A stretch of 64,000 nt of DNA, taken from positions 70,556,001 through 70,620,000 of the forward strand of contig CM060731.1 of NCBI GenBank assembly GCA_030704615.1. Reading direction: 5' to 3'. Under the pieces are notes generated by a model. The model was not told the origin of the DNA and made no database searches. It was given only the letters and a program-made list of their open reading frames with translations. The translations under genes and the position numbers were made by a program. Of the stretch, positions 1-64,000 are shown piece after piece (position 1 is the stretch's first letter; every line of letters starts with the position of its first letter). The DNA comes from Takakia lepidozioides (Eukaryota > Plantae > Bryophyta).

Positions 1-1278
1 GAGCCAAATGCAGTCAGTAACTTTATGCTTGAGATCAATGCTGCTCAGTAATCCCTGAGCTTTTTAAGTAGTTAACCACATCATAGTAAACTATGAAGAG
101 AACCATGTGACACCCTATGGTACCTTGCAAAGTTGTTTGGGATATTTGTTGTTGCACCTCATATCCATGACATTGGAGCACAAGGCTGAGAAAGGGAGCA
201 CTGGGGTGGCAATGGCAGGTGTCTCCTACAGAGATCCGTGGTACACTGGGAACAGCGAACTAACTTTCCATCTGTGTGGGCATTCTGATGGCTCTTATTG
301 TGGGGCTTCCCCTGAGTGGCAACCCTGCCTGATACTGATTGGACACTGATGTGTTTGTGGACAGATGAAATATTCAAAGAACATGTGCAGCATGATTTGT
401 TTTTGTATTCTAGTCTTTCTTGTCTTGAGGGTGAAGGGTTGCTTTAGGCCTTCCAGTCATATAGAGGCACATGACATTTGGTCCAGTTAGTTGGAAGGCA
501 TAGTATCTGTAATGGGCATTTGTGGTGGCCAAAATGGTCCTTTGAGTGAGTGCAAGGTAGACAATACTGGTGCTGGGTAAATGGTTGGTACATTGTTTCG
601 CAAATTGAACATGTATTCAATCAAAGTTAATTGGATGCCACTGTGAGACGTTGCCTTGTATGGAAATGGACGTCAGATTCTTTCTTTGGGGTGATAAAAC
701 AGGTGGCGTAGCATGTTTGCATTGGCTGCAGTGTCCTCCTTTGTTTGGGCATGGCATACACTCCAGAAAGCCCACGTTGGCTATGCAAGGTTAACTTCCA
801 TCCATATACGATGCATCTTGATTTTCTGTATCTTGTTGTTTTTGCAACAGGGTGACTATGCAGAGTTGGAATGTTGAACAACTTCAAATAGAGAATTGAG
901 TCTAGAACAACAATTGTGTGTAATGTGGCTAGCACAACAAATGATTCAACGGAATGATGCTGGAGTGTGCAACAAGGGAGGATAGCAAAGGCAGAGACAC
1001 GGCAAGACAACTGTGGGGCAAGGCAAAGTTTGAGGTGGCCTTGGCAGACAAAGAACTACCCCAACCAGTACAGACCCAGCCAGTCTTATTCACCCAACTA
1101 TCGACTCTCTGAAGAAGAGTTCTACAACCAGCCTATCACAAATCCAAACTACCTGAAGCATATCGGATTATATTATATTAGATTTCCCGGCAGTAAGCAG
1201 TCCTTCCATATTGATCCGTCACCCTTTGATTTGCAGCAAACTTTTGTTGTGTAATTTCCAGAGATCCCTGGTGACATC

Positions 1279-1440
1279 ATCAAATCTGCAATTGTACCAG
1301 ATGTCATCCTGAACATTGGTCTGATGGCCATGTATGCTAAATGTGGGAGCATCTAGGATGCCAAGGGAGTGTTCAACACTATGGCTGAACCAGATGTGGT
1401 GTCGTGGAATGCGATGCTTGCAGGGTGTGCAGAGCAGGAG
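1279..1440 (+). pseudogene. PLS-class pentatricopeptide repeat (PPR) gene fragment
   Basis: Manual translation IKSAIVPDVILNIGLMAMYAKCGSI*DAKGVFNTMAEPDVVSWNAMLAGCAEQ has the MYAKCG..DA..VF..M...DVVSWNAM signature of plant PLS-PPR motifs, with an in-frame TAG. Confidence 0.8.
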
Positions 1441-3374
1441 CGCGGGATGGGGCTTTGGACACCTGAAAGCAAATGATGGGGAAAGGGGTGAAGGTACCTT
1501 CTTCAACATAATTCACCATGTTTTCCCTGCTAGTGTGTGCTTTGACAATTCTAGGCTGTCATTGTTAGCTTCTAGCAGCAAGGCGAGGATGTATGCATGA
1601 TTTGTGCAGAGGCATCGATAGCTGAAGGAGAAGGGATTTCGTGTGGGTCCAGATTCATCCAAGAGGGCCAGATTTCAAGCACAAGATTACCTGTGATTCC
1701 CTGTGGATCAATAGCTACAAGAAACCTGCATGGGTAGATGGTCAACTGGCAGCAGCGGCAGTGATAAAATCAGGCACTGCTAATGAAGGCATCTTCTTCA
1801 ACACATTTCACCCTGTTTTTCCCTCTTATCAGAATCGGCCCTAAATTTTCATGTTCAATTCTGCAAGTTAGCTGGTTGAGTGAATCTAGTTTGGAGTGAC
1901 TTTGACATGATACTGCCAATGTGACAACAAGAAAGTGTCAAAAAATAGGTAATAGAGATGAGGAGAAGTTGTGGAATGAATACTTATCTGAGCCCAGTCA
2001 CTGATGGGTCAACCGGGGCAGAAAGGTGTATGCCTGCTACATTTCAGAGAGCAGCAGACATAATTCAGATAGGAACTAGTGTGCTACGCTGAGTTGGGTG
2101 TTTCCTAGAACAAATATAGGCTATCATTGTCAACTGCTAGCAGCAAGGCAAGGATGAATGCTTGATTTGTGCAGAGGCATGGATAGCTGAAGGAGTAGAG
2201 ATAGAATGTGGGTGACGTAGGGTGTTGGGCAATGGGCAAGACGTCTTTGTATAAACGTGAGTGACCTTCCTATCCTCCTGGCTCTCATTTTTTGTGCATG
2301 TTTCTTTGTGAAGTATCTGACGACTTCGCCAACACACACCAACCTTTTTGCTTTGGTTTGTTTACGAGTCCATGGGATAGAAGTTACCATAAACAACACT
2401 GGCATTGGTTTTTCATATATGGTATTAGATAATTCTCTATTGTTTTCGCCTTGGCAGGTTGCTCAGTGACCTTCCTTGGACGCTTTGGAGTATAGCGAGT
2501 GAGTATCTCACAATGCAATGTTGGTTGGCGCATCTTATGCAAGAACTTGGAAAAGAAACATATGTCCTTGTTGTAATAATTCTTAAAGACATGCAAGCCT
2601 TAGTTTTTGATGGGTTGCAGATTGATGGAATACATAAGTAGTTAGAAGATTATGGGTGAACACTTTTCAAAGTGTTATAGTTAGACAATTAATTCACATG
2701 AGAACATGTGACAATTTTATGTATTTTTAGATCTGTACGATAATGATAATGATAAATATTGGTAAATAGAGATGGTGTACAATCTCTTGGTTTTGCTCAG
2801 CTTGTTGCAGTTATGTCTTGCTGCTTTGTTCTCTTTGTATTATATATTATATATTATTGTTGTAATAGACATGTATATGAGTACTATCATAGTCATTATA
2901 ATGACTACATCTATTTTCACTCTCCAATAGTACTACACCACGTGGCATAATTACAAATATGTAAAAAAATAGCAATACACCCAAAAAAACACCCATCATG
3001 ACACATGTCAATCTGCTGAGGGACCACGTGTAAAAACTGCAACGCGCCACATGTTGCAACCGGATTAGCACACCTGTAGTCATAGTTCACAGTCATGGAG
3101 AACGAACACTTTGCTACGTGTCATTTCCTGTATCGAGCACGTGTCACTCTTGCACAACCGTTGACATGGACTAACTGTCCGTTCAGTCATTCAGTAAAGC
3201 CAGCGTGTATGACTACCCCCACATCTGCTCAGGCGCCACATCATAGCCAGCCTGGAGAGTCATATCTGCCATGTCACAACTGACTAGGGCTTTACGTCTT
3301 CAGAGTCAGGAAATCGTAAATGGCTTCCATGACTGCATTTGCAGTCATAACACAGAGACGTAACAGCCGCAATC

Positions 3375-5196
3375 TGTTGTAGTGTATAGCTCATATGAGG
3401 GGGAGTGCTTAGCTGCAGTGTGGGCCGTGGCACACTTCAGGTGCTATCTATAAGGTAATCTCTTCACCCTTGTCACGGATCACCAACCACTAAAGCGGTT
3501 GATAGAGTCAGACAAGCTTACGGGGAAGCTTGCACGGTGGGCACTTATACTCCAAGAGTATAACTTTCAGGTTGTGCATCGACCAGGTTTGGTCAATAGG
3601 GATGCGGATGGATTGAGTCGCAATCCATGCACGAGCCAGCAGGATGACACTGGAGCTCGGTGGCATGGTGAGACGGACGAGGAGATGGTGTCGGGATGAC
3701 ATGCATCTGCCTTCTTGTGTATCTTGGCATCGGGGGGTCAGGTTGGACCTACAACAGGGATGACTGTAGACGGATTGTCTAAGGACCCTGAGGCTAGTGA
3801 TGAGTCAGGTGGTGGCAGAGATATGCATGAGGATTCGGTTGTGTTGGAATACCTCCGCACTAGAGACACGACAACTAGTGTGACTGCCAAGGAGAGGGAT
3901 CAGATCCTGCAACGAGCCAAGAGGTTCAAATGGGAGGGGATACACCTGCTTCGAGTGTGGGAGGATGGTCGGGTGAGGATCGTGCCTCACCCAACACAGC
4001 GTGCACGGTTAGTGCGGCATACCCATGAGAAGTTGGGGCATTTTGGAGTGCGACGCACTCATTGTTTACTGCAGGGGCAGTATTGGTGGCGTGGTATGCA
4101 CACAGAGGTGCAACAGTTCGTGGCTAGGTGCATGGTGTGTGACAGGGTGCGTGCTTTATTCAACGCCCTTACACCACAGTTGCATCCATTACCCATCATG
4201 GGATTGGGCTACAGGGGAGTCTTGACTTCGCAAGGCCTTTGCCACTGACGATGCATCACCACAGATATGTGTTGGTGATGGTGGAGCACTTCTCCAAGTG
4301 GATTGAGTTGGTTCCATTGCCTGACAAGGCTAGTGAGGGGGTTGCGTATGCATTCCTGGATCGTGTGCTTAGCCGATTCGGTGCTCCAGCTGAAGTACTC
4401 ACAGACCAAGGGAGAGAGTTCTTGGGGGAGTTTCAGGCTTTGTGTGATAAAGCCTTGAAAGACCACCGTACCACTTCTCGGGATCATCCTGAGGTCGATG
4501 GCTTGGCAGAGAGAGTGGTGCAGACGGTGAAGAGAGGTTTGCGCAAGTATGGCTTGCAAAAGGGACACCTAGGAGATTGGGATCTTCAGGTACCTTGGCT
4601 AGTCATGGGCTACAGGTTTAGCAAGCAAGCGTCGCTTGCCTCCTTCTCACCATACTTTCTTCTCTTTGGCCGAGAGCCAGATTTGCCTACGTCTATTCGC
4701 AGGGAGGCTGCAGTAGTCCTCAACCTTGATGATCCGGATGTGTGGACACAAGCATGTGCCCAGCGGGCAGAGTTGTTCAAGAGAGTCATGCCTATGGCTT
4801 TTGAGAATCTTGCTATTGCCCAACATCGAGACACATTGAGGTATGTCACTATACGTGGAGGGGGATATCGGCCAGGTGTTTGGCGTTTCCACCCTGGGGA
4901 CTATGTGTATCTGCAGCAGACAGCGCCTACGACCTTGGATGTCACAGCAGGACGTGTGATTCTAAGGGTCAGGGAGGTGTTGCCTTCAGGAGTGTTAATT
5001 TTGGAGGGTCGAGATAGCATGGTATGGAAGGACCATGTGCGTAATTGTGCGTCATGTCACCTTCCACATGTGGATGGGAGGATAGATCCCAACCTTGCAG
5101 TGGTACCTACAGGATTGCGTTGCATGCTATGTGGGCATGCTCGTGGTGCCGCCACTATGCTGGTGTGTGATCGATGCTCAAGAGGTTGGCACATGG
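3375..5196 (+). mobile_element. Degenerate Ty3/Gypsy pol fragment: RNase H end, integrase, C-terminal PHD finger (truncated)
   Basis: YSSYEGECLAAVWAVAHFR..VTDHQPLK..LARWALILQEY..ADGLSR (RNase H); HEKLGHFG..YWWRGM..CMVC (integrase Zn finger); FSKWIE..LTDQGREF..DGLAERVVQT (core); CMLC..MLVCDRCSRGWHM (PHD). Stops and frameshifts present. Confidence 0.9.
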
Positions 5197-5439
5197 GAGG
5201 TAGCTCACAAGACATGGGAGGCCAAGTTCATAGGTGTCAATACCCAAGATCTCAAGCTCAAATTCAAAGGTTGCAAGACGGCGACTAACGATGGGGCAAC
5301 TCTTGTACCCGGCCTCTTGATCTATCGAGTTTGAGTGTAGTAGGGACAGTGGTGGAGGACTTAGTGAGGCTATGGCCACTATCACATCTTGTGGCTACCT
5401 AGACTTAGAGGGACCTAAGCGCCAGCTAGGGAGGCGATT

Positions 5440-5665
5440 GTGATGGACTAGTGGCTGCACTAGTGGTTGTCTAATGGCAGCCTAGTGGTGGACTAGTGGC
5501 TGCACTAGTGGTGGCTAGTGGCAGCCTAGTGGTTGGACTAGTGGCTGCACTAGTGGTGGCTAGTGACAGCCTAGTGGTTGGACTAGTGGCAGCACTAGTG
5601 ATGACTAGTGGTTGTCTAGTGACAGCCTAGTGGTGTACTAGTGGTAGACTAGTGATAGACTAATG
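5440..5665. repeat. CTAGTGG-based minisatellite, copy 1
   Basis: Tandem 10-12-nt subunits (actagtggctgc / ctagtggcagc / ctagtggtgg) in a ~45-nt higher-order unit. Confidence 0.9.
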
Positions 5666-6047
5666 TTTGGTGTGCACATGTGTTGTGTGGTTTTGGACAG
5701 CGATGTAGTTGTGTAGCGATGTGTATGCGCACGATAGTTGTCAAGTTATTTTACCACTAGTGTGAAGTTAGCTAGGAAAAAGCTAGCTTTTATATATTGA
5801 CATTTGGGATTGACCCAAGTGTCAATCCAGGGGCCAATACATGTTTGGGCACCTGGCGTTGTTATCTTCACGGCAGATCGCGGTGGGCTCATCTTTCTCA
5901 AGTTGAGCCTCACCGCGTCTAGCTATGGCGTCGTAGTGTGGATTCCCCATGGCGTGGGGTGCACTTGGCTTGACTTAATATATGAGTGATGTTTTCATGT
6001 GCGAGTTTGAGAGAGCTTGTATGCTTGTATCATTCCTTTCCTTATCA

Positions 6048-6235
6048 TTGTGATGGACTAGTGGCAGTCTAGTGATGGACTAGTGGCTGCACTAGTGGTT
6101 GTCCAGTGGCAGCCTAGTGGTGGACTAGTGGCTGCACTAGTGGTTGTCCAGTGGCAGCCTAGTGGTGGACTAGTGGCTGCACTAGTGGTGGCTAGTGGCA
6201 GCCTAGTGATGGACTAGTAGCTGCACTAGTGGTTC
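6048..6235. repeat. CTAGTGG-based minisatellite, copy 2
   Basis: Same subunits and the same entry sequence (attgtgatggactagtgg) as the 5440 copy. Confidence 0.9.
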
Positions 6236-6549
6236 TTAGGATAATGATTGGATAAATGTATGAAGCCTCGATAGGAGATACATAGGAGATTGCACTTGGA
6301 CTTAGATGACATTGGATACTTGGGCCAACGGCACATGCTACCCTAGATATCGAATTATAGAAATATGAACAATTTTGGTTGCTGGAAATTCAACTAAATT
6401 ACATTGGAGGTCGCACTTGGGCCTCTTATATACATGGGAGACTTGGATACATATTAGGAAATTGTACTTGGTTTTTCGATTTCAATTCTTCACACTTGGG
6501 CCACTGGCACAGGCCCAATGGCACAGGCTACCCTAGTATATATGTATAT

Positions 6550-6760
6550 GACACCAAGTTGTAGCGCAGTGGTAATGGGCACAATATACCACCTCGAAAG
6601 TGGTTGTGGGTTCAATCCACCGATTGATGTCACAAAAGGTGTCCACCTTCCAGCTGGAAGGCAGTAGTCCTTCAGGGTCAAGAAACACCATAATTTACAC
6701 TTCCTTTGGGAGGCATCATATGTATATGTGTGTGTGTGTGTGCGTGCGCGCGCGCGCAAA
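6550..6760 (+). mobile_element. tRNA-derived SINE (family A) with TA/TG microsatellite tail
   Basis: Pol III A box TAGCGCAGTGG (~6562) and B box GGTTCAATCC (~6609), a ~100-nt body, then a (TA)/(TG)n tail. A second copy lies inverted at 6942-7082. Confidence 0.7.
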
Positions 6761-6941
6761 CGCAAATGTCACATCCCTAAAACAATCTCTTTATATTATT
6801 ATTATTATTATTTTCGGGTGCTCTTAAAATCCAAATATATCATAGCTGAAAATCAACTTGTACTGATAACTGGATCGGTAGTCTTACAGACAACTGGGAC
6901 ACTTTTTTGGGACCCTTCTATTGATAACCGACTTAATTATC

Positions 6942-7082
6942 ATATATATATATATGACGCCTCCCGAATGAAGCGTAAATTATGGTGTTTCTTGACCCCG
7001 AAGGGCTATTGTCTTCCAGCATAAAGGGGGTCACCTTTGTTACACCAATCAGTGGATTGAACCCACAACCACTTCCAAGGTG
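6942..7082 (-). mobile_element. 5'-truncated inverted copy of SINE family A
   Basis: Reverse complement matches 6590-6725 (gtggttgtgggttcaatccac..gggtcaagaaacaccataatttac..gggaggc.tcata) and ends in (TA)n. Confidence 0.75.
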
Positions 7083-7084
7083 AC

Positions 7085-7430
7085 TCCCAAACTGGAGAAG
7101 AGCAGAATATATTATCCTCTTTAATATTCAAAAGCATAAGAGAAGGAGAGAAGCACAAATCAGCATACCAGATGGAGTAAAGGGCAAGCGCCTTATCCCA
7201 AACTGCCATCGCAAAAGGGCAAAGCACCAAACAGTGTTCCAAATTTTCAAGCGCGTGAAAATTGCAGGAAATACATTCACCCGGGGAGTCCGAGAACTGA
7301 GCTACAACACGAAGTATCCTATTAGGAACCCTCCAAAGAAAGGCAGATACCTTTGTGGCTCTATGCTTTTTCAAATGTCAACCCAAACAGATTTCCAAGA
7401 AACGGGGTGACCATGGAGGTGATTCCATTT
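7085..7430 (-). mobile_element. LINE ORF2 C-terminal zinc-finger (zf-RVT-like) fragment
   Basis: KVSAFLWRV..CISCNFHALENLEHCLVLCPFAMAVW fits the K...FLW..CxxC..E...H....C....VW pattern of L1-type elements. Confidence 0.75.
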
Positions 7431-7456
7431 TTTCTTTTCTTTTTCAGTTTTAATTT

Positions 7457-7499
<43 letters not shown>

Positions 7500-7784
7500 G
7501 AAAGATAATCAGAATAATATAAGATCTTAACGCACAAGTGCAACCTCTACATATAGGCAGTTACGGCTACAACTTGGAAAACTAGGGTAGCCTGTGCCGT
7601 TGGGCCCAATCTCCTATGTATCCATGTGCATCTCCCTTGTAGAGGCCCAAATGCAACCTCAAGTGTCCAATGTCACCTAAGTCCAAGTGCAATTCCAAAG
7701 CCCACTTTGCTATTTTTCATGAATTTCCAGCGACCAAAAGTACTGAAATTCCACATCTCCCACATTGCAAGTCCAAAGCACATC

Positions 7785-8053
7785 GGCTGGTAGCTCAGTT
7801 GGTAAGTGCATGGTGTGTCGCCCTGGTGATTCGGTGTTCAAACCCGCTGCCCTGTCCGTGTGTGGGATTGTTCGCGACGGTATGTCTGGGCGTTGATCGT
7901 CATGTAGACCTCAGGGCCCATAAATGAAAGGGGGTTAATTTATCCCCCTCCTCAAGAGCCTGAATTGTGGGCTGTCGCTCCCAGGTTCCCTTGATTTTAA
8001 TTATTTAAATTTAAAAAACTAAAAATTATTTAAAAACAATTAACCAAAAAAAG
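7785..8053 (+). mobile_element. tRNA-derived SINE (family B)
   Basis: A box TAGCTCAGTTGG (7791-7802), B box GTTCAAACC (7836-7844), an unrelated body and an A-rich tail. It interrupts the local aagtccaagtgcaa repeat. Confidence 0.7.
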
Positions 8054-10869
8054 AATTGAAATCTAAGTCCAAGTGCAATCCCCTATGTATTCAAGTAGCG
8101 TCTCATATGTCAAGGCCCATGTGTGAAGAATTGAAATCTAAGCCAAGTGCAATTTCTTATGGGAGAATGCTTGCGCGTGAGCCTGTGAGCCTGGCTAGGC
8201 TCACGCCACGTCAGCAAGCATCCACGTGTTCAGGCCCTAATTCCGTGCTTACCCCCCCCCCCCCCCCCCCCTATTACCGCGGATCAGCTGTCGCCTATGT
8301 CCTAATTTTTTATCCCTCTTCATGGCCCCCACATGAATATTCTTTGTGGCCGAGAACAATGGCAGGTTTGCGGATGAATTATGATTGAGGTCATGACTTT
8401 GGAATGAGGAGATCGTCCACTAGAGAACTGAATATTAAAAGCAAACATTTTTTTTGGGCAAAGCAGTACATTCATTCCAACACACAAACATTTTTCAATT
8501 CCGCAATCCGAAGACCTATCCTAGGCAATCCCTAACTGTACTTATGGGAACGCGCAAAGAACTTGAAAAACAGTTTGGAGATGGAAGCAAAACCAAAACA
8601 CAATTTATTGAGCCTCGGTACTTGAACCTAAAGAAATATTGGAGGTTTCAGATGAACCACTTCCATAGTTTACAGCAATATCATCTATGAATACAGCAGC
8701 ACATCCATGACGTTTTTTTTTTCCACAACCTTCATGGAGATGCGAATACAGTGTTTGTTCGAATAACACCCGTGCGCAAGCTTCCGCGTAAACCGGCAAG
8801 CGGTTGGATCTAGGGGGGCTCGGGGACATGTAGTATCCTTGGAAACCGAAAGGTGTCTGCTGATTCGATGACTGGTGCTGAACTCTGCAAAGCAAGAAGA
8901 GGAATGGTGGTAGATGTTAACATCCAGATATAGACAACGGAAGCCACTATCTCTCGAATGGGAACGACACAAGGAAATGCAACATATTTTGAACGACTAC
9001 ACAAGAACTTACTCACACTCAAAATCGGAGTCCACGTCCAGATCCTCGTCAGGCGCTTCGGGCTCCTCCAGAAGTCCCTCTGTGGATGGGGCAGAAGTAG
9101 TGCCCGACTCAAGCTGACGAAGCTCGCTTGAGAAGAGCTCCGTATCAGCTTCCATGCCGAAGAAGTGCCTTCCGGCGCTCTTGCAAGCATGAAAACATGC
9201 TCCTGCAAATCCAAGAAGAACGAGAAATAAAAACAGGGTTTCCCTAAGGTCACTGCCCATATGTCAAACACAATGTGAAGGGCCCCACCTGTGCCCATAG
9301 ACAAGTCAACCACTCGTCCACCATGACGGCTGCATGTCTCCACCAAAGTCTGCATGAAAGCTGGAGATTTCTCCCGTGCACCTCTCCAAGGGACACCAAT
9401 CGACCTTTTCATAGTCCGACCCGAGTCGACGTAATTGAAGATAACATCATCCTCCATAGGCTCACGGGTGGGGTCAATGTGAGCTGCAAGGTCCCTCAAC
9501 TGAAACTCAGCAACACCAGCAGGAAGAGTGTCATTCCGCCTCACCAGGCACAAAGCTTCGAACACCCGTGTCTGTCAATAATCACGAAGAGAGAATGTGA
9601 CAGAAGACATAACCCACCATTTTGATTTACCGAAAAACCACGAAACATCAATTGAAAGGAACCAACTCACTTTCTGCCCCGGGAACTCGCCCTTTGTAAG
9701 AGGCAGAGTATTGATGCATGTCCAAGTTTTGATGACACGAAACCCGGAAGCTTTCATGTAGCTGAAAAGAGTTCTTCGAGCCGACATGTCCTTTGACTGC
9801 ATGAGAAGAAGAGCCCCCGAGTCCGAAAGGAACTTGTTGCTGAACGAGAAAGCCCACTGCCAGTAACGAGAATCCGATTTGTTCCAAGTCGGGGTCGAAT
9901 TGGAAGGAAACACATCAGGGACAGGAAAACCGTCAGGAATGTCCAGCACCACAAGGTCAGTTGCGTATGCCTGCTGAACTCCATTCACCCATTCCGGACT
10001 TTTTGTGACCTACAGCCAAAAACATGAGACAGTGTAAGAAGCCCAATCCAAATCTAACAGGAGATCAATCCCCTGGACAAGCCACAACAAGCTGCCAAAA
10101 CACAATTATTCATACAACAGTTTAGACATAAGTGTTCACCTGAGTGAGGAACGAAACAAGCATGTCCCATGATTTCGAGGGCACCCCTTTGAATGTGGAC
10201 TTCCTGGACTCCATCATTGCAAGAAAACTTTCATTCAGCACCTTACGATTGAACTGGCCCAAAACCCTGGAGGGATGTTCTCTCGCCTCGAAAACTTGCT
10301 CCCTCGACTTTGATGTTCTCCTATCCCTCCTTGCGGGAGAAGGCTGTCTTTCAGGAACCTCTGACGGTCCCTGTCCTTGCGGAGCTGCACTTTTCCCCTT
10401 CCCCTTCGGATCCCCGACAATCTTCCCCTTTCGTTTTGGAGTAGCAGTTTTCTCGGGCTCTTTTGCAGCCAGAGCCGAAATGATTTTGTCCTGGATGTCT
10501 TTGTCAGCCAATGGGGCAATCGCTGCGGCATTGTCGTTCAGGTTTCTCAAAACAACTTCATCGAATGGAGTGTCCTGTTTTGGCAGGTCGAGGTACCACC
10601 CACAGTCTCGGAAGTGCACCCTGCTCCAGTCTTTGGCAATACCAGCCGTGTACATTGTCTTGTCATTGGAGGGGTCAGCCCATGAATAGATGAAGTCTGG
10701 GTCATCGCTAAGGTACTTTCCCGGTATGAGGATATGATACATATACCTGAATCACACACAAAAAACCCAGACAGTCATTCGATCAGAAAACGAAAAAGAA
10801 CACACATCCGGAAAAAGATATTGAAATGCAGGAAGGCAACACTGAGAATTCTACTTTTGAAATCCCGAA

Positions 10870-11495
10870 TCAACCTTGCGTTGACGCAATGTTCATTCGA
10901 GCAGAAATGGGGAACACCAAATGATAATGTTGTATTGATAGAGACAACGACTAAGAAGCGCAATTCAACATTGCTTCAACGCAAGGTTGTTTTCATTCAG
11001 AGAGGAAATGGAAAACACTGCCTGAAAACTACCATCTGACTATGTACTGGTGCGGATATTCAACATTGCGTTGGCGCAATGTTGAAATCCTCTGTTGAAA
11101 CACATGTCAATGCTATCTGATAATCATAAGTTTCCTACAATTGTATTGAAATCGGGGGATGGCTGCGGGAAATTTCCAGCAATCCATACCGCCAAACAAC
11201 CTTGCGTCAACGCAAGTCTGTTTGTTGGTACAGTGAAAGTTGTAAATAACATTTCAAACCGACTCCAAACACTCTTATGTTCATCTTGGCAGCATTGGAA
11301 CTGGATTTGAACTACCCAAAACCACAGGAAAAGCTACATAGCCTGCCAACTTCATCAACCTTGCGTTGACGCAAGGCTGATTTTCCTGTCAGTTTATCCC
11401 CTTTCACATTCAGAAAAACGGCATTATGGGATACCCAGGTATAGGTAAGTGAAACCAGGACAATGGGAAACAACCTTGCGTTAACGCAATGTTGC
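10870..11495. repeat. Six dispersed 26-bp palindromes TCAACCTTGCG-TTGA-CGCAAGGTTGA in the 879-nt intron
   Basis: Copies start at ~10870, 10965, 11060, 11196, 11355 and 11470. Confidence 0.9.
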
Positions 11496-13375
11496 TCGAC
11501 TGCACATGCAGAGCCCTCAGAGATCTCGCAAAGCACTGCAAATTCGCAATTCTTTATGGAAAGAACGACACAAGATTGCAGAAACATGCCCTTCAAGCAC
11601 CAATTTTGATTCAAGGAGGTCACACCTGTACAACACTCGCTTCATTGCTTGCTCGCTGTTGTACTGGTTTTTGAATTCGTAAGACCTGGAGATTCCTTTC
11701 TCTTTCTCAAACTCCCTGAAGAAGCAGTTGTTCCAGACAGCGAGCTTCCATCTCCTGATATAGGCCTCCAGTGTGATCCGGGGGCAAGCCATCTGGATTT
11801 TGTAGTCTGCCATCGACTCAGCAAGTGCAGCCACTGCACGTTTTTCTAACTGCAACAAGAAAGCTCATAAGAATTTGGGAGAGGTTACGGAGCAACACAA
11901 ATGTCTGAAAATGGTTTGGTTCAAACCTTACCTAGCTCCAGAATGTGGCTTTGTGTAGCCACTGGTCGAATGTGTGGTCGCTAACAACTCTTATTGCTTG
12001 TGTCTTCGGGTCCCTCTCTGGAGTTGGGAACATGTTCGTGTCTCTCACAAGAGGATCCGAATTCCATATCTCCAACCACCTGATTTTGGTTGCATTGTCC
12101 ACCATTGAAATGGAAAGGCGATGTAGTTTCTCTTGAGTCATTTCTGGCTTGGAGCCATACTTGTCATAGTGTGCTTTCACCTGCTCCAGAAATTCCGTGC
12201 CAAGACCTGGGTCTGCTATCCGGATCTGTTTGTCGAATGCACTCATGAGGTTCTTCCTTTGATTTTTCATCTCGAACTTCATCATGTCCTCAAGCCCAGT
12301 TGCAGACCGCTGCTCTTCTGTGTGGGAATCATAGTACTCTGCTTTCGCCTTCAATCCAGTTTCTGCTATTTCTTGCTGCATACATAACAGGTAAAAAGAA
12401 TCAAACACTGGAATTTCTTCACAAAATTTGCAGTAACAACAGGCAAACAGGTGTCAAAAAGCTTACAGTGTACATGTACTCAAGAAAAGCCTCCCTTGTC
12501 AAGCTGTACCATGTGCTTGTCTTCTTCTCAGCACACCTCTTCATCTGCTGAGGACTGAGCACGTTCGTGAATGACTCCAGTGGCATCAGCCCTACCTTCT
12601 GGATGCGGAATAGAGTGTGGCACAGATTGGTCGTCACATGAGATGTTTCATTGGACCTGGAAAAACCTTCAACTCATAAGATGATTTCAAATTGTCGAAA
12701 CAAGGAACAGACACAAAGTTGGAAACTTACTTGTTTATGTCGTGCATGGCTGTCAAGAGCTGCGTGACACGTCCTTTGTGATCGAGAACCATGGAAACCA
12801 CGCTCCAGTGCCATTCGATGTCGTCCGAGTGCAAGCTTGAAATGTAATCCATCCAGGCAAGCAGTCTGTGGTTCCCATCCCAGACAAAAAACATCTTTCC
12901 CATGAATGCTTTTGTGGAGGCCTTTTTGGACAGCTTAAACTCGAACTCCCTGTTTACATCCCGCCAGCATGCATCCCAACCTTGCTCAATGTCCTCTGTT
13001 ACAAGACACTCCTCTCCTTTCGTGTTCATAGTGGATACGTAGAACACTGCTGATCCCTTGACATAGCCGTGAACAAAGTCGTTCTTCAACTTCGTTATAT
13101 CATTCCTCAATGCCGTCGAACAGCGGGCATGGAGATCATCCTGCACAGCGGAATGACCAGGTTTCCGCCGGGAACCTCCATCGACAGAATCACCTTCGAC
13201 GAGTTCACTTTTTGCCCACCAATTATCTCCTCGGCCTTGTCTTCATAGTTTCCCTCCAATGAGTCTTCCTCACCTTCACCTTCTGACGCGGCCAAATCTT
13301 CCCCCTCGGATTTCCTTTTTCTTTTCCTCTGCACAGAATGAATTATCTGTGAGTGACAGATTGAGCACCCATGGA

Positions 13376-13889
13376 TCAACATTGCTTTGACGCAAGGTTG
13401 ATTGATGGGGATGTAGTTTAGACTGAAAGGCATACAGGAAAGACTTTTGAAGCAAAAAAATGCTTTGCGTTGACGCAGGGTTCTTTTGGGAGCTTCAACT
13501 AATCAACTTTCCCTACCTTACAGTTCAGGGTATGAGAGATCGGACGCTCCATTGAACAAAAAAATCATCAAAACCAGCCTTGCGTCAACGCAATGTTGAT
13601 TCTTGTGCGGCATCTGTTCGTTTCACTAGAAGTTCTAACATACACCATGGAGGTTGGCATCAACCTTGCGTTGACGCAAGGTTGATTGCGAGCTCTCGGA
13701 TCGGTGTTGAACAAACACAAAAGCTACAGGAAAAGGAGATTGCTGTCTCTTCTTCTTCTTCGAACTTGATGATGCGTCGCAAGCATCCATGTCTGTCTAG
13801 CTTGATTGTAGTGCAACATCTGCACTGTTTTGATGCCCAATATATACACTTAGGAGGTCGACTTCAACCTTGCGTTGACGCAAGGTTGA
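13376..13889. repeat. Five copies of the same 26-bp palindrome in the 627-nt intron
   Basis: Copies start at ~13376, 13460, 13574, 13660 (perfect) and 13864 (perfect). Confidence 0.9.
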
Positions 13890-15080
13890 TGTCGACCTCA
13901 ATGCTTAGCAAGAACCAGACAGAATCAGAGAGAGAGAAAGAGAGTTCATAGCCACCTCTGGTTTCTTCTTTGCACTTGATGATGCTCCTGACGCATTCAA
14001 TCTTTCCATTTGGTCTGGAGGTAGCATGCTTCCAAGGAGGTCCCAATGGTGCGAAACAAGGGCAGACGGCATCGTTTCCGCGTCCGTTTGTTCTCCCTGC
14101 TCTTTGAAGACCTGTTTCTCTACTCGCAGTGCTTTCTCCCGAGCCCAGCTCACTTCCTCGTCCTCCCCCCCTTCTATTGGAGGTTGCTCATCGGTCGCCT
14201 CCGGGATCACTTCAAGACCTTCCTCTCCACACTGCGGTTGCAGAATCTTGTTTTGCCCTTCGTCTTCCTCTACGCCGGATGTTTCTTCTCCCATTCTAAG
14301 TTCCCGTCTCGCCTTCCTCATCCTCTCCTTAGCGCGTGCCCTTTGCTTGTTTGATGTGAAATAAAGTGTTCTTCGACGCTTGCTTCTCCCTCGGAATGGG
14401 GTCACCGTCTCTGCAGAATCCAGGGTTGCAAAGACAATAAGGAGAAGAGGGAAAAAAGAGGACTATGGGAGGTTCATCGCAAGGCCTTCAACGCCAAGAT
14501 GTTCGCTCGCAACGTTCAGTGCGCCACTGACTCATTCCACATGCATGGCGAACACGTGTCCATCTAATCGTTATGAAATATCGGCGGAGATCATTGGATC
14601 CTCATCCATCCAAAAATCGTTGGGGTCTAATCACCTCTCATCTGAAAAAGTTCATTATTGGGCAATTTATTCTGGGATGTTCCAGAGGAATGTCAAGTAT
14701 GTACAGTTGTACAGCGGTGCAGGTGCCGTTAAAATTAAATGGAAATGGGCATCTCTTCTGGCCTCTCTGACATGACAACCAAACGGCGGCTCTGTCAGTC
14801 AATCTGTCAACGAATGCACTGGTGGGGCACTTGTGAAAAAACAGTTGGATTCTAGGATTAGGGCTGACATTATGGACTCCGCATTTGGGAACTCTGTGAC
14901 CATGCGCTTGGTTCGCATGGGGAGACATTTCACAGAAGTGGAAACCCGCGTTAGGAGATCTGCAAGCCGGAGCGATACCTGCAATTCTCTGTGAGGACGC
15001 CAAAAACTCCGCTCCCACACAATTTGCATTCACAAGCACCGTCGGACTGTGAACTCTACTTTCTGAAGCAACATCGACAT

Positions 15081-18000
15081 ATGGCCTCCCAGGCCATGGG
15101 CTCCCTTGACGCGGACTTCTTCAGTGAGGACCACCCTGTGCCATTTTCTTACGAGGTGGAAGATGATGGTTTTGCGCTGGTGCATGAACACGTCCTCGCA
15201 ACGCAGTTTCGGTTGGAAAATGGAACTCTATTCCTTCAAAGGGAAGTGTACGATGCCAATGGAAAACTGCTCAAGTACGTGTTCCAGAAACCTTCGCATA
15301 CTGCACCAGCCACACAATGGAGAGTGCCTCCAGGCAGATACAGGGTGCTCAGTGCTCCTCTGAGACAGTCTGCAGGATCTTTCGTAACTCCTGGCACGGC
15401 AACATCAGTGGCCCAGGAGAAAACACCCGTGGTTGTCAAGAAGGAGACGAGTACCGTTAACACTGTAGTTGAGCTTTCGGACTCATCCTCTGATGACACA
15501 TGTGCAATACCGCCCGTGGATCAGCCATGTCCACATGTAGAAGCAGATGTGGAGGAGATCACCAGTGTCATTCCTAAACTGAAAGCCATGGGTGGGATGG
15601 CAGGATTCAAGAGTGAGTTGAGGGGGATAGACTGGAGCACTTTCAATATTCAGAGGGTGGCATTCTTGCTGGAATCTTTTGATGGTAATACTGTTTTCGA
15701 GCTGCCTCCTCCTGGTCGCTTGGGGGGCAATTCTAGTCTCCTGGAAGGAATGGACAAAAAGCACGATGGGCACCCTTGGTGCCGCACAAAAACCTCCAAT
15801 ATTCACAACAACGACAACCTCATATTCAGGCGAACAGTCTGTAATGGGCACCTAAAATGCGAGAACATGAAATGCAGACACTTCGCATTGTCAGGTGTGC
15901 AAAACCAAAGCGAATGGGATGGTGTCAGTGAGAATCCATTCAAGCCTGGGGTGACACCACCATACAGTAACACTTTTGTGTGCAAGTTCTGTAGGGTACC
16001 ACCTTGCTGCCTTGCTTTGTGTGGCGCCAGAATGTATTATGTGGTGCATCGATTCAAAACCCTGACTAGAGCCTGTGTCCATTTCGGTTTTCACAACCAC
16101 CCTGTGTCCAAGGGGGATTATAGGGAGAGCGTTGACACAGTCTCGCGTCTGATAAGGCAAGAGTTGGATACCAATCCAACTGGAACCACATCTGCAATTG
16201 CCATGGGGGCGAGCAAGTCCTTTCTGGAAAGCCGTATTCTGTGTGCATCAAATTCGGTTGGAGGAATACTGGAGGGATCGGCTTTGGACACTGTTATGGA
16301 CCATTTCTCAACTTTGACTTCTCCAAACATTAGGAATCAGGTGAACGCTTTAAGAATGGGCTCTGGGAGCCGAGGTTATATGGACAATATTATGGATTTG
16401 AAGAAAATGAGCATGTATGACTACATCCAAGACAACGTTTTCCCGGGACAAAGAGCCAGGAAAGTGTTCTTGTTCAAAATGTCCACAAAAGGTGAGGGCA
16501 GCGGGGTCAGCCTGGTTAAACGTATGCAGAAGGGTGGCGATCTTGGCAACTGCTTCCTTATGTTCGATCATGTCAAGAGGGTTAAAGACTGGACCACAAT
16601 GGCATGTCATGTTTACGACCCTGTGTACCAGCGGGTCATGACAATTGCAGTGTGTGACATGCAGTCAGAGGACACAGATTCACAACAGCTCATGTGGGAA
16701 GCTCTCATTCGAGTTATGACCTCCAATGGTCTCCCATCTCCCAATTTCGTTGGTTTCATGGCCGATAGTGCTCAAGCTAACTTCAACGCTGTCCGCATTG
16801 TGTTCGGGACGGGAGACCCAAAAGTGCCAATGCCTGGAAGAGAACGTACATGTCTTTTCCATTGGACACAATCCTTGGACAAACACACAAAGACATACAT
16901 CAAGCCAGATATGCAGACTATGCATCGCCAACTGTGCAACCAGTACAAAGACGCCAAAACTATGGGGGAAGCGAATACATTGTTCCAGACAATTCGTGCT
17001 TGGTGGTACTCATCTGGAGCGGCATCGGAGGATAGCATGAGGGCACTGCAAGACTGGTTCGCATTTTGGCACTTCCGTTACCGACAGTGGGGAGCGGCCA
17101 TGACAACGGTGAGTGGTTTGTATTCACCTTCGTTTGGGTGCTTCGGATATATCTTTCAGGGTCCAATCCTAATATCGGCTTTCTGTTTTTTTGCCTTGCA
17201 GCATATGTCCATTGAGGAGATGGCGGACATGCCTTCTTGCAATCTTGCGGAGACAGTGCACAATGCCTGGTTGCAGCAATCCGGCAAAAAAAGGAGAGAT
17301 TTGTATGCGGCGACGGCCGATGACCTCATTCGTGCTCTGCAGCAGCAAACCAGATATAGGTCATTCTTGAGGGGTGGCCTTGGTGGCAAAGGTCCGGACA
17401 GGAGCGAGTTGATGTTGCGGGCAGCTGGAAGATCAGGGGATCCCAGCAAAATAGCGCGGGCAGTGAGCATATGTGCAGATGGCACCCCTCTCGTGGAAAG
17501 AGTTCCCCATCTGGAAGGCGAAGAGAGATTCGGGTCTTGCAAACGGAAATTGGACACCCCTCCGGGATCGGATGCAGATTCCCATAGGGCGGACAGGGTG
17601 AACTTCTCGACGCCACGTGTTCCCTTGGATCAGAGATGGAATTGCGGAACATCCACATGTGAGGGCTACTCTGCCCCAGACCGGACCCCTGCATCAAGCA
17701 TTGTCACTGCAATGGTTGAAGACCAGAACGTGGTGCCGCATATAATCGAGTCCATGGGCTTGGACGAGGTTTGGCATATAGAACGCACAAGTGCTGGATC
17801 TCGTGTGAAATGCGCGGCGATCAGGGCCACCAATCATGAAAAATGTACATCAATAATCTCCAGAGGGAAAGAACGCACTGCAGCTCCTACATTCACGGGT
17901 TTGTTTCTCCCTTACGGACAAGGCGAGGCAAAGAACCACAAGTTCTGGTTCTGCGCTGACGATTGTGGGAGATGTGTGCATGGTACAGTGAGGCCTTCCG

Positions 18001-18584
18001 TGGTAAGGAAGCCTACTCCACCAACCGTGTGGCCTGTGAAGATGGGCACAGGTCTCACTCACCGAGAGATCGCAATGCTGGAAGAGGCGGGTTTCTCCCT
18101 AGCCAGACATTCCATTGCACGTGAAGGTGCTTCAAGTGGAAGCGGTTCACGGGTACCTCCGCCTGACGCTCACTTGTGGCCAACCAGACGGAATGGGAAG
18201 CTGGTTCGACGATTCCCTCCAACTGCAGAACACTACGGCAAAATTGAGTCCGCCAGAATGCTTCACGCTCGTGTTGCGGGAACAATGGAAGTGCCTAATC
18301 CAGGGTATGGTCGGGTCTTCACCATGATCTCATCCGCATCTGCGCTGCAGGACGGGACGTACGAAATCACTGTTTCCAATTTTCCCAATTGTACATGTCC
18401 TGATTTTGTTGGTATGCTTTCAAGTAGTTTGGGAAAGAGAGGGAAGTTCATACCGTGCAAACACCTTTACTTCGTCTTCTTGAGAAGGATGGTTTGTGAT
18501 CCAAAGCGCGACTTCTTCATTCACCAAGCCACTATGAGTTTCAACGAAGTCAACACACTTCTACAGCGGGATACAAGCCCATAA
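15081..18584 (+). CDS. MULE-family DDE transposase with N-terminal WRKY/GCM1-like Zn domain and C-terminal SWIM finger; one 93-nt in-frame intron (17109-17201)
   Basis: Uninterrupted 1197-codon ORF, first ATG at 15081. DGHPW..CNGHLKC..C..CKFC..C..HFGFHNHP (WRKY-GCM1 fold); FLMFD, FMADSAQAN, CLFHW (CxxH), CNLAETVH (DDE); CTCPDF..PCKHLYFV (SWIM). ACG/gtgagt...ttgcag/CAT removes a hydrophobic 31-aa insert. Confidence 0.88.
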   Translation: MASQAMGSLDADFFSEDHPVPFSYEVEDDGFALVHEHVLATQFRLENGTLFLQREVYDANGKLLKYVFQKPSHTAPATQWRVPPGRYRVLSAPLRQSAGSFVTPGTATSVAQEKTPVVVKKETSTVNTVVELSDSSSDDTCAIPPVDQPCPHVEADVEEITSVIPKLKAMGGMAGFKSELRGIDWSTFNIQRVAFLLESFDGNTVFELPPPGRLGGNSSLLEGMDKKHDGHPWCRTKTSNIHNNDNLIFRRTVCNGHLKCENMKCRHFALSGVQNQSEWDGVSENPFKPGVTPPYSNTFVCKFCRVPPCCLALCGARMYYVVHRFKTLTRACVHFGFHNHPVSKGDYRESVDTVSRLIRQELDTNPTGTTSAIAMGASKSFLESRILCASNSVGGILEGSALDTVMDHFSTLTSPNIRNQVNALRMGSGSRGYMDNIMDLKKMSMYDYIQDNVFPGQRARKVFLFKMSTKGEGSGVSLVKRMQKGGDLGNCFLMFDHVKRVKDWTTMACHVYDPVYQRVMTIAVCDMQSEDTDSQQLMWEALIRVMTSNGLPSPNFVGFMADSAQANFNAVRIVFGTGDPKVPMPGRERTCLFHWTQSLDKHTKTYIKPDMQTMHRQLCNQYKDAKTMGEANTLFQTIRAWWYSSGAASEDSMRALQDWFAFWHFRYRQWGAAMTTVSGLYSPSFGCFGYIFQGPILISAFCFFALQHMSIEEMADMPSCNLAETVHNAWLQQSGKKRRDLYAATADDLIRALQQQTRYRSFLRGGLGGKGPDRSELMLRAAGRSGDPSKIARAVSICADGTPLVERVPHLEGEERFGSCKRKLDTPPGSDADSHRADRVNFSTPRVPLDQRWNCGTSTCEGYSAPDRTPASSIVTAMVEDQNVVPHIIESMGLDEVWHIERTSAGSRVKCAAIRATNHEKCTSIISRGKERTAAPTFTGLFLPYGQGEAKNHKFWFCADDCGRCVHGTVRPSVVRKPTPPTVWPVKMGTGLTHREIAMLEEAGFSLARHSIAREGASSGSGSRVPPPDAHLWPTRRNGKLVRRFPPTAEHYGKIESARMLHARVAGTMEVPNPGYGRVFTMISSASALQDGTYEITVSNFPNCTCPDFVGMLSSSLGKRGKFIPCKHLYFVFLRRMVCDPKRDFFIHQATMSFNEVNTLLQRDTSP

Positions 18585-18871
18585 AAATCTGTGTTTTCCT
18601 TGACTACAACTTGTAATGGAATGACTATTCAAGTCCATTGACTCTCAATGTATGTCGTCTAACATCTTTGCTATGCGTGGGTCAATGCATTTGTCGCATT
18701 GGTTTGTCATTCTCTTTTCATTAGCAAACACAAGAAACTACCTTCAGATAGACAGATGATCAAATCAACCTCGTCTCAACTTACTTGAAGTTCTCCAAAT
18801 CCTCCTTGTGTTGACACAAGGATGATTTTAGTTCTCAGAAAACAACATCGTGTCAACACGAACTTCAACGT

Positions 18872-19070
18872 ATCCCACTCTCCTAGAAACATAGCCGAAC
18901 CATTCTATTATTCAAAAAAGATGACCCAACAGATCTAAGTAATTACAGACCAATAGCCCTCGCCAACACTATCTAGAAATTATTCACCAGCACCCTAACA
19001 AGGGTGCTATCTAATTACGGAGAACAACACCAGATTTTAAGTGACCCCCAAGAAGGGTTTCGGGCCACAC
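18872..19070 (+). mobile_element. LINE reverse transcriptase N-terminal fragment
   Basis: Translation IPLS*KHSRTILLFKKDDPTDLSNYRPIALANTI*KLFTSTL..ILSDPQEGFR. Confidence 0.85.
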
Positions 19071-20685
19071 GAGATATCCAACTCTTCTATCTTGGAGTTT
19101 CCACCTCGGATAACGAAGGGATGGATGAGTAAAAGCCGCTCAACATTTGGCGACCATACTAGGGAACCGAGTCAAGAACAACCAGATGTGACAGGCATCT
19201 GGTGGGATCATGGTGGTTGGAGAATCAAGGAATTTGATGTGAATCAAATTCCCTGTGAAACTGAGAAAGAAAGATTGTCGAAACAATTCTTTTAGAGGTT
19301 CTTGGAATTGCCAGACGGTTGTAAGGAAAATACTCTCAAGAGAGTGCATGATGTTGATCCAGAGTGGGGTCTGGAAAAAGGAGTGATAAAGATTTATCAA
19401 CTGGCCTGTAAAGGAAGAGCTAGTTGGTTGCCAACACTGGTTTATGTGATAGCGTTGCTATCATTAAACGAGTGGAGTTTGAAGGCTGGGAGGAACGGAA
19501 AGTGAATGTGTTTACTCATATGCATGAAAAGCTTGTACTGGTAAAGAATTGGATTCCCAAGGATATCTTGTGGATCAAACTTACACCAAGAACAGCTTTT
19601 TAGACCTGGTTGCCATATGGATATATGGTAACGGAGCCTTCTAGTCTAGCCAAGGGTACATTAAAGCTTGAAAGAAATCCAGGCATATACGAGAGATACT
19701 ACAGGAGAGAGTTTTGATTATTACCTCATCAAAGACGTGAAAGATATGGGTCATGAGTGATGAAAGGGAAGCTAGACTCCACAGATATTCAGCGAAAAGG
19801 GAAAGCTATTTAAAGGCTAATTATCCGTATCTTTGGCAGAAGGGAATAGATATAGGAGAGTCATCCGGGCCTCTCACACCACCAAGACCAGAAAATTCAT
19901 CACCCATACCTGAAGGATCTAATTTAGATATCACACCTATTTATTCTTTACAAGAGAGATTAAAGATCTGGTGGAAGAAGAAGATCAAGTACGAGGGGAA
20001 AAATCTGAAGGGAATCCCTGGATTAAAGATTTGACGGAAATCTTTGATCAAAGTTGGCACGGTACACCCAGAGCGGGAACACCAGTTTTTGATACACCGG
20101 CTAATGAAGGGAGAAGGATGAAGAAGGACCATCGGAGAGTTCAGACACTTCAACACCACTTCAGTTGAGTTATATGAGTGAGAAAGAAGAAATCCAAGAT
20201 AAGAACTTGGAAGATGAAAACAGAGAGAATAACTTGGAAGACGAAGGGTATGAAGACGTAGACCCAACAATTGAGGTTGAGACTACAACCAGGACATCCC
20301 AACCTGTTGGACCTGGACCAAGTGGAGCACTTGGATCACAGGCCAACACAGGTGTCGGCTCAGGGGGATCAAGCGGGCAGCTTGGATTTGGCTCAGGGGG
20401 GACAGGGAGTGTGAGCAGTAGTTCAATTGGTGCCGGAGGTACTGCAAATACAAGGGGGCCAGTAGTAGGAAGTGCTTAGGGGCCAGCACCTGGTAGGAGT
20501 TCCACAACCATAGTAGGTCTTCAAGGACCAGCACCTACAGGAGGACCAACACCTGCCACAGGGCAGGGAGTTGGGCCACAGATGGCGGCAGTAACCCCAA
20601 CTCGAGCAAAGTCACCTTTCCCAATCTATGGAGGGAAAGAGAATCCAGATGTACATGTCAATCAGTTTGAGAAAATATGTATAGT
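19071..20685 (+). mobile_element. Fragment of a Gypsy element (LTR 3' end, PBS, leader, gag 5' part), same family as 43416-54351
   Basis: Colinear with ~44078-45420, including aaagccgctcaaca-tt-tggcgaccatact. Ends where the chromovirus LTR starts. Confidence 0.9.
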
Positions 20686-21584
20686 TGTAACACCCAGGAT
20701 CTACATAAACTAGAATAGAAGTACTTCTCAACTTTTTCCCAAAACAACTCGATGCCTTATAGGCTTTCATTGCATGTTTATATACCCTTTACAATATGAT
20801 TATTTTAAAGATTTGACTTGAGAGCCTCAAGTCAAAATCTCCTAAAGTCAACCTTCCTAAGTTTGACATATTCTCTATAATATAACTTTATCAAACATTT
20901 GACCTACTCTCCATAATATAAATATCTTATAGATTTGACTTAAGAGCCTCAAGTCAAACTTCCTTAAGTCAAACTTCTTAGGAACCTTCCTAGTTATTTT
21001 GAAAACTTCTAGGGAACTTTCCTCCTCCATCTAAAACCTTCTAGATTTTGCCCTGTTACAATCATCCCCTCTCTCAAGAAGCAACGTCTTCGTTGTTCGA
21101 ATTTTCAAAAGTTTGAATTGCCAATTGAGCATTTGCGAGATTTTGCACCGGTTCCCAAGTAGTTTCATATAATGGAAATCCTTTCCATAAAACCAAATAC
21201 TCCAACACCTCATGTCGCCCTCGTTTATATGTGCGTTTTTTCAAAACACGGTCGACCTCCCACTCTTCATTTCCGTCTATCAACTTTGATAAAGGATGTG
21301 GTTCTTGATTATTTTTTAATATTGATGGTCGAGGTTCGTAACGACGTAGTAGAGAAAGGTGAAACATCAGGTGGATCTTCATATGTGGTGGTAACTTCAG
21401 CTTGTATACTACTGCTCCAATACGTTTAATGATTGAAAAATGACCAATGAACCGTGCCCCTACTTTTCGCGATCCAATGATGTGTAAATTGGCTGTAGCC
21501 AACCACACTTGATCCCCAACTGCAAACTCCTCATCCCGTCGATATACATTTGCATACTGCTTTTGGCGATTTTGGGCTGTGGTG
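20686..21584 (-). mobile_element. Chromovirus 3' end: integrase tail with chromodomain, PPT and 375-bp LTR (20686-21060)
   Basis: FAVGDQVWL..ARFIGHF..VYKLKLP..IHLMFHLSLL (GPY/F module); EEWEVDRVL..YLVLWKGFPLYETTWEP..L (chromodomain); PPT gagagaggggatgat; LTR ends tgtaaca...tgttaca. Confidence 0.9.
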
Positions 21585-22870
21585 TGAAAGAAAGGGGCAA
21601 AACATTTCCCCACGATATTCACTTCAAATCACCAGAGTACCATTCCGTTCCACCCATGCCGCTGCGGAAGAGAAAACATAGGTAGGACACACATCCGTCA
21701 CAGATAAACAACTGCCTTGCATGTGATCTCGCATGCTGCAAACACCCAACATAGCCTTTATAGATTCCCCCCTGAAGGATGGGCCTTGCCCGTGAAGAGC
21801 AGTCACCCTTTTATATTCATGGTACCCCCGTCAGATGGCCTGATCGAACTACCCGAGCCTACCCGGCATCCGCTCATTTTCTCTCACTCCTTCTCATCTT
21901 TTACCTCTCGAGTCCAAGGGTCAGATCCAAATACACTCGTCAGTTACGCACGAGCTGTGGGTTTGACTGACCTTATGGAAACAATCAACAATGCTGCCAC
22001 TTTACAGATGCACCCTAATATTCCATCAATGCAATGTGGAGTTTCCCCACTAGGTGGTTTGAGTGATGCACTACCTACAAGCCCTGATTTCCCAGCTATT
22101 GCACCCACACCTTTTACATGCTCAAACTGACCATAGCTGCAATCAGACTTCCCTCATGCACCAATGCAAGAACTAATGCATCATGCAAGAGCGATTTCAG
22201 ACTAAAAAACCAAGCAATGACCCAAGCAATGACCCAAACAGTCGATTTTTACTTCTTCATCAGCATAATCCTTCATCTACACAAAATAACGAGTGTGGAG
22301 CTTAAAGCCCAAGTCTCTGGTTCACGTCACCATCAACATCTCCACTTCTCTACCTCATTGCCTCCTGTCTCACTATTCTCTGCCCAAAAGTAAGAAGAGC
22401 CACCTTCTCACCAAAAACTGCCTTAAAACCCAAACCCCACTTGCCTGTGCAATTATTACACCTACAGCTCCTATAGTCGACCATATCAACTAGCTCTATC
22501 CAGAAAACTAACTCAGCCGCTATTGCAGAATACTGACTAAAGAGCAGGAAAGTAAATTGCAATAAAAAACTAAGGCATGTAGACTGATGTTTGCTCCAGA
22601 ATACAAAGTGTCAGGAGCTTGCCGTACCCATGCTTGTGTGCTTGCATGAAAAACGCCGTCACTCATCAATCCCGCCGATCTAGGGCACATGGATGTTTGG
22701 CGGATGGATGTCTTCATCCAATGAGTCATAATTCATCCATCACTATTATTCATCCAACTACTTAATTGTTGTAAAATCTTAAGTACTTAGCCCATCGAGT
22801 AGCTGCAAAAATAACCACATATTCACACTACATATGTGGTGTGGCTCACTTTTTTTAAGTGACAGCGTCC
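21585..22870 (-). repeat. 3' LTR (~1.3 kb) of the RT-less element
   Basis: Ends ...ctttCA at 21585. Inner boundary uncertain (TG at 22864 or 22889, after purine-rich tracts). Confidence 0.7.
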
Positions 22871-25800
22871 GCGTTGTCCCTTTCCTCCATGGGTGTTCCT
22901 CCTTTGCGGTGAAGAGCAAGATCCCTCCTGCTTCTTGTCCAAGTCTTCCCCGCCCCATCCTTCAGTGTGCATCTGCGCTCGGCCTCCATGCCTTTGGGCT
23001 GATTTTCATGATCCTTGTATCCCACAAAGGTGTACGGTCCTTCCCAGGGACTGGTCATGGCACCTTTCCTGGTCTTAGCATCATGATCAGTGATCCTGCT
23101 TCCAGCACAGCATATTCATGGCCCGTCTTCTGCCTCCTCTCATAGTCCCTGGCCTGCTGTCTTTGTCCCATTTTAACATTAGCCTTGAGCTGCGCATCTA
23201 GTTCAGCCAAGAACTTTACTTTGTCTTGTAGCTGCTGAGCAATTGCTGCCGGAGAATCATCTGTATTCACCACTTGGGTGAGATCTTGTAACCTATTATC
23301 CACACCCAACCTTGGCACTCGCCCTGTCAACACCTGAAATGGTGAAAATCGTGTGGTAGATTGTCTTGACATCTGGTAGCCCAAGAGAGCCCTGTATAAA
23401 TTTTGGTCCCACTCGGCATCCCCAAGCACTCCCAGTGCTGTGATGCTTTGCTTCAAGGTCTTGATGATCCTCTCGACCATCCCATTGCATTGGGGCCAGT
23501 ACGGTGCGCTGTGTTCGCGTCTGATCCCAAATCTGTCACATACTTTGGCAAACTCACCTCCCCACTCAGATCCATTATCAGAAAGAATGACCACAGGACA
23601 CCCATATCTGCTAATTATCTCAAGAATCTGGCCGTTAGAGCTGCAGAATGACCTGACACTGGGCATGCCTCCACCCACTTGGAATAGTGGTCAATGGCCA
23701 CCAATACATATTTGTTTCCTCTTTTGGTGACTGGAAAAGGGCCTGCCGTGTCAATGGCTATTCGGTAGAACAGATCAACAATGGGAATGCTATTAAGTCT
23801 GGATGATCCTGAACGTACCAAGCCCTTGTGATTGGCACTCTGACACTCTGGACATTTCAGCAGCATGCTGCGGATCAGCTGGGTTCGGTTGTGCCAGAAG
23901 TATCTCCTGCAAATCTCCTCTTGTGTTTTTCGCACTCCCAAATGCCCAATTATGGTGTGCAGATCCAGAATTATCGCTTGGCGGTTTGCTTTTGGTGGCA
24001 CGAGCTTGCCCTCATAGAAGACTTCCCCTTTTGCGTAGGAGTATTGCCTGGCCCGGCGTACAGCTCGTGCTTTCTCCTCCCGGCTCAAGTAGTCATTTGG
24101 CTCACCAAATGCAAGTATATGCATGCATTCGATGTCGTCAAGTATGTCAGGCTGTACTTCCTCCCGATGTGTGCACATTTCCTCCTCATCACTGCACACT
24201 GTGGCACCTTCTCCTAGCTGCTCAGCTTCCAAAAGTAAGCTTACTTGTTCCTTTTTGGTGGGAGTCACCCACATTCTTCTACCCTTTGACCAAAAAAGCT
24301 CATCATTCATGGTTCTGGTATAGGGTCCTTCATCCAGGTTGCTCCGCCAGTGAGCTCTGTCATCCATGATGCTGGCAGGAGACCTTGCTTGAGAGCCCGG
24401 GCCCATGCTGCAGCCTTCTTCTCTTGGCTGTCTTGCCTGGTCTTTATGGCTGCTGCCACTGCTGGAGGCTTTTGAGAGAGAGGTACTCACTCCCGGCACT
24501 GTACACTTGCTGGTGTCATCTCCCTGTGCGGTGGCGCTATGCAGCTCTTCCAATCGCTGCTTCCCCTTTCTCGTCTGCACCACATTAATTGTGGGCAACA
24601 TGCTGGGCCCCCAATCACTTAATGGCCTCCCCTTCTGTTCTCTCTGCTTCCCACACTCTGCGCTCATTGCTGATTCAGAATTAGCCTCATATCTTGTGGG
24701 TGACACTGAACAGGTGCGCATGCGTTCAGTCCCTTACACTGGCTGTAGAAGCTGCATACTTGCAAGCCCCTCCGTGCTCCATTCCTTGGTTCCGGGTTGT
24801 CACACACTGAATCACCTATACTGATTGGTATGGCTCCCATGCCAGCTGATTCAGACAAATACGCAACAGGCTTTCCCCGATCTGTCATGTTTTCATTGGG
24901 GACAATGTCAGTTGTGCACCTCCCAACATTGCTGTCCCCTGGAGCCTGTACTGACAACAGAATGCCCTTCATAGCTACAACAGGCTGCATGGCCATCTTG
25001 CATTCATCAGCCTGCGTTGCATTCGTTTCTGTACTCTGGCCACCCTCCATCTCATGAATTACACCATGCAGGAGGGGCACCATGTTCCACACATCCTCTT
25101 CATCATTCAAATCGTCTAGATCAAATTGTTTGGCCAGGTTGTGGCCTTCATCAGACCGGCCCACCACTGTTGGCAGCGTCTCGATCATCCTACCAGCAGC
25201 TGGCGGCTTGGCACACCCTTTGCCTGTCTCTGTTGCATTCTGTTCTACAGTCGTCATGTTGATGGTGGGCATGGCACCGCCCCACTCTTCCCTGGTGGAT
25301 TGTGCATACACCATTGGCCACCTGCCATAATGCTTGGGCTCCATAGCTGCCTTTGCTTCATCACATTTTCTTGCCTCCTCCTGATCCAGTGCAGGCTGCC
25401 TTACATCCATCGTGTGGCCAGAGTGTAGGCCACTGCTACAGCTTCTCCAGGTGACAAATGCAGCTACCCTTGGCTGCTCGTGGTGGGTTTCATGTTCGAC
25501 AGATGCCCTTTCCCCACCAATGGCTGTTGCCTCCCCTACACGTGGTGCAGTGCTCACCTTCCTGCACTTAAGATTTCCTGCCAGATAGTCTTCACACACA
25601 GCTTTCTCACATTCACTCACTAAACTGACATTTTGCAACACTTCTTTGTCATCCAAACTCACTCTTTTCATCTCATTTAGGGCTGTTCCCCCAAGGGTGC
25701 CCATCTTTCTCAAGCCTTCCTTAACAGTGACGCCCTCCTCAAGGTGCCTCTCCCTCAAGCTGGTTTCTACAAATTCAAACACAAAATCCTCCAGCACGTT

Positions 25801-28535
25801 CTTGCCCTTATGGTGCCCTGACCAGAGCCACCTGTACGGGTCCAGATCAGTTAGCACATAGAAATGTTGCCCCTCCAGTTGTTCCCTAAAGTACCCAAAT
25901 GCCCATACGCTCCTCTGATACTCTTCTCTCTTAAAAGCGAGACTGCATGGGTCTAATTTATACAACACCTCTCTGGAAACTTGAGACTCAGCCTTTTACC
26001 TTTCTCCCCACACCAATACAATCTAGCATGGGCATACCCTAGAGAGATCACTATCTGAAGAAGAAAGAAACCCTCGGAGTTCTCCCTTTCCTTGTCCCTG
26101 TCCATCATTGTACTGTTGGTTCTTATTTGCTCGGCGCTTGCAGCACATGGGCACTTCTGCTTGTGTGCAGCCTTCCAGACCTCGGCATAACATTCACCTT
26201 CACAGGGTTTACACATGGGCTGTCTATCCGATGAGGCCTTACTCATAGCCACCAACACTGGCTCATGACCTCGAGTTTCTTGGCAAAACAGGGCTCCTTC
26301 CATCTGTTGCAGATCCGTTTCTGTGTTTCCCAGGCCTTCATGCTCAAAAGTGCCTATGCTGGTATTGAGTTCCATTGCACCTACCTGATGGCAAGAAACG
26401 TTTCTACCCTTGGCCTTTCCTCCACTCAATCACCTCCATAACCTGGCAATGCCCTTCAGCTTGCTTTGTATTCCACTGGCACCCTTCCCTTTTCTTGACT
26501 GGCTTGTGGTCCCCGTTTGTGTGTGTAGGTTTTTCAGTAAGTTGATTGTTCCCAACTTCTTCTTCTCTTCATGCAATTCTTTACACGTTCCCCAGCTCCC
26601 TTGGGAGTGTCTAGATTGTGACATCTCCGTTCCATGTTTTTGCCATTCAGCTGGCTTCCGGACGGCCTGCTCCCTGGCTTTGACATATCTGATCGTCCCT
26701 TCCTGTTCTTTGACTTGCTCAGCACCGCATTGCAGCATTGAAACTCCAGAGACAGCTTCCAGGTTTGGTGGTGCGTACTCACTGGCTTCTGGGGCTTCGC
26801 CCCTTTTTGTGATGGCTGCACTGACCCCTTGAGGGCTGCCCAGGTGAGTCTCTGATTCCCTCAGTTGTAGTGTCGTGCTGCGCCCATGGTTAGCAAGCAA
26901 TTCGCACTCATAATTAACCATCGCCATCAGCTGCTGCCTTAGCTCCATCTTCTCCTTGTCAGAGTTCATGGCTGCCACCTCGAACTCTTGTATCCACCTT
27001 TTCTTCAGACCATGTGTGGCATTGCACCGTTGCACATCAGTTTCAGGTTCCTCTTCACGCAGACTAACATGATCCTCTTTGACACCCAGAGCCACTTCCT
27101 TTTGCTGATACAAGGTTCGCGGAGGGTCACCAGTCAACTGGTCGACTGGCATCGTCCTCCCATCCTCCACATCTCCACCTTTCCCAGAGCTAGAGAGAGC
27201 CTCACATCTCTCATCGCCACTGTTAAAGTGTTGTGTCTCTTCCTTGCTATAATGTCCCGTCTCAGCTACAGGGCGTGATGTCAGTGAATCATCTTCACAA
27301 GCAATCCTCAACTCATTGGCATCTTGCTCTTCCAATGTAGCAGTTATGCAGGCCAACATGTGATCTTCATCATCACAAAACACCTCATCAAAACGAGCTG
27401 CTTCACCAACCACAGCAGATACTGCCCTAACATGCAAAGTGGAAAGCAGATTGCTGATTGCCAACGGAGCGTTATGGCTTCCTTCTTCTTTCTGAACCAG
27501 CTTTACTACAGCTGCTGCTGGCTGCCCATCAGTGTAGACCTCCTTAGATGCCATGATTCCCGGCTTCCATACCTGATTTGGTGAGCCATCCAGCTCGCCT
27601 TTGTCCCTGTTGGGATCTGATAGCTTCATCCTTCCACCAAGAACATTTTGATCTCCTTCTTTTGAACCTTTCAGCGGCTGCCTCCATGCCATCTCCTCGT
27701 GAGGGTTTGATATAGCAGCAGCAAACTTCTCCTCGTTCGTGCCACCGAACTTCTTCAAAAGCCCAGCTGGTAATTCATAGCAGTTTGATGGTCGTGGCTG
27801 TTGCATTCTGTACCAGGCATCAGCCTTCCCAAACAAATTTAGTCTCGCCACCTTGGGCAGCTTATCTTTACTTATCTTTGCCTCATCCATGGCCCTTTGC
27901 ACTCTTGCAAACCATTCCACCACATCTTCGGATTGAGTGCCAAAAAAAGGGACACCCACCCCAGCGGGGCCGATGGTACCTTGCATGGTGCTTGTTTCGA
28001 GCATATTTTTGCTCACAGTACTCCCTTCACTTGTGATTCCCAGTGCCTCCTGTGTTTCGTAAAGGCTCCTCGTGAATGCCAATTTTTGCTTGAACAAATC
28101 TCTCCTCCAGTTAGCGTCTCTCCCTCATGCACCACTTCAGCGGGTACCGGTCTTCTCAGGATGTCTGAGCCTTAGCCAATTACTTCTTCACGTCCAGCTT
28201 TTCATTCAACAATTTTAATGCCTCCTTCTTTGTGGAGTTGCACTTGCCGCTGTCTAAGGGCTTGTTGTGGAAAGCCTGGCCCGTGGAAGATTCTCGGATG
28301 CGCACTATTTGGACTCTCCCTTCTCAGCCGGTGTTCCCTTCTGAACCTGGATTACTTGAAGACCCAACCTGTAGAGTTTCTTGTTCACAGCTAAAGATCC
28401 AACATCCTACAAGTTGCTTCGTTATTACAAGTAGGTCAAATCAACACGATCCGGGCTATGTATTCACACATGCACAAAGCAATCTGTCACAAAGGAACTC
28501 AACAGAGCCAGAGAATGACATCAGCTCTGATGCCA

Positions 28536-29451
28536 AAGAAAGGGGCAAAACATTTCACCACGATATTCACTTCAAATCACCATAGTACCATTCCGTCCCA
28601 CCCATGCCGCAGCGGAAGAGAAAACATAGGTAGGACACACATCCGTCACAGATAAACAAATGCCTTGCATGTGATCTTGCATGCTGCAAACACCCAGCAT
28701 AGCCTTCATAGATTCCCCCTTGAAGGGTGGGCCTTGCCCGTGAAGAGCAGTCACCCTCTTATATTCATGGCACCCCCGTCAGATGGCCTGATCGAACTAT
28801 CCGAGCCTACCCGGCATCCGGTCATTTTCTCTCACTCCCTCTCATCTTTTACCTCTCGAGTCCAAGGGTCAGATCCAAATACACTCGTCAGTTACGCACG
28901 AGCTGTGGGTTCGACTGACCTTATAGAAACAATCAACAATGTTGCCACTTTATGCACCCTAACATTCCATCAATGCAATGTGGAGTTTCCCCACTAGGTG
29001 GTTTGAGTGATGCACTACCTACATGCCTTGATTTCCCAGCTATTGCACCCACACATTTTACATGCTTAAACTGACCATAGCTGCAATCAGACTTCCCTCA
29101 TGCACCAATGCAGTAACTAATACATCATGCAAGAGCGATTTCAGAGTAAAAAACCAAGCAATGACCCAAACAGTCGATTTTTATTTCTTCATCAGCATAA
29201 TCCTTCATCTACACAAAATAACGAGTGTGGAGCTTAAAGCCCAAGTCTCTGGTTCACGTCACCATCAACATCTCCACTTCTCTACCTCATTGTCTCCTGT
29301 CTCACTATCCTCTGCCCAAAAGTAAGAAGAGCCACATTCTCACCAAAAACTGCCTTAAAACCCAAACCCCATTTGCCTGTGCAATTATTACACCTACAGC
29401 TCCTATAGTCGACCATATCAACTAGCTCTATCCAAAAAACTAACTCAGCCG
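28536..29451 (-). repeat. Truncated 5' LTR of the RT-less element
   Basis: Highly similar to 21587-22519; similarity stops after actcagccg. Abuts the PBS. Confidence 0.85.
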
Positions 29452-30000
29452 TCATCGCAGATATTGACATTAAGGAGCAACAGGGTTGATCTGTTTTCCA
29501 CAAGCACGCATCATTCTGCTGCATTGGGCCGGGCGGAAGTTGAAGCCTCGAATGATGACAACCTGCCACTACAATTCCACCTTAACCGACATGTTGCGTA
29601 GCAGACCCGTGGTTCCTCACATGCCGGACCATCTAATGCCGGTCCATCTCGGGCAGATCCCCCTCCAGTACCTCCTTCGAGACCACATTCGATTACGTCC
29701 CAAGTCCATAAACGATAGAGAACAGTCCAACCTTTTGTAGGCGATCGGCCCGCAAACAGGCAAGATACCGTGAATGGTATTCAAGACCGGAGTGGGAGTC
29801 GACCTCAGAGAGAACTAAATGTGGTTTGAGGTCGCTTGTAGATTCAAAGGCCTGGACCTATGAGGTCGGATATGGAAGAAGATTCCAGCATTGATCATGG
29901 CAATGGCGGTGAAGTCGAGGGTGACCCGGATTTTCAACCCATCGGAGCATTAGAATTAGGATCTTTTTCGTCCCGCCGTCGAGGCAGTAGAAGGAATTGA
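29452..30000 (+). pseudogene. 3' remnant of an unidentified low-complexity coding sequence
   Basis: One frame reads ..AEVEASNDDNLPLQ..GSSHAGPSNAGPSRADPPPVPPSRP..DMEEDSSIDHG..DPDFQP..RRRGSRRN* with several stops, followed by AT-rich UTR-like sequence. Confidence 0.4.
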
Positions 30001-30264
30001 AGCAAAACAGCTGTAGGCATGCATCAGCACATTTTAGTTGACATGTTTATATTTCTGTAGTGAAGTAATACCAGTATGATCATTATCACTATGAGTATTT
30101 GTATTGTTGTTGTGTATGTGTTGAAAAATAAAAGATGTTGTCTATGTGTATACCAGCCAAAATGTCGGCTAAATGCTTATGTTTGTGTTCGGTGATTTGC
30201 TTGTGGAAAGGAGAACAATTGTGCCATGCTTCCAACTCTGCATTCAGTTTTATTTTAAGTGAAC

Positions 30265-32140
30265 GCGATGTAATAGCGATCGTCTTTTGTTTCTTCATAA
30301 AATTACTGGTGGTCGCTTTAATTTCTTCTTTTTTTTGAAAATCCAGCGACCGCCAATAATGGCGGTCGGTTGTTTTTTTAATTTTGGAAAATGGATCGAC
30401 CGTCATATTTAACAGTCGTTTTTTTAGGATTTTTAAATGGAACGACCGCCAAGGTGGCGGTCGCTTCTACGAGGTGTGCCCTGCGCATGGAGCGAGGAGT
30501 GAGGCGAGGGGAGGGGGGCATATAAGCTCAGACTCATTCTCCCCTCACTTCCATTACAGGCGGTCGCTTGAACTTTTTTTTTGTTTTTATAAATGCAGCG
30601 ACCGCCATTACTTTTTTTTGTGAAATGGAGCGACCGCCATTTGTGGCGATCCATTTTTTTTGTTTTTAAATGGAGCAACCGCCAAGGTGGCGGTCGCTTC
30701 TACGAGGTCTGCCCTACGCGTGAAGCGAGGAATAAGGGGGGGGGGGACATATAAGCTCCCAGTCATTCTCCCCTCACTTCCATTACTGGCAGTTTTTGTT
30801 TTTACAAAATGCAGCGACCGCCATTACTGGCGGTCGTTTATTTACTTATAAATGGAGCGACCGCGAAGGTGGCGGCCGCTTCTACGAGGTCTGCCTGTGT
30901 ATGGAGCAAGGAATGAGGCGGGGGGGCATATAAGCTCCCAGTCATTCTCCCCTCACTTCCACTACTGGCAGTTTTTGTTTTTACAAAATGTAATGCTGTA
31001 ATGGTTATTTCTTAAAATGCGCTTACATTTTTTTATTTTTGGAAATGGGGCGACCGCCATTACTGGTGGTCGTTTGTTTTTTTTTTAAATGGAGCGACCG
31101 CGAAGGTGGCGGTCACCTCTACGAGGTCTGCCCTTGCGCATGGAGTGAGAAATGAGGCGGGGGGGCATATAAGCTCCAAGTCATTCTCCCCTCACTTCCA
31201 TTACTGGCAATTTTTGTTTTTACAGAATGCAGCGACCGCCATTTCTGGCGGTCGCTCTAATGGTTATTTTTTAAAATGCAGCGACCGCCGTTACTTGCAG
31301 TCTTTTTTTTTGGAAATGAGGCGACCGCCATCACCGGCGGTCGTTTTTTTTTTTAAATGAAGCGACCGCGAAGGTGGCAGTCGCTTCTACGAGGTCTGTC
31401 TTGCGCGTGGAGCGAGGAATGAAGGGGGGAGCGATATACATGGCGGTCGCTTTTATTTTAATTATTTTGGAAATGAAGGAACCGCCGTTATTGGCGGTCG
31501 TTTTTTTTTATTGAGCGACCGCCATTAGAGGCGGTCGCCGCTATTGTTGTTTTTTGTAATTGCAGCGACCGCCATTAGTGGCGGTCGCTTTTATTTAAAT
31601 TTGGTTGGAAATGGAGCGACCGCCATTTGTGGCGGTCGCTTTTATTTTTAATTATTTTGAAAATGAAGCGACCGCCATTACAGGCGGTCGCTTCTCTGTT
31701 TTTTGCAGGAAAATTGAGCGACCGCCATTACGGGCGGTCGCTGCAAATGTTTTTTTTTTTTTTTGTAAATCCAGCGACCGCCACTACTGGCGGTCGCTTT
31801 TATTAAAATTTTGTTGGAAATGGAGCGACCGCCATGACTGGCGGTCGCTTCAATTCTTAATGTCTCTGTAAATGTAGCGATCGCCTATGTTGGCGGTCGC
31901 TTATTTATTTTATTTTCGGAAAATGGAGTGACCGTCAGTTCTGGAGGTCGTTTTTTTTTTTTTCAACGGAAATTGGAGCGACCGCAAGTTCTGGTGGTCG
32001 TTTTTTTTTTTTTTTTTTTCCCGGAAAATAGAGCGACCGCCAAGTTGGCGGTCGCTTCTAGAAGGCTCGCCTTGCACGTGACCCGAGGAATGAGGGGGAA
32101 AGGGGCCATATAAGCCAAAAGAGGCTCATTCTCCCCTCAC
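30265..32140. repeat. Array of GCGACCGCC-N4-6-GGCGGTCGC palindromes (roughly 30 copies) with T-rich linkers and an embedded higher-order repeat
   Basis: Directly visible, e.g. gcgaccgccattactggcggtcg. The unit tctacgagg..catataagctc..tcattctcccctcacttcc recurs near 30466, 30699, 30880, 31119 and 32057. Confidence 0.92.
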
Positions 32141-32427
32141 TTCCTCTCCACACAACTTCTGTATGCGTGACATTTCATTATTCCACGACACGTAGTCACG
32201 TGGAGAAGGAGGCCATTGGTTGGGTGGGGGGTATTTTTTGCCGCGATTTCTTTGAGGTCGTCGCAGAATGCTCCCATAGGCCCTCCTCTGGCTTCCAGGA
32301 TCATTTTATTCTATAAAATTAGCTTTTAGGAATTATTTTAACACCTACTCAAACTCGTTTAGGGTGAAGGATTTAGGGTTACGTCTTACTAATAAACCTC
32401 GTTTAGTGTTGCTCCGATTGTTGCAGA

Positions 32428-34777
32428 ATGGCAGAGGGCCAGGACGATGAACGTCATGGAAGAGATGACCCTAATGAATATGGACCGCCCTCTAAGAAAA
32501 TCAAAGGGTCAAGACAAGACTTGAATTGGAAAGTATATGGTGACCCTAGCATACTAGCAGAAGAGGGCTGGGAGGATATTCCGGAAGAGTTCAAGTGGCC
32601 GATGGCGAAATGCAAAAAATTTGTGAAATGGTACCACATCAATCGATTGTGGCCTTTGGATAGGCATGACGTGCAAACCCGAAACAATTACGCAGAGTCC
32701 AGGTCTTGCACGAACTTGCATTTCCAGCATAGGGCGAATGAGGTGCATTGCACATTGTGGGGTCAACCGCTCTTAAAGGACCAAATCCCGTACACCTTGG
32801 CAGTCATGTTGTATGTGGAGGTCATACTCTTGCGTCCAGTGAATTGGCAAACTGCTAAGTAGGAGGAACGCAAGGTTGCTATACGATTTGGAGTATATCC
32901 CGGACACGTTCGGAATACAACCGGCTGCAACGTTAGAAGAACAATTGGTGGAAAGACATCAGCGAATCAGGACCCTGCAAGACCGACTAGACTGACAAAC
33001 ACTACGCATAGCCGAGTTGGAAGCTAGATTGCAAGACATGCCTCTAAACAATGAAAACATTGTTGTCCAAAATGAGTATTGAACAAACGTCGTGAACATG
33101 GATGCGCGGAGTTTGCGATGCCCGATCGCAGTATTGACCTCATCATTCACGAAATTACGGACGTCCTTGACCCTGTGGCCGATGAAACCATGGTTGAGGA
33201 ACAACGAATTGCGGATGAGAGAAGGAGAAAAGGAGAAAAAGAAAAGAACCAGTACTGGAAACCGGGGAATATTTGAGGGTCGTCATTCAATCCAAGATGA
33301 ACCCGATATTAGATATCGACCGCATTACAAATGAGCGGGACATTGTCATGGCAATTGTATGGCGCTTGTCCAAAACGCTGGAGATTCGGGCATGGGTCCC
33401 ATTGAATGGGGATTGGGAGAATTGGGTACAATGGGCGACCCATTTGGCCTCCAGAGAAGCACGGGTAGAGCGGGCACTGTCAGGCTTGTAACGTGTCGCA
33501 CGCATGTCGAACCGTAGCGTGGATAGCATTTATGCCAACATGCAAAGGTATAACGATCTCCGCATCACTTCAAGCGTGTTCGCCGGGTATACCAATTGGG
33601 GCAGATGTGGATTCTATGTTTAATCAATGTGAGCACAGAATTTTGGGGTCGAACAGAAGTATAAACTGGGAATTGGAGATATGGAAGAGTGGGACACCAC
33701 AACAAGGATGACTAGCCACATCAAACCGGCCCAAAGGGAGGAGATACCACGAGGCGTTTTGCCGTCATGGATATCAGATGGCACAGTTTGTTCGATGTGT
33801 AGGAATCCATACGGCCCAGAGGGATGTCATGTGCTTGGATCATGTGGACATATGTTCCATCTCACATGTCTTATCTCGCAAGCCTTGCGGATGAGCGTTT
33901 GCCCAAAATGTCGTATACCAATCCATCGCCGTTTCTATGAGCTGGTGGGCTTCGAAGAACGGATGCCCATAGGTTTTGAATACAATCGACACAACCTCCC
34001 ATTGGATGGGCTACCATTCACATTTCTGAATTGTGTGCATTGGGGCAAGAACTTGGTATGGGATGCAGATAGAGAGATGCATGGCATACATGCCGGAAAC
34101 TCGGCATACATCAAAGATCCCCAGTATTTCTGGGTCACATCTGACTGGGAGATAACCATACGTCGGGAGGCATTCGAGATTGGTGGGAGAGAGAGCAATT
34201 TTGGCGCAATCTGGGAGGGCATTGAAGTCAAAGAAGGTCCAGGTTTATCCGGCTCCCACAGGTTCCATGGGTGCCGGAGGAGAACAAATTGTATGACCAA
34301 CAACCGATTGGGAGACATTTGTTGCTGTCCGAACTGGAAGATGCTATAATATGTCAACGTCGAACGAATGAGGCGTACGAGGCAGCTTATGGTCGAAACG
34401 ACACAATGATTAGGGACAAGGCCCGCGAGAGGTAGTTGGAAAGTTTCAAAAGTGCCATCAAGGCAGTTGTAGAGAAATGGAGGCGACTATGGACAGACCG
34501 TTATCATCGTATTTCGAGGGTTCTATTGCCGGATGAGGACGGCCTCATTGCCGATTTGCATGCAGCCCGAGCATTTGTTCTTGATCCACCTCTGCCACGT
34601 CGTGAGAGTGAAGAAGAAAGTCAACTTTCGCCGCGAAGTAGGCGGATGCAGGCCAGAATTGATCACATGCCATTGGGTCCCTTACTGACCACGAGATCGC
34701 GGTCACAAGCTCTGGCAATTGGCAGTGCAAATCAGGCCATAACATCAAATTCCTTGTTCTCGGAGAGTGATGACTAG
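32428..34777 (+). pseudogene. Decayed gene encoding a RING-H2 finger protein
   Basis: ATG at 32428 directly after a ttgcag acceptor; broken frames. CSMC..SCGHMFHLTC..CPKC in ORF 33681-34349; acidic C-terminus ending at 34777. Confidence 0.7.
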
Positions 34778-35227
34778 GTTTTTAATGACTGACAGTGTAG
34801 TACATATATAATGTACAATTTTTGTTGTACCTTGAATATTGTTGGAAAACACAGTGATGGCATTCCGCCAATTTGTATATCGCCAATTTTGTTAATACAC
34901 AATGCACATATGCGGCACCTGCCAATTTCAATTGCATGAGCAGCGTTTTCTTCACATTCACACTCGTGTGATGGGGAAGAAGTAGTTCACCATGTAAACA
35001 AATTTACAATGATGTCATATTTGGTCATGACGTATATGTGGGTATTTGCAATGAACTCCGAAAGCTGGAGAACAAGGAAAATTGATATTAACCAATAAGT
35101 TATAACGAGTTACGAACAGTCATCTTCCAAAGAAATTTCGCCTGGTCCCTGCGTATGTCATAATCATTTCGCAAAATCTATGATCTTTCTCCGAACATAC
35201 CCACAAAGTTCTCAAAGCACAAAATAA

Positions 35228-35570
35228 TTTCGATTGATCTCATATTACACTGGAACGTATCAGAGGGTACATTGAACGCACTGGCCAAGTCTCAAAGCGA
35301 ACAAAAATCATTTGGATGGGCAACCATCCGTTGGCCCATTGAACGAATTTTGATTGATCTCATATTACTCTGGGACCTCTTACATGGTATATTGAACATA
35401 GTGGCCAAGTCTCAAAACGAACCAAAATCATTTCGATGGCCAACCATCCGTTGAGCCATCAAATGAATTTCGATTGATCTCATATTAGTCCGGGACCTGT
35501 GACAGGGTGTCTCGAACGTACTGGCAAAGTTTGGAAGCAAACAAAAATGATTTGGATGGGCAACCATCGA
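35228..35570. repeat. Three tandem ~120-bp repeats between the convergent cargo genes
   Basis: ttcgattgatctcatatta..tggccaagtctcaaa.cgaac.aaaatcattt.gatgg.caaccatc at ~35229, 35348 and 35469. Confidence 0.85.
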
Positions 35571-35586
35571 TCTACGAGACTATGGT

Positions 35587-37041
35587 CTACTCCGTCTTAT
35601 ATACGTCTTTCGGCTCAGGCCAATTGAATGGCTTGCCCATGAACCAAAGTACTACATGGGCTAATGTGACTCTCTCATTCTTGTTGTTGTCGTACAACCT
35701 TTGTAGCATTGAATGCCAACGACCTCCCGTAAATTGGTCCTCAAACATACTTTGATCATAATGAGCGCCGTCATTTATTCGTACCGCTATCTTCCCAATG
35801 GCAAAGGCCTCCGATGTCATGTCCTGGGGGGGGGGCATTTGCATTGAAAACCGATGCAATATTTTTTTCCACCCACCATCTTTTCGCGAGTTTCCGGTCC
35901 AGCTTGTCTTGGTTTTTAAACTGGTATGACGAGGCTTTGCGTATGCCCAATGGGGTGGCTAAGTCCCAATCACACTCCCCAATCTTGATCTCCTCGGTGC
36001 CATCTGGGAAATGCAACAAGATGTTGTCAGGGGACAAGTCGTTGTGCATGACACCGTTCTTGTGGACAACATCCATGATGCACACCAGTGCCCATGCAAG
36101 TTTACTGCGCACTTTCTGGAAACAAAGCAAGCGATCGCATTCCTGGAACTCTGCTTCCATTCCCCTTTGTTCCAAAATCACCCCGTTGTCCGAATCGTTG
36201 CCCCATTTTCTGTCAAGGTTCTCATGTCGCGTATTGTTCCCCCCATTTCACCAGCGAGTGTAACCCTCTATCTCACGTGCATTCACAGCAAAATATGAGA
36301 TAACACCCGGATGCTGGAACTTCACTGCCAAACACTCGTCGTTATGTTGTCTCAACGCCTTTTCTGGATTTTTGGACTTGGGTTTTTTTCCCACTAGCTC
36401 CCAACGCTCCGGTATTCTAGAATCGCCAACAATCCTACACTGACGAACCTTAGCATAGCCTTCTTCTTTGTAAGGGCCAATCTCTACCACCTTCGTAATA
36501 GAGTTCAAGTAATAAAGACCAGTTGTGCCTCCCCCGCCCGATGACCCTGCCTTCCAAGGGACAACCCTAGTCCGACGATGTGAATTTTGACTTGCCGAGC
36601 AAGCCCAATTCTCAACATGTCGCATTAACCCAACTTCGGCGGATGGCACTCGACCCTCGGTTGCTCTATCCTTCCATGTCTTCATTAGCTGCCTCAAATT
36701 CCACGTGGCGTCTTTCGCCCTGCTTTGGATCCACCGATTGAACTTCGGCTTGTCCCGGTCCGCCGTCCACTTAGCCCCCGCCAAAACGTTTGTCATTTTC
36801 CTCTGCATATTTTGCTGGAAAATCTGAAACCCCTCCCATCCATGCCTGACATAAGCACTCTCTAGCCTCATCATGTCCCTACCCTTGAAATAATCCACTA
36901 CCACTGCTTTCACCCTATCCAAGGATCTGGTCCTGGGTAGTCTGGCTTGTTGACCTGGCTATCCCGCTCGTGGGCACGTTTTTTCTTTCTCCGACCCCCA
37001 GACGACCCCGCCCCAAAACTTGAATTCATAACCCCCGACAT
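35587..37041 (-). pseudogene. Intronless protein kinase pseudogene
   Basis: EEGYAKV (Gly-loop remnant), LVGKK, QHPGVISY, VHKNGVMHNDLSPDNILLHF (catalytic loop), IGECDWDLA (DFG-equivalent). Split over ORFs 36248-36922, 35771-36181 and 35587-35859 by stops and frameshifts. Probable ATG at 37041. Confidence 0.85.
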
Positions 37042-37664
37042 TGTATAAACCTTTGCCCACTACAGGGTCCAAAACCTCAGAAAACGACAATGAACGCGTG
37101 TGGATGGTGTCTTCGTAGTTTTATGCAAAAAAACAGGCCGCCGGAGATCCGAAAACGGCAAAATGGTGATACGATGATTGAACCGTGAACAAGTATGTGG
37201 GATTGACCAATAGAAAAACCGACAAACCCCCCCCAAAAAAATAATCACCTTTGCACCTCCCGTTGGCAGTGCCAAGCAACGAAGTCCGAAAGGACTACAT
37301 GATGCCAAGGAACCGCACCACAAGAGGGGCAAAAATGATTAGAAAAGGAGGGGGGAATGGTTTATATAGACGCCCACCAGCAACCCCCCCCCCAAAAAAA
37401 AAAATGGCATTATGCTTGAAAAGGCGCGACAGGCCAGTGGCGCCTCACCACGTGTCAGCGCGGCACGACTGCCCAGTCGCACCTCGCCACGTGCATCCAC
37501 ATGGGAGAGGTCAAGGGTTCAAAACCACCTCCCCCCATCCCATTCGTTTCGTTTTTCCTGATCCGTGGCATCTCGCCACGTGGCTGGCCAGGCGCCGCTT
37601 CATGATTAAAAAATTAAATACAAAACGCCACACGGCGGGTCCCTGGATTTCTAAGAAAAAAAAA

Positions 37665-38310
37665 ACACGCGACCGCCATGCGGCGGTCGCTATATTTATA
37701 AAAACAAGAAGAGCGACCGCCACATGGCGGTCGCTCTTTTTTCCAAAAATATATTAAATAAACGACCGCCTACTGGAGGTCACTTAATTCAATATTCAAA
37801 ATATAAATAAGCGGCCACCTCGAAATGGCGGTCGCCTCATTTTAAAAAATATATTAAGTAAGCGACCGCCAATAGGCGGTCGCTTAATTTAAGAATCAAA
37901 ATCGAGCGATCGCCTCCAAATGGCGATCGCTGCATTTTTCAAAAATTAACTAAAGAAGCAACCGCCAAACGGAAGTCGCTTTATTCAAAGAATACGAATA
38001 AAAAACAAGTGACCGCTGCTAAATGGCAATCGCTAAATTTAAAATATATATATAGCGACCGCCACATGGCGGTCGCTGTATTTTTACAGAATATATCAAA
38101 GATATAATAATAATAATATAATAAAGTGCGAGCAACCGCCAATATGGGCGGTCGCTTCATTTAAAACATAATAAACTTCAACCGACCGCCAATATAGGCG
38201 GTCCCTTATTTTAAAATATAATACAATACACTGAAGCGATAGCCAATATGGGCGGTCGCTTTTATTTTTAAAATAATAAATTTTATGCGACCGCCAATAT
38301 AGGCGGACAC
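37665..38310. repeat. Second GCGACCGCC..GGCGGTCGC palindrome array (about 14 copies), A-rich linkers
   Basis: Same palindrome as 30265-32140; linker strand bias is reversed. Confidence 0.9.
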
Positions 38311-38506
38311 ATTTAAAAAAAGAATTAATAAATATTAATAATTGGCCACGTCTGTTTTACACCGTGGCTGCCATGTCATTACAAAGGGTAGAAGTGACTT
38401 ACAAAGGGTAGAAATAAATCGTAAAAGTCAAATGTAAAAAAAATTACATGGGTAAACGTCTGGATTCGACGTGACAGCGCCACGTCACGTCAGGAATGAT
38501 AACTAG

Positions 38507-41500
38507 GCTTACATGAATTTGAACATGAATAAACCCTGCCCTCCCATCCTGTTTTATCATGATTGAATGGGTGTTGTCACTTGATCTGCTATGACAAGTC
38601 TGGAAATGTTAGATGGTGCCCTGTCATGGGCTGTTTATGTCTTTAATTGACAATGACCCTAATCGGTCTTGTCCATGTCTTGACATGACATGAATATCTT
38701 CCCACTCTCTCCCTCTCTCTTTTTAATTTTTTCTACCCCCTCTCTCCCTCTGTGGTTTGTTTTTTTTTGTGAGCAGCACACAAAAGATGAGAGAGGGAGA
38801 GAGAGATGGAGATGGAGAGAGACAGGGACAGAGAGAGGGAGTGAGAGGGAGAGATTAGGAAACAAACAAAAAAGGTGGGGGGGGGGGGGGGGGGAGTGAC
38901 TTAGCAGCTGCTCAGTCACTCCCCCCCCCCACTTTTTTTTCTTTTTCTTTGATCCCCCTCTCTCCCTCTATCTCCCTCCTCGGAATTGGCCGGTTGTATC
39001 AGTGTTTTTTCTTCCTGTTTTTCTATCTATACCGGATGGATTCTAAACAGTGTTTTCACCTGCCCTATAGCGATTTTTTATCCATACCGAATGAATTACC
39101 TGGGTGGACACTAAATTACCTCTAAACTGGGTCTATGATTTTTTCATTCCTCTTTTATTGACTTTCATCCATACCAAATGAGTCACCAGAGAATGAGGAA
39201 TTACCTCTGTAGAGGTTGACACTGGCATCCTATATATAATTTTTCCATCCATACCGGATGAAAAATACCAGGCTATTAATTCGTTTATTCCTCTTTTATG
39301 GCTTTTTTCCGTACTGGATGAGGCATTTTTTTGGGGGATGTTGAATTACATGTAAGTATGTGAAACCGTTGCCTTGGATGTTATGTACTGTTTTTCCATC
39401 CTACTGACGAACCTTCTCCAACTGGATGAACTTATTGACTTTTTCATCTGAACCGGATGAAATATGCAGCCTATGATGGCCCTGGACTGTTGTTTAATTA
39501 CCCTTAATTATGGCTAATTAAGGAGTGAAACCCTAACCCCTACCCTATAACCTATTGTTTAAACCTAGCTAACGGATGACATCCGTCGGGTTTCGAAAAA
39601 AATGGTGCTGATTACTCATCCTACACGGATGAAAAATTGGGCATGGCCCTAGGGTGTCTCTCCCGCCTTCAGCAGCAGTCCTCGTGCTTCTGAGCTCGTG
39701 GGATGAGAGTTATGGCATCTGTGTTTTGCTGCTACCCTGTCTGCTGCTTCGTATCCATGCTGGACGAGCTCCTGGGGATGCGCAATGGCGGCGTTTTGTC
39801 TCTTCTCACAGGCAGGAGACAATGCTATGAATGCATCATCTCTTTCCCTTCTTTGGCTTTTATGTTTCGCAGCGGCGTTTGTGTTGGGAAGTATATCTCT
39901 CTCTTCCTTCTTAAACCTTATCATTAGCTGTGCTGGAGGTGGCTTGCTGGTGGCGATGGCGCACAGTTATCTTCCCCAATCGCTCGAGGTGCTTTTGGTG
40001 ATTAGGGTTTCTTTTACTTTATATCTTTCTCTCTTGCTTTTGAGGTTCTTAGTTGACATCGATGACAAGTGTAGGGGTCTGTGATTCACCTGAGGTTCCA
40101 CAATCCTCTCTAACCTGTTGGTTTTTGTGGGGGCTTGTGATGGGACCAGGTGAGGATCCCTACTTGCTTTGAATTCTTTTGAGCTTGCAGATAAGGATGT
40201 GGGCAAAAGGAATCTATTCTGTATGGCGTCATGACTTGGTTGCCGCCTGCAGCCCTGATTTCGGCCCGCTTGCTCCTAGTTTGGCATGCCGATGCTTACT
40301 TTTGACTTTTGTTTTGCTGCCGGTGATGGAGCATTTCGGCCTGGCAGGCCTGTCTCTTGAAGCCCAGCATCTGGACCTTACCTTGTCTTGAATCTTTGAC
40401 AGCATTGCTTGTGGATTTTTAAACTAGGTACAGTTTTGGCCTTAAAAGAGGAATGATGGTTTAAGGGTAAAGGCATCAATGGCTGTTAGGTTCTAAGGAA
40501 GAGGAGGCCCTGTTTTTAAAGATGGCAGCTTGATAAGGCAATGACAGGCCTCTTTCAGGCCTAGATTTGATGTGGAATGGAGCATAGGGAGGTTCTATTT
40601 GCAAAACATGGCATTAGCCTCCTGGAAAACAATGGTGGTAAGCTCTAATGGACCTTTGCCAGTGATTATTTGCCTCATTTTGCCATCAGACCAGCCACCT
40701 GCAATGTATGATTTATGTTTTTGGCCAAGTGGGCTTGGTCTGGGGCACTCAAAGTGTATGCGTGTCCATATCTTGAAGCTGTAATATGGCAGGCCTTTCT
40801 TCCATGCCAAAATGCCTTACATTATGCATATCTTGGGGCAACTGTACATGGTGTAGAATGAAGTTGCAGTCTGTCTTGTCATGCCCAAGTGGGTCACTTG
40901 GTTGCATGTTTGGAGTCTGATAAACTGCAGGCTGGTCCATCAAGATCCTTGTGTACACAGGTCTTGAATCTGTACAATGACAGGCTGTTCTTACCTACCC
41001 AAGAGGCCTTGCACGATGCATGTCTTGGGGTACTTACAATTGGCCAAATGTGAAGCTGCAATATGGTTTGTCATGCCCAAGAAGTTTACTTGGTTGCATG
41101 CCTGAAATGTAATTAATTGCAGGCTGGTCCTTCAAGGTACTTGTATGAACATATCCGTAGTAGGACAGGCTGTTCTTACCTACCCAAGGAGCCTTGCATG
41201 ATGCATGTCTTGGGGAACTTACAAACGGCAAAGAACGATGTTTTGTCATGCCCAAGATGTTTACTTGGTTGCATGTTTGAAATCTGGTAAATTACAAGCT
41301 GGTCCTTTAAGGTGCTTGTATGTACATACCCTGAATCTGTAGTAGGGCAGACCTTTCTTACCTACCCATTGGGCTATTTACAGGATTTTGGACATGAATG
41401 GACCCCTCCCTCCCACCCTGTTTTATCATGACTGAATGGGAGTTGTCACTTGGCATGCTATGACAAAATTGGAAGTGTTAGATGGTGCCTTGTCATGGGC

Positions 41501-41580
41501 TGTTTATGTCTTTAATTGACATTGACCCTAATGGGTCCTGTCCATGTCTTGACATGACATGAATATTTTCCCACTCTTCC
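38507..41580 (+). repeat. ~2.9-kb macrosatellite-like unit, copy 1, plus the start of the next unit
   Basis: 38955-41575 is nearly colinear with 54885-57555; 38510-38710 recurs at 41378-41577. Confidence 0.9.
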
Positions 41581-43415
41581 TTTTCCAGTGTACTTAGTGG
41601 TGTTTGTACACACTATCTACCGTCTTCCTTTCTAGTTATTTCATTTCCAAGCTGTGTTACTAACAAGGATTCTTATGAACTGGCAGTTGTCCAGCATATA
41701 ACTTCTTGGGTAGGAAGGATGAAGATCAAGCTTTCTTGGTGTATCAGTCCCTGACCTCCACCATTTCCAGCAACACTGGCTGCCATAAGTCACCCCAAGG
41801 GACCTCATTTGCCACTATGCAAGGGCTGGATTCTGAAGTTCTGGAGGATTCTCCGACTCTAAACATCCTGGAGGACAGCTGCAGACTGATTGAAACCCAC
41901 GCCCATGGCAGGAAATTCATTACTCATGCGGCAAAACCTACCCCCTTGGGATTCGTACATATGCTATACCCCAATTGAGGTATGGAATGGATAAGCCCTA
42001 AAAACATGATTAAGGAAGCATTGGTTGCTCATGGCCAACATGACCTTGCTCTCCTTGTTGATGAGATTGTCTTTGGTTGGACCTATCATAAACAATGCAG
42101 TACTGAATTCTACCAGCCTGCTGTTGTTTTCCGTGATTTCAAATTCCTGCAAGATCTGATTATGTCACCAGAATGCGTCTGTGACAGCACAAACAGGTTT
42201 CGTGTGTTTGGTGATGAGGCTACTAAAACAGAGTTCCATCTACATGGCTCTGTTCCCAAACAACATGTACATACCATGGATCTTAACATCATCAGACATG
42301 ACCGTTTGAAAGCAGTGTTCAGCCTAGCACATAAGAACTCAAGCATACCATCGACTGATGGGTAAAGATTTCAAACCCTGTTATGAAAATGAGGTATGGC
42401 TTTCACCCGATTATGTCTTGTTAAGCATTTCTGAAGATTTACAGAAGTTGCTACCTGAAATACCAGCAGTGGCATGTAACCTCCCCTACATGATGGGAAT
42501 TTACAAACTACACAAAAAAGAAGTACCGCTGGATACTAATGCCCACAATTGTATTTTCAGCGAACTTGCCAGTCTATTGACACGTGCCACCATGGACCTA
42601 TTGCCTTGGGTAAAGGAATGGGTCAAAGCACGGCTTGATACTTATGAGAATTTTTTCAAAGTGTCCACTTCCATGTACTGGATAATAGACAACATCTCTG
42701 ATTTTACTCGGAATCTACCTGCAAAGATCCATGACGTGTTTGTCGCTGACATCACTCAATGTTACGAAAACATACCTTCGAGAGGTGAAGATAATTTGGG
42801 TGTCGCCATCGAATACGTGGTTCAGATTGCCTTTCGGCAATACCACATTGCCCACCCTCGATCCAACCACTCACTATGGATTCCAGCCAGGAATAACACC
42901 TTTCGGGAAATGTACGTGGGGACCTTCCTTGCCTAAAACTGGTACGTGGATTGAGCTCTCCGAAGCTAGATTGCTTGGGCTCCACAAATGGTTGATGACT
43001 CATTGCTTTGTTGCTTTGGGGGATCGAGTTTGGCAACAAGTTTCTGGCATACCCATGGGTTTTTCATGTTCTCCTCTATGGTGTAACATTTACTTCTTGT
43101 CCTATGAACTAAGATTCATCCTCCGTTTGGCGGCTCTAGGACTGGTCTAGCTTATGGCTAAATTTAAATCAGCCTTCCGGTACATTGATGACATCTGCTG
43201 GTTGAATGTTGGTGATGCTGAGCTATTTCTTGATCCTTCTACGGACAGAAATAGCCTAAACCCATGGTGGGTTTACCCACTCAATGTAGTGGAAATTAAA
43301 CCAGAGTTATTAAGAACCAAGGATGGTACACCTTACACTGGCCTGGAAGCTTGTTTTATGAATGTACAAATCAGTGTACTGGATCCTGATACTGGTTTGT
43401 TTCAGTTCCGGAAAC
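41581..43415 (+). mobile_element. Penelope-like element RT pseudogene, 5' part (interrupted by Gypsy insertion)
   Basis: PECVC..HVHTMDLNII; LPYMMGIYKLHK; FVADITQCYENIP; QQVSGIPMGFSCSPLWCNIYF..YE; AFRYIDDICWL. The frame continues FRK/YDKR after 54351. Confidence 0.85.
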
Positions 43416-44153
43416 TGTTAGAGGGCTGTTTGGGACTTAGACAGTTTTATGGGTTCTGTGGCGTACTCTTAATTTTTGCGCAGACTTCCGGATGGTAGAC
43501 TTAGACCAACACAAGCCTGAGGGGTAGTAGATAGGCTTACATAGTCAGTCATAGTCTTACACAGTTAGACACAGCCTTATACAGCTTACACAGCCTATCA
43601 TAGTCTATTACAGCCCGACACAGCCCGACATAGCTTCACACAGCCAGTCACAGCCTGACATGGTCCGACACAGCCAGTCACAACTCGGCACAGTCACAGC
43701 ATTCACAGTTTGACACAGCTCGTCACAGCATTCACCGGGAACGGTCACCATGTCAGGGAACGACTATGTGGGAACGACATCTACAGAGGGAATGTACATT
43801 CTGTCTGGACGACAGTTAGTTAGTTAGGCGGTTAGAACAGCTTGCAGGTAGAATAGGCAGAGTAGCAACAGGGAGGACACTTCTGGGATCACGACTTGGC
43901 CATCGGAGAGAGAAGGACGATCTGGAGCTGAGGGATGGAGAGCGCAGTGGAGGAGGAGACACGTAAACAATACGGTAATTTGCTGACATGAAGGTAAGAA
44001 GGAACACAAACAGGAAACACTCCCATGATACACTAGTTGTAGGTCATGACTGATTGTTATGAGCGGGCTGAGTGCTTAGAGATATCCAACTCTTCTATCT
44101 TGGAGTTCTCACCTCAGATAGCAAAGGGATGGGTGAGTAAAAGCCGCTCGACA
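43416..44153 (+). repeat. 5' LTR (738 bp)
   Basis: tgttagagggctg...gccgctcgaca; lacks ~200 bp present in the 3' LTR. Confidence 0.93.
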
Positions 44154-44559
44154 TTTGGCGACCATACTGGGGAACTGGGTCAAGAACAACCAGATGTGAC
44201 AGGCATCTGGTGGGATCATGGTGCTTGGAGAATCAAAGAATTTGATGTGAATCAAATTCCCTGTGGAACTGAGAAAGAAAGATTGTCCAAACAATTCTTT
44301 CAGAGGTTCTTGGAATTGCCAGACGGTTGCAAAGAAAACATTCTTAAGAGAGTGCATGATGCTGATCCTGAGTGGGCAGAAAGGGGTGATAAAGATTTAT
44401 CAAGTGGCTTGTAGAGGGAGAGCAAGTTGGTTACCAACATTGGTTTATGTGATAGCATTGCTATCCATTAAACGAGTGGAGTTTGAAGGCTGGGAGGAAC
44501 GGAAAGTGAATGTTTACGAAGCTAGACTCCACAGATATTGAGCGAAAAGATAAAGTAAT

Positions 44560-46904
44560 TTGAAAGCTAATTATCCATATCTTTGGGAGAGAAGAATAGA
44601 CATAGGGGAACCTCTTACACCATTAAGACCAGAGAGTACATCACCCATACCGGAAGAACCAGAGTTGGATGCCACTCTTTCTTATTCTTTACAAGAAAGA
44701 TTAAGGGATTTGGTACAGAAAGATGATCAGCCACGAGGGGAAAGATCTGAGGTACATCCTTGGATTAAAGATTTGACAGAAACCTTTGATCAGAGTTGGC
44801 ATGGGACACCAAAAGCAGGAACTCCAGTTTCTGAATCACAAGACAAAGAAGGAGAGGAAGATGTGGCAGAGCCAACGGAGAGTTCAGACTCTCCAATACC
44901 ACTTCAGTTGAGTTATATGAGTGAGGAAGAGGAAATCCAAGAAAAGAACTTGGAAGATGAAAACAGAGAGAAGAATTTGGAAGATGATGAGTATGAAGAA
45001 GTAGACCCAACAGTTGAGGTTGAGACTACAACCAGGACATCCCAACCTGTTGGACCTGGATCAAGTGGAACACTTGAATCACAAGCCAACAAAGGTGTCG
45101 GCTCAGGGGGATCAAGCGGGCAACTTGGATCTGGCTCTGGGGGGACAGGGAGTATGGGAAGTAGTGCAACTGGAGCTGGGGATACTGTAAGTATAGAGGG
45201 GCCAGTAGCAGGGAGTGCTCAGGGGCCAACACTTGGTGGGAGTTCCACCACTACAACAACAGGTCCTCCGCACCAACAGGAGGACCAGCACCTGTTAGTG
45301 GGCAGGGTATAGGGCCACAGATGGCGGTACCTCCAACATGGGCAAAACCACCTTTTCCAATATATGCAGGAAAAGGGGACCCTGATGTACACATCAGCCA
45401 ATTTGAGCACATGTGTATTGTAAACAATGAGAATGGCGATGATGCCAAGATGAGACTGTTTCCTTGTTCACTTATCAAGAAAGCAAGTGAATGGTATGCA
45501 AGGTTTCCTAACAATCATTTCCTAACCTGGAATGGCCTTAGTACAACACTCCGAAACAGGTTCAGGACAAGCAAAACTGAGGATGAAGTGTATGGGAGTT
45601 TGCAACAGTTAAGGCAAAGGAAGCATGAAACTGTTGAAGAGTACATGGAAAAGATGGAGTTAATGATGAAAAAGCTGGCTGTTGTACTAGCACCAGGGTT
45701 ACAGAAGACCTGGTTTGTGAGTGGATTAAGACCTGAATTACAAAAGAAATTGGATATGCTACCCCATAATACAGTGGAAGAGGCATTTGAAACAGCCAAC
45801 AGAATTGAGCAATTGGGGATGCTCAGGAGAGAGAAAATGGACTCTGAAGATGAGTCAGATGAAGAAGAAGAGCAAGAGCTCAAGAGGAAGAGTAAGAAGA
45901 AGGAAAAGCTGAAGAGGGATAACTATGAGAAAAGACTGGAAGAAATCTTGAAAAAATATGCCACAGAGGCTGCAACACATTGGAGGAAGGGTGTTTGGTG
46001 TGCAAAATGCCAAAATGAAGGCCATACCACAGCTGAATACCACATGAAGGAGAAACGCTATACTATCTGTAAAATGGATAACCATTCTACTGAGAATTGT
46101 TATTACAACAGAAAGACAGCTGCAAGAGAACCTAGACAAGTGAGGGTGCATCAAGTGCAGCCCCAGCCAAGAAGAAACAATGATCAGGACCACTATGGTA
46201 GGCCTGGTGGATATAACAATGGTATGCCAAGGAGAGATAATCCAAGAGGGAATTACCAAGGCAATCCCAGAGGCAACTATCAGGGTAATCCAAGGGGGAA
46301 TTACCGGCCAGGGAAGCAGGATTATAGAAATAATCCTAGAGCAGACCAAGGGCAAGGACCCAATGGTGAAGAACTGTGTTACTATTGTAACCAGGCAGGA
46401 CATCACAAAGCAGCCTGTCCATTCTGGATCAGACACCAGAATGAGATGAGAGCTCCTGTGAATGAGGGCCCAGTGGTGGCAGCTCACATGGTTAGGCCAT
46501 GTTTTGTACCAGAAGTAAGTACAATGATAGTTACCAGAAACAAAGATAAACTAATACCTCTAGTGGATGAGGAAGAAGATGTTAATGAAGATGGCAGTGA
46601 TGTGCCTGAAGATGATGAGGCTTGGAGAGATGAGAATGAACTGCACAAGGAAGTGGCTGATACCATAAGGGAAATGCAGGAGGATACTGATATCCCTATG
46701 GCAGATTCTTCTGACTCTGAAAGAGAAGATGAAGAAGGGGAAGAGAAAGTGAAGCAGGAGGCTTCACAAGTGCAGGGTAATGAAGGGACTTTGGCTGAAG
46801 TAATAGCCAGTCCAAAGCTGAGATTATCATTGGACAGCTATTGGTTGTGGCACCTCATTGTAGGCACAGGCTGTATCAAGCAATCAATCAGATTGCTCAT
46901 GTGA
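44560..46904 (+). pseudogene. gag (frameshifted) with an acidic/Gly-Ser-rich N-terminus and three CCHC knuckles
   Basis: DPDVHISQF..LFPCSL..ASEWY..LRQRKHETVEEY..FVSGL; CAKCQNEGH, (Y)TICKMDNHSTENC, CYYCNQAGHHKAAC; RGNYQGNP x3. Confidence 0.88.
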
Positions 46905-46959
46905 CACAGAACACAGACCTGAATAGTAAGGTGACCAGTTATAATGTGAAGCCTGAAGG

Positions 46960-49900
46960 GCGAGAAACAGTCATGAACTTTGATGATTCTATGCCAGTAA
47001 TCCAATTGAGAATTGGAAGCACAGATTTGACTGATGTACTGATAGATGTAGGCTCAGGAGTGAATATTATGACAGACCAATTAAGGCAGAAGCTTGGTTT
47101 GAGTAACATGAAACAAGCCCCATTTACAGTAACAATGGCAGATCTACGGAATGTACAGATTCAGAAGATGATATTTAAGATCACAGTGACTGTGTTGAAA
47201 ATGGATGATGTCATGGAAGCTTACTCCTTATTGCTGGGTCGACCATGGCTGAAACAGGCCAGGGTATTCCATGACTGGAATTCCTAGTTACTGACTGTGC
47301 ATGATGGGAAGCACAAGATACAGGTCACCACTAAAAAATCTAGTAGGCTACCTGCTACCACCTCGTGGAGTCAGGGAGTATGACTGGAGGGGAGGACTTG
47401 ATGAGGAGCAGGAAGCTACCTTGTTTGCTGCACACCCAGAGTGGGAGCAGGTTACAAAAATGCAACTGGGAGGTCTGAGTTGCTTTAAAGGTATCTGTTG
47501 TGGTGCAGTAACAGCAACACCAATTGAGGGGAAAACAAGTAGTTACCCACCACATATCTATGAAGAAAGAGAGGGAGAAATAGAAATCCTAGAAGAACCA
47601 GCCACCGTGAGTTTACAGGATGAAGTAGTGGCTGGATGGACAATCACAGCTGAGGAGCAAGTGAGAGAAGTGAATGTGGGAACTGAGGAAGAACCAAGAA
47701 TGGTGAAAGTAGGGGCTGACTTGGAGCCAGAATTCTTTGAGGAAACTAAGAGCCTGTTTATCAAATACAAAGATGTATTTGCTTAGAGCTATGAGGATCT
47801 GAAAGGGATACCACCTGAGATCTGCCAACATAAGATTGAACTGGAACCAGGGTCAGTACCAATCAAATATACAAGGTACAGGATGAATCCCAACCATGCA
47901 CAGAAGGTTGGGGAAGAGATCAAGAAGTTGGCTGAGGCTAAGTTCATATACCCGATAGAGTATACAACTTGGTTGTCACCCATTGTGATAGTTCCCAAGA
48001 AGAATGGCAAACTGAGAGTTTGTGTGAGCTATAAAAAGTTGAATGCTTGTACAAAGAAAGATCTCTTTCCCTTGCCATTTAAAGAAGCTGTATTGGACAC
48101 TGTGGCAGGCCATGAGATGTATTCGTTCATGGATGGCTTCAGTGGGTATAACCAAGTGCAAATGGCGGAAGAAGACCAGGGAAAGACAGCTTTCATCACA
48201 GACTGGGGTGCTTATGCATACAAAGTCATGCCTTTTGGTTTGTAATGCACCAGCAACTTTTCAGAGAGTGATAAGTGAATTCTTCCATGAGTATCTGGAT
48301 GATTTCATGCAAGTGTTCTTAGATGACTTCAGTGTGTACAACTCTAAGAATGAGCACTTGCAGAAGTTGGAGTTATGTTTGGCCAGATGCAGGATGAGAG
48401 GTCTTGGTCTTAATCTAGAAAAGTGTAATTTCTGTGTGAACTCAGGGATACTACTGGGACACATTGTGTGTAAGAAGGGACTGCTTATGGATCCTAGAAA
48501 GACAGAGGCTATTAAAGCCTCACCACCACCAAGTAACGTTAAGGGTCGAAGGAGGTTCCTTGGACAAACTACTTATTATAGAAGGTTTGTCAGACGATAT
48601 GCACAGATGGTAGCTCCAACAAGCTTATGAAGAAGGATGCAGTGTTTGCATGGACAGCTGAATATCAACAGGCATTTGAAGCACTTACATTGTCAGTAAC
48701 AACTACACCTGTGCTGATTAACCCTCACTGGCATGTAGTATTTCATGTACACTGTGATGCCTCAGGAGAAGCATTGGGAGATGTGTTAGCCCAGAATGTC
48801 ACAGGAAACATAGATTCACCTGTGTACTATGCTAGCAGATTGTTGAACAGTGCGCAGAGGAACTATAGCACTACTGAAAGAGAAGCTTTGGCAATGATTT
48901 ATGCAGTCAAGAAATTCAGGGATTATCTATTGGGAAGGAAGTTTATGTTTTATGTGGATCATCAAGCTTTGATTTATTTGGTGAACAAACCTTTGATAAG
49001 TGGTAGGATAACAAGATGGATGATAATCTTGCACGAGTTTGAATTTGAAGTTGTTTACAAGCCTGGCTGTTTGCATCTTGTGGCAGATCACTTGTCACGG
49101 CTATCAACAGGAGAGGCCGCCACGGGAGTGGACGACCAACTACCTAACGCGAGTTTATTTGCAGTGGAAGTGCAGGGAAATGCAGATGATTGGTTAGATT
49201 GGCAGTGGCCAATCAGATATTACCTTACTCATGGTCAGTGCCCACCCAGTTATGGGAAGGAGCAAAGGAAAAGAATAGCTATCAAGGCTTTACCATATAC
49301 TATAATAGGGGGAAGATCATATAAGCCGGGACCTGATGGAATTCTTAAACGATGCTTGTACCACCATGAAGTAAATAAAGTTTTGGAAGGAGTTCATAAA
49401 AGAGTGGCTGGAGGACATTTTAGAGAGGAGACTACCAGTAGAAAAATACTACTTGCAGGTTACTGGTGGCCTACTTTGTTCAAGGATGTACACAAGTATT
49501 GCAAGAGTTGTGATGGGTGTCAGAGGCTAGGACCTTTGCAAAGATCTGGGAAGATGGCTTTGCATCCTACGATGCCTACTGAACCATTTCAGAAATGGGG
49601 ACTAGACTTTGTTGGACCAATTAATCCACCAGCCAGGAATACACAGAACAAGTATATAATCACAGCTACTGATTATACTACAAAGTGGGTGGAAGCTAAG
49701 GCTCTGAGGGACAACACAGCTAAGTCCACAGCAAGGTTCATGTATGAGAACATCCTCACAAGATTTGGCTGTCCCCTGGAATTTATCAGTGACCAGGGAA
49801 GTCACTTCATTAATGAGACCATAGAACTATTGACTAAAGAGTTCATGATTGTGCACAGGAAGAGTACAACCTATTACCCACAGGGCAATGGGCAGGCAGA

Positions 49901-50450
49901 GGCCACCAACAAAATACTATGCACTATTTTGGCTAAGATAGTCAATGCAAACAGAACGGATTGGGATACAAAGCTGTTGACAGCTTTGTGGTCATACAAG
50001 ACTTCATATAAAGTCACCACCAAGTATACACCATTCCAATTAGTTTATGGTATGGAAGCTTTACTTCCAGTATAATTCTTATTACCTACCATGAGAACTA
50101 AATGGGGAAGAGAATGGAATTGGAGGATTCAATTAAAGTCAGGAAACATGAATTATATCATGTGGAGGAAGTACGTGCTGATGCAGCAGATAACATGACC
50201 AGAATTCAGATGAAGAGGAAGGATCAGTTTGATGAAGAAAATTGAAGACTTTTAAGACAGGAGATTTGGTACTCTGATCGCAGAAGAAGGGAAAGATTAA
50301 AGCTTATAAGCTTAAGTCACCATGGAAAGGACCTTATGTCATATAGAAGATGTATGATAACAACACAGCCATGTTACAGACCATTAACAAAGAGATGCTT
50401 GGAATAGTCAATGCCAATAAGCTGAAGGGATACAGTGGTATCCATGATAA
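46960..50450 (+). pseudogene. pol (protease, RT, RNase H, integrase) with multiple stops and frameshifts
   Basis: VLIDVGSGVNIM; WLSPIVIVPKKNGKLRVC; MDGFSGYNQ; MPFGL; FLDDF; HCDASG; YSTTEREALA; WGLDFVGP; ISDQGSHF; GNGQAEATNK. Confidence 0.93.
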
Positions 50451-50953
50451 ACCGTTGCAGCATGATTTGCATCTTGAAACACAGATGCAGTCACAGCCTA
50501 CACGGTAACACCAACGGAGCATGAAGCACTTGTCGTAAGGCTGAATGTGTATGGCCATCGCAGAGAACACGGGTGTTCACACAGCCATCTCAGCTCACCA
50601 CAGTTTACCACAGCATATCAAAGCTCACCACAATTTGACATAGCCTATCACAGCCCAACACAACCCACACAGGTTGCACAGTCCATAGGGTCAGTGACAG
50701 GTGGACGCAGTTTGGAAGTCAAACTCGGAGAATGTGCCACGCGGACTGAGAAGAACGGGAGCATGTTTAAAATCGAACACATGGCCTTAGGGGCAAAGTG
50801 CTCCGTATTGCATGTACTGCAATAGCGGGTGCCATCATGCAATAAGACAAACAGGGCCGTCAAAGTACCTACCCGGTACCTCAGCCGAAACTAATTACGG
50901 GCCCATTAATGCATCCAAGGGGCAGGTAACGGAACCCTTTACGCGTACAACAA

Positions 50954-53276
50954 ATGGGGACATTTGCCACATGTGCTGTCCTAGTGGGCATTCCAAGTGG
51001 GAATGTGAAACAGATGGGGGTAAAACTGAGAGGTTACCCGATGAGGCAACAACTAATCAGGATCGTGAATTTCATGCAAGTGGTTCCCTCCAAGAAACAA
51101 GAACAAGAAATTAAAAAAGTTATGAGCGGAAGAGTACTCTTAGGGGTTGCTCTGAATAACCAGCGTCTCGACGGGAGGGGCAATCAAAGTTTGTTGGGCA
51201 CCTATGTGAAATCTCATGTTCCTTCCACACAATTGGCAGTATTGAGGGAGGAGCTCAAGCAAGAGTTTGAGGCAAGAATTGTCATTGAGTGTGCAAATAA
51301 GGTGGATGTGGAAGCCAACCTCAAGTTGCAAAAAAAGTTGGAGGACACAAGGGCTGCTCTACAGCTTGCGAAGGAAAACTGGATTGAATCAGGTCTGGAG
51401 CAGGAAAAGTTGCATGAAGTACATAAGCAACAACTATACCAGTTGCAGGTGAAGCATGAGGGTAAATTGCAGGAACTGAAGTTGCTACATATAGAGTTGG
51501 AGTCAGTTCATCAGAAAATGACCATCCAATGTGCCACACTAACAACTACTCTGGAGCTGACTGCATTAGAAGTTAAGAATCAGGCTGACAGATGTTTGAT
51601 GGTGGAGGCTGAATCAGTGGAGCAGACAAAACTCATTGCTGACTTGAAGGCCACTATCCATCGCAATGAGGATACCTTTCAACAGTACAGTCAGGTTGAG
51701 GCTCAGAAGGACAGGCAGGTACATCCTTGAGTTGCAGCAAACACTCACAGCACGAAAGAATGAGCTTTTTGTGACAAACAAGGTTTGGAAGGAAGTCAAT
51801 AATCTGTCTGCTGCCTATGCAGCTCTGGTTGAACCTCATGCAAAGCGCATGGAGAGTTTGCAGCAGCAGTTGCAAACATATAGACTCAAGGAGGAGCATG
51901 ATCTCAGGGGTGCTACACATGACTTGGTGGATAATCATCTTTTGCAAGTGTGGTTAACACAAGGACCGGTGGAAGGGAAGGCACCAAAGAAGCTCACCCA
52001 AGAGGAGATGAATGATCTCAGACTGCAGGTGCAAAACATTGTCACAACCACTATAGACAATGTCTATAGTCGAATAGCTGAGTTGCAAGATGATGTGGAA
52101 GGGCTGCAGACTCAAATGGATGACTTGAGCTCCAACATTGACAAAAGAGCCTTTGTTCCTGAGGAACAGCTGGTGACTGCTTATTTGCATGCGCGGACTC
52201 CGATTTTCCAATCCTCATCACAGGAGGTGCAGGACTTGCCAACAATAGGAGGGACATTGCCACCCATATCACAGCAACCACAGTAGGTCGACACTGTTGA
52301 TACCATGGCTTTGCAGCAATCTGAGGTTTGGGGGGATGCTTATTTTACCCACCTAAGACTCCTGCTGCACTTGAGTACAATCGGGCTATGATTATGCCAT
52401 TCAACCAAATTCCATTGTGATGGATTTGGCTTGGAAGGAATTCAGTCCTCCACAGTTTTTGGCACACTATTACCAGATCATGCGCATTTGGTTGCCAGTG
52501 GCAACTCGGACTAAGGTTCTTCCGAATAACTGACCCAATGAAGATCACCATTTTGCAAGGTATTGGTCTGAGGCAGGCACCATGCTGAAGGAATTAATTG
52601 CCTTCCAGATTGTTCATGGGTATATCTACGCCAAGACCAAGGAGGTACCTAGCCTGGTCATGGGTTGTGGTTTATACTATGCTGCTTGTTTCATTGCACG
52701 CTATCACATTGAGCAGCAGAAGATGCAGACGAGATTTCAGAGTTATTCCACTGGGGATCATTGGGTCTTACCTTCAGTCCTACCCCATACGTATCTGTAT
52801 GATGTGAGGATCATGTTGCAAAAAGATCCCCAATTTCGTTCTTGGTTCAATTTTGCTTTGGACAATTTGGCCAAAGAAACATTGGGCCTTGACGATCTTT
52901 TTTATAAGGGACATGAAGCCAGGAAATACTTACACTGTTCCAAGGTCATTGGTCACTCACCTATACGGACAAGGAGCTCCGGGAGTACACTAATTTTGCT
53001 CGCAAGAGATTGATGCAAGTTTTAAAGTTTGAACTTCCAGACATGGTGGGCAAACACTGTGTGCCACGCAGGAGGATTCCCGAGAAGGTAAGAGCACCGA
53101 AAGTCCACAGGGGGGAAGATGATTTTGATACAACTGGTTCTGTGGAGGAACCTTTTGACATGGCTGAGGACTATGCACTGCAAATGGCAGAAAAGAAACG
53201 ACGGGGATCTCCTATGCCTGAGAAGGTACCTCCTTATCAACCAAAGGAAGGACAGACATTTCCATTTGGTGACTAG
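50954..53276 (+). pseudogene. Additional sense ORF between pol and the 3' LTR, coiled-coil rich, function unknown
   Basis: Overlapping or near-contiguous ORFs 50954-51730, 51666-52286, 52582-53013 and 53010-53276, with L/Q/E/K heptad-like composition. Lies inside the LTR boundaries. Confidence 0.7.
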
Positions 53277-53424
53277 TCATCTCCACCAACCAGTGACAGA
53301 GCTCGGGCTCGCACACAGAACCCTCCACAAGACTCTCACCGACAGAAGGGTGCTCGTTCACAGAGGTTTGCTGATCCTAATAGTAAACCGTGAGGACACG
53401 GCTTTTTGAGAGGGGGAGGGGTAA

Positions 53425-54351
53425 TGTTAGAGGGCTGTCTGGGACTTAGACAGTTTTACGGGTTCTGTGGGGTACCCTTAATTTTTGCGCAGACTTACGG
53501 ATGGTAGACTTAGACCAACATAGGCCTTAGGGGTGGTAGACAGGCTTACATAGTCAGTCATAGTCTTACACAATTAGACACAGCCTTATACAGCTTACAC
53601 AACCTATCACAGTCTATCACAACCCGACACAGCCCGACACAGTTAACCACAACCCGACACAGCTTCATACAGCCAGTCACAGCTCGACCCAGTCACAACA
53701 TTCACAGTTTGACACAGCTCGTCACAGCATTCACCAGGAACAGTTACCATGGTAGGGAACGACTGTGTGGGAACGACATCTACAGAGGGAATGTACATTC
53801 TGTCTGGACGACAGTTAGTTAGTTAGGCGGTTAGAACAGCTTGTAGGTAGAATAGGCAGAGTAGCAACAGGGAGGACACTTCTGGGATCACGACTTGGCC
53901 ATCGGAGAGAGAAGGACGATCTGGAGCTGAGGGATGGAGAGCGCAGTGGAGGAGGAGACACAAACTGTTGATGCTTGATTCATGCAAGCTGTAGAGTTGA
54001 CTGTAGAGTAGACTAGAGACACCATGGCTTCGGCCTGATACTTGATAGATCTTAATCTGATACTTATTCACACTGTGTAGAGAGAACTGAGTGAAGCTGT
54101 GGAATGAATGGATGAGTGATTGGAACCTGGTAGATTGCTGAAGCAATGTGATACTTAAATATAAATAGTACGGTAATTTGCTGACATGAAGGTAAGAAGG
54201 AACACAAACATGAAACACTCCCATGATACACTAGTTGTAGGTCATGACTTATTCTTCTGAGCGGGCTGAGTGCTTAGAGATATCCAATTCTTCTATCTTG
54301 GAGTTCCCACCTCGGATAGCGAAGGGATGGGTGAGTAAAAGCCGCTCAACA
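53425..54351 (+). repeat. 3' LTR (927 bp)
   Basis: Follows the PPT; tgttagagggctg...gccgctcaaca; contains the TATA-like aaatataaat at ~54157. Confidence 0.93.
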
Positions 54352-54884
54352 GAAATATGATAAGAGAATGATGTTGCCCTTTTCTTACACACAATACATC
54401 CAGTTCCTTTCTAACCGACCTGTAAATCAGTCTTACAATGTGGTGGTCTCCCAGGCTTTCCCTATTTTGGATATTTCCAGCAGCACTGACTTTGCCTGGA
54501 ATGAATGTTGTGTTCTTATCCAAACCCTTGGGAGGAATGGTTTCAAGACCAAGAAGCTGGTTCGAATCCTCATTAAGTTCCTGGAACATGGCTCTTTTCC
54601 TGGTCTCCACTTCCCGCTACACGAGCTAATTACCAAGCTAAGAGGTATAATGGATTCCACATGACCTTATACATGTCCTCTTTTGTTCAAGTGGCTAATA
54701 TGTATTTAAAAGGTGGAAGTAGGTTTTTTCCCAACCCCTTTGACAATCTTGTCCAGGGATTTGGAAATGCTTTTGCAATGGGAGAAACCTTATGGAGGGG
54801 TCTGGTATGCACTCCCTTACGGGGTGAGTGCATACCACACTCACTCCATAAGGGACTGCCATACCAGGGGCTGGTTGGTGGGTG
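54352..54884 (+). mobile_element. Penelope-like element, 3' part (thumb/C-terminus and 3' UTR)
   Basis: KYDKR..LPFSYTQY..SNRP..SYNVVVSQ..ISS..F..LIQTLGRNGF; stop at 54664 with no GIY-YIG domain following. Confidence 0.85.
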
Positions 54885-57850
54885 CCCCCTCTCTCCCTCT
54901 GTCTCCCTCCTCGGAATTGGCCGGTTGTATCAGTGTTTTTTTTCCTGTTTTTCCATCTATATCGGATGGATTCTAAACAGTGTTTTCACCCGCCCTATAA
55001 CGATTTTTTATCCATACCGAATGAATTACCTGGGTGGACACTAAATTACCTCTAAACTGGGTCTATGATTTTTTCATTCCTCTTTTATTGACTTTCATCC
55101 ATACCAGATGAGTCACCAGAGAATGAGGAATTACCTCTATAGGGGTTGACACTGGCATCCTATATATAATTTTTCCATCCATACCGGATGAAAAATACCA
55201 GGCTATTAATTCGTTTATTCCTCTTTTATGGCTTTTTTTCCGTACTGGATGAGGCATTTTTTTGGGGGATGTTGAATTACCTGTTAGGATGTGAAACCGT
55301 TGTCTTGGATGTTATGTACTGTTTTTCCATCCTACTGACGAACCTTCTCCAACTGGATGAACTTATTGACTTTTTCATCTGAACCGGATGAAATATGCAG
55401 CCTATGATGGCCCTGGACTGTTGTTTAATTACCCCTAATTATGGCTAATTAAGGAGTGAAACCCTAACCCCTACCCTATAACCTATTGTTTAAACCTAGC
55501 TAACGGATGACATCCATCGGGTTTCGAGAAAAGTGGTGTTGATTACTCATCCTACATGGATGAAAAATCAGGAATGGCCCTAGGGTGTCTCTCCTGCCAT
55601 CAGCAGCTCTCCTCGTACTTCTGAGCTCGCGGGATGAGAGTTATGGCGTTTGCGTTTTGCTGCTACCCTGTCTGCTGCTTCGTACCCATGCTGGACGAGC
55701 TCCTGGGAATGCGCAATGGGGGCGTTTTGTCTCTTCTCATAGACGGGAGACAATGCTATGAATGCATCGTCTCTTTCCCTCCTCTGGCTTTTATGTTTCG
55801 CATTGGCGCTTGTGTTGGGAAGTATATATCTCTCTTCCTTCTTAAACCTAGCAAGGATGCTTGTATGCTTCACTTCTCTTTAGCTGTGCTGGAGGTGGCT
55901 TGCTGGTGGCGATGGCACACAGTTATCTTTCCCAATCGCTCGAGGTGCTTTTGGTGATTAGGGTTTCTCTTACTTTATATCTTTCTCTCTTGCCTTTGAG
56001 GTTCTTAGTTGACATCGATGACAAGTGTAGGGGTCTGTGATTCATCTGGGGTTCCACAATCCTCACTAACCTGTTGGTTTTTGTGGGGGCTTGTGATGGG
56101 ACTAGGTGAGGATCCCTACTTGCTTTGAAATCTCTTGAGCTTGCAGATAAGGATGTAGGCAAAGGGAACCTATTCTGTATGGCGTCATGACTTGGCTTCT
56201 GCCTACAGCCCCGATTTCGGCATGCTTGCTCCTAGTTTGGCATGCTGATGCTTACTTTTGACTTTTGTTTTGCTGCTGTTGATGGAGCATTTCGGCCTGG
56301 CAGGCCTGTCTCTTGAAGCCCAACATCTGGACCTTACCTTGTCTTGAATCTTTGACAGCATTGCCTGTGGATTTTTAAACTAGGTACAGTTTTGGCCTTA
56401 AAAGAGGAATGATGGTTTAAGGGTAAAGGCATCAATGGCTGTTAGGTTCTAAGGAAGAGGAGGCCCTGTTTTTAAAGATGGCAGCTTGATAAGGCAATGA
56501 CAGGCCTCTTTGAGGCCTAGATTTGATGTGGAATGGAGCATAGCGAGGTTCTATTTGCAAAACATGGCATTAGCCTCCTGGAAAACAATGGTGGTAAGCT
56601 CTAATGGACCTTTGCCAGTGATTATTTGCCTCATTTTGCCATCAGACCAGCCACCTGCAATGTATGATTTATGTTTTTGGCCAAGTGGGCTTGGTCTGGG
56701 GCACTCAAAGTGTATGCGTGTCCATATCTTGAAGCTGTAATATGGCAGGCCTTTCTTCCATGCCAAAATGCCTTACATTATGCATATCTTGGGGCAACTG
56801 TACATGGTGTAGAATGAAGTTGCAGTCTGTCTTGTCATGCCCAAGTGGGTCACTTGGTTGCATGTTTGGAGTCTGATAAACTGCAGGCTGGTCCATCAAG
56901 ATCCTTGTGTACACAGGTCTTGAATCTGTACAATGACAGGCTGTTCTTACCTACCCAAGAGGCCTTGCACGATGCATGTCTTGGGGTACTTACAATTGGC
57001 CAAATGTGAAGCTGCAATATGGTTTGTCATGCCCAAGAAGTTTACTTGGTTGCATGCCTGAAATGTAATTAATTGCAGGCTGGTCCTTCAAGGTACTTGT
57101 ATGAACATATCCGTAGTAGGACAGGCTGTTCTTACCTACCCAAGGAGCCTTGCATGATGCATGTCTTGGGGAACTTAAAAACGGCAAAGAGCGATGTTTT
57201 GTCATGCCCAAGAAGTTTACTTGGTTGCATGTTTGAAATCTGGTAAATTGCAGGCTGGTCCTTTAAGGTGCTTGTATGTACATACCCTGAATCTGTAGTA
57301 GGGCAGGCCTTTCTTACCTACCCATGGAACCTTGCATGGTGCATGTCTTGGGCTATTTACAGGATTTTGGACATGAATGGATCCCGCCCTCCCACCCTGT
57401 TTTATCATGACTAAATGGGAGTTGTCACTTGGCATGCTATGACAAGACTGGAAGTGTTAGATGGTGCCTTGTCATGGGCTGTTTATGTATTTAATTGACA
57501 ATAACCCTACTGGGTCCTGTCCATGTCTAGACATGACATGAATATCTTCCCACTCTCTCCCTCTCTCTTATTAACTTTTTCTACCCCCTCTTTCCCTTTG
57601 TGGTTTTTTTTTTTTTTGTGAGCAGCACAAAAGAGAGGAGAGAGAGAGAGAGAAAGGGAGAGGGAGAGAGGGACAAAGAGGGACAGAGAGAAAGGGACAT
57701 AGAGAGGGAGTGAGAGGGAGAGATCAGGAAACAAAAAGAAAAAGAAGAAGGTTGGGGGGGGGAGTGACTGAGCAGCAGCTGCTCAGTCACTCCCCCTCCC
57801 CCCACCTTTTTGTTTTTTCTTTGTTGCCCCCTCTCTCCCTCTATCTCCCT
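54885..57850 (+). repeat. Macrosatellite unit, copy 2
   Basis: Matches 38955-41575 and then 38510-38975. Confidence 0.9.
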
Positions 57851-60052
57851 CTCTACTGGGAACCGACAGTTTGCCTATCAATGTTGATTTCCTGTTTTTT
57901 CACCCATACCGGATGAAGTTTTGACAGTGGCTCATCCATCATCTATCGACTTTTTCATCCATACCGGATGAGCCACCAGGATGGACACTGAATTACCTCT
58001 AGGATGTTTTTTTTGGCTTTTTCATTCCTCCTTTATTGACTCTCATCCAACCGGATGAGTCACCATGGAATGAAAAAATTACCTCTATGAAGGTTGCCAA
58101 CAACATCATGTTTTTTATCCATACCGATTGAAAAACTACCAGGATAATAATTTTTTTCATTCCTCTTTCATTGACTCTTTTTATCCATACCGGATGGTCT
58201 GGTGAGGAATGATGAATTATCTAGGTGGAGGTAAACCGCTGCCACGGATGATATTCCCTACTTTTTCATCCTGACATAGTGATCTGTTTATGGATGACGT
58301 GATTATGGCCTGGAATTGATCTTTACTACCCCTAATTATGATTAATTACGGGGGAAACCCTAACCCCTACCCTAAAACCTATTTTTAACCTTGTTGCGGA
58401 TGAAATCCGTCAGGATAAAATGTTGTGTTCTATTGTTTTTCATCCACGGATGAAAAATCGGGGAAAAAAACCCTATGTTGTCTCTCCCACTGTCAGAAGC
58501 ACGCGATGTGCTTCTGAGCTCGCGGGAAGAGTGTTATGGCGGACGTGCTTTGGTGGCTGCCCCGTTTGTGGTGTCGTACCCATACTGGACGAGCGCCTGG
58601 GAGGGGCGAAGGCGGCGCCTTGTCTCTCTTGCAGTGGGAAACACTGTTGTGAATGAAGTGGCATCTTCCCTCCTCTGGCTTTTAAGTTTAGCAAGGGCAT
58701 TTGTGCTGGGAAATATCTCTCCCTCCTTTATGGTGCCTTGCGTTTTTGCCTGCTTTTCTTCATTGCTCATGTGCTTTGTGGAGGCGGCTTGCTGCGGGTG
58801 GTGATGGCGCATAACCCTCTTCCCCAATCGCTTAAGGTGCCTTTGGAGTTTAGGGATCCTCATGTTCTTATCTTCTTCTCTTGCTTTTGAGTTTCTTAGT
58901 TGACATCGATGACAAATGTGAGGGTCTGTGATTCACCTGGGGTTCCACAATCCTCACTAATCTGTTGATTTTGTGGGGGCTTGTGATGGGACCAGGTGAG
59001 GATCCTCACCTACTTTGAAGTTTCTTGAGCATGCAGTTGGGATATGGGCTGAGGAGACCTGTGGGTTATTGCGCTGTGAGGTGGCTGCTGCTTGCAGCCT
59101 CGATTTCAACCCGACTGCTCCTGGTTTGGCATGCTACAGCCTGTGTTTTGGCCTTTGTCGTTTTGTCGTCGATGGGCAGCTCGACTTGTCTGGCCTGTTT
59201 CCTGAGGCCTGCATACAAACCATACCCTATCTTTTGATCTTTGACAGCAAGGCCTGTGGATTATTGAGCTAGGTTGTAAGTTCTTTGGGCCATAGAGGAT
59301 CTGGTTTTATGTGGTATGTTTTTGGCGGTTTTGGGTCTCTATGGACATGGTGGCCTTGAATGTTATGGCGGCAGCCTGATAAGGCACCGACCTGCTCCTT
59401 TTCGGGCCTGTTTCTGGTGTGTATTGGATCATAGTGAGGTGTTCTTTGCATGACTTAGCCTGGACCTCTTGAAGGATGAGGATGGTAAGCTGCAATGGGA
59501 TCCTACCTATAGTTTTGGCTTTGTCATGACATCAGGCCTATGCAATCTGGTTTTTTATATGCAAAAGAGGCTGGATCTCGGTTGTTCAAGTTGCTTGTAT
59601 GTACAAGTCTTGAATTTGCAATTTGACAGGCTGAATTCACATTCCCTTGACACCTTGTATGATCACATGTCTCGGGGTGAATACAAATGATATGGAATTT
59701 ATGTCATCATGCCCAAGTAGGACTGCTTGGTGAAATATTTTGATTCTGACAAATTGCAGGTTGGTCCTTATGCCTTGGCTGATGCATGACCTGCCGTAAT
59801 TAATGGCTGAAAATGTAAGATGCTGCAACCTGTTGGTCATGCCCAAGATGTATGTGTGAAAACGTGTCTTGAAATGGTAATAGGGCAGGCTGGACCATGG
59901 TACCTTGCCCTTTGCATGACCTCAGCATTTTGTGCTCCTTCAATACATGACCTGCTGGTAAGGTATGTGAGCAGGCTGAACCAAGAGCCTTGCAGCCTGC
60001 ATAGAGGCAACAATATCTTATCTTGTCCCACACAAGAACAAACCCCGCCCTC
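57851..60052 (+). repeat. Macrosatellite unit, copy 3 (strongly diverged)
   Basis: Same segment order (CATCC/GGATG block, aaaccctaacccctacccta, gacatcgatgacaa..gggttccacaatcc) at lower similarity. Confidence 0.8.
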
Positions 60053-60866
60053 AGTTCCAGCTTATGACTAAATTCAAGTCAGCCTTCATGTACATCGATG
60101 ACATATGCTGGTTGAATGTCGGTGATGCAAAGTTGTTTCTTGATCCTTCTACGGACAGAAATAACCAAAACCCATGGTGGGTTTACCTACTCAATGTGGT
60201 GGAGATTAAACCAGAGTTATTGAGAACCAAGGATGATATACCATACACTGGCTTGGAGGCATGCTTTATGTCAGTGTATTGAATTCTGATACCGGCCTTT
60301 TTCAGTTTCATAAATATGATAAGAGAAGGCTGAACTGCCTTTCCCTTACACACAGTACATCCAGTTTCTTTCTAAGAGGCCTGTGAATCAGTCCTACAAT
60401 GTTGTCGTCTCTCAAGCTTTACCTATTCTATACATTTCCAGCAGCACTGATTTTGCCTGGAAAGAATGTTATGTCCTTATCCAAACACTTGGGCGAAACG
60501 GCTTCAAGACCAAAAAGTTGGTTCGAATCTTGATAAAGTTCTTGTTCTTGGAACACGGCTCCTTTCCTGGCCTCTACTTCCCATTACACGAGCTTGTTAC
60601 CAAGCTAAGAGGTACAATGGATTCATTTAACCTCATCATTGTCCTTTCTTGTCCAATCAAAGGCTAATCACACACAGCAGATTGATGCTTGTGTGAAGGG
60701 ATTTCTAGCGGATATCTAGAAAACCCGGATTAATTCTATATATGAAGGTAAGTCTTACTACCAACGTCAGCCCCTGACAGAGGCAGGTTCTGTCCCTTTT
60801 GTTTCGCTCAAACTGGGCGCAGGGTCAATGGCCACAAGGCTACGGCAAACAACGTATTATGAGTAC
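60053..60866 (+). mobile_element. Second, 5'-truncated Penelope-like RT fragment
   Basis: MTKFKSAFMYIDDICWLNVGDA.. and YDKR..SYNVVVSQ.. closely match 43154-43415 plus 54352-54660. It shows the empty site of the Gypsy insertion. Confidence 0.9.
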
Positions 60867-60937
60867 TATCTTTTTAACTTTTTCTGCACCCTCTCTCCTT
60901 TGTGGTTTGTTTATTTTTGTGAGCAGCAAAAAAGAAA

Positions 60938-63660
60938 GGGAAGATACTCATGTCATGTCAAGACATGGACAAGACCCACTAGGGTCATTGTCAATTAAAG
61001 ACATAAACAGCCCATAAACAAAGCACCATCTAACACTTCCATTCTTGTCATGATTTCCCAATTGATTTCACCCAATCATTCATGATAAACCAGGGTGGGA
61101 GGGCGGGGTTTGTTTATGTACAGGTCATGACAATAAGACAAGCATATAAGCAAGCATCTTGTGTACTGAAAAATCAGATTGTTGCAGCATGTTCAAATTC
61201 CTGTAAGTAACCCAAGACATGCACCATGCAAGGCTCCCTAGGTAGGTAAGAACAGCCTGCCCTGCTACAGATTCAAGGTATGTTCATACAAGCACCTTGA
61301 AGGACCAGCCTGCAATTTACCAGATTTCAAACATGCAACCAAGTAATCTTCTTGGGCATGACAAAACATATTGCAGCTTCACTCTTTGCTATTTGTAAGT
61401 ACCCCAAGACATGCATCATGCAAGGCTCCTTGGGTAGGTAAGAACAGCCTGTTCTACTACAGATTCAGGATATGTTCATACAAGTACCTTGAAGGACCAG
61501 CCTGCAATTAATTAGATTTCAAGCATGCAACCAAGTAAACTTCTTGGGCATGACAAAACATATTGCAGCTTCACTCTTTGCCATTGTAAGTATCCCAAGA
61601 CATGCATCATGCAAGGCCTCTTGGGTAGGTAAGAACAGCCTGCCGTACTACAGATTCAAGACATGTATACACAAGCACCTTGATGGACCAGCCTGCAGTT
61701 TATTAGATTCCAAACATGCAACCAAGTGACCTACTTGGGCATGACAAGACAGACTGCAACTTCATTCTACACCATGTATAATTGCCCCAAGACATGCATC
61801 ATGTAAGGCATTTTGGTATGGAAGAAAAGCCTGCCATGTTACAGATTCAAGATATGGACACACAAACACTTTGAGTGCCCGAGACCAAGCCCACTTGGCC
61901 AAAAATAAATCATACATTGCAGGTGCCCGGTCTGATGGCAAAATAAGGCAAATAATCTCTGGCAAAGGTCCAGTAGAGCTTACCAACACTGTTTTCCAGG
62001 AGGTTTATGCCAGGTTTTGCAAATAAAACCTCACTATGCTCCATTCCACACCAAATCTAGGCCTGAAAGAGGTCTGTCATTGCCTTATCAGGCTGCCATC
62101 TTTAAAAACAAGGCCTCCTCTTCCTTAGAACCAAACAACCATTGATGCCTTACCCATAAACCATAACTCTTCTTTAAGGCCAAAACAGTACCTAGCTTAA
62201 TAATCCATAGGCAATGCTGTCAAAGATTCAAGACAAAGTAAGGTCCAGATGCTGGGCTTCAAGAGACAAGTCTGTTAGGCCGAAAGTAAGCATTAGCATG
62301 CCAAACCAGGAGCAAGCGGGCCGAAATTGGGGCTGCAGGCAGCAGCCAAGTAAAGATGCCATACACACTAGGTTCCCGTTGCCCACATCCTTATCTGCAA
62401 GCTCAAGAGAATTCAAAGCAATTAGGGATCCTCACCTGGTCCCATCACAAGCCCCCACAAAAACCAACAGCTTATGAGGATTGTGGAACCCCAGGTGAAT
62501 CACAGACCCCTACACTTGTCATCGATGTCAATTAAGAACCTCAAAAGCAAGAGAGAAAGACATAAAGCAAAAGGAACCCTAATCACCAAAAGCACCTTGA
62601 GCGATTGGGGAAGATAAATGTGCGCCATCGTCACCAGCAAGCCACCTCTAGCACAACTAAGGAGAAGTGAAGCATACAAGCATCCTTGCTATGTTTAAGA
62701 AGGGAAAGAGAGATACTTCCCAACACAAGCGCCGCTGCGAAAAATAAAAGCCAGAGGAGGGAAAGAGACAATGCATTCATAGCATTGTCTCCCGCCTGTG
62801 AGAAGAGACAAAACGCCGCCATTGCGCATCCCCAGGAGCTCGTCCAACATGGGTACAGCAAACATGGTAGCAGCAAAACGCAGACGCCATAACTCTCATC
62901 CCGCGAGCTCATAAGCACGAGGAGTGCTTCTGACGGCAGGAGAGACACCCTAGGGCTCATGCCCGATTTTTCATCCGTGCAAGATGAGTAATCAACACCA
63001 CATTTTTCGAAACCCGACGGATGTCATCCGTTAGCTAGGTTTAAACAGTAGGTTATAGGGTAGGGGTTAGGGTTTCACTCCTTAATTAGCCATAATTAAG
63101 GGTAATTAATCATCAGTCCAGGGCCATCATAGGCTGCATATTTCATCCGGTTTAGATGAAAAAGTCAATAAGTTCATCCGTTGGAGAAGGTTTGTCAGTA
63201 GGATGAAAAAATAGTACATAACATCCAAGGCAACGGTTTCATATCCTAACAGGTTATTCAACATCCCCAAAAAATGCCTCATCCAATATGGAAAAAAACC
63301 ATGAAAGAGGAATAAATGAATTAATATCTTGGTATTTTTCATCCGGTATGGATGGAAAAAATTATATATAGGATGCCAGTGTCAACCCAGGTAATTCATC
63401 CGGTATGGATAAAAAATCGTTATAGGGCGGGTGAAAGCAATGTTTAGAGTCCATCCGGTATAGATGGAAAAATAGGAAAAAAACACTGATAAAACCGGCC
63501 AATTCCAAGGAGGGAGGGAGGGAGAGAGAGGGAGAGAGAGGGAAACCAAAAAAAAAAAAAATGGGGGAGGGGAGTGACTGAGCCCGTGGTGCTCAGTCAC
63601 CCACCCCCCCCCCCCCCCCCCTCCTTCTTCTTTTCTCTTTGTTGCCCCCTCTCGAGACCC
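60938..63660 (-). repeat. Macrosatellite unit, copy 4 (inverted), with ~188-bp tandem subrepeats at ~61200-61870
   Basis: Reverse complement of copies 1 and 2 (e.g. tagggtaggggttagggtttcac at 63056). Confidence 0.9.
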
Positions 63661-64000
63661 CGAGCACTTGCTGCTCTCAGCCCCCAACATGTTTGGTTTT
63701 TTTTGTTTTTGATCTGGAATGTAGAGGTTGTTTCCTAATGAGGCCAACTTGTGGGTTTGCATGACAGGTGCCAACTTATGGGGAAAGAGAAGAAGTCCCC
63801 TGCCCCAAAGAAAGGGGCGGACAATCCGTTTGCTCAGCCGGTACGTGTGGCGCGCCAGGGCGTCTCACGGTTAACCAGCCCCATCGACAGCCGCAGCCGG
63901 AGGGCTCGTCTGCCCCCCGAGGCCAGTAACCCCCCTCTTGTCCACATCTTGGATGTGCTGGGGGCCGGCTCAGCTAGCTCTCCTATTCGGGAGGTATGGG

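Follow-up and report, generated by a model that had tools for sequence, protein, structure and literature searches.

A palindrome-bearing Mutator-like element of Takakia lepidozioides carries a gene joining a predicted ParB/Srx-fold domain to a methyltransferase fold

We analysed a 64,000-nucleotide stretch of the Takakia lepidozioides genome (GCA_030704615.1, contig CM060731.1, positions 70,556,001 to 70,620,000), referred to here as the window. It contains a copy of a Mutator-like element of ~11 kb in which a nine-exon accessory gene, on the minus strand, lies head-to-head with the transposase. The features of the element, in window coordinates, are as follows.

8161..18867, unstranded: Mutator-like DNA transposon, ~11 kb in full siblings; the window copy lacks the right end
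14955..18584, plus strand: transposase ORF, 1,209 aa from stop to stop, with a GCM-like Cys/His region, a DDE-like core and a SWIM finger
13956..14321, minus strand: accessory-gene exon 1, acidic, with KKKPE at its end; start codon inferred; gene model, no joint seen in RNA
12731..13328, minus strand: exon 2, with an RKRKRK basic patch and the predicted ParB/Srx-fold domain
13116-13118 (R), 12865-12879 (DGNHR) and 12733-12744 (HDIN), minus strand: landmarks of exon 2; 1-nt deletion near 13115 in the window copy
12467..12656, minus strand: exon 3, helical continuation past the ParB core; family profile match at E 9e-23
11932..12375, minus strand: exon 4, conserved middle region; premature TAG at its end in the window copy
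11626..11849, minus strand: exon 5, middle region; gene model
10140..10746, minus strand: exon 6, last part of the middle region and a basic linker; gene model
9671..10009, minus strand: exon 7, first half of a beta-class N6/N4 methyltransferase fold, with motif IV DIPD at 9929-9943; a homologue matches PF01555
9289..9571, minus strand: exon 8, continues the methyltransferase fold as far as the SAM-binding motif (EKSPAF...VVDLSMGT)
9009..9202, minus strand: exon 9, end of the SAM-binding region and stop; gene model
10871..11493, unstranded: six ~22-bp palindromes of AACCTTGCGT-YR-ACGCAAGGTT type, in intron 5
13377..13887, unstranded: five palindromes of the same AACCTTGCGT-YR-ACGCAAGGTT family, in intron 1
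18801..18865, unstranded: variants of the palindrome, located downstream of the transposase and extending further in full siblings

A search of the genome with an exon gave at least 150 matches (150 scored among 3,406 candidates), with identities from 99% to 58%. Near siblings align across window positions 8160-18867 and extend further. Both ends were found in five of 12 siblings, 10.9-11.4 kb apart, and all five of these have target duplications of 9-10 bp, within the 8-11 bp described for MULEs (PMC6446971). Siblings with both ends showed no long terminal inverted repeat (TIR), only a short imperfect terminal inversion. The transposase ORF has an above-cut-off Pfam match to the SWIM finger (PF04434) and none to the MULE transposase model (PF10551); the GCM-like and D/D/CxxH/E motifs were assigned by eye. 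Among 92 projected copies including the window's, the ParB exon was covered in 88, the methylase exons in 71 and the transposase core in 55, as counted within the fetched stretches of copies that had been selected by their ParB exon. The accessory gene is a fixed part of the Mutator-like element, and the sequence-only reading of this DNA, which had placed a ParB/Srx-like domain in a eukaryotic transposon protein, was right about its location.

Just left of the element, at 6280-8140, lie nested inverted repeats with arms at 6590-6732/6941-7082 and 6278-6537/7574-8141, which are probably MITE-like elements, and at 5420-6240 units of 11/45 bp with an ACTAGT core are repeated in tandem. Degenerate Ty3/gypsy retrotransposon ORFs occupy 21074-28124 and 44554-52300, one of them with an SH3 and chromodomain integrase tail. 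A different palindrome, of CGACCGCCA-N-TGGCGGTCG type and at up to 19 per 10 kb, forms two arrays that face each other (30350-32000 and 37430-38200) and flank a RING-finger ORF (33633-34349) and a kinase-like-domain ORF (35771-36247); no ParB-like match was found between them, and this repeat is likely a different, cargo-carrying transposon. A third palindrome array, of GGAAATGCGG-NN-CCGCATTTCC type with a ~53-bp period, adjoins a truncated sibling copy at about 11900-13200 of the joined stretch L021/L022. Palindrome arrays seem common among this genome's repeats.

Joined across eight GT-AG introns, the nine exons form an open frame of 1,081 aa in one of ten mappable siblings (12 tried), the copy at G000:C4:7467003-7483002, and in a second sibling the frame of exons 2-9 is open. 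In the gene model of the intact sibling, the ParB exon is joined to an amino-methyltransferase fold in a single reading frame, the order being the ParB-like domain (encoded in exon 2), a helical middle and the N6/N4-methyltransferase fold. A Ceratodon moss protein of 1,147 aa has the same fusion, being 51% identical over the ParB part and ending in PF01555; the intact sibling and this protein both bear out the methyltransferase fusion claimed in the sequence-only reading. Exon 4 is 32% identical to the Ceratodon protein over 146 aa, and exon 8 is 56% identical to its methyltransferase over 32 aa. KKKPE closes exon 1 (13956) and RKRKRK opens exon 2 (13328), both in phase 0, at a predicted junction. 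Splicing was followed in related copies only, in two contig sets that we presume to be RNA, their status being a guess. The joint 9201/9288, with GT-AG ends, occurs in both presumed RNA runs and the joint 10007/10138, also with GT-AG ends, in one presumed RNA contig, and across the exon 4/5 intron one related-copy contig has ~82 nt less. No contig piece bridging the ParB and methylase exons was found in these two sets, and no RNA dataset containing the window stretch was listed. Within intron 1, positions 13730-13800 duplicate, with divergence, the last part of exon 1 (13956-14000); this 37-nt repeat at 78% encodes a similar Ser/Lys patch and is a possible alternative or dead exon.

The window copy itself is broken. 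Of the peptides that had been quoted for the domain, all present on the minus strand, IPLCRMISMPAVR lies in an ORF at 13107-13502, and LRNDITKLKNDFVHGY, FFVWDGNHRLLAW and LLTAMHDIN lie in another at 12727-13242; they are split over two frames, and the dots that had joined them hid a frameshift, so that the pseudogene state was missed. The interval proposed at the same time, 12467..13170, takes in exon 3 and most of exon 2, with the ParB core in exon 2. The window is one base short near 13115. All 12 inspected siblings have this base, reading AVRPALRND, and read IPLCRMISMPAVRPALRND without interruption, and 86 of the 88 siblings with exon 2 coverage have the base. Exon 4 closes with TAG in the window against CAG in most siblings, a stop common to four siblings. 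The 1-nt deletion, the premature TAG and the absent right end of the element together make the window copy a pseudogene, though the deletion may be an assembly error, and single-base indels are frequent in siblings too.

An AlphaFold2 model of exon 2 of the intact sibling, built with 91 sequences, reached a pLDDT of 94.1. Compared with 48,161 solved chains, this model matched 14 at Z>=2, and all eight at Z>=5 are ParB/Srx-fold proteins. The best were KorB (Z 7.7, rmsd 2.6, 90 aligned), PadC (7.6), pNOB8 ParB (6.4), SerK (6.3) and sulfiredoxin (6.2), with Noc and ParB also among the top matches. Foldseek, the search suggested by the sequence-only reading, placed 34 of the 36 PDB rows listed in the ParB/Srx superfamily, including Atu1540 and 1vk1, which we take to have this fold; none of these rows reached E<=0.001, and all Z scores were below 8. 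A viral structure library likewise returned ParB-like proteins. In the model, G112-N-H-R115 follows a strand (107-111) and opens a helix (113-126). Because the lists agree despite modest scores, and GNHR opens the helix after the strand, we consider the assignment of the modelled domain to the ParB/Srx fold secure. The R...DGNHR...N motif is conserved in the homologues compared (91 in all): R31 in 73/83, G112 in 84/91, N113 in 91/91, H114 in 86/91, R115 in 79/91 and N159 in 78/83. Neither of the outcomes named beforehand as speaking against the domain, a fold other than ParB/Srx or an unconserved DGNHR, was found. The family also has a helical insertion of ~30 aa before the GNHR strand. The shorter pattern GxxRxxA occurs 17 times in the window's six frames, not above chance, and DGxHRxxA once. 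What carries the assignment is conservation in the 91 homologues, the predicted fold and purifying selection. By sequence, nothing significant for a ParB assignment was found in Pfam or among PDB sequences: none of 91 members matched PF02195 (ParB_N) at E<=0.1, the genome gave no PF02195 match, and the related models DndB (2/91 members) and DUF1015 (1/91) stayed below cut-off. A homodimer prediction with ATP/Mg, run without an alignment, scored 0.44, and one control scored 0.54.

Atlas likened the ParB exon to fungal DUF3723 (0.93; middle region 0.76), a conserved cargo gene of Starship transposons. This lead was unconfirmed, and the Starship paper makes no mention of ParB. Should DUF3723 prove ParB-like as well, the same module may be at work in fungal giant transposons.

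To the family profile, 1,249 cluster representatives match at E<=0.001, and those with names include proteins of Riccia and Adiantum. Searches of phages, GTDB genomes and IMG/VR gave no close prokaryotic or viral relative, and a methylase search for shorter proteins gave 13 matches, none named prokaryotic. Phage and orphan fusions of ParB and N6N4 methyltransferases are the likely source of the design. Selection was estimated between five sublineages from 68 of 76 long copies, in ten non-independent pairs. dN/dS was 0.04-0.15 for the ParB domain, 0.05-0.10 for exons 3-5, 0-0.27 for the methylase, 0.11-0.23 for the transposase and 0.26-0.42 for exon 1. As judged from these coding sequences, the ParB/Srx domain mattered to transposing copies.

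The methylase-like domain has the motif order of the beta class (IV before I) and a conserved SAM-binding segment. Pfam gave no match on the window exons alone; the Ceratodon homologue matched PF01555 above cut-off (E 5e-07), and Atlas scored the likeness to N6/N4 methylases at 0.97. The catalytic motif of beta-class N6A/N4C enzymes is (D/N/S)PP(Y/F/W). None of the 75 readable copies has the aromatic fourth residue of motif IV, which reads DIPD in 66 and a close variant in nine; distant subfamilies also have DIPD. Relatives have DTPF, DQPY, DQPF, DVPF, DIPW, DLPT or DMPS, those of Riccia having DLPT/DMPS. Since the SAM-binding motif is kept but motif IV is DIPD, the methylase fold probably serves to bind or flip DNA, methylating it weakly or not at all. 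Conservation combined with an atypical motif may indicate, for this lineage, a role in binding or a changed chemistry; methylase activity there is, from the motifs, doubtful.

The AACCTTGCGT-YR-ACGCAAGGTT pattern was found at 776 places in the genome, versus 0 for the control. Between sublineages the palindromes diverge by 1-7%, versus 6-28% for the rest of the same introns. Two subfamilies with ~60% protein identity have different palindromes at the same positions, and another palindrome is present in a further neighbouring copy. Thus protein and palindromes are both conserved between sublineages, and each distant subfamily has a palindrome of its own; gene conversion or hairpin repair could add to the conservation of the palindromes. 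A more divergent copy of the ParB gene (~50% identity) with its own palindrome lies beside a subfamily-B copy in locus L048 (G000:C1:35682274-35690273). Among 48 metagenome loci of at least 6 kb (from 80 fetched, many of them redundant), 19 had a downstream methylase match, four a related transposase on the opposite strand and 11 a family of at least four palindromes; the comparison with 25 shuffled loci gave at most three.

Among CpG sites, rare transitions had hit 31 of 40 in the palindromes and 110 of 183 elsewhere in non-coding sequence, compared with ~0.1 per A/T site. CG decay showed no fall near the palindromes and no trend by distance. We considered and rejected a shielding of palindrome CpGs from 5mC decay, their transitions being as frequent as at other non-coding CpGs, and likewise an origin of the TG/CA palindrome centre in ongoing CpG decay, the centres being fixed per site with CG seen once. 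Judged by CpG decay, the methylation of inserted copies looks normal, and since these decay like ordinary methylated transposons, any protection is probably short-lived.

Taking these results together, we tentatively favour a proposal to which, as a whole, we give a little less than an even chance: the ParB/Srx-fold accessory protein would be a nucleotide-regulated self-recognition factor of the transposon. It would bind the family-specific palindromes in the introns and ends of its own element, probably as a dimer. A nucleotide held in the ParB pocket by R...GNHR...N, with ATP as likely as CTP, would control this recognition, which in turn may favour the expression or transposition of the element itself, an anti-silencing or transposition-promoting effect like that of VANC on VANDAL.

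It is also conceivable, though we think it unlikely, that the protein works as an N6-adenine or N4-cytosine methylase, marking the element that encodes it, with the ParB domain as a regulatory nucleotide-binding module, as in phage fusions. The PF01555 match of the moss homologue and the Atlas score of 0.97 speak for this, as do the conserved SAM motif, the low dN/dS (0-0.27) and D-x-P-Y/F/W in some relatives. ParB-N6N4 methyltransferase fusions are common in phages, and a bacterial SAM-methyltransferase fusion binds ATP (bioRxiv 2025.10.10.680097). However, the motif IV aromatic is absent from 75/75 readable copies and from distant subfamilies, and Riccia has DLPT/DMPS.

Rather unlikely is a reading in which the palindromes are sites of the transposase, bound by its GCM-like region and replacing the missing long TIRs, while the ParB-methylase protein helps by another route. 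Consistent with it, there is no long TIR, some palindromes are found past the transposase, close to the right end, and a neighbouring repeat has larger palindrome arrays with no ParB gene detected. Subfamily-specific sites fit either protein, because transposase and accessory gene diverge together. However, of the 13 sites in the window, two introns of the accessory gene contain 11, at 2.7-8 kb from the ends, and the element ends carry a different motif. ParB genes also lie beside inverted-repeat arrays in unrelated red-algal transposons (bioRxiv 10.1101/2025.02.11.637652), which argues further against transposase sites.

The sequence-only reading, noting that in ParB this domain binds CTP and forms a sliding clamp, had inferred a ParB-like nuclear switch that could let the fused methyltransferase load at specific sites and spread. 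Nucleosomes would hinder such sliding. In ParB, Box I (ELxxSIxxxGxxxP) reads the cytosine and Box II is GERRxRA (PMC10653881), and in M. xanthus ParB Q52 and E93 are catalytic and R54, G92, E93 and N127 touch the gamma-phosphate (bioRxiv 2021.05.05.442810). We mapped Boxes I-III onto the family by topology rather than superposition. On this mapping, Box I reads L..(E/D)F..GY, with D/E replacing Ser and Pro absent; the GERR Glu position is N in 91/91; the residue two before R31, equivalent to the catalytic Gln, is variable; and the acidic Box III residue before Asn is replaced by I (41), V (16) or L (14) among 83. The equivalents of the R, G and N that contact the gamma-phosphate are kept. In VirB, Box III shows this Glu-to-Ile replacement too, yet CTP is bound (PMC10653881), so CTP binding may occur here as well. 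Of 28 purified orphan ParB folds, 11 bound NTP and 17 did not, with binders of ATP, CTP and GTP among them and, in the available text of that survey, no rule predicting the ligand (bioRxiv 2025.10.10.680097). Pfam found no helix-turn-helix (HTH) or other DNA-binding fold in the ~490-aa middle of full-length homologues, where the sequence-only reading had suggested looking, and Atlas gave weak leads only; no C-terminal dimer domain was found either. A single-sequence model of the 1,147-aa moss protein had a pLDDT of 35 and was discarded. Neither CTP specificity nor a sliding clamp is supported, given the apparent replacement of ParB's CTPase residues and a search that turned up no HTH. Nucleotide binding itself is likely, and CTP specificity and sliding are less likely than that.

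We therefore hold it improbable that a CTP-gated sliding clamp loads at the palindromes as ParB does at parS and spreads the fused methyltransferase. Such a clamp, or more broadly a nucleotide-gated one, loading at subfamily-unique parS-like palindromes and spreading the methylase fold along the 11-kb element so as to mark or shield it, would be in keeping with KorB, PadC, Noc and ParB being among the top fold matches, with the retained gamma-phosphate contacts, with palindromic sites under constraint and with CTP binding by VirB (PMC10653881). Against it stand the replaced Box I Ser/Pro, GERR Glu, catalytic Gln and Box III Glu (topology mapping), the lack of a detected HTH or C-terminal dimer domain, and the nearly equal scores of the non-clamp proteins sulfiredoxin, SerK and SbnI. 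Of the earlier claim, candidate loading sites are thus at hand in the constrained palindromes, but the sliding clamp that would spread from them is unsupported. If true, it would mean that bacterial ParB-parS logic had been reused for eukaryotic self/non-self epigenetics in the plant nucleus. Finally, that the gene is a captured, functionless passenger, as the broken window copy and most siblings and the lack of a listed RNA holder of the stretch might suggest, is scarcely credible: it is contradicted by selection, with dN/dS of the ParB exon (0.04-0.15) at or below that of the transposase (0.11-0.23), motifs are kept across moss, liverwort and fern homologues, and the introns are conserved and spliced in related copies (presumed RNA contigs).

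The architecture of ParB plus methylase on a transposon is not new, and the land-plant Mutator version is a variant of published algal designs; we found no description of it in the literature searched. The Ectocarpus element Sola1-1_Ec32 has a gene for a 1,104-aa protein with a ParB-like domain and an N4C/N6A methylase opposite its transposase; such proteins have been proposed to bind their own element and to modify it, and there are earlier green and red algal reports (PMC12477816). The likeness, as compared by description, extends to the length of ~1,100 aa, the pair of domains and the strand opposite the transposase, whereas Sola1-1_Ec32 is from a brown alga and of the Sola superfamily and ours is Mutator-like and from a land plant; palindromes go unmentioned in the available text (0 occurrences of the term; PMC12477816). 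Red-algal Plavaka PAG2/PAG3 genes share a transposon ParB-like domain, present in PAG3, and adjoining inverted-repeat arrays, but there the fusion partner of ParB is a 2OG-oxygenase, and a distinct gene, which has a SET domain, encodes the methylase; PAG genes also occur on Chondrus Mutator elements, and the comparison with VANDAL has already been drawn for them (bioRxiv 10.1101/2025.02.11.637652). Arabidopsis VANDAL elements are likewise MULEs with short or absent TIRs, an accessory gene and family-specific motifs in introns and non-coding DNA, but the VANC protein, which binds motifs in introns and other non-coding parts of VANDAL, is unrelated, its motifs are 9 bp long and not palindromic, and its hypomethylation effect is proven (PMC5735166), and inserted copies here show no visible CpG protection. 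With the canonical ParB/Noc/KorB clamps the domain shares the predicted fold, the GxxR phosphate motif, the upstream R, the downstream N and palindromic candidate sites; it differs in the replaced Box I, catalytic Gln/Glu and Box III Glu, in the ~30-aa insertion and in an identity of 10-14%, and no ParA partner was found. Phage and orphan ParB-N6N4 methyltransferase fusions have the same two domains in the same order, whereas the plant transposon gene has introns and ~490 aa between them; 'plant' and 'transpos' are absent from the available text of the orphan-ParB survey (bioRxiv 10.1101/2025.10.10.680097).

What is new here is the confirmation of the fold, the failed membership among CTPases, and the selection data on protein and palindromes. 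Several subfamilies each have their own protein and their own constrained palindrome, which makes cognate versus non-cognate binding directly testable, and a nucleotide-regulated, sequence-specific plant chromatin factor could serve targeted expression. A second system, unrelated to VANC and present across mosses, liverworts, ferns and algae, would make self-recognition an old and general transposon strategy, one that would be built from prokaryotic parts.
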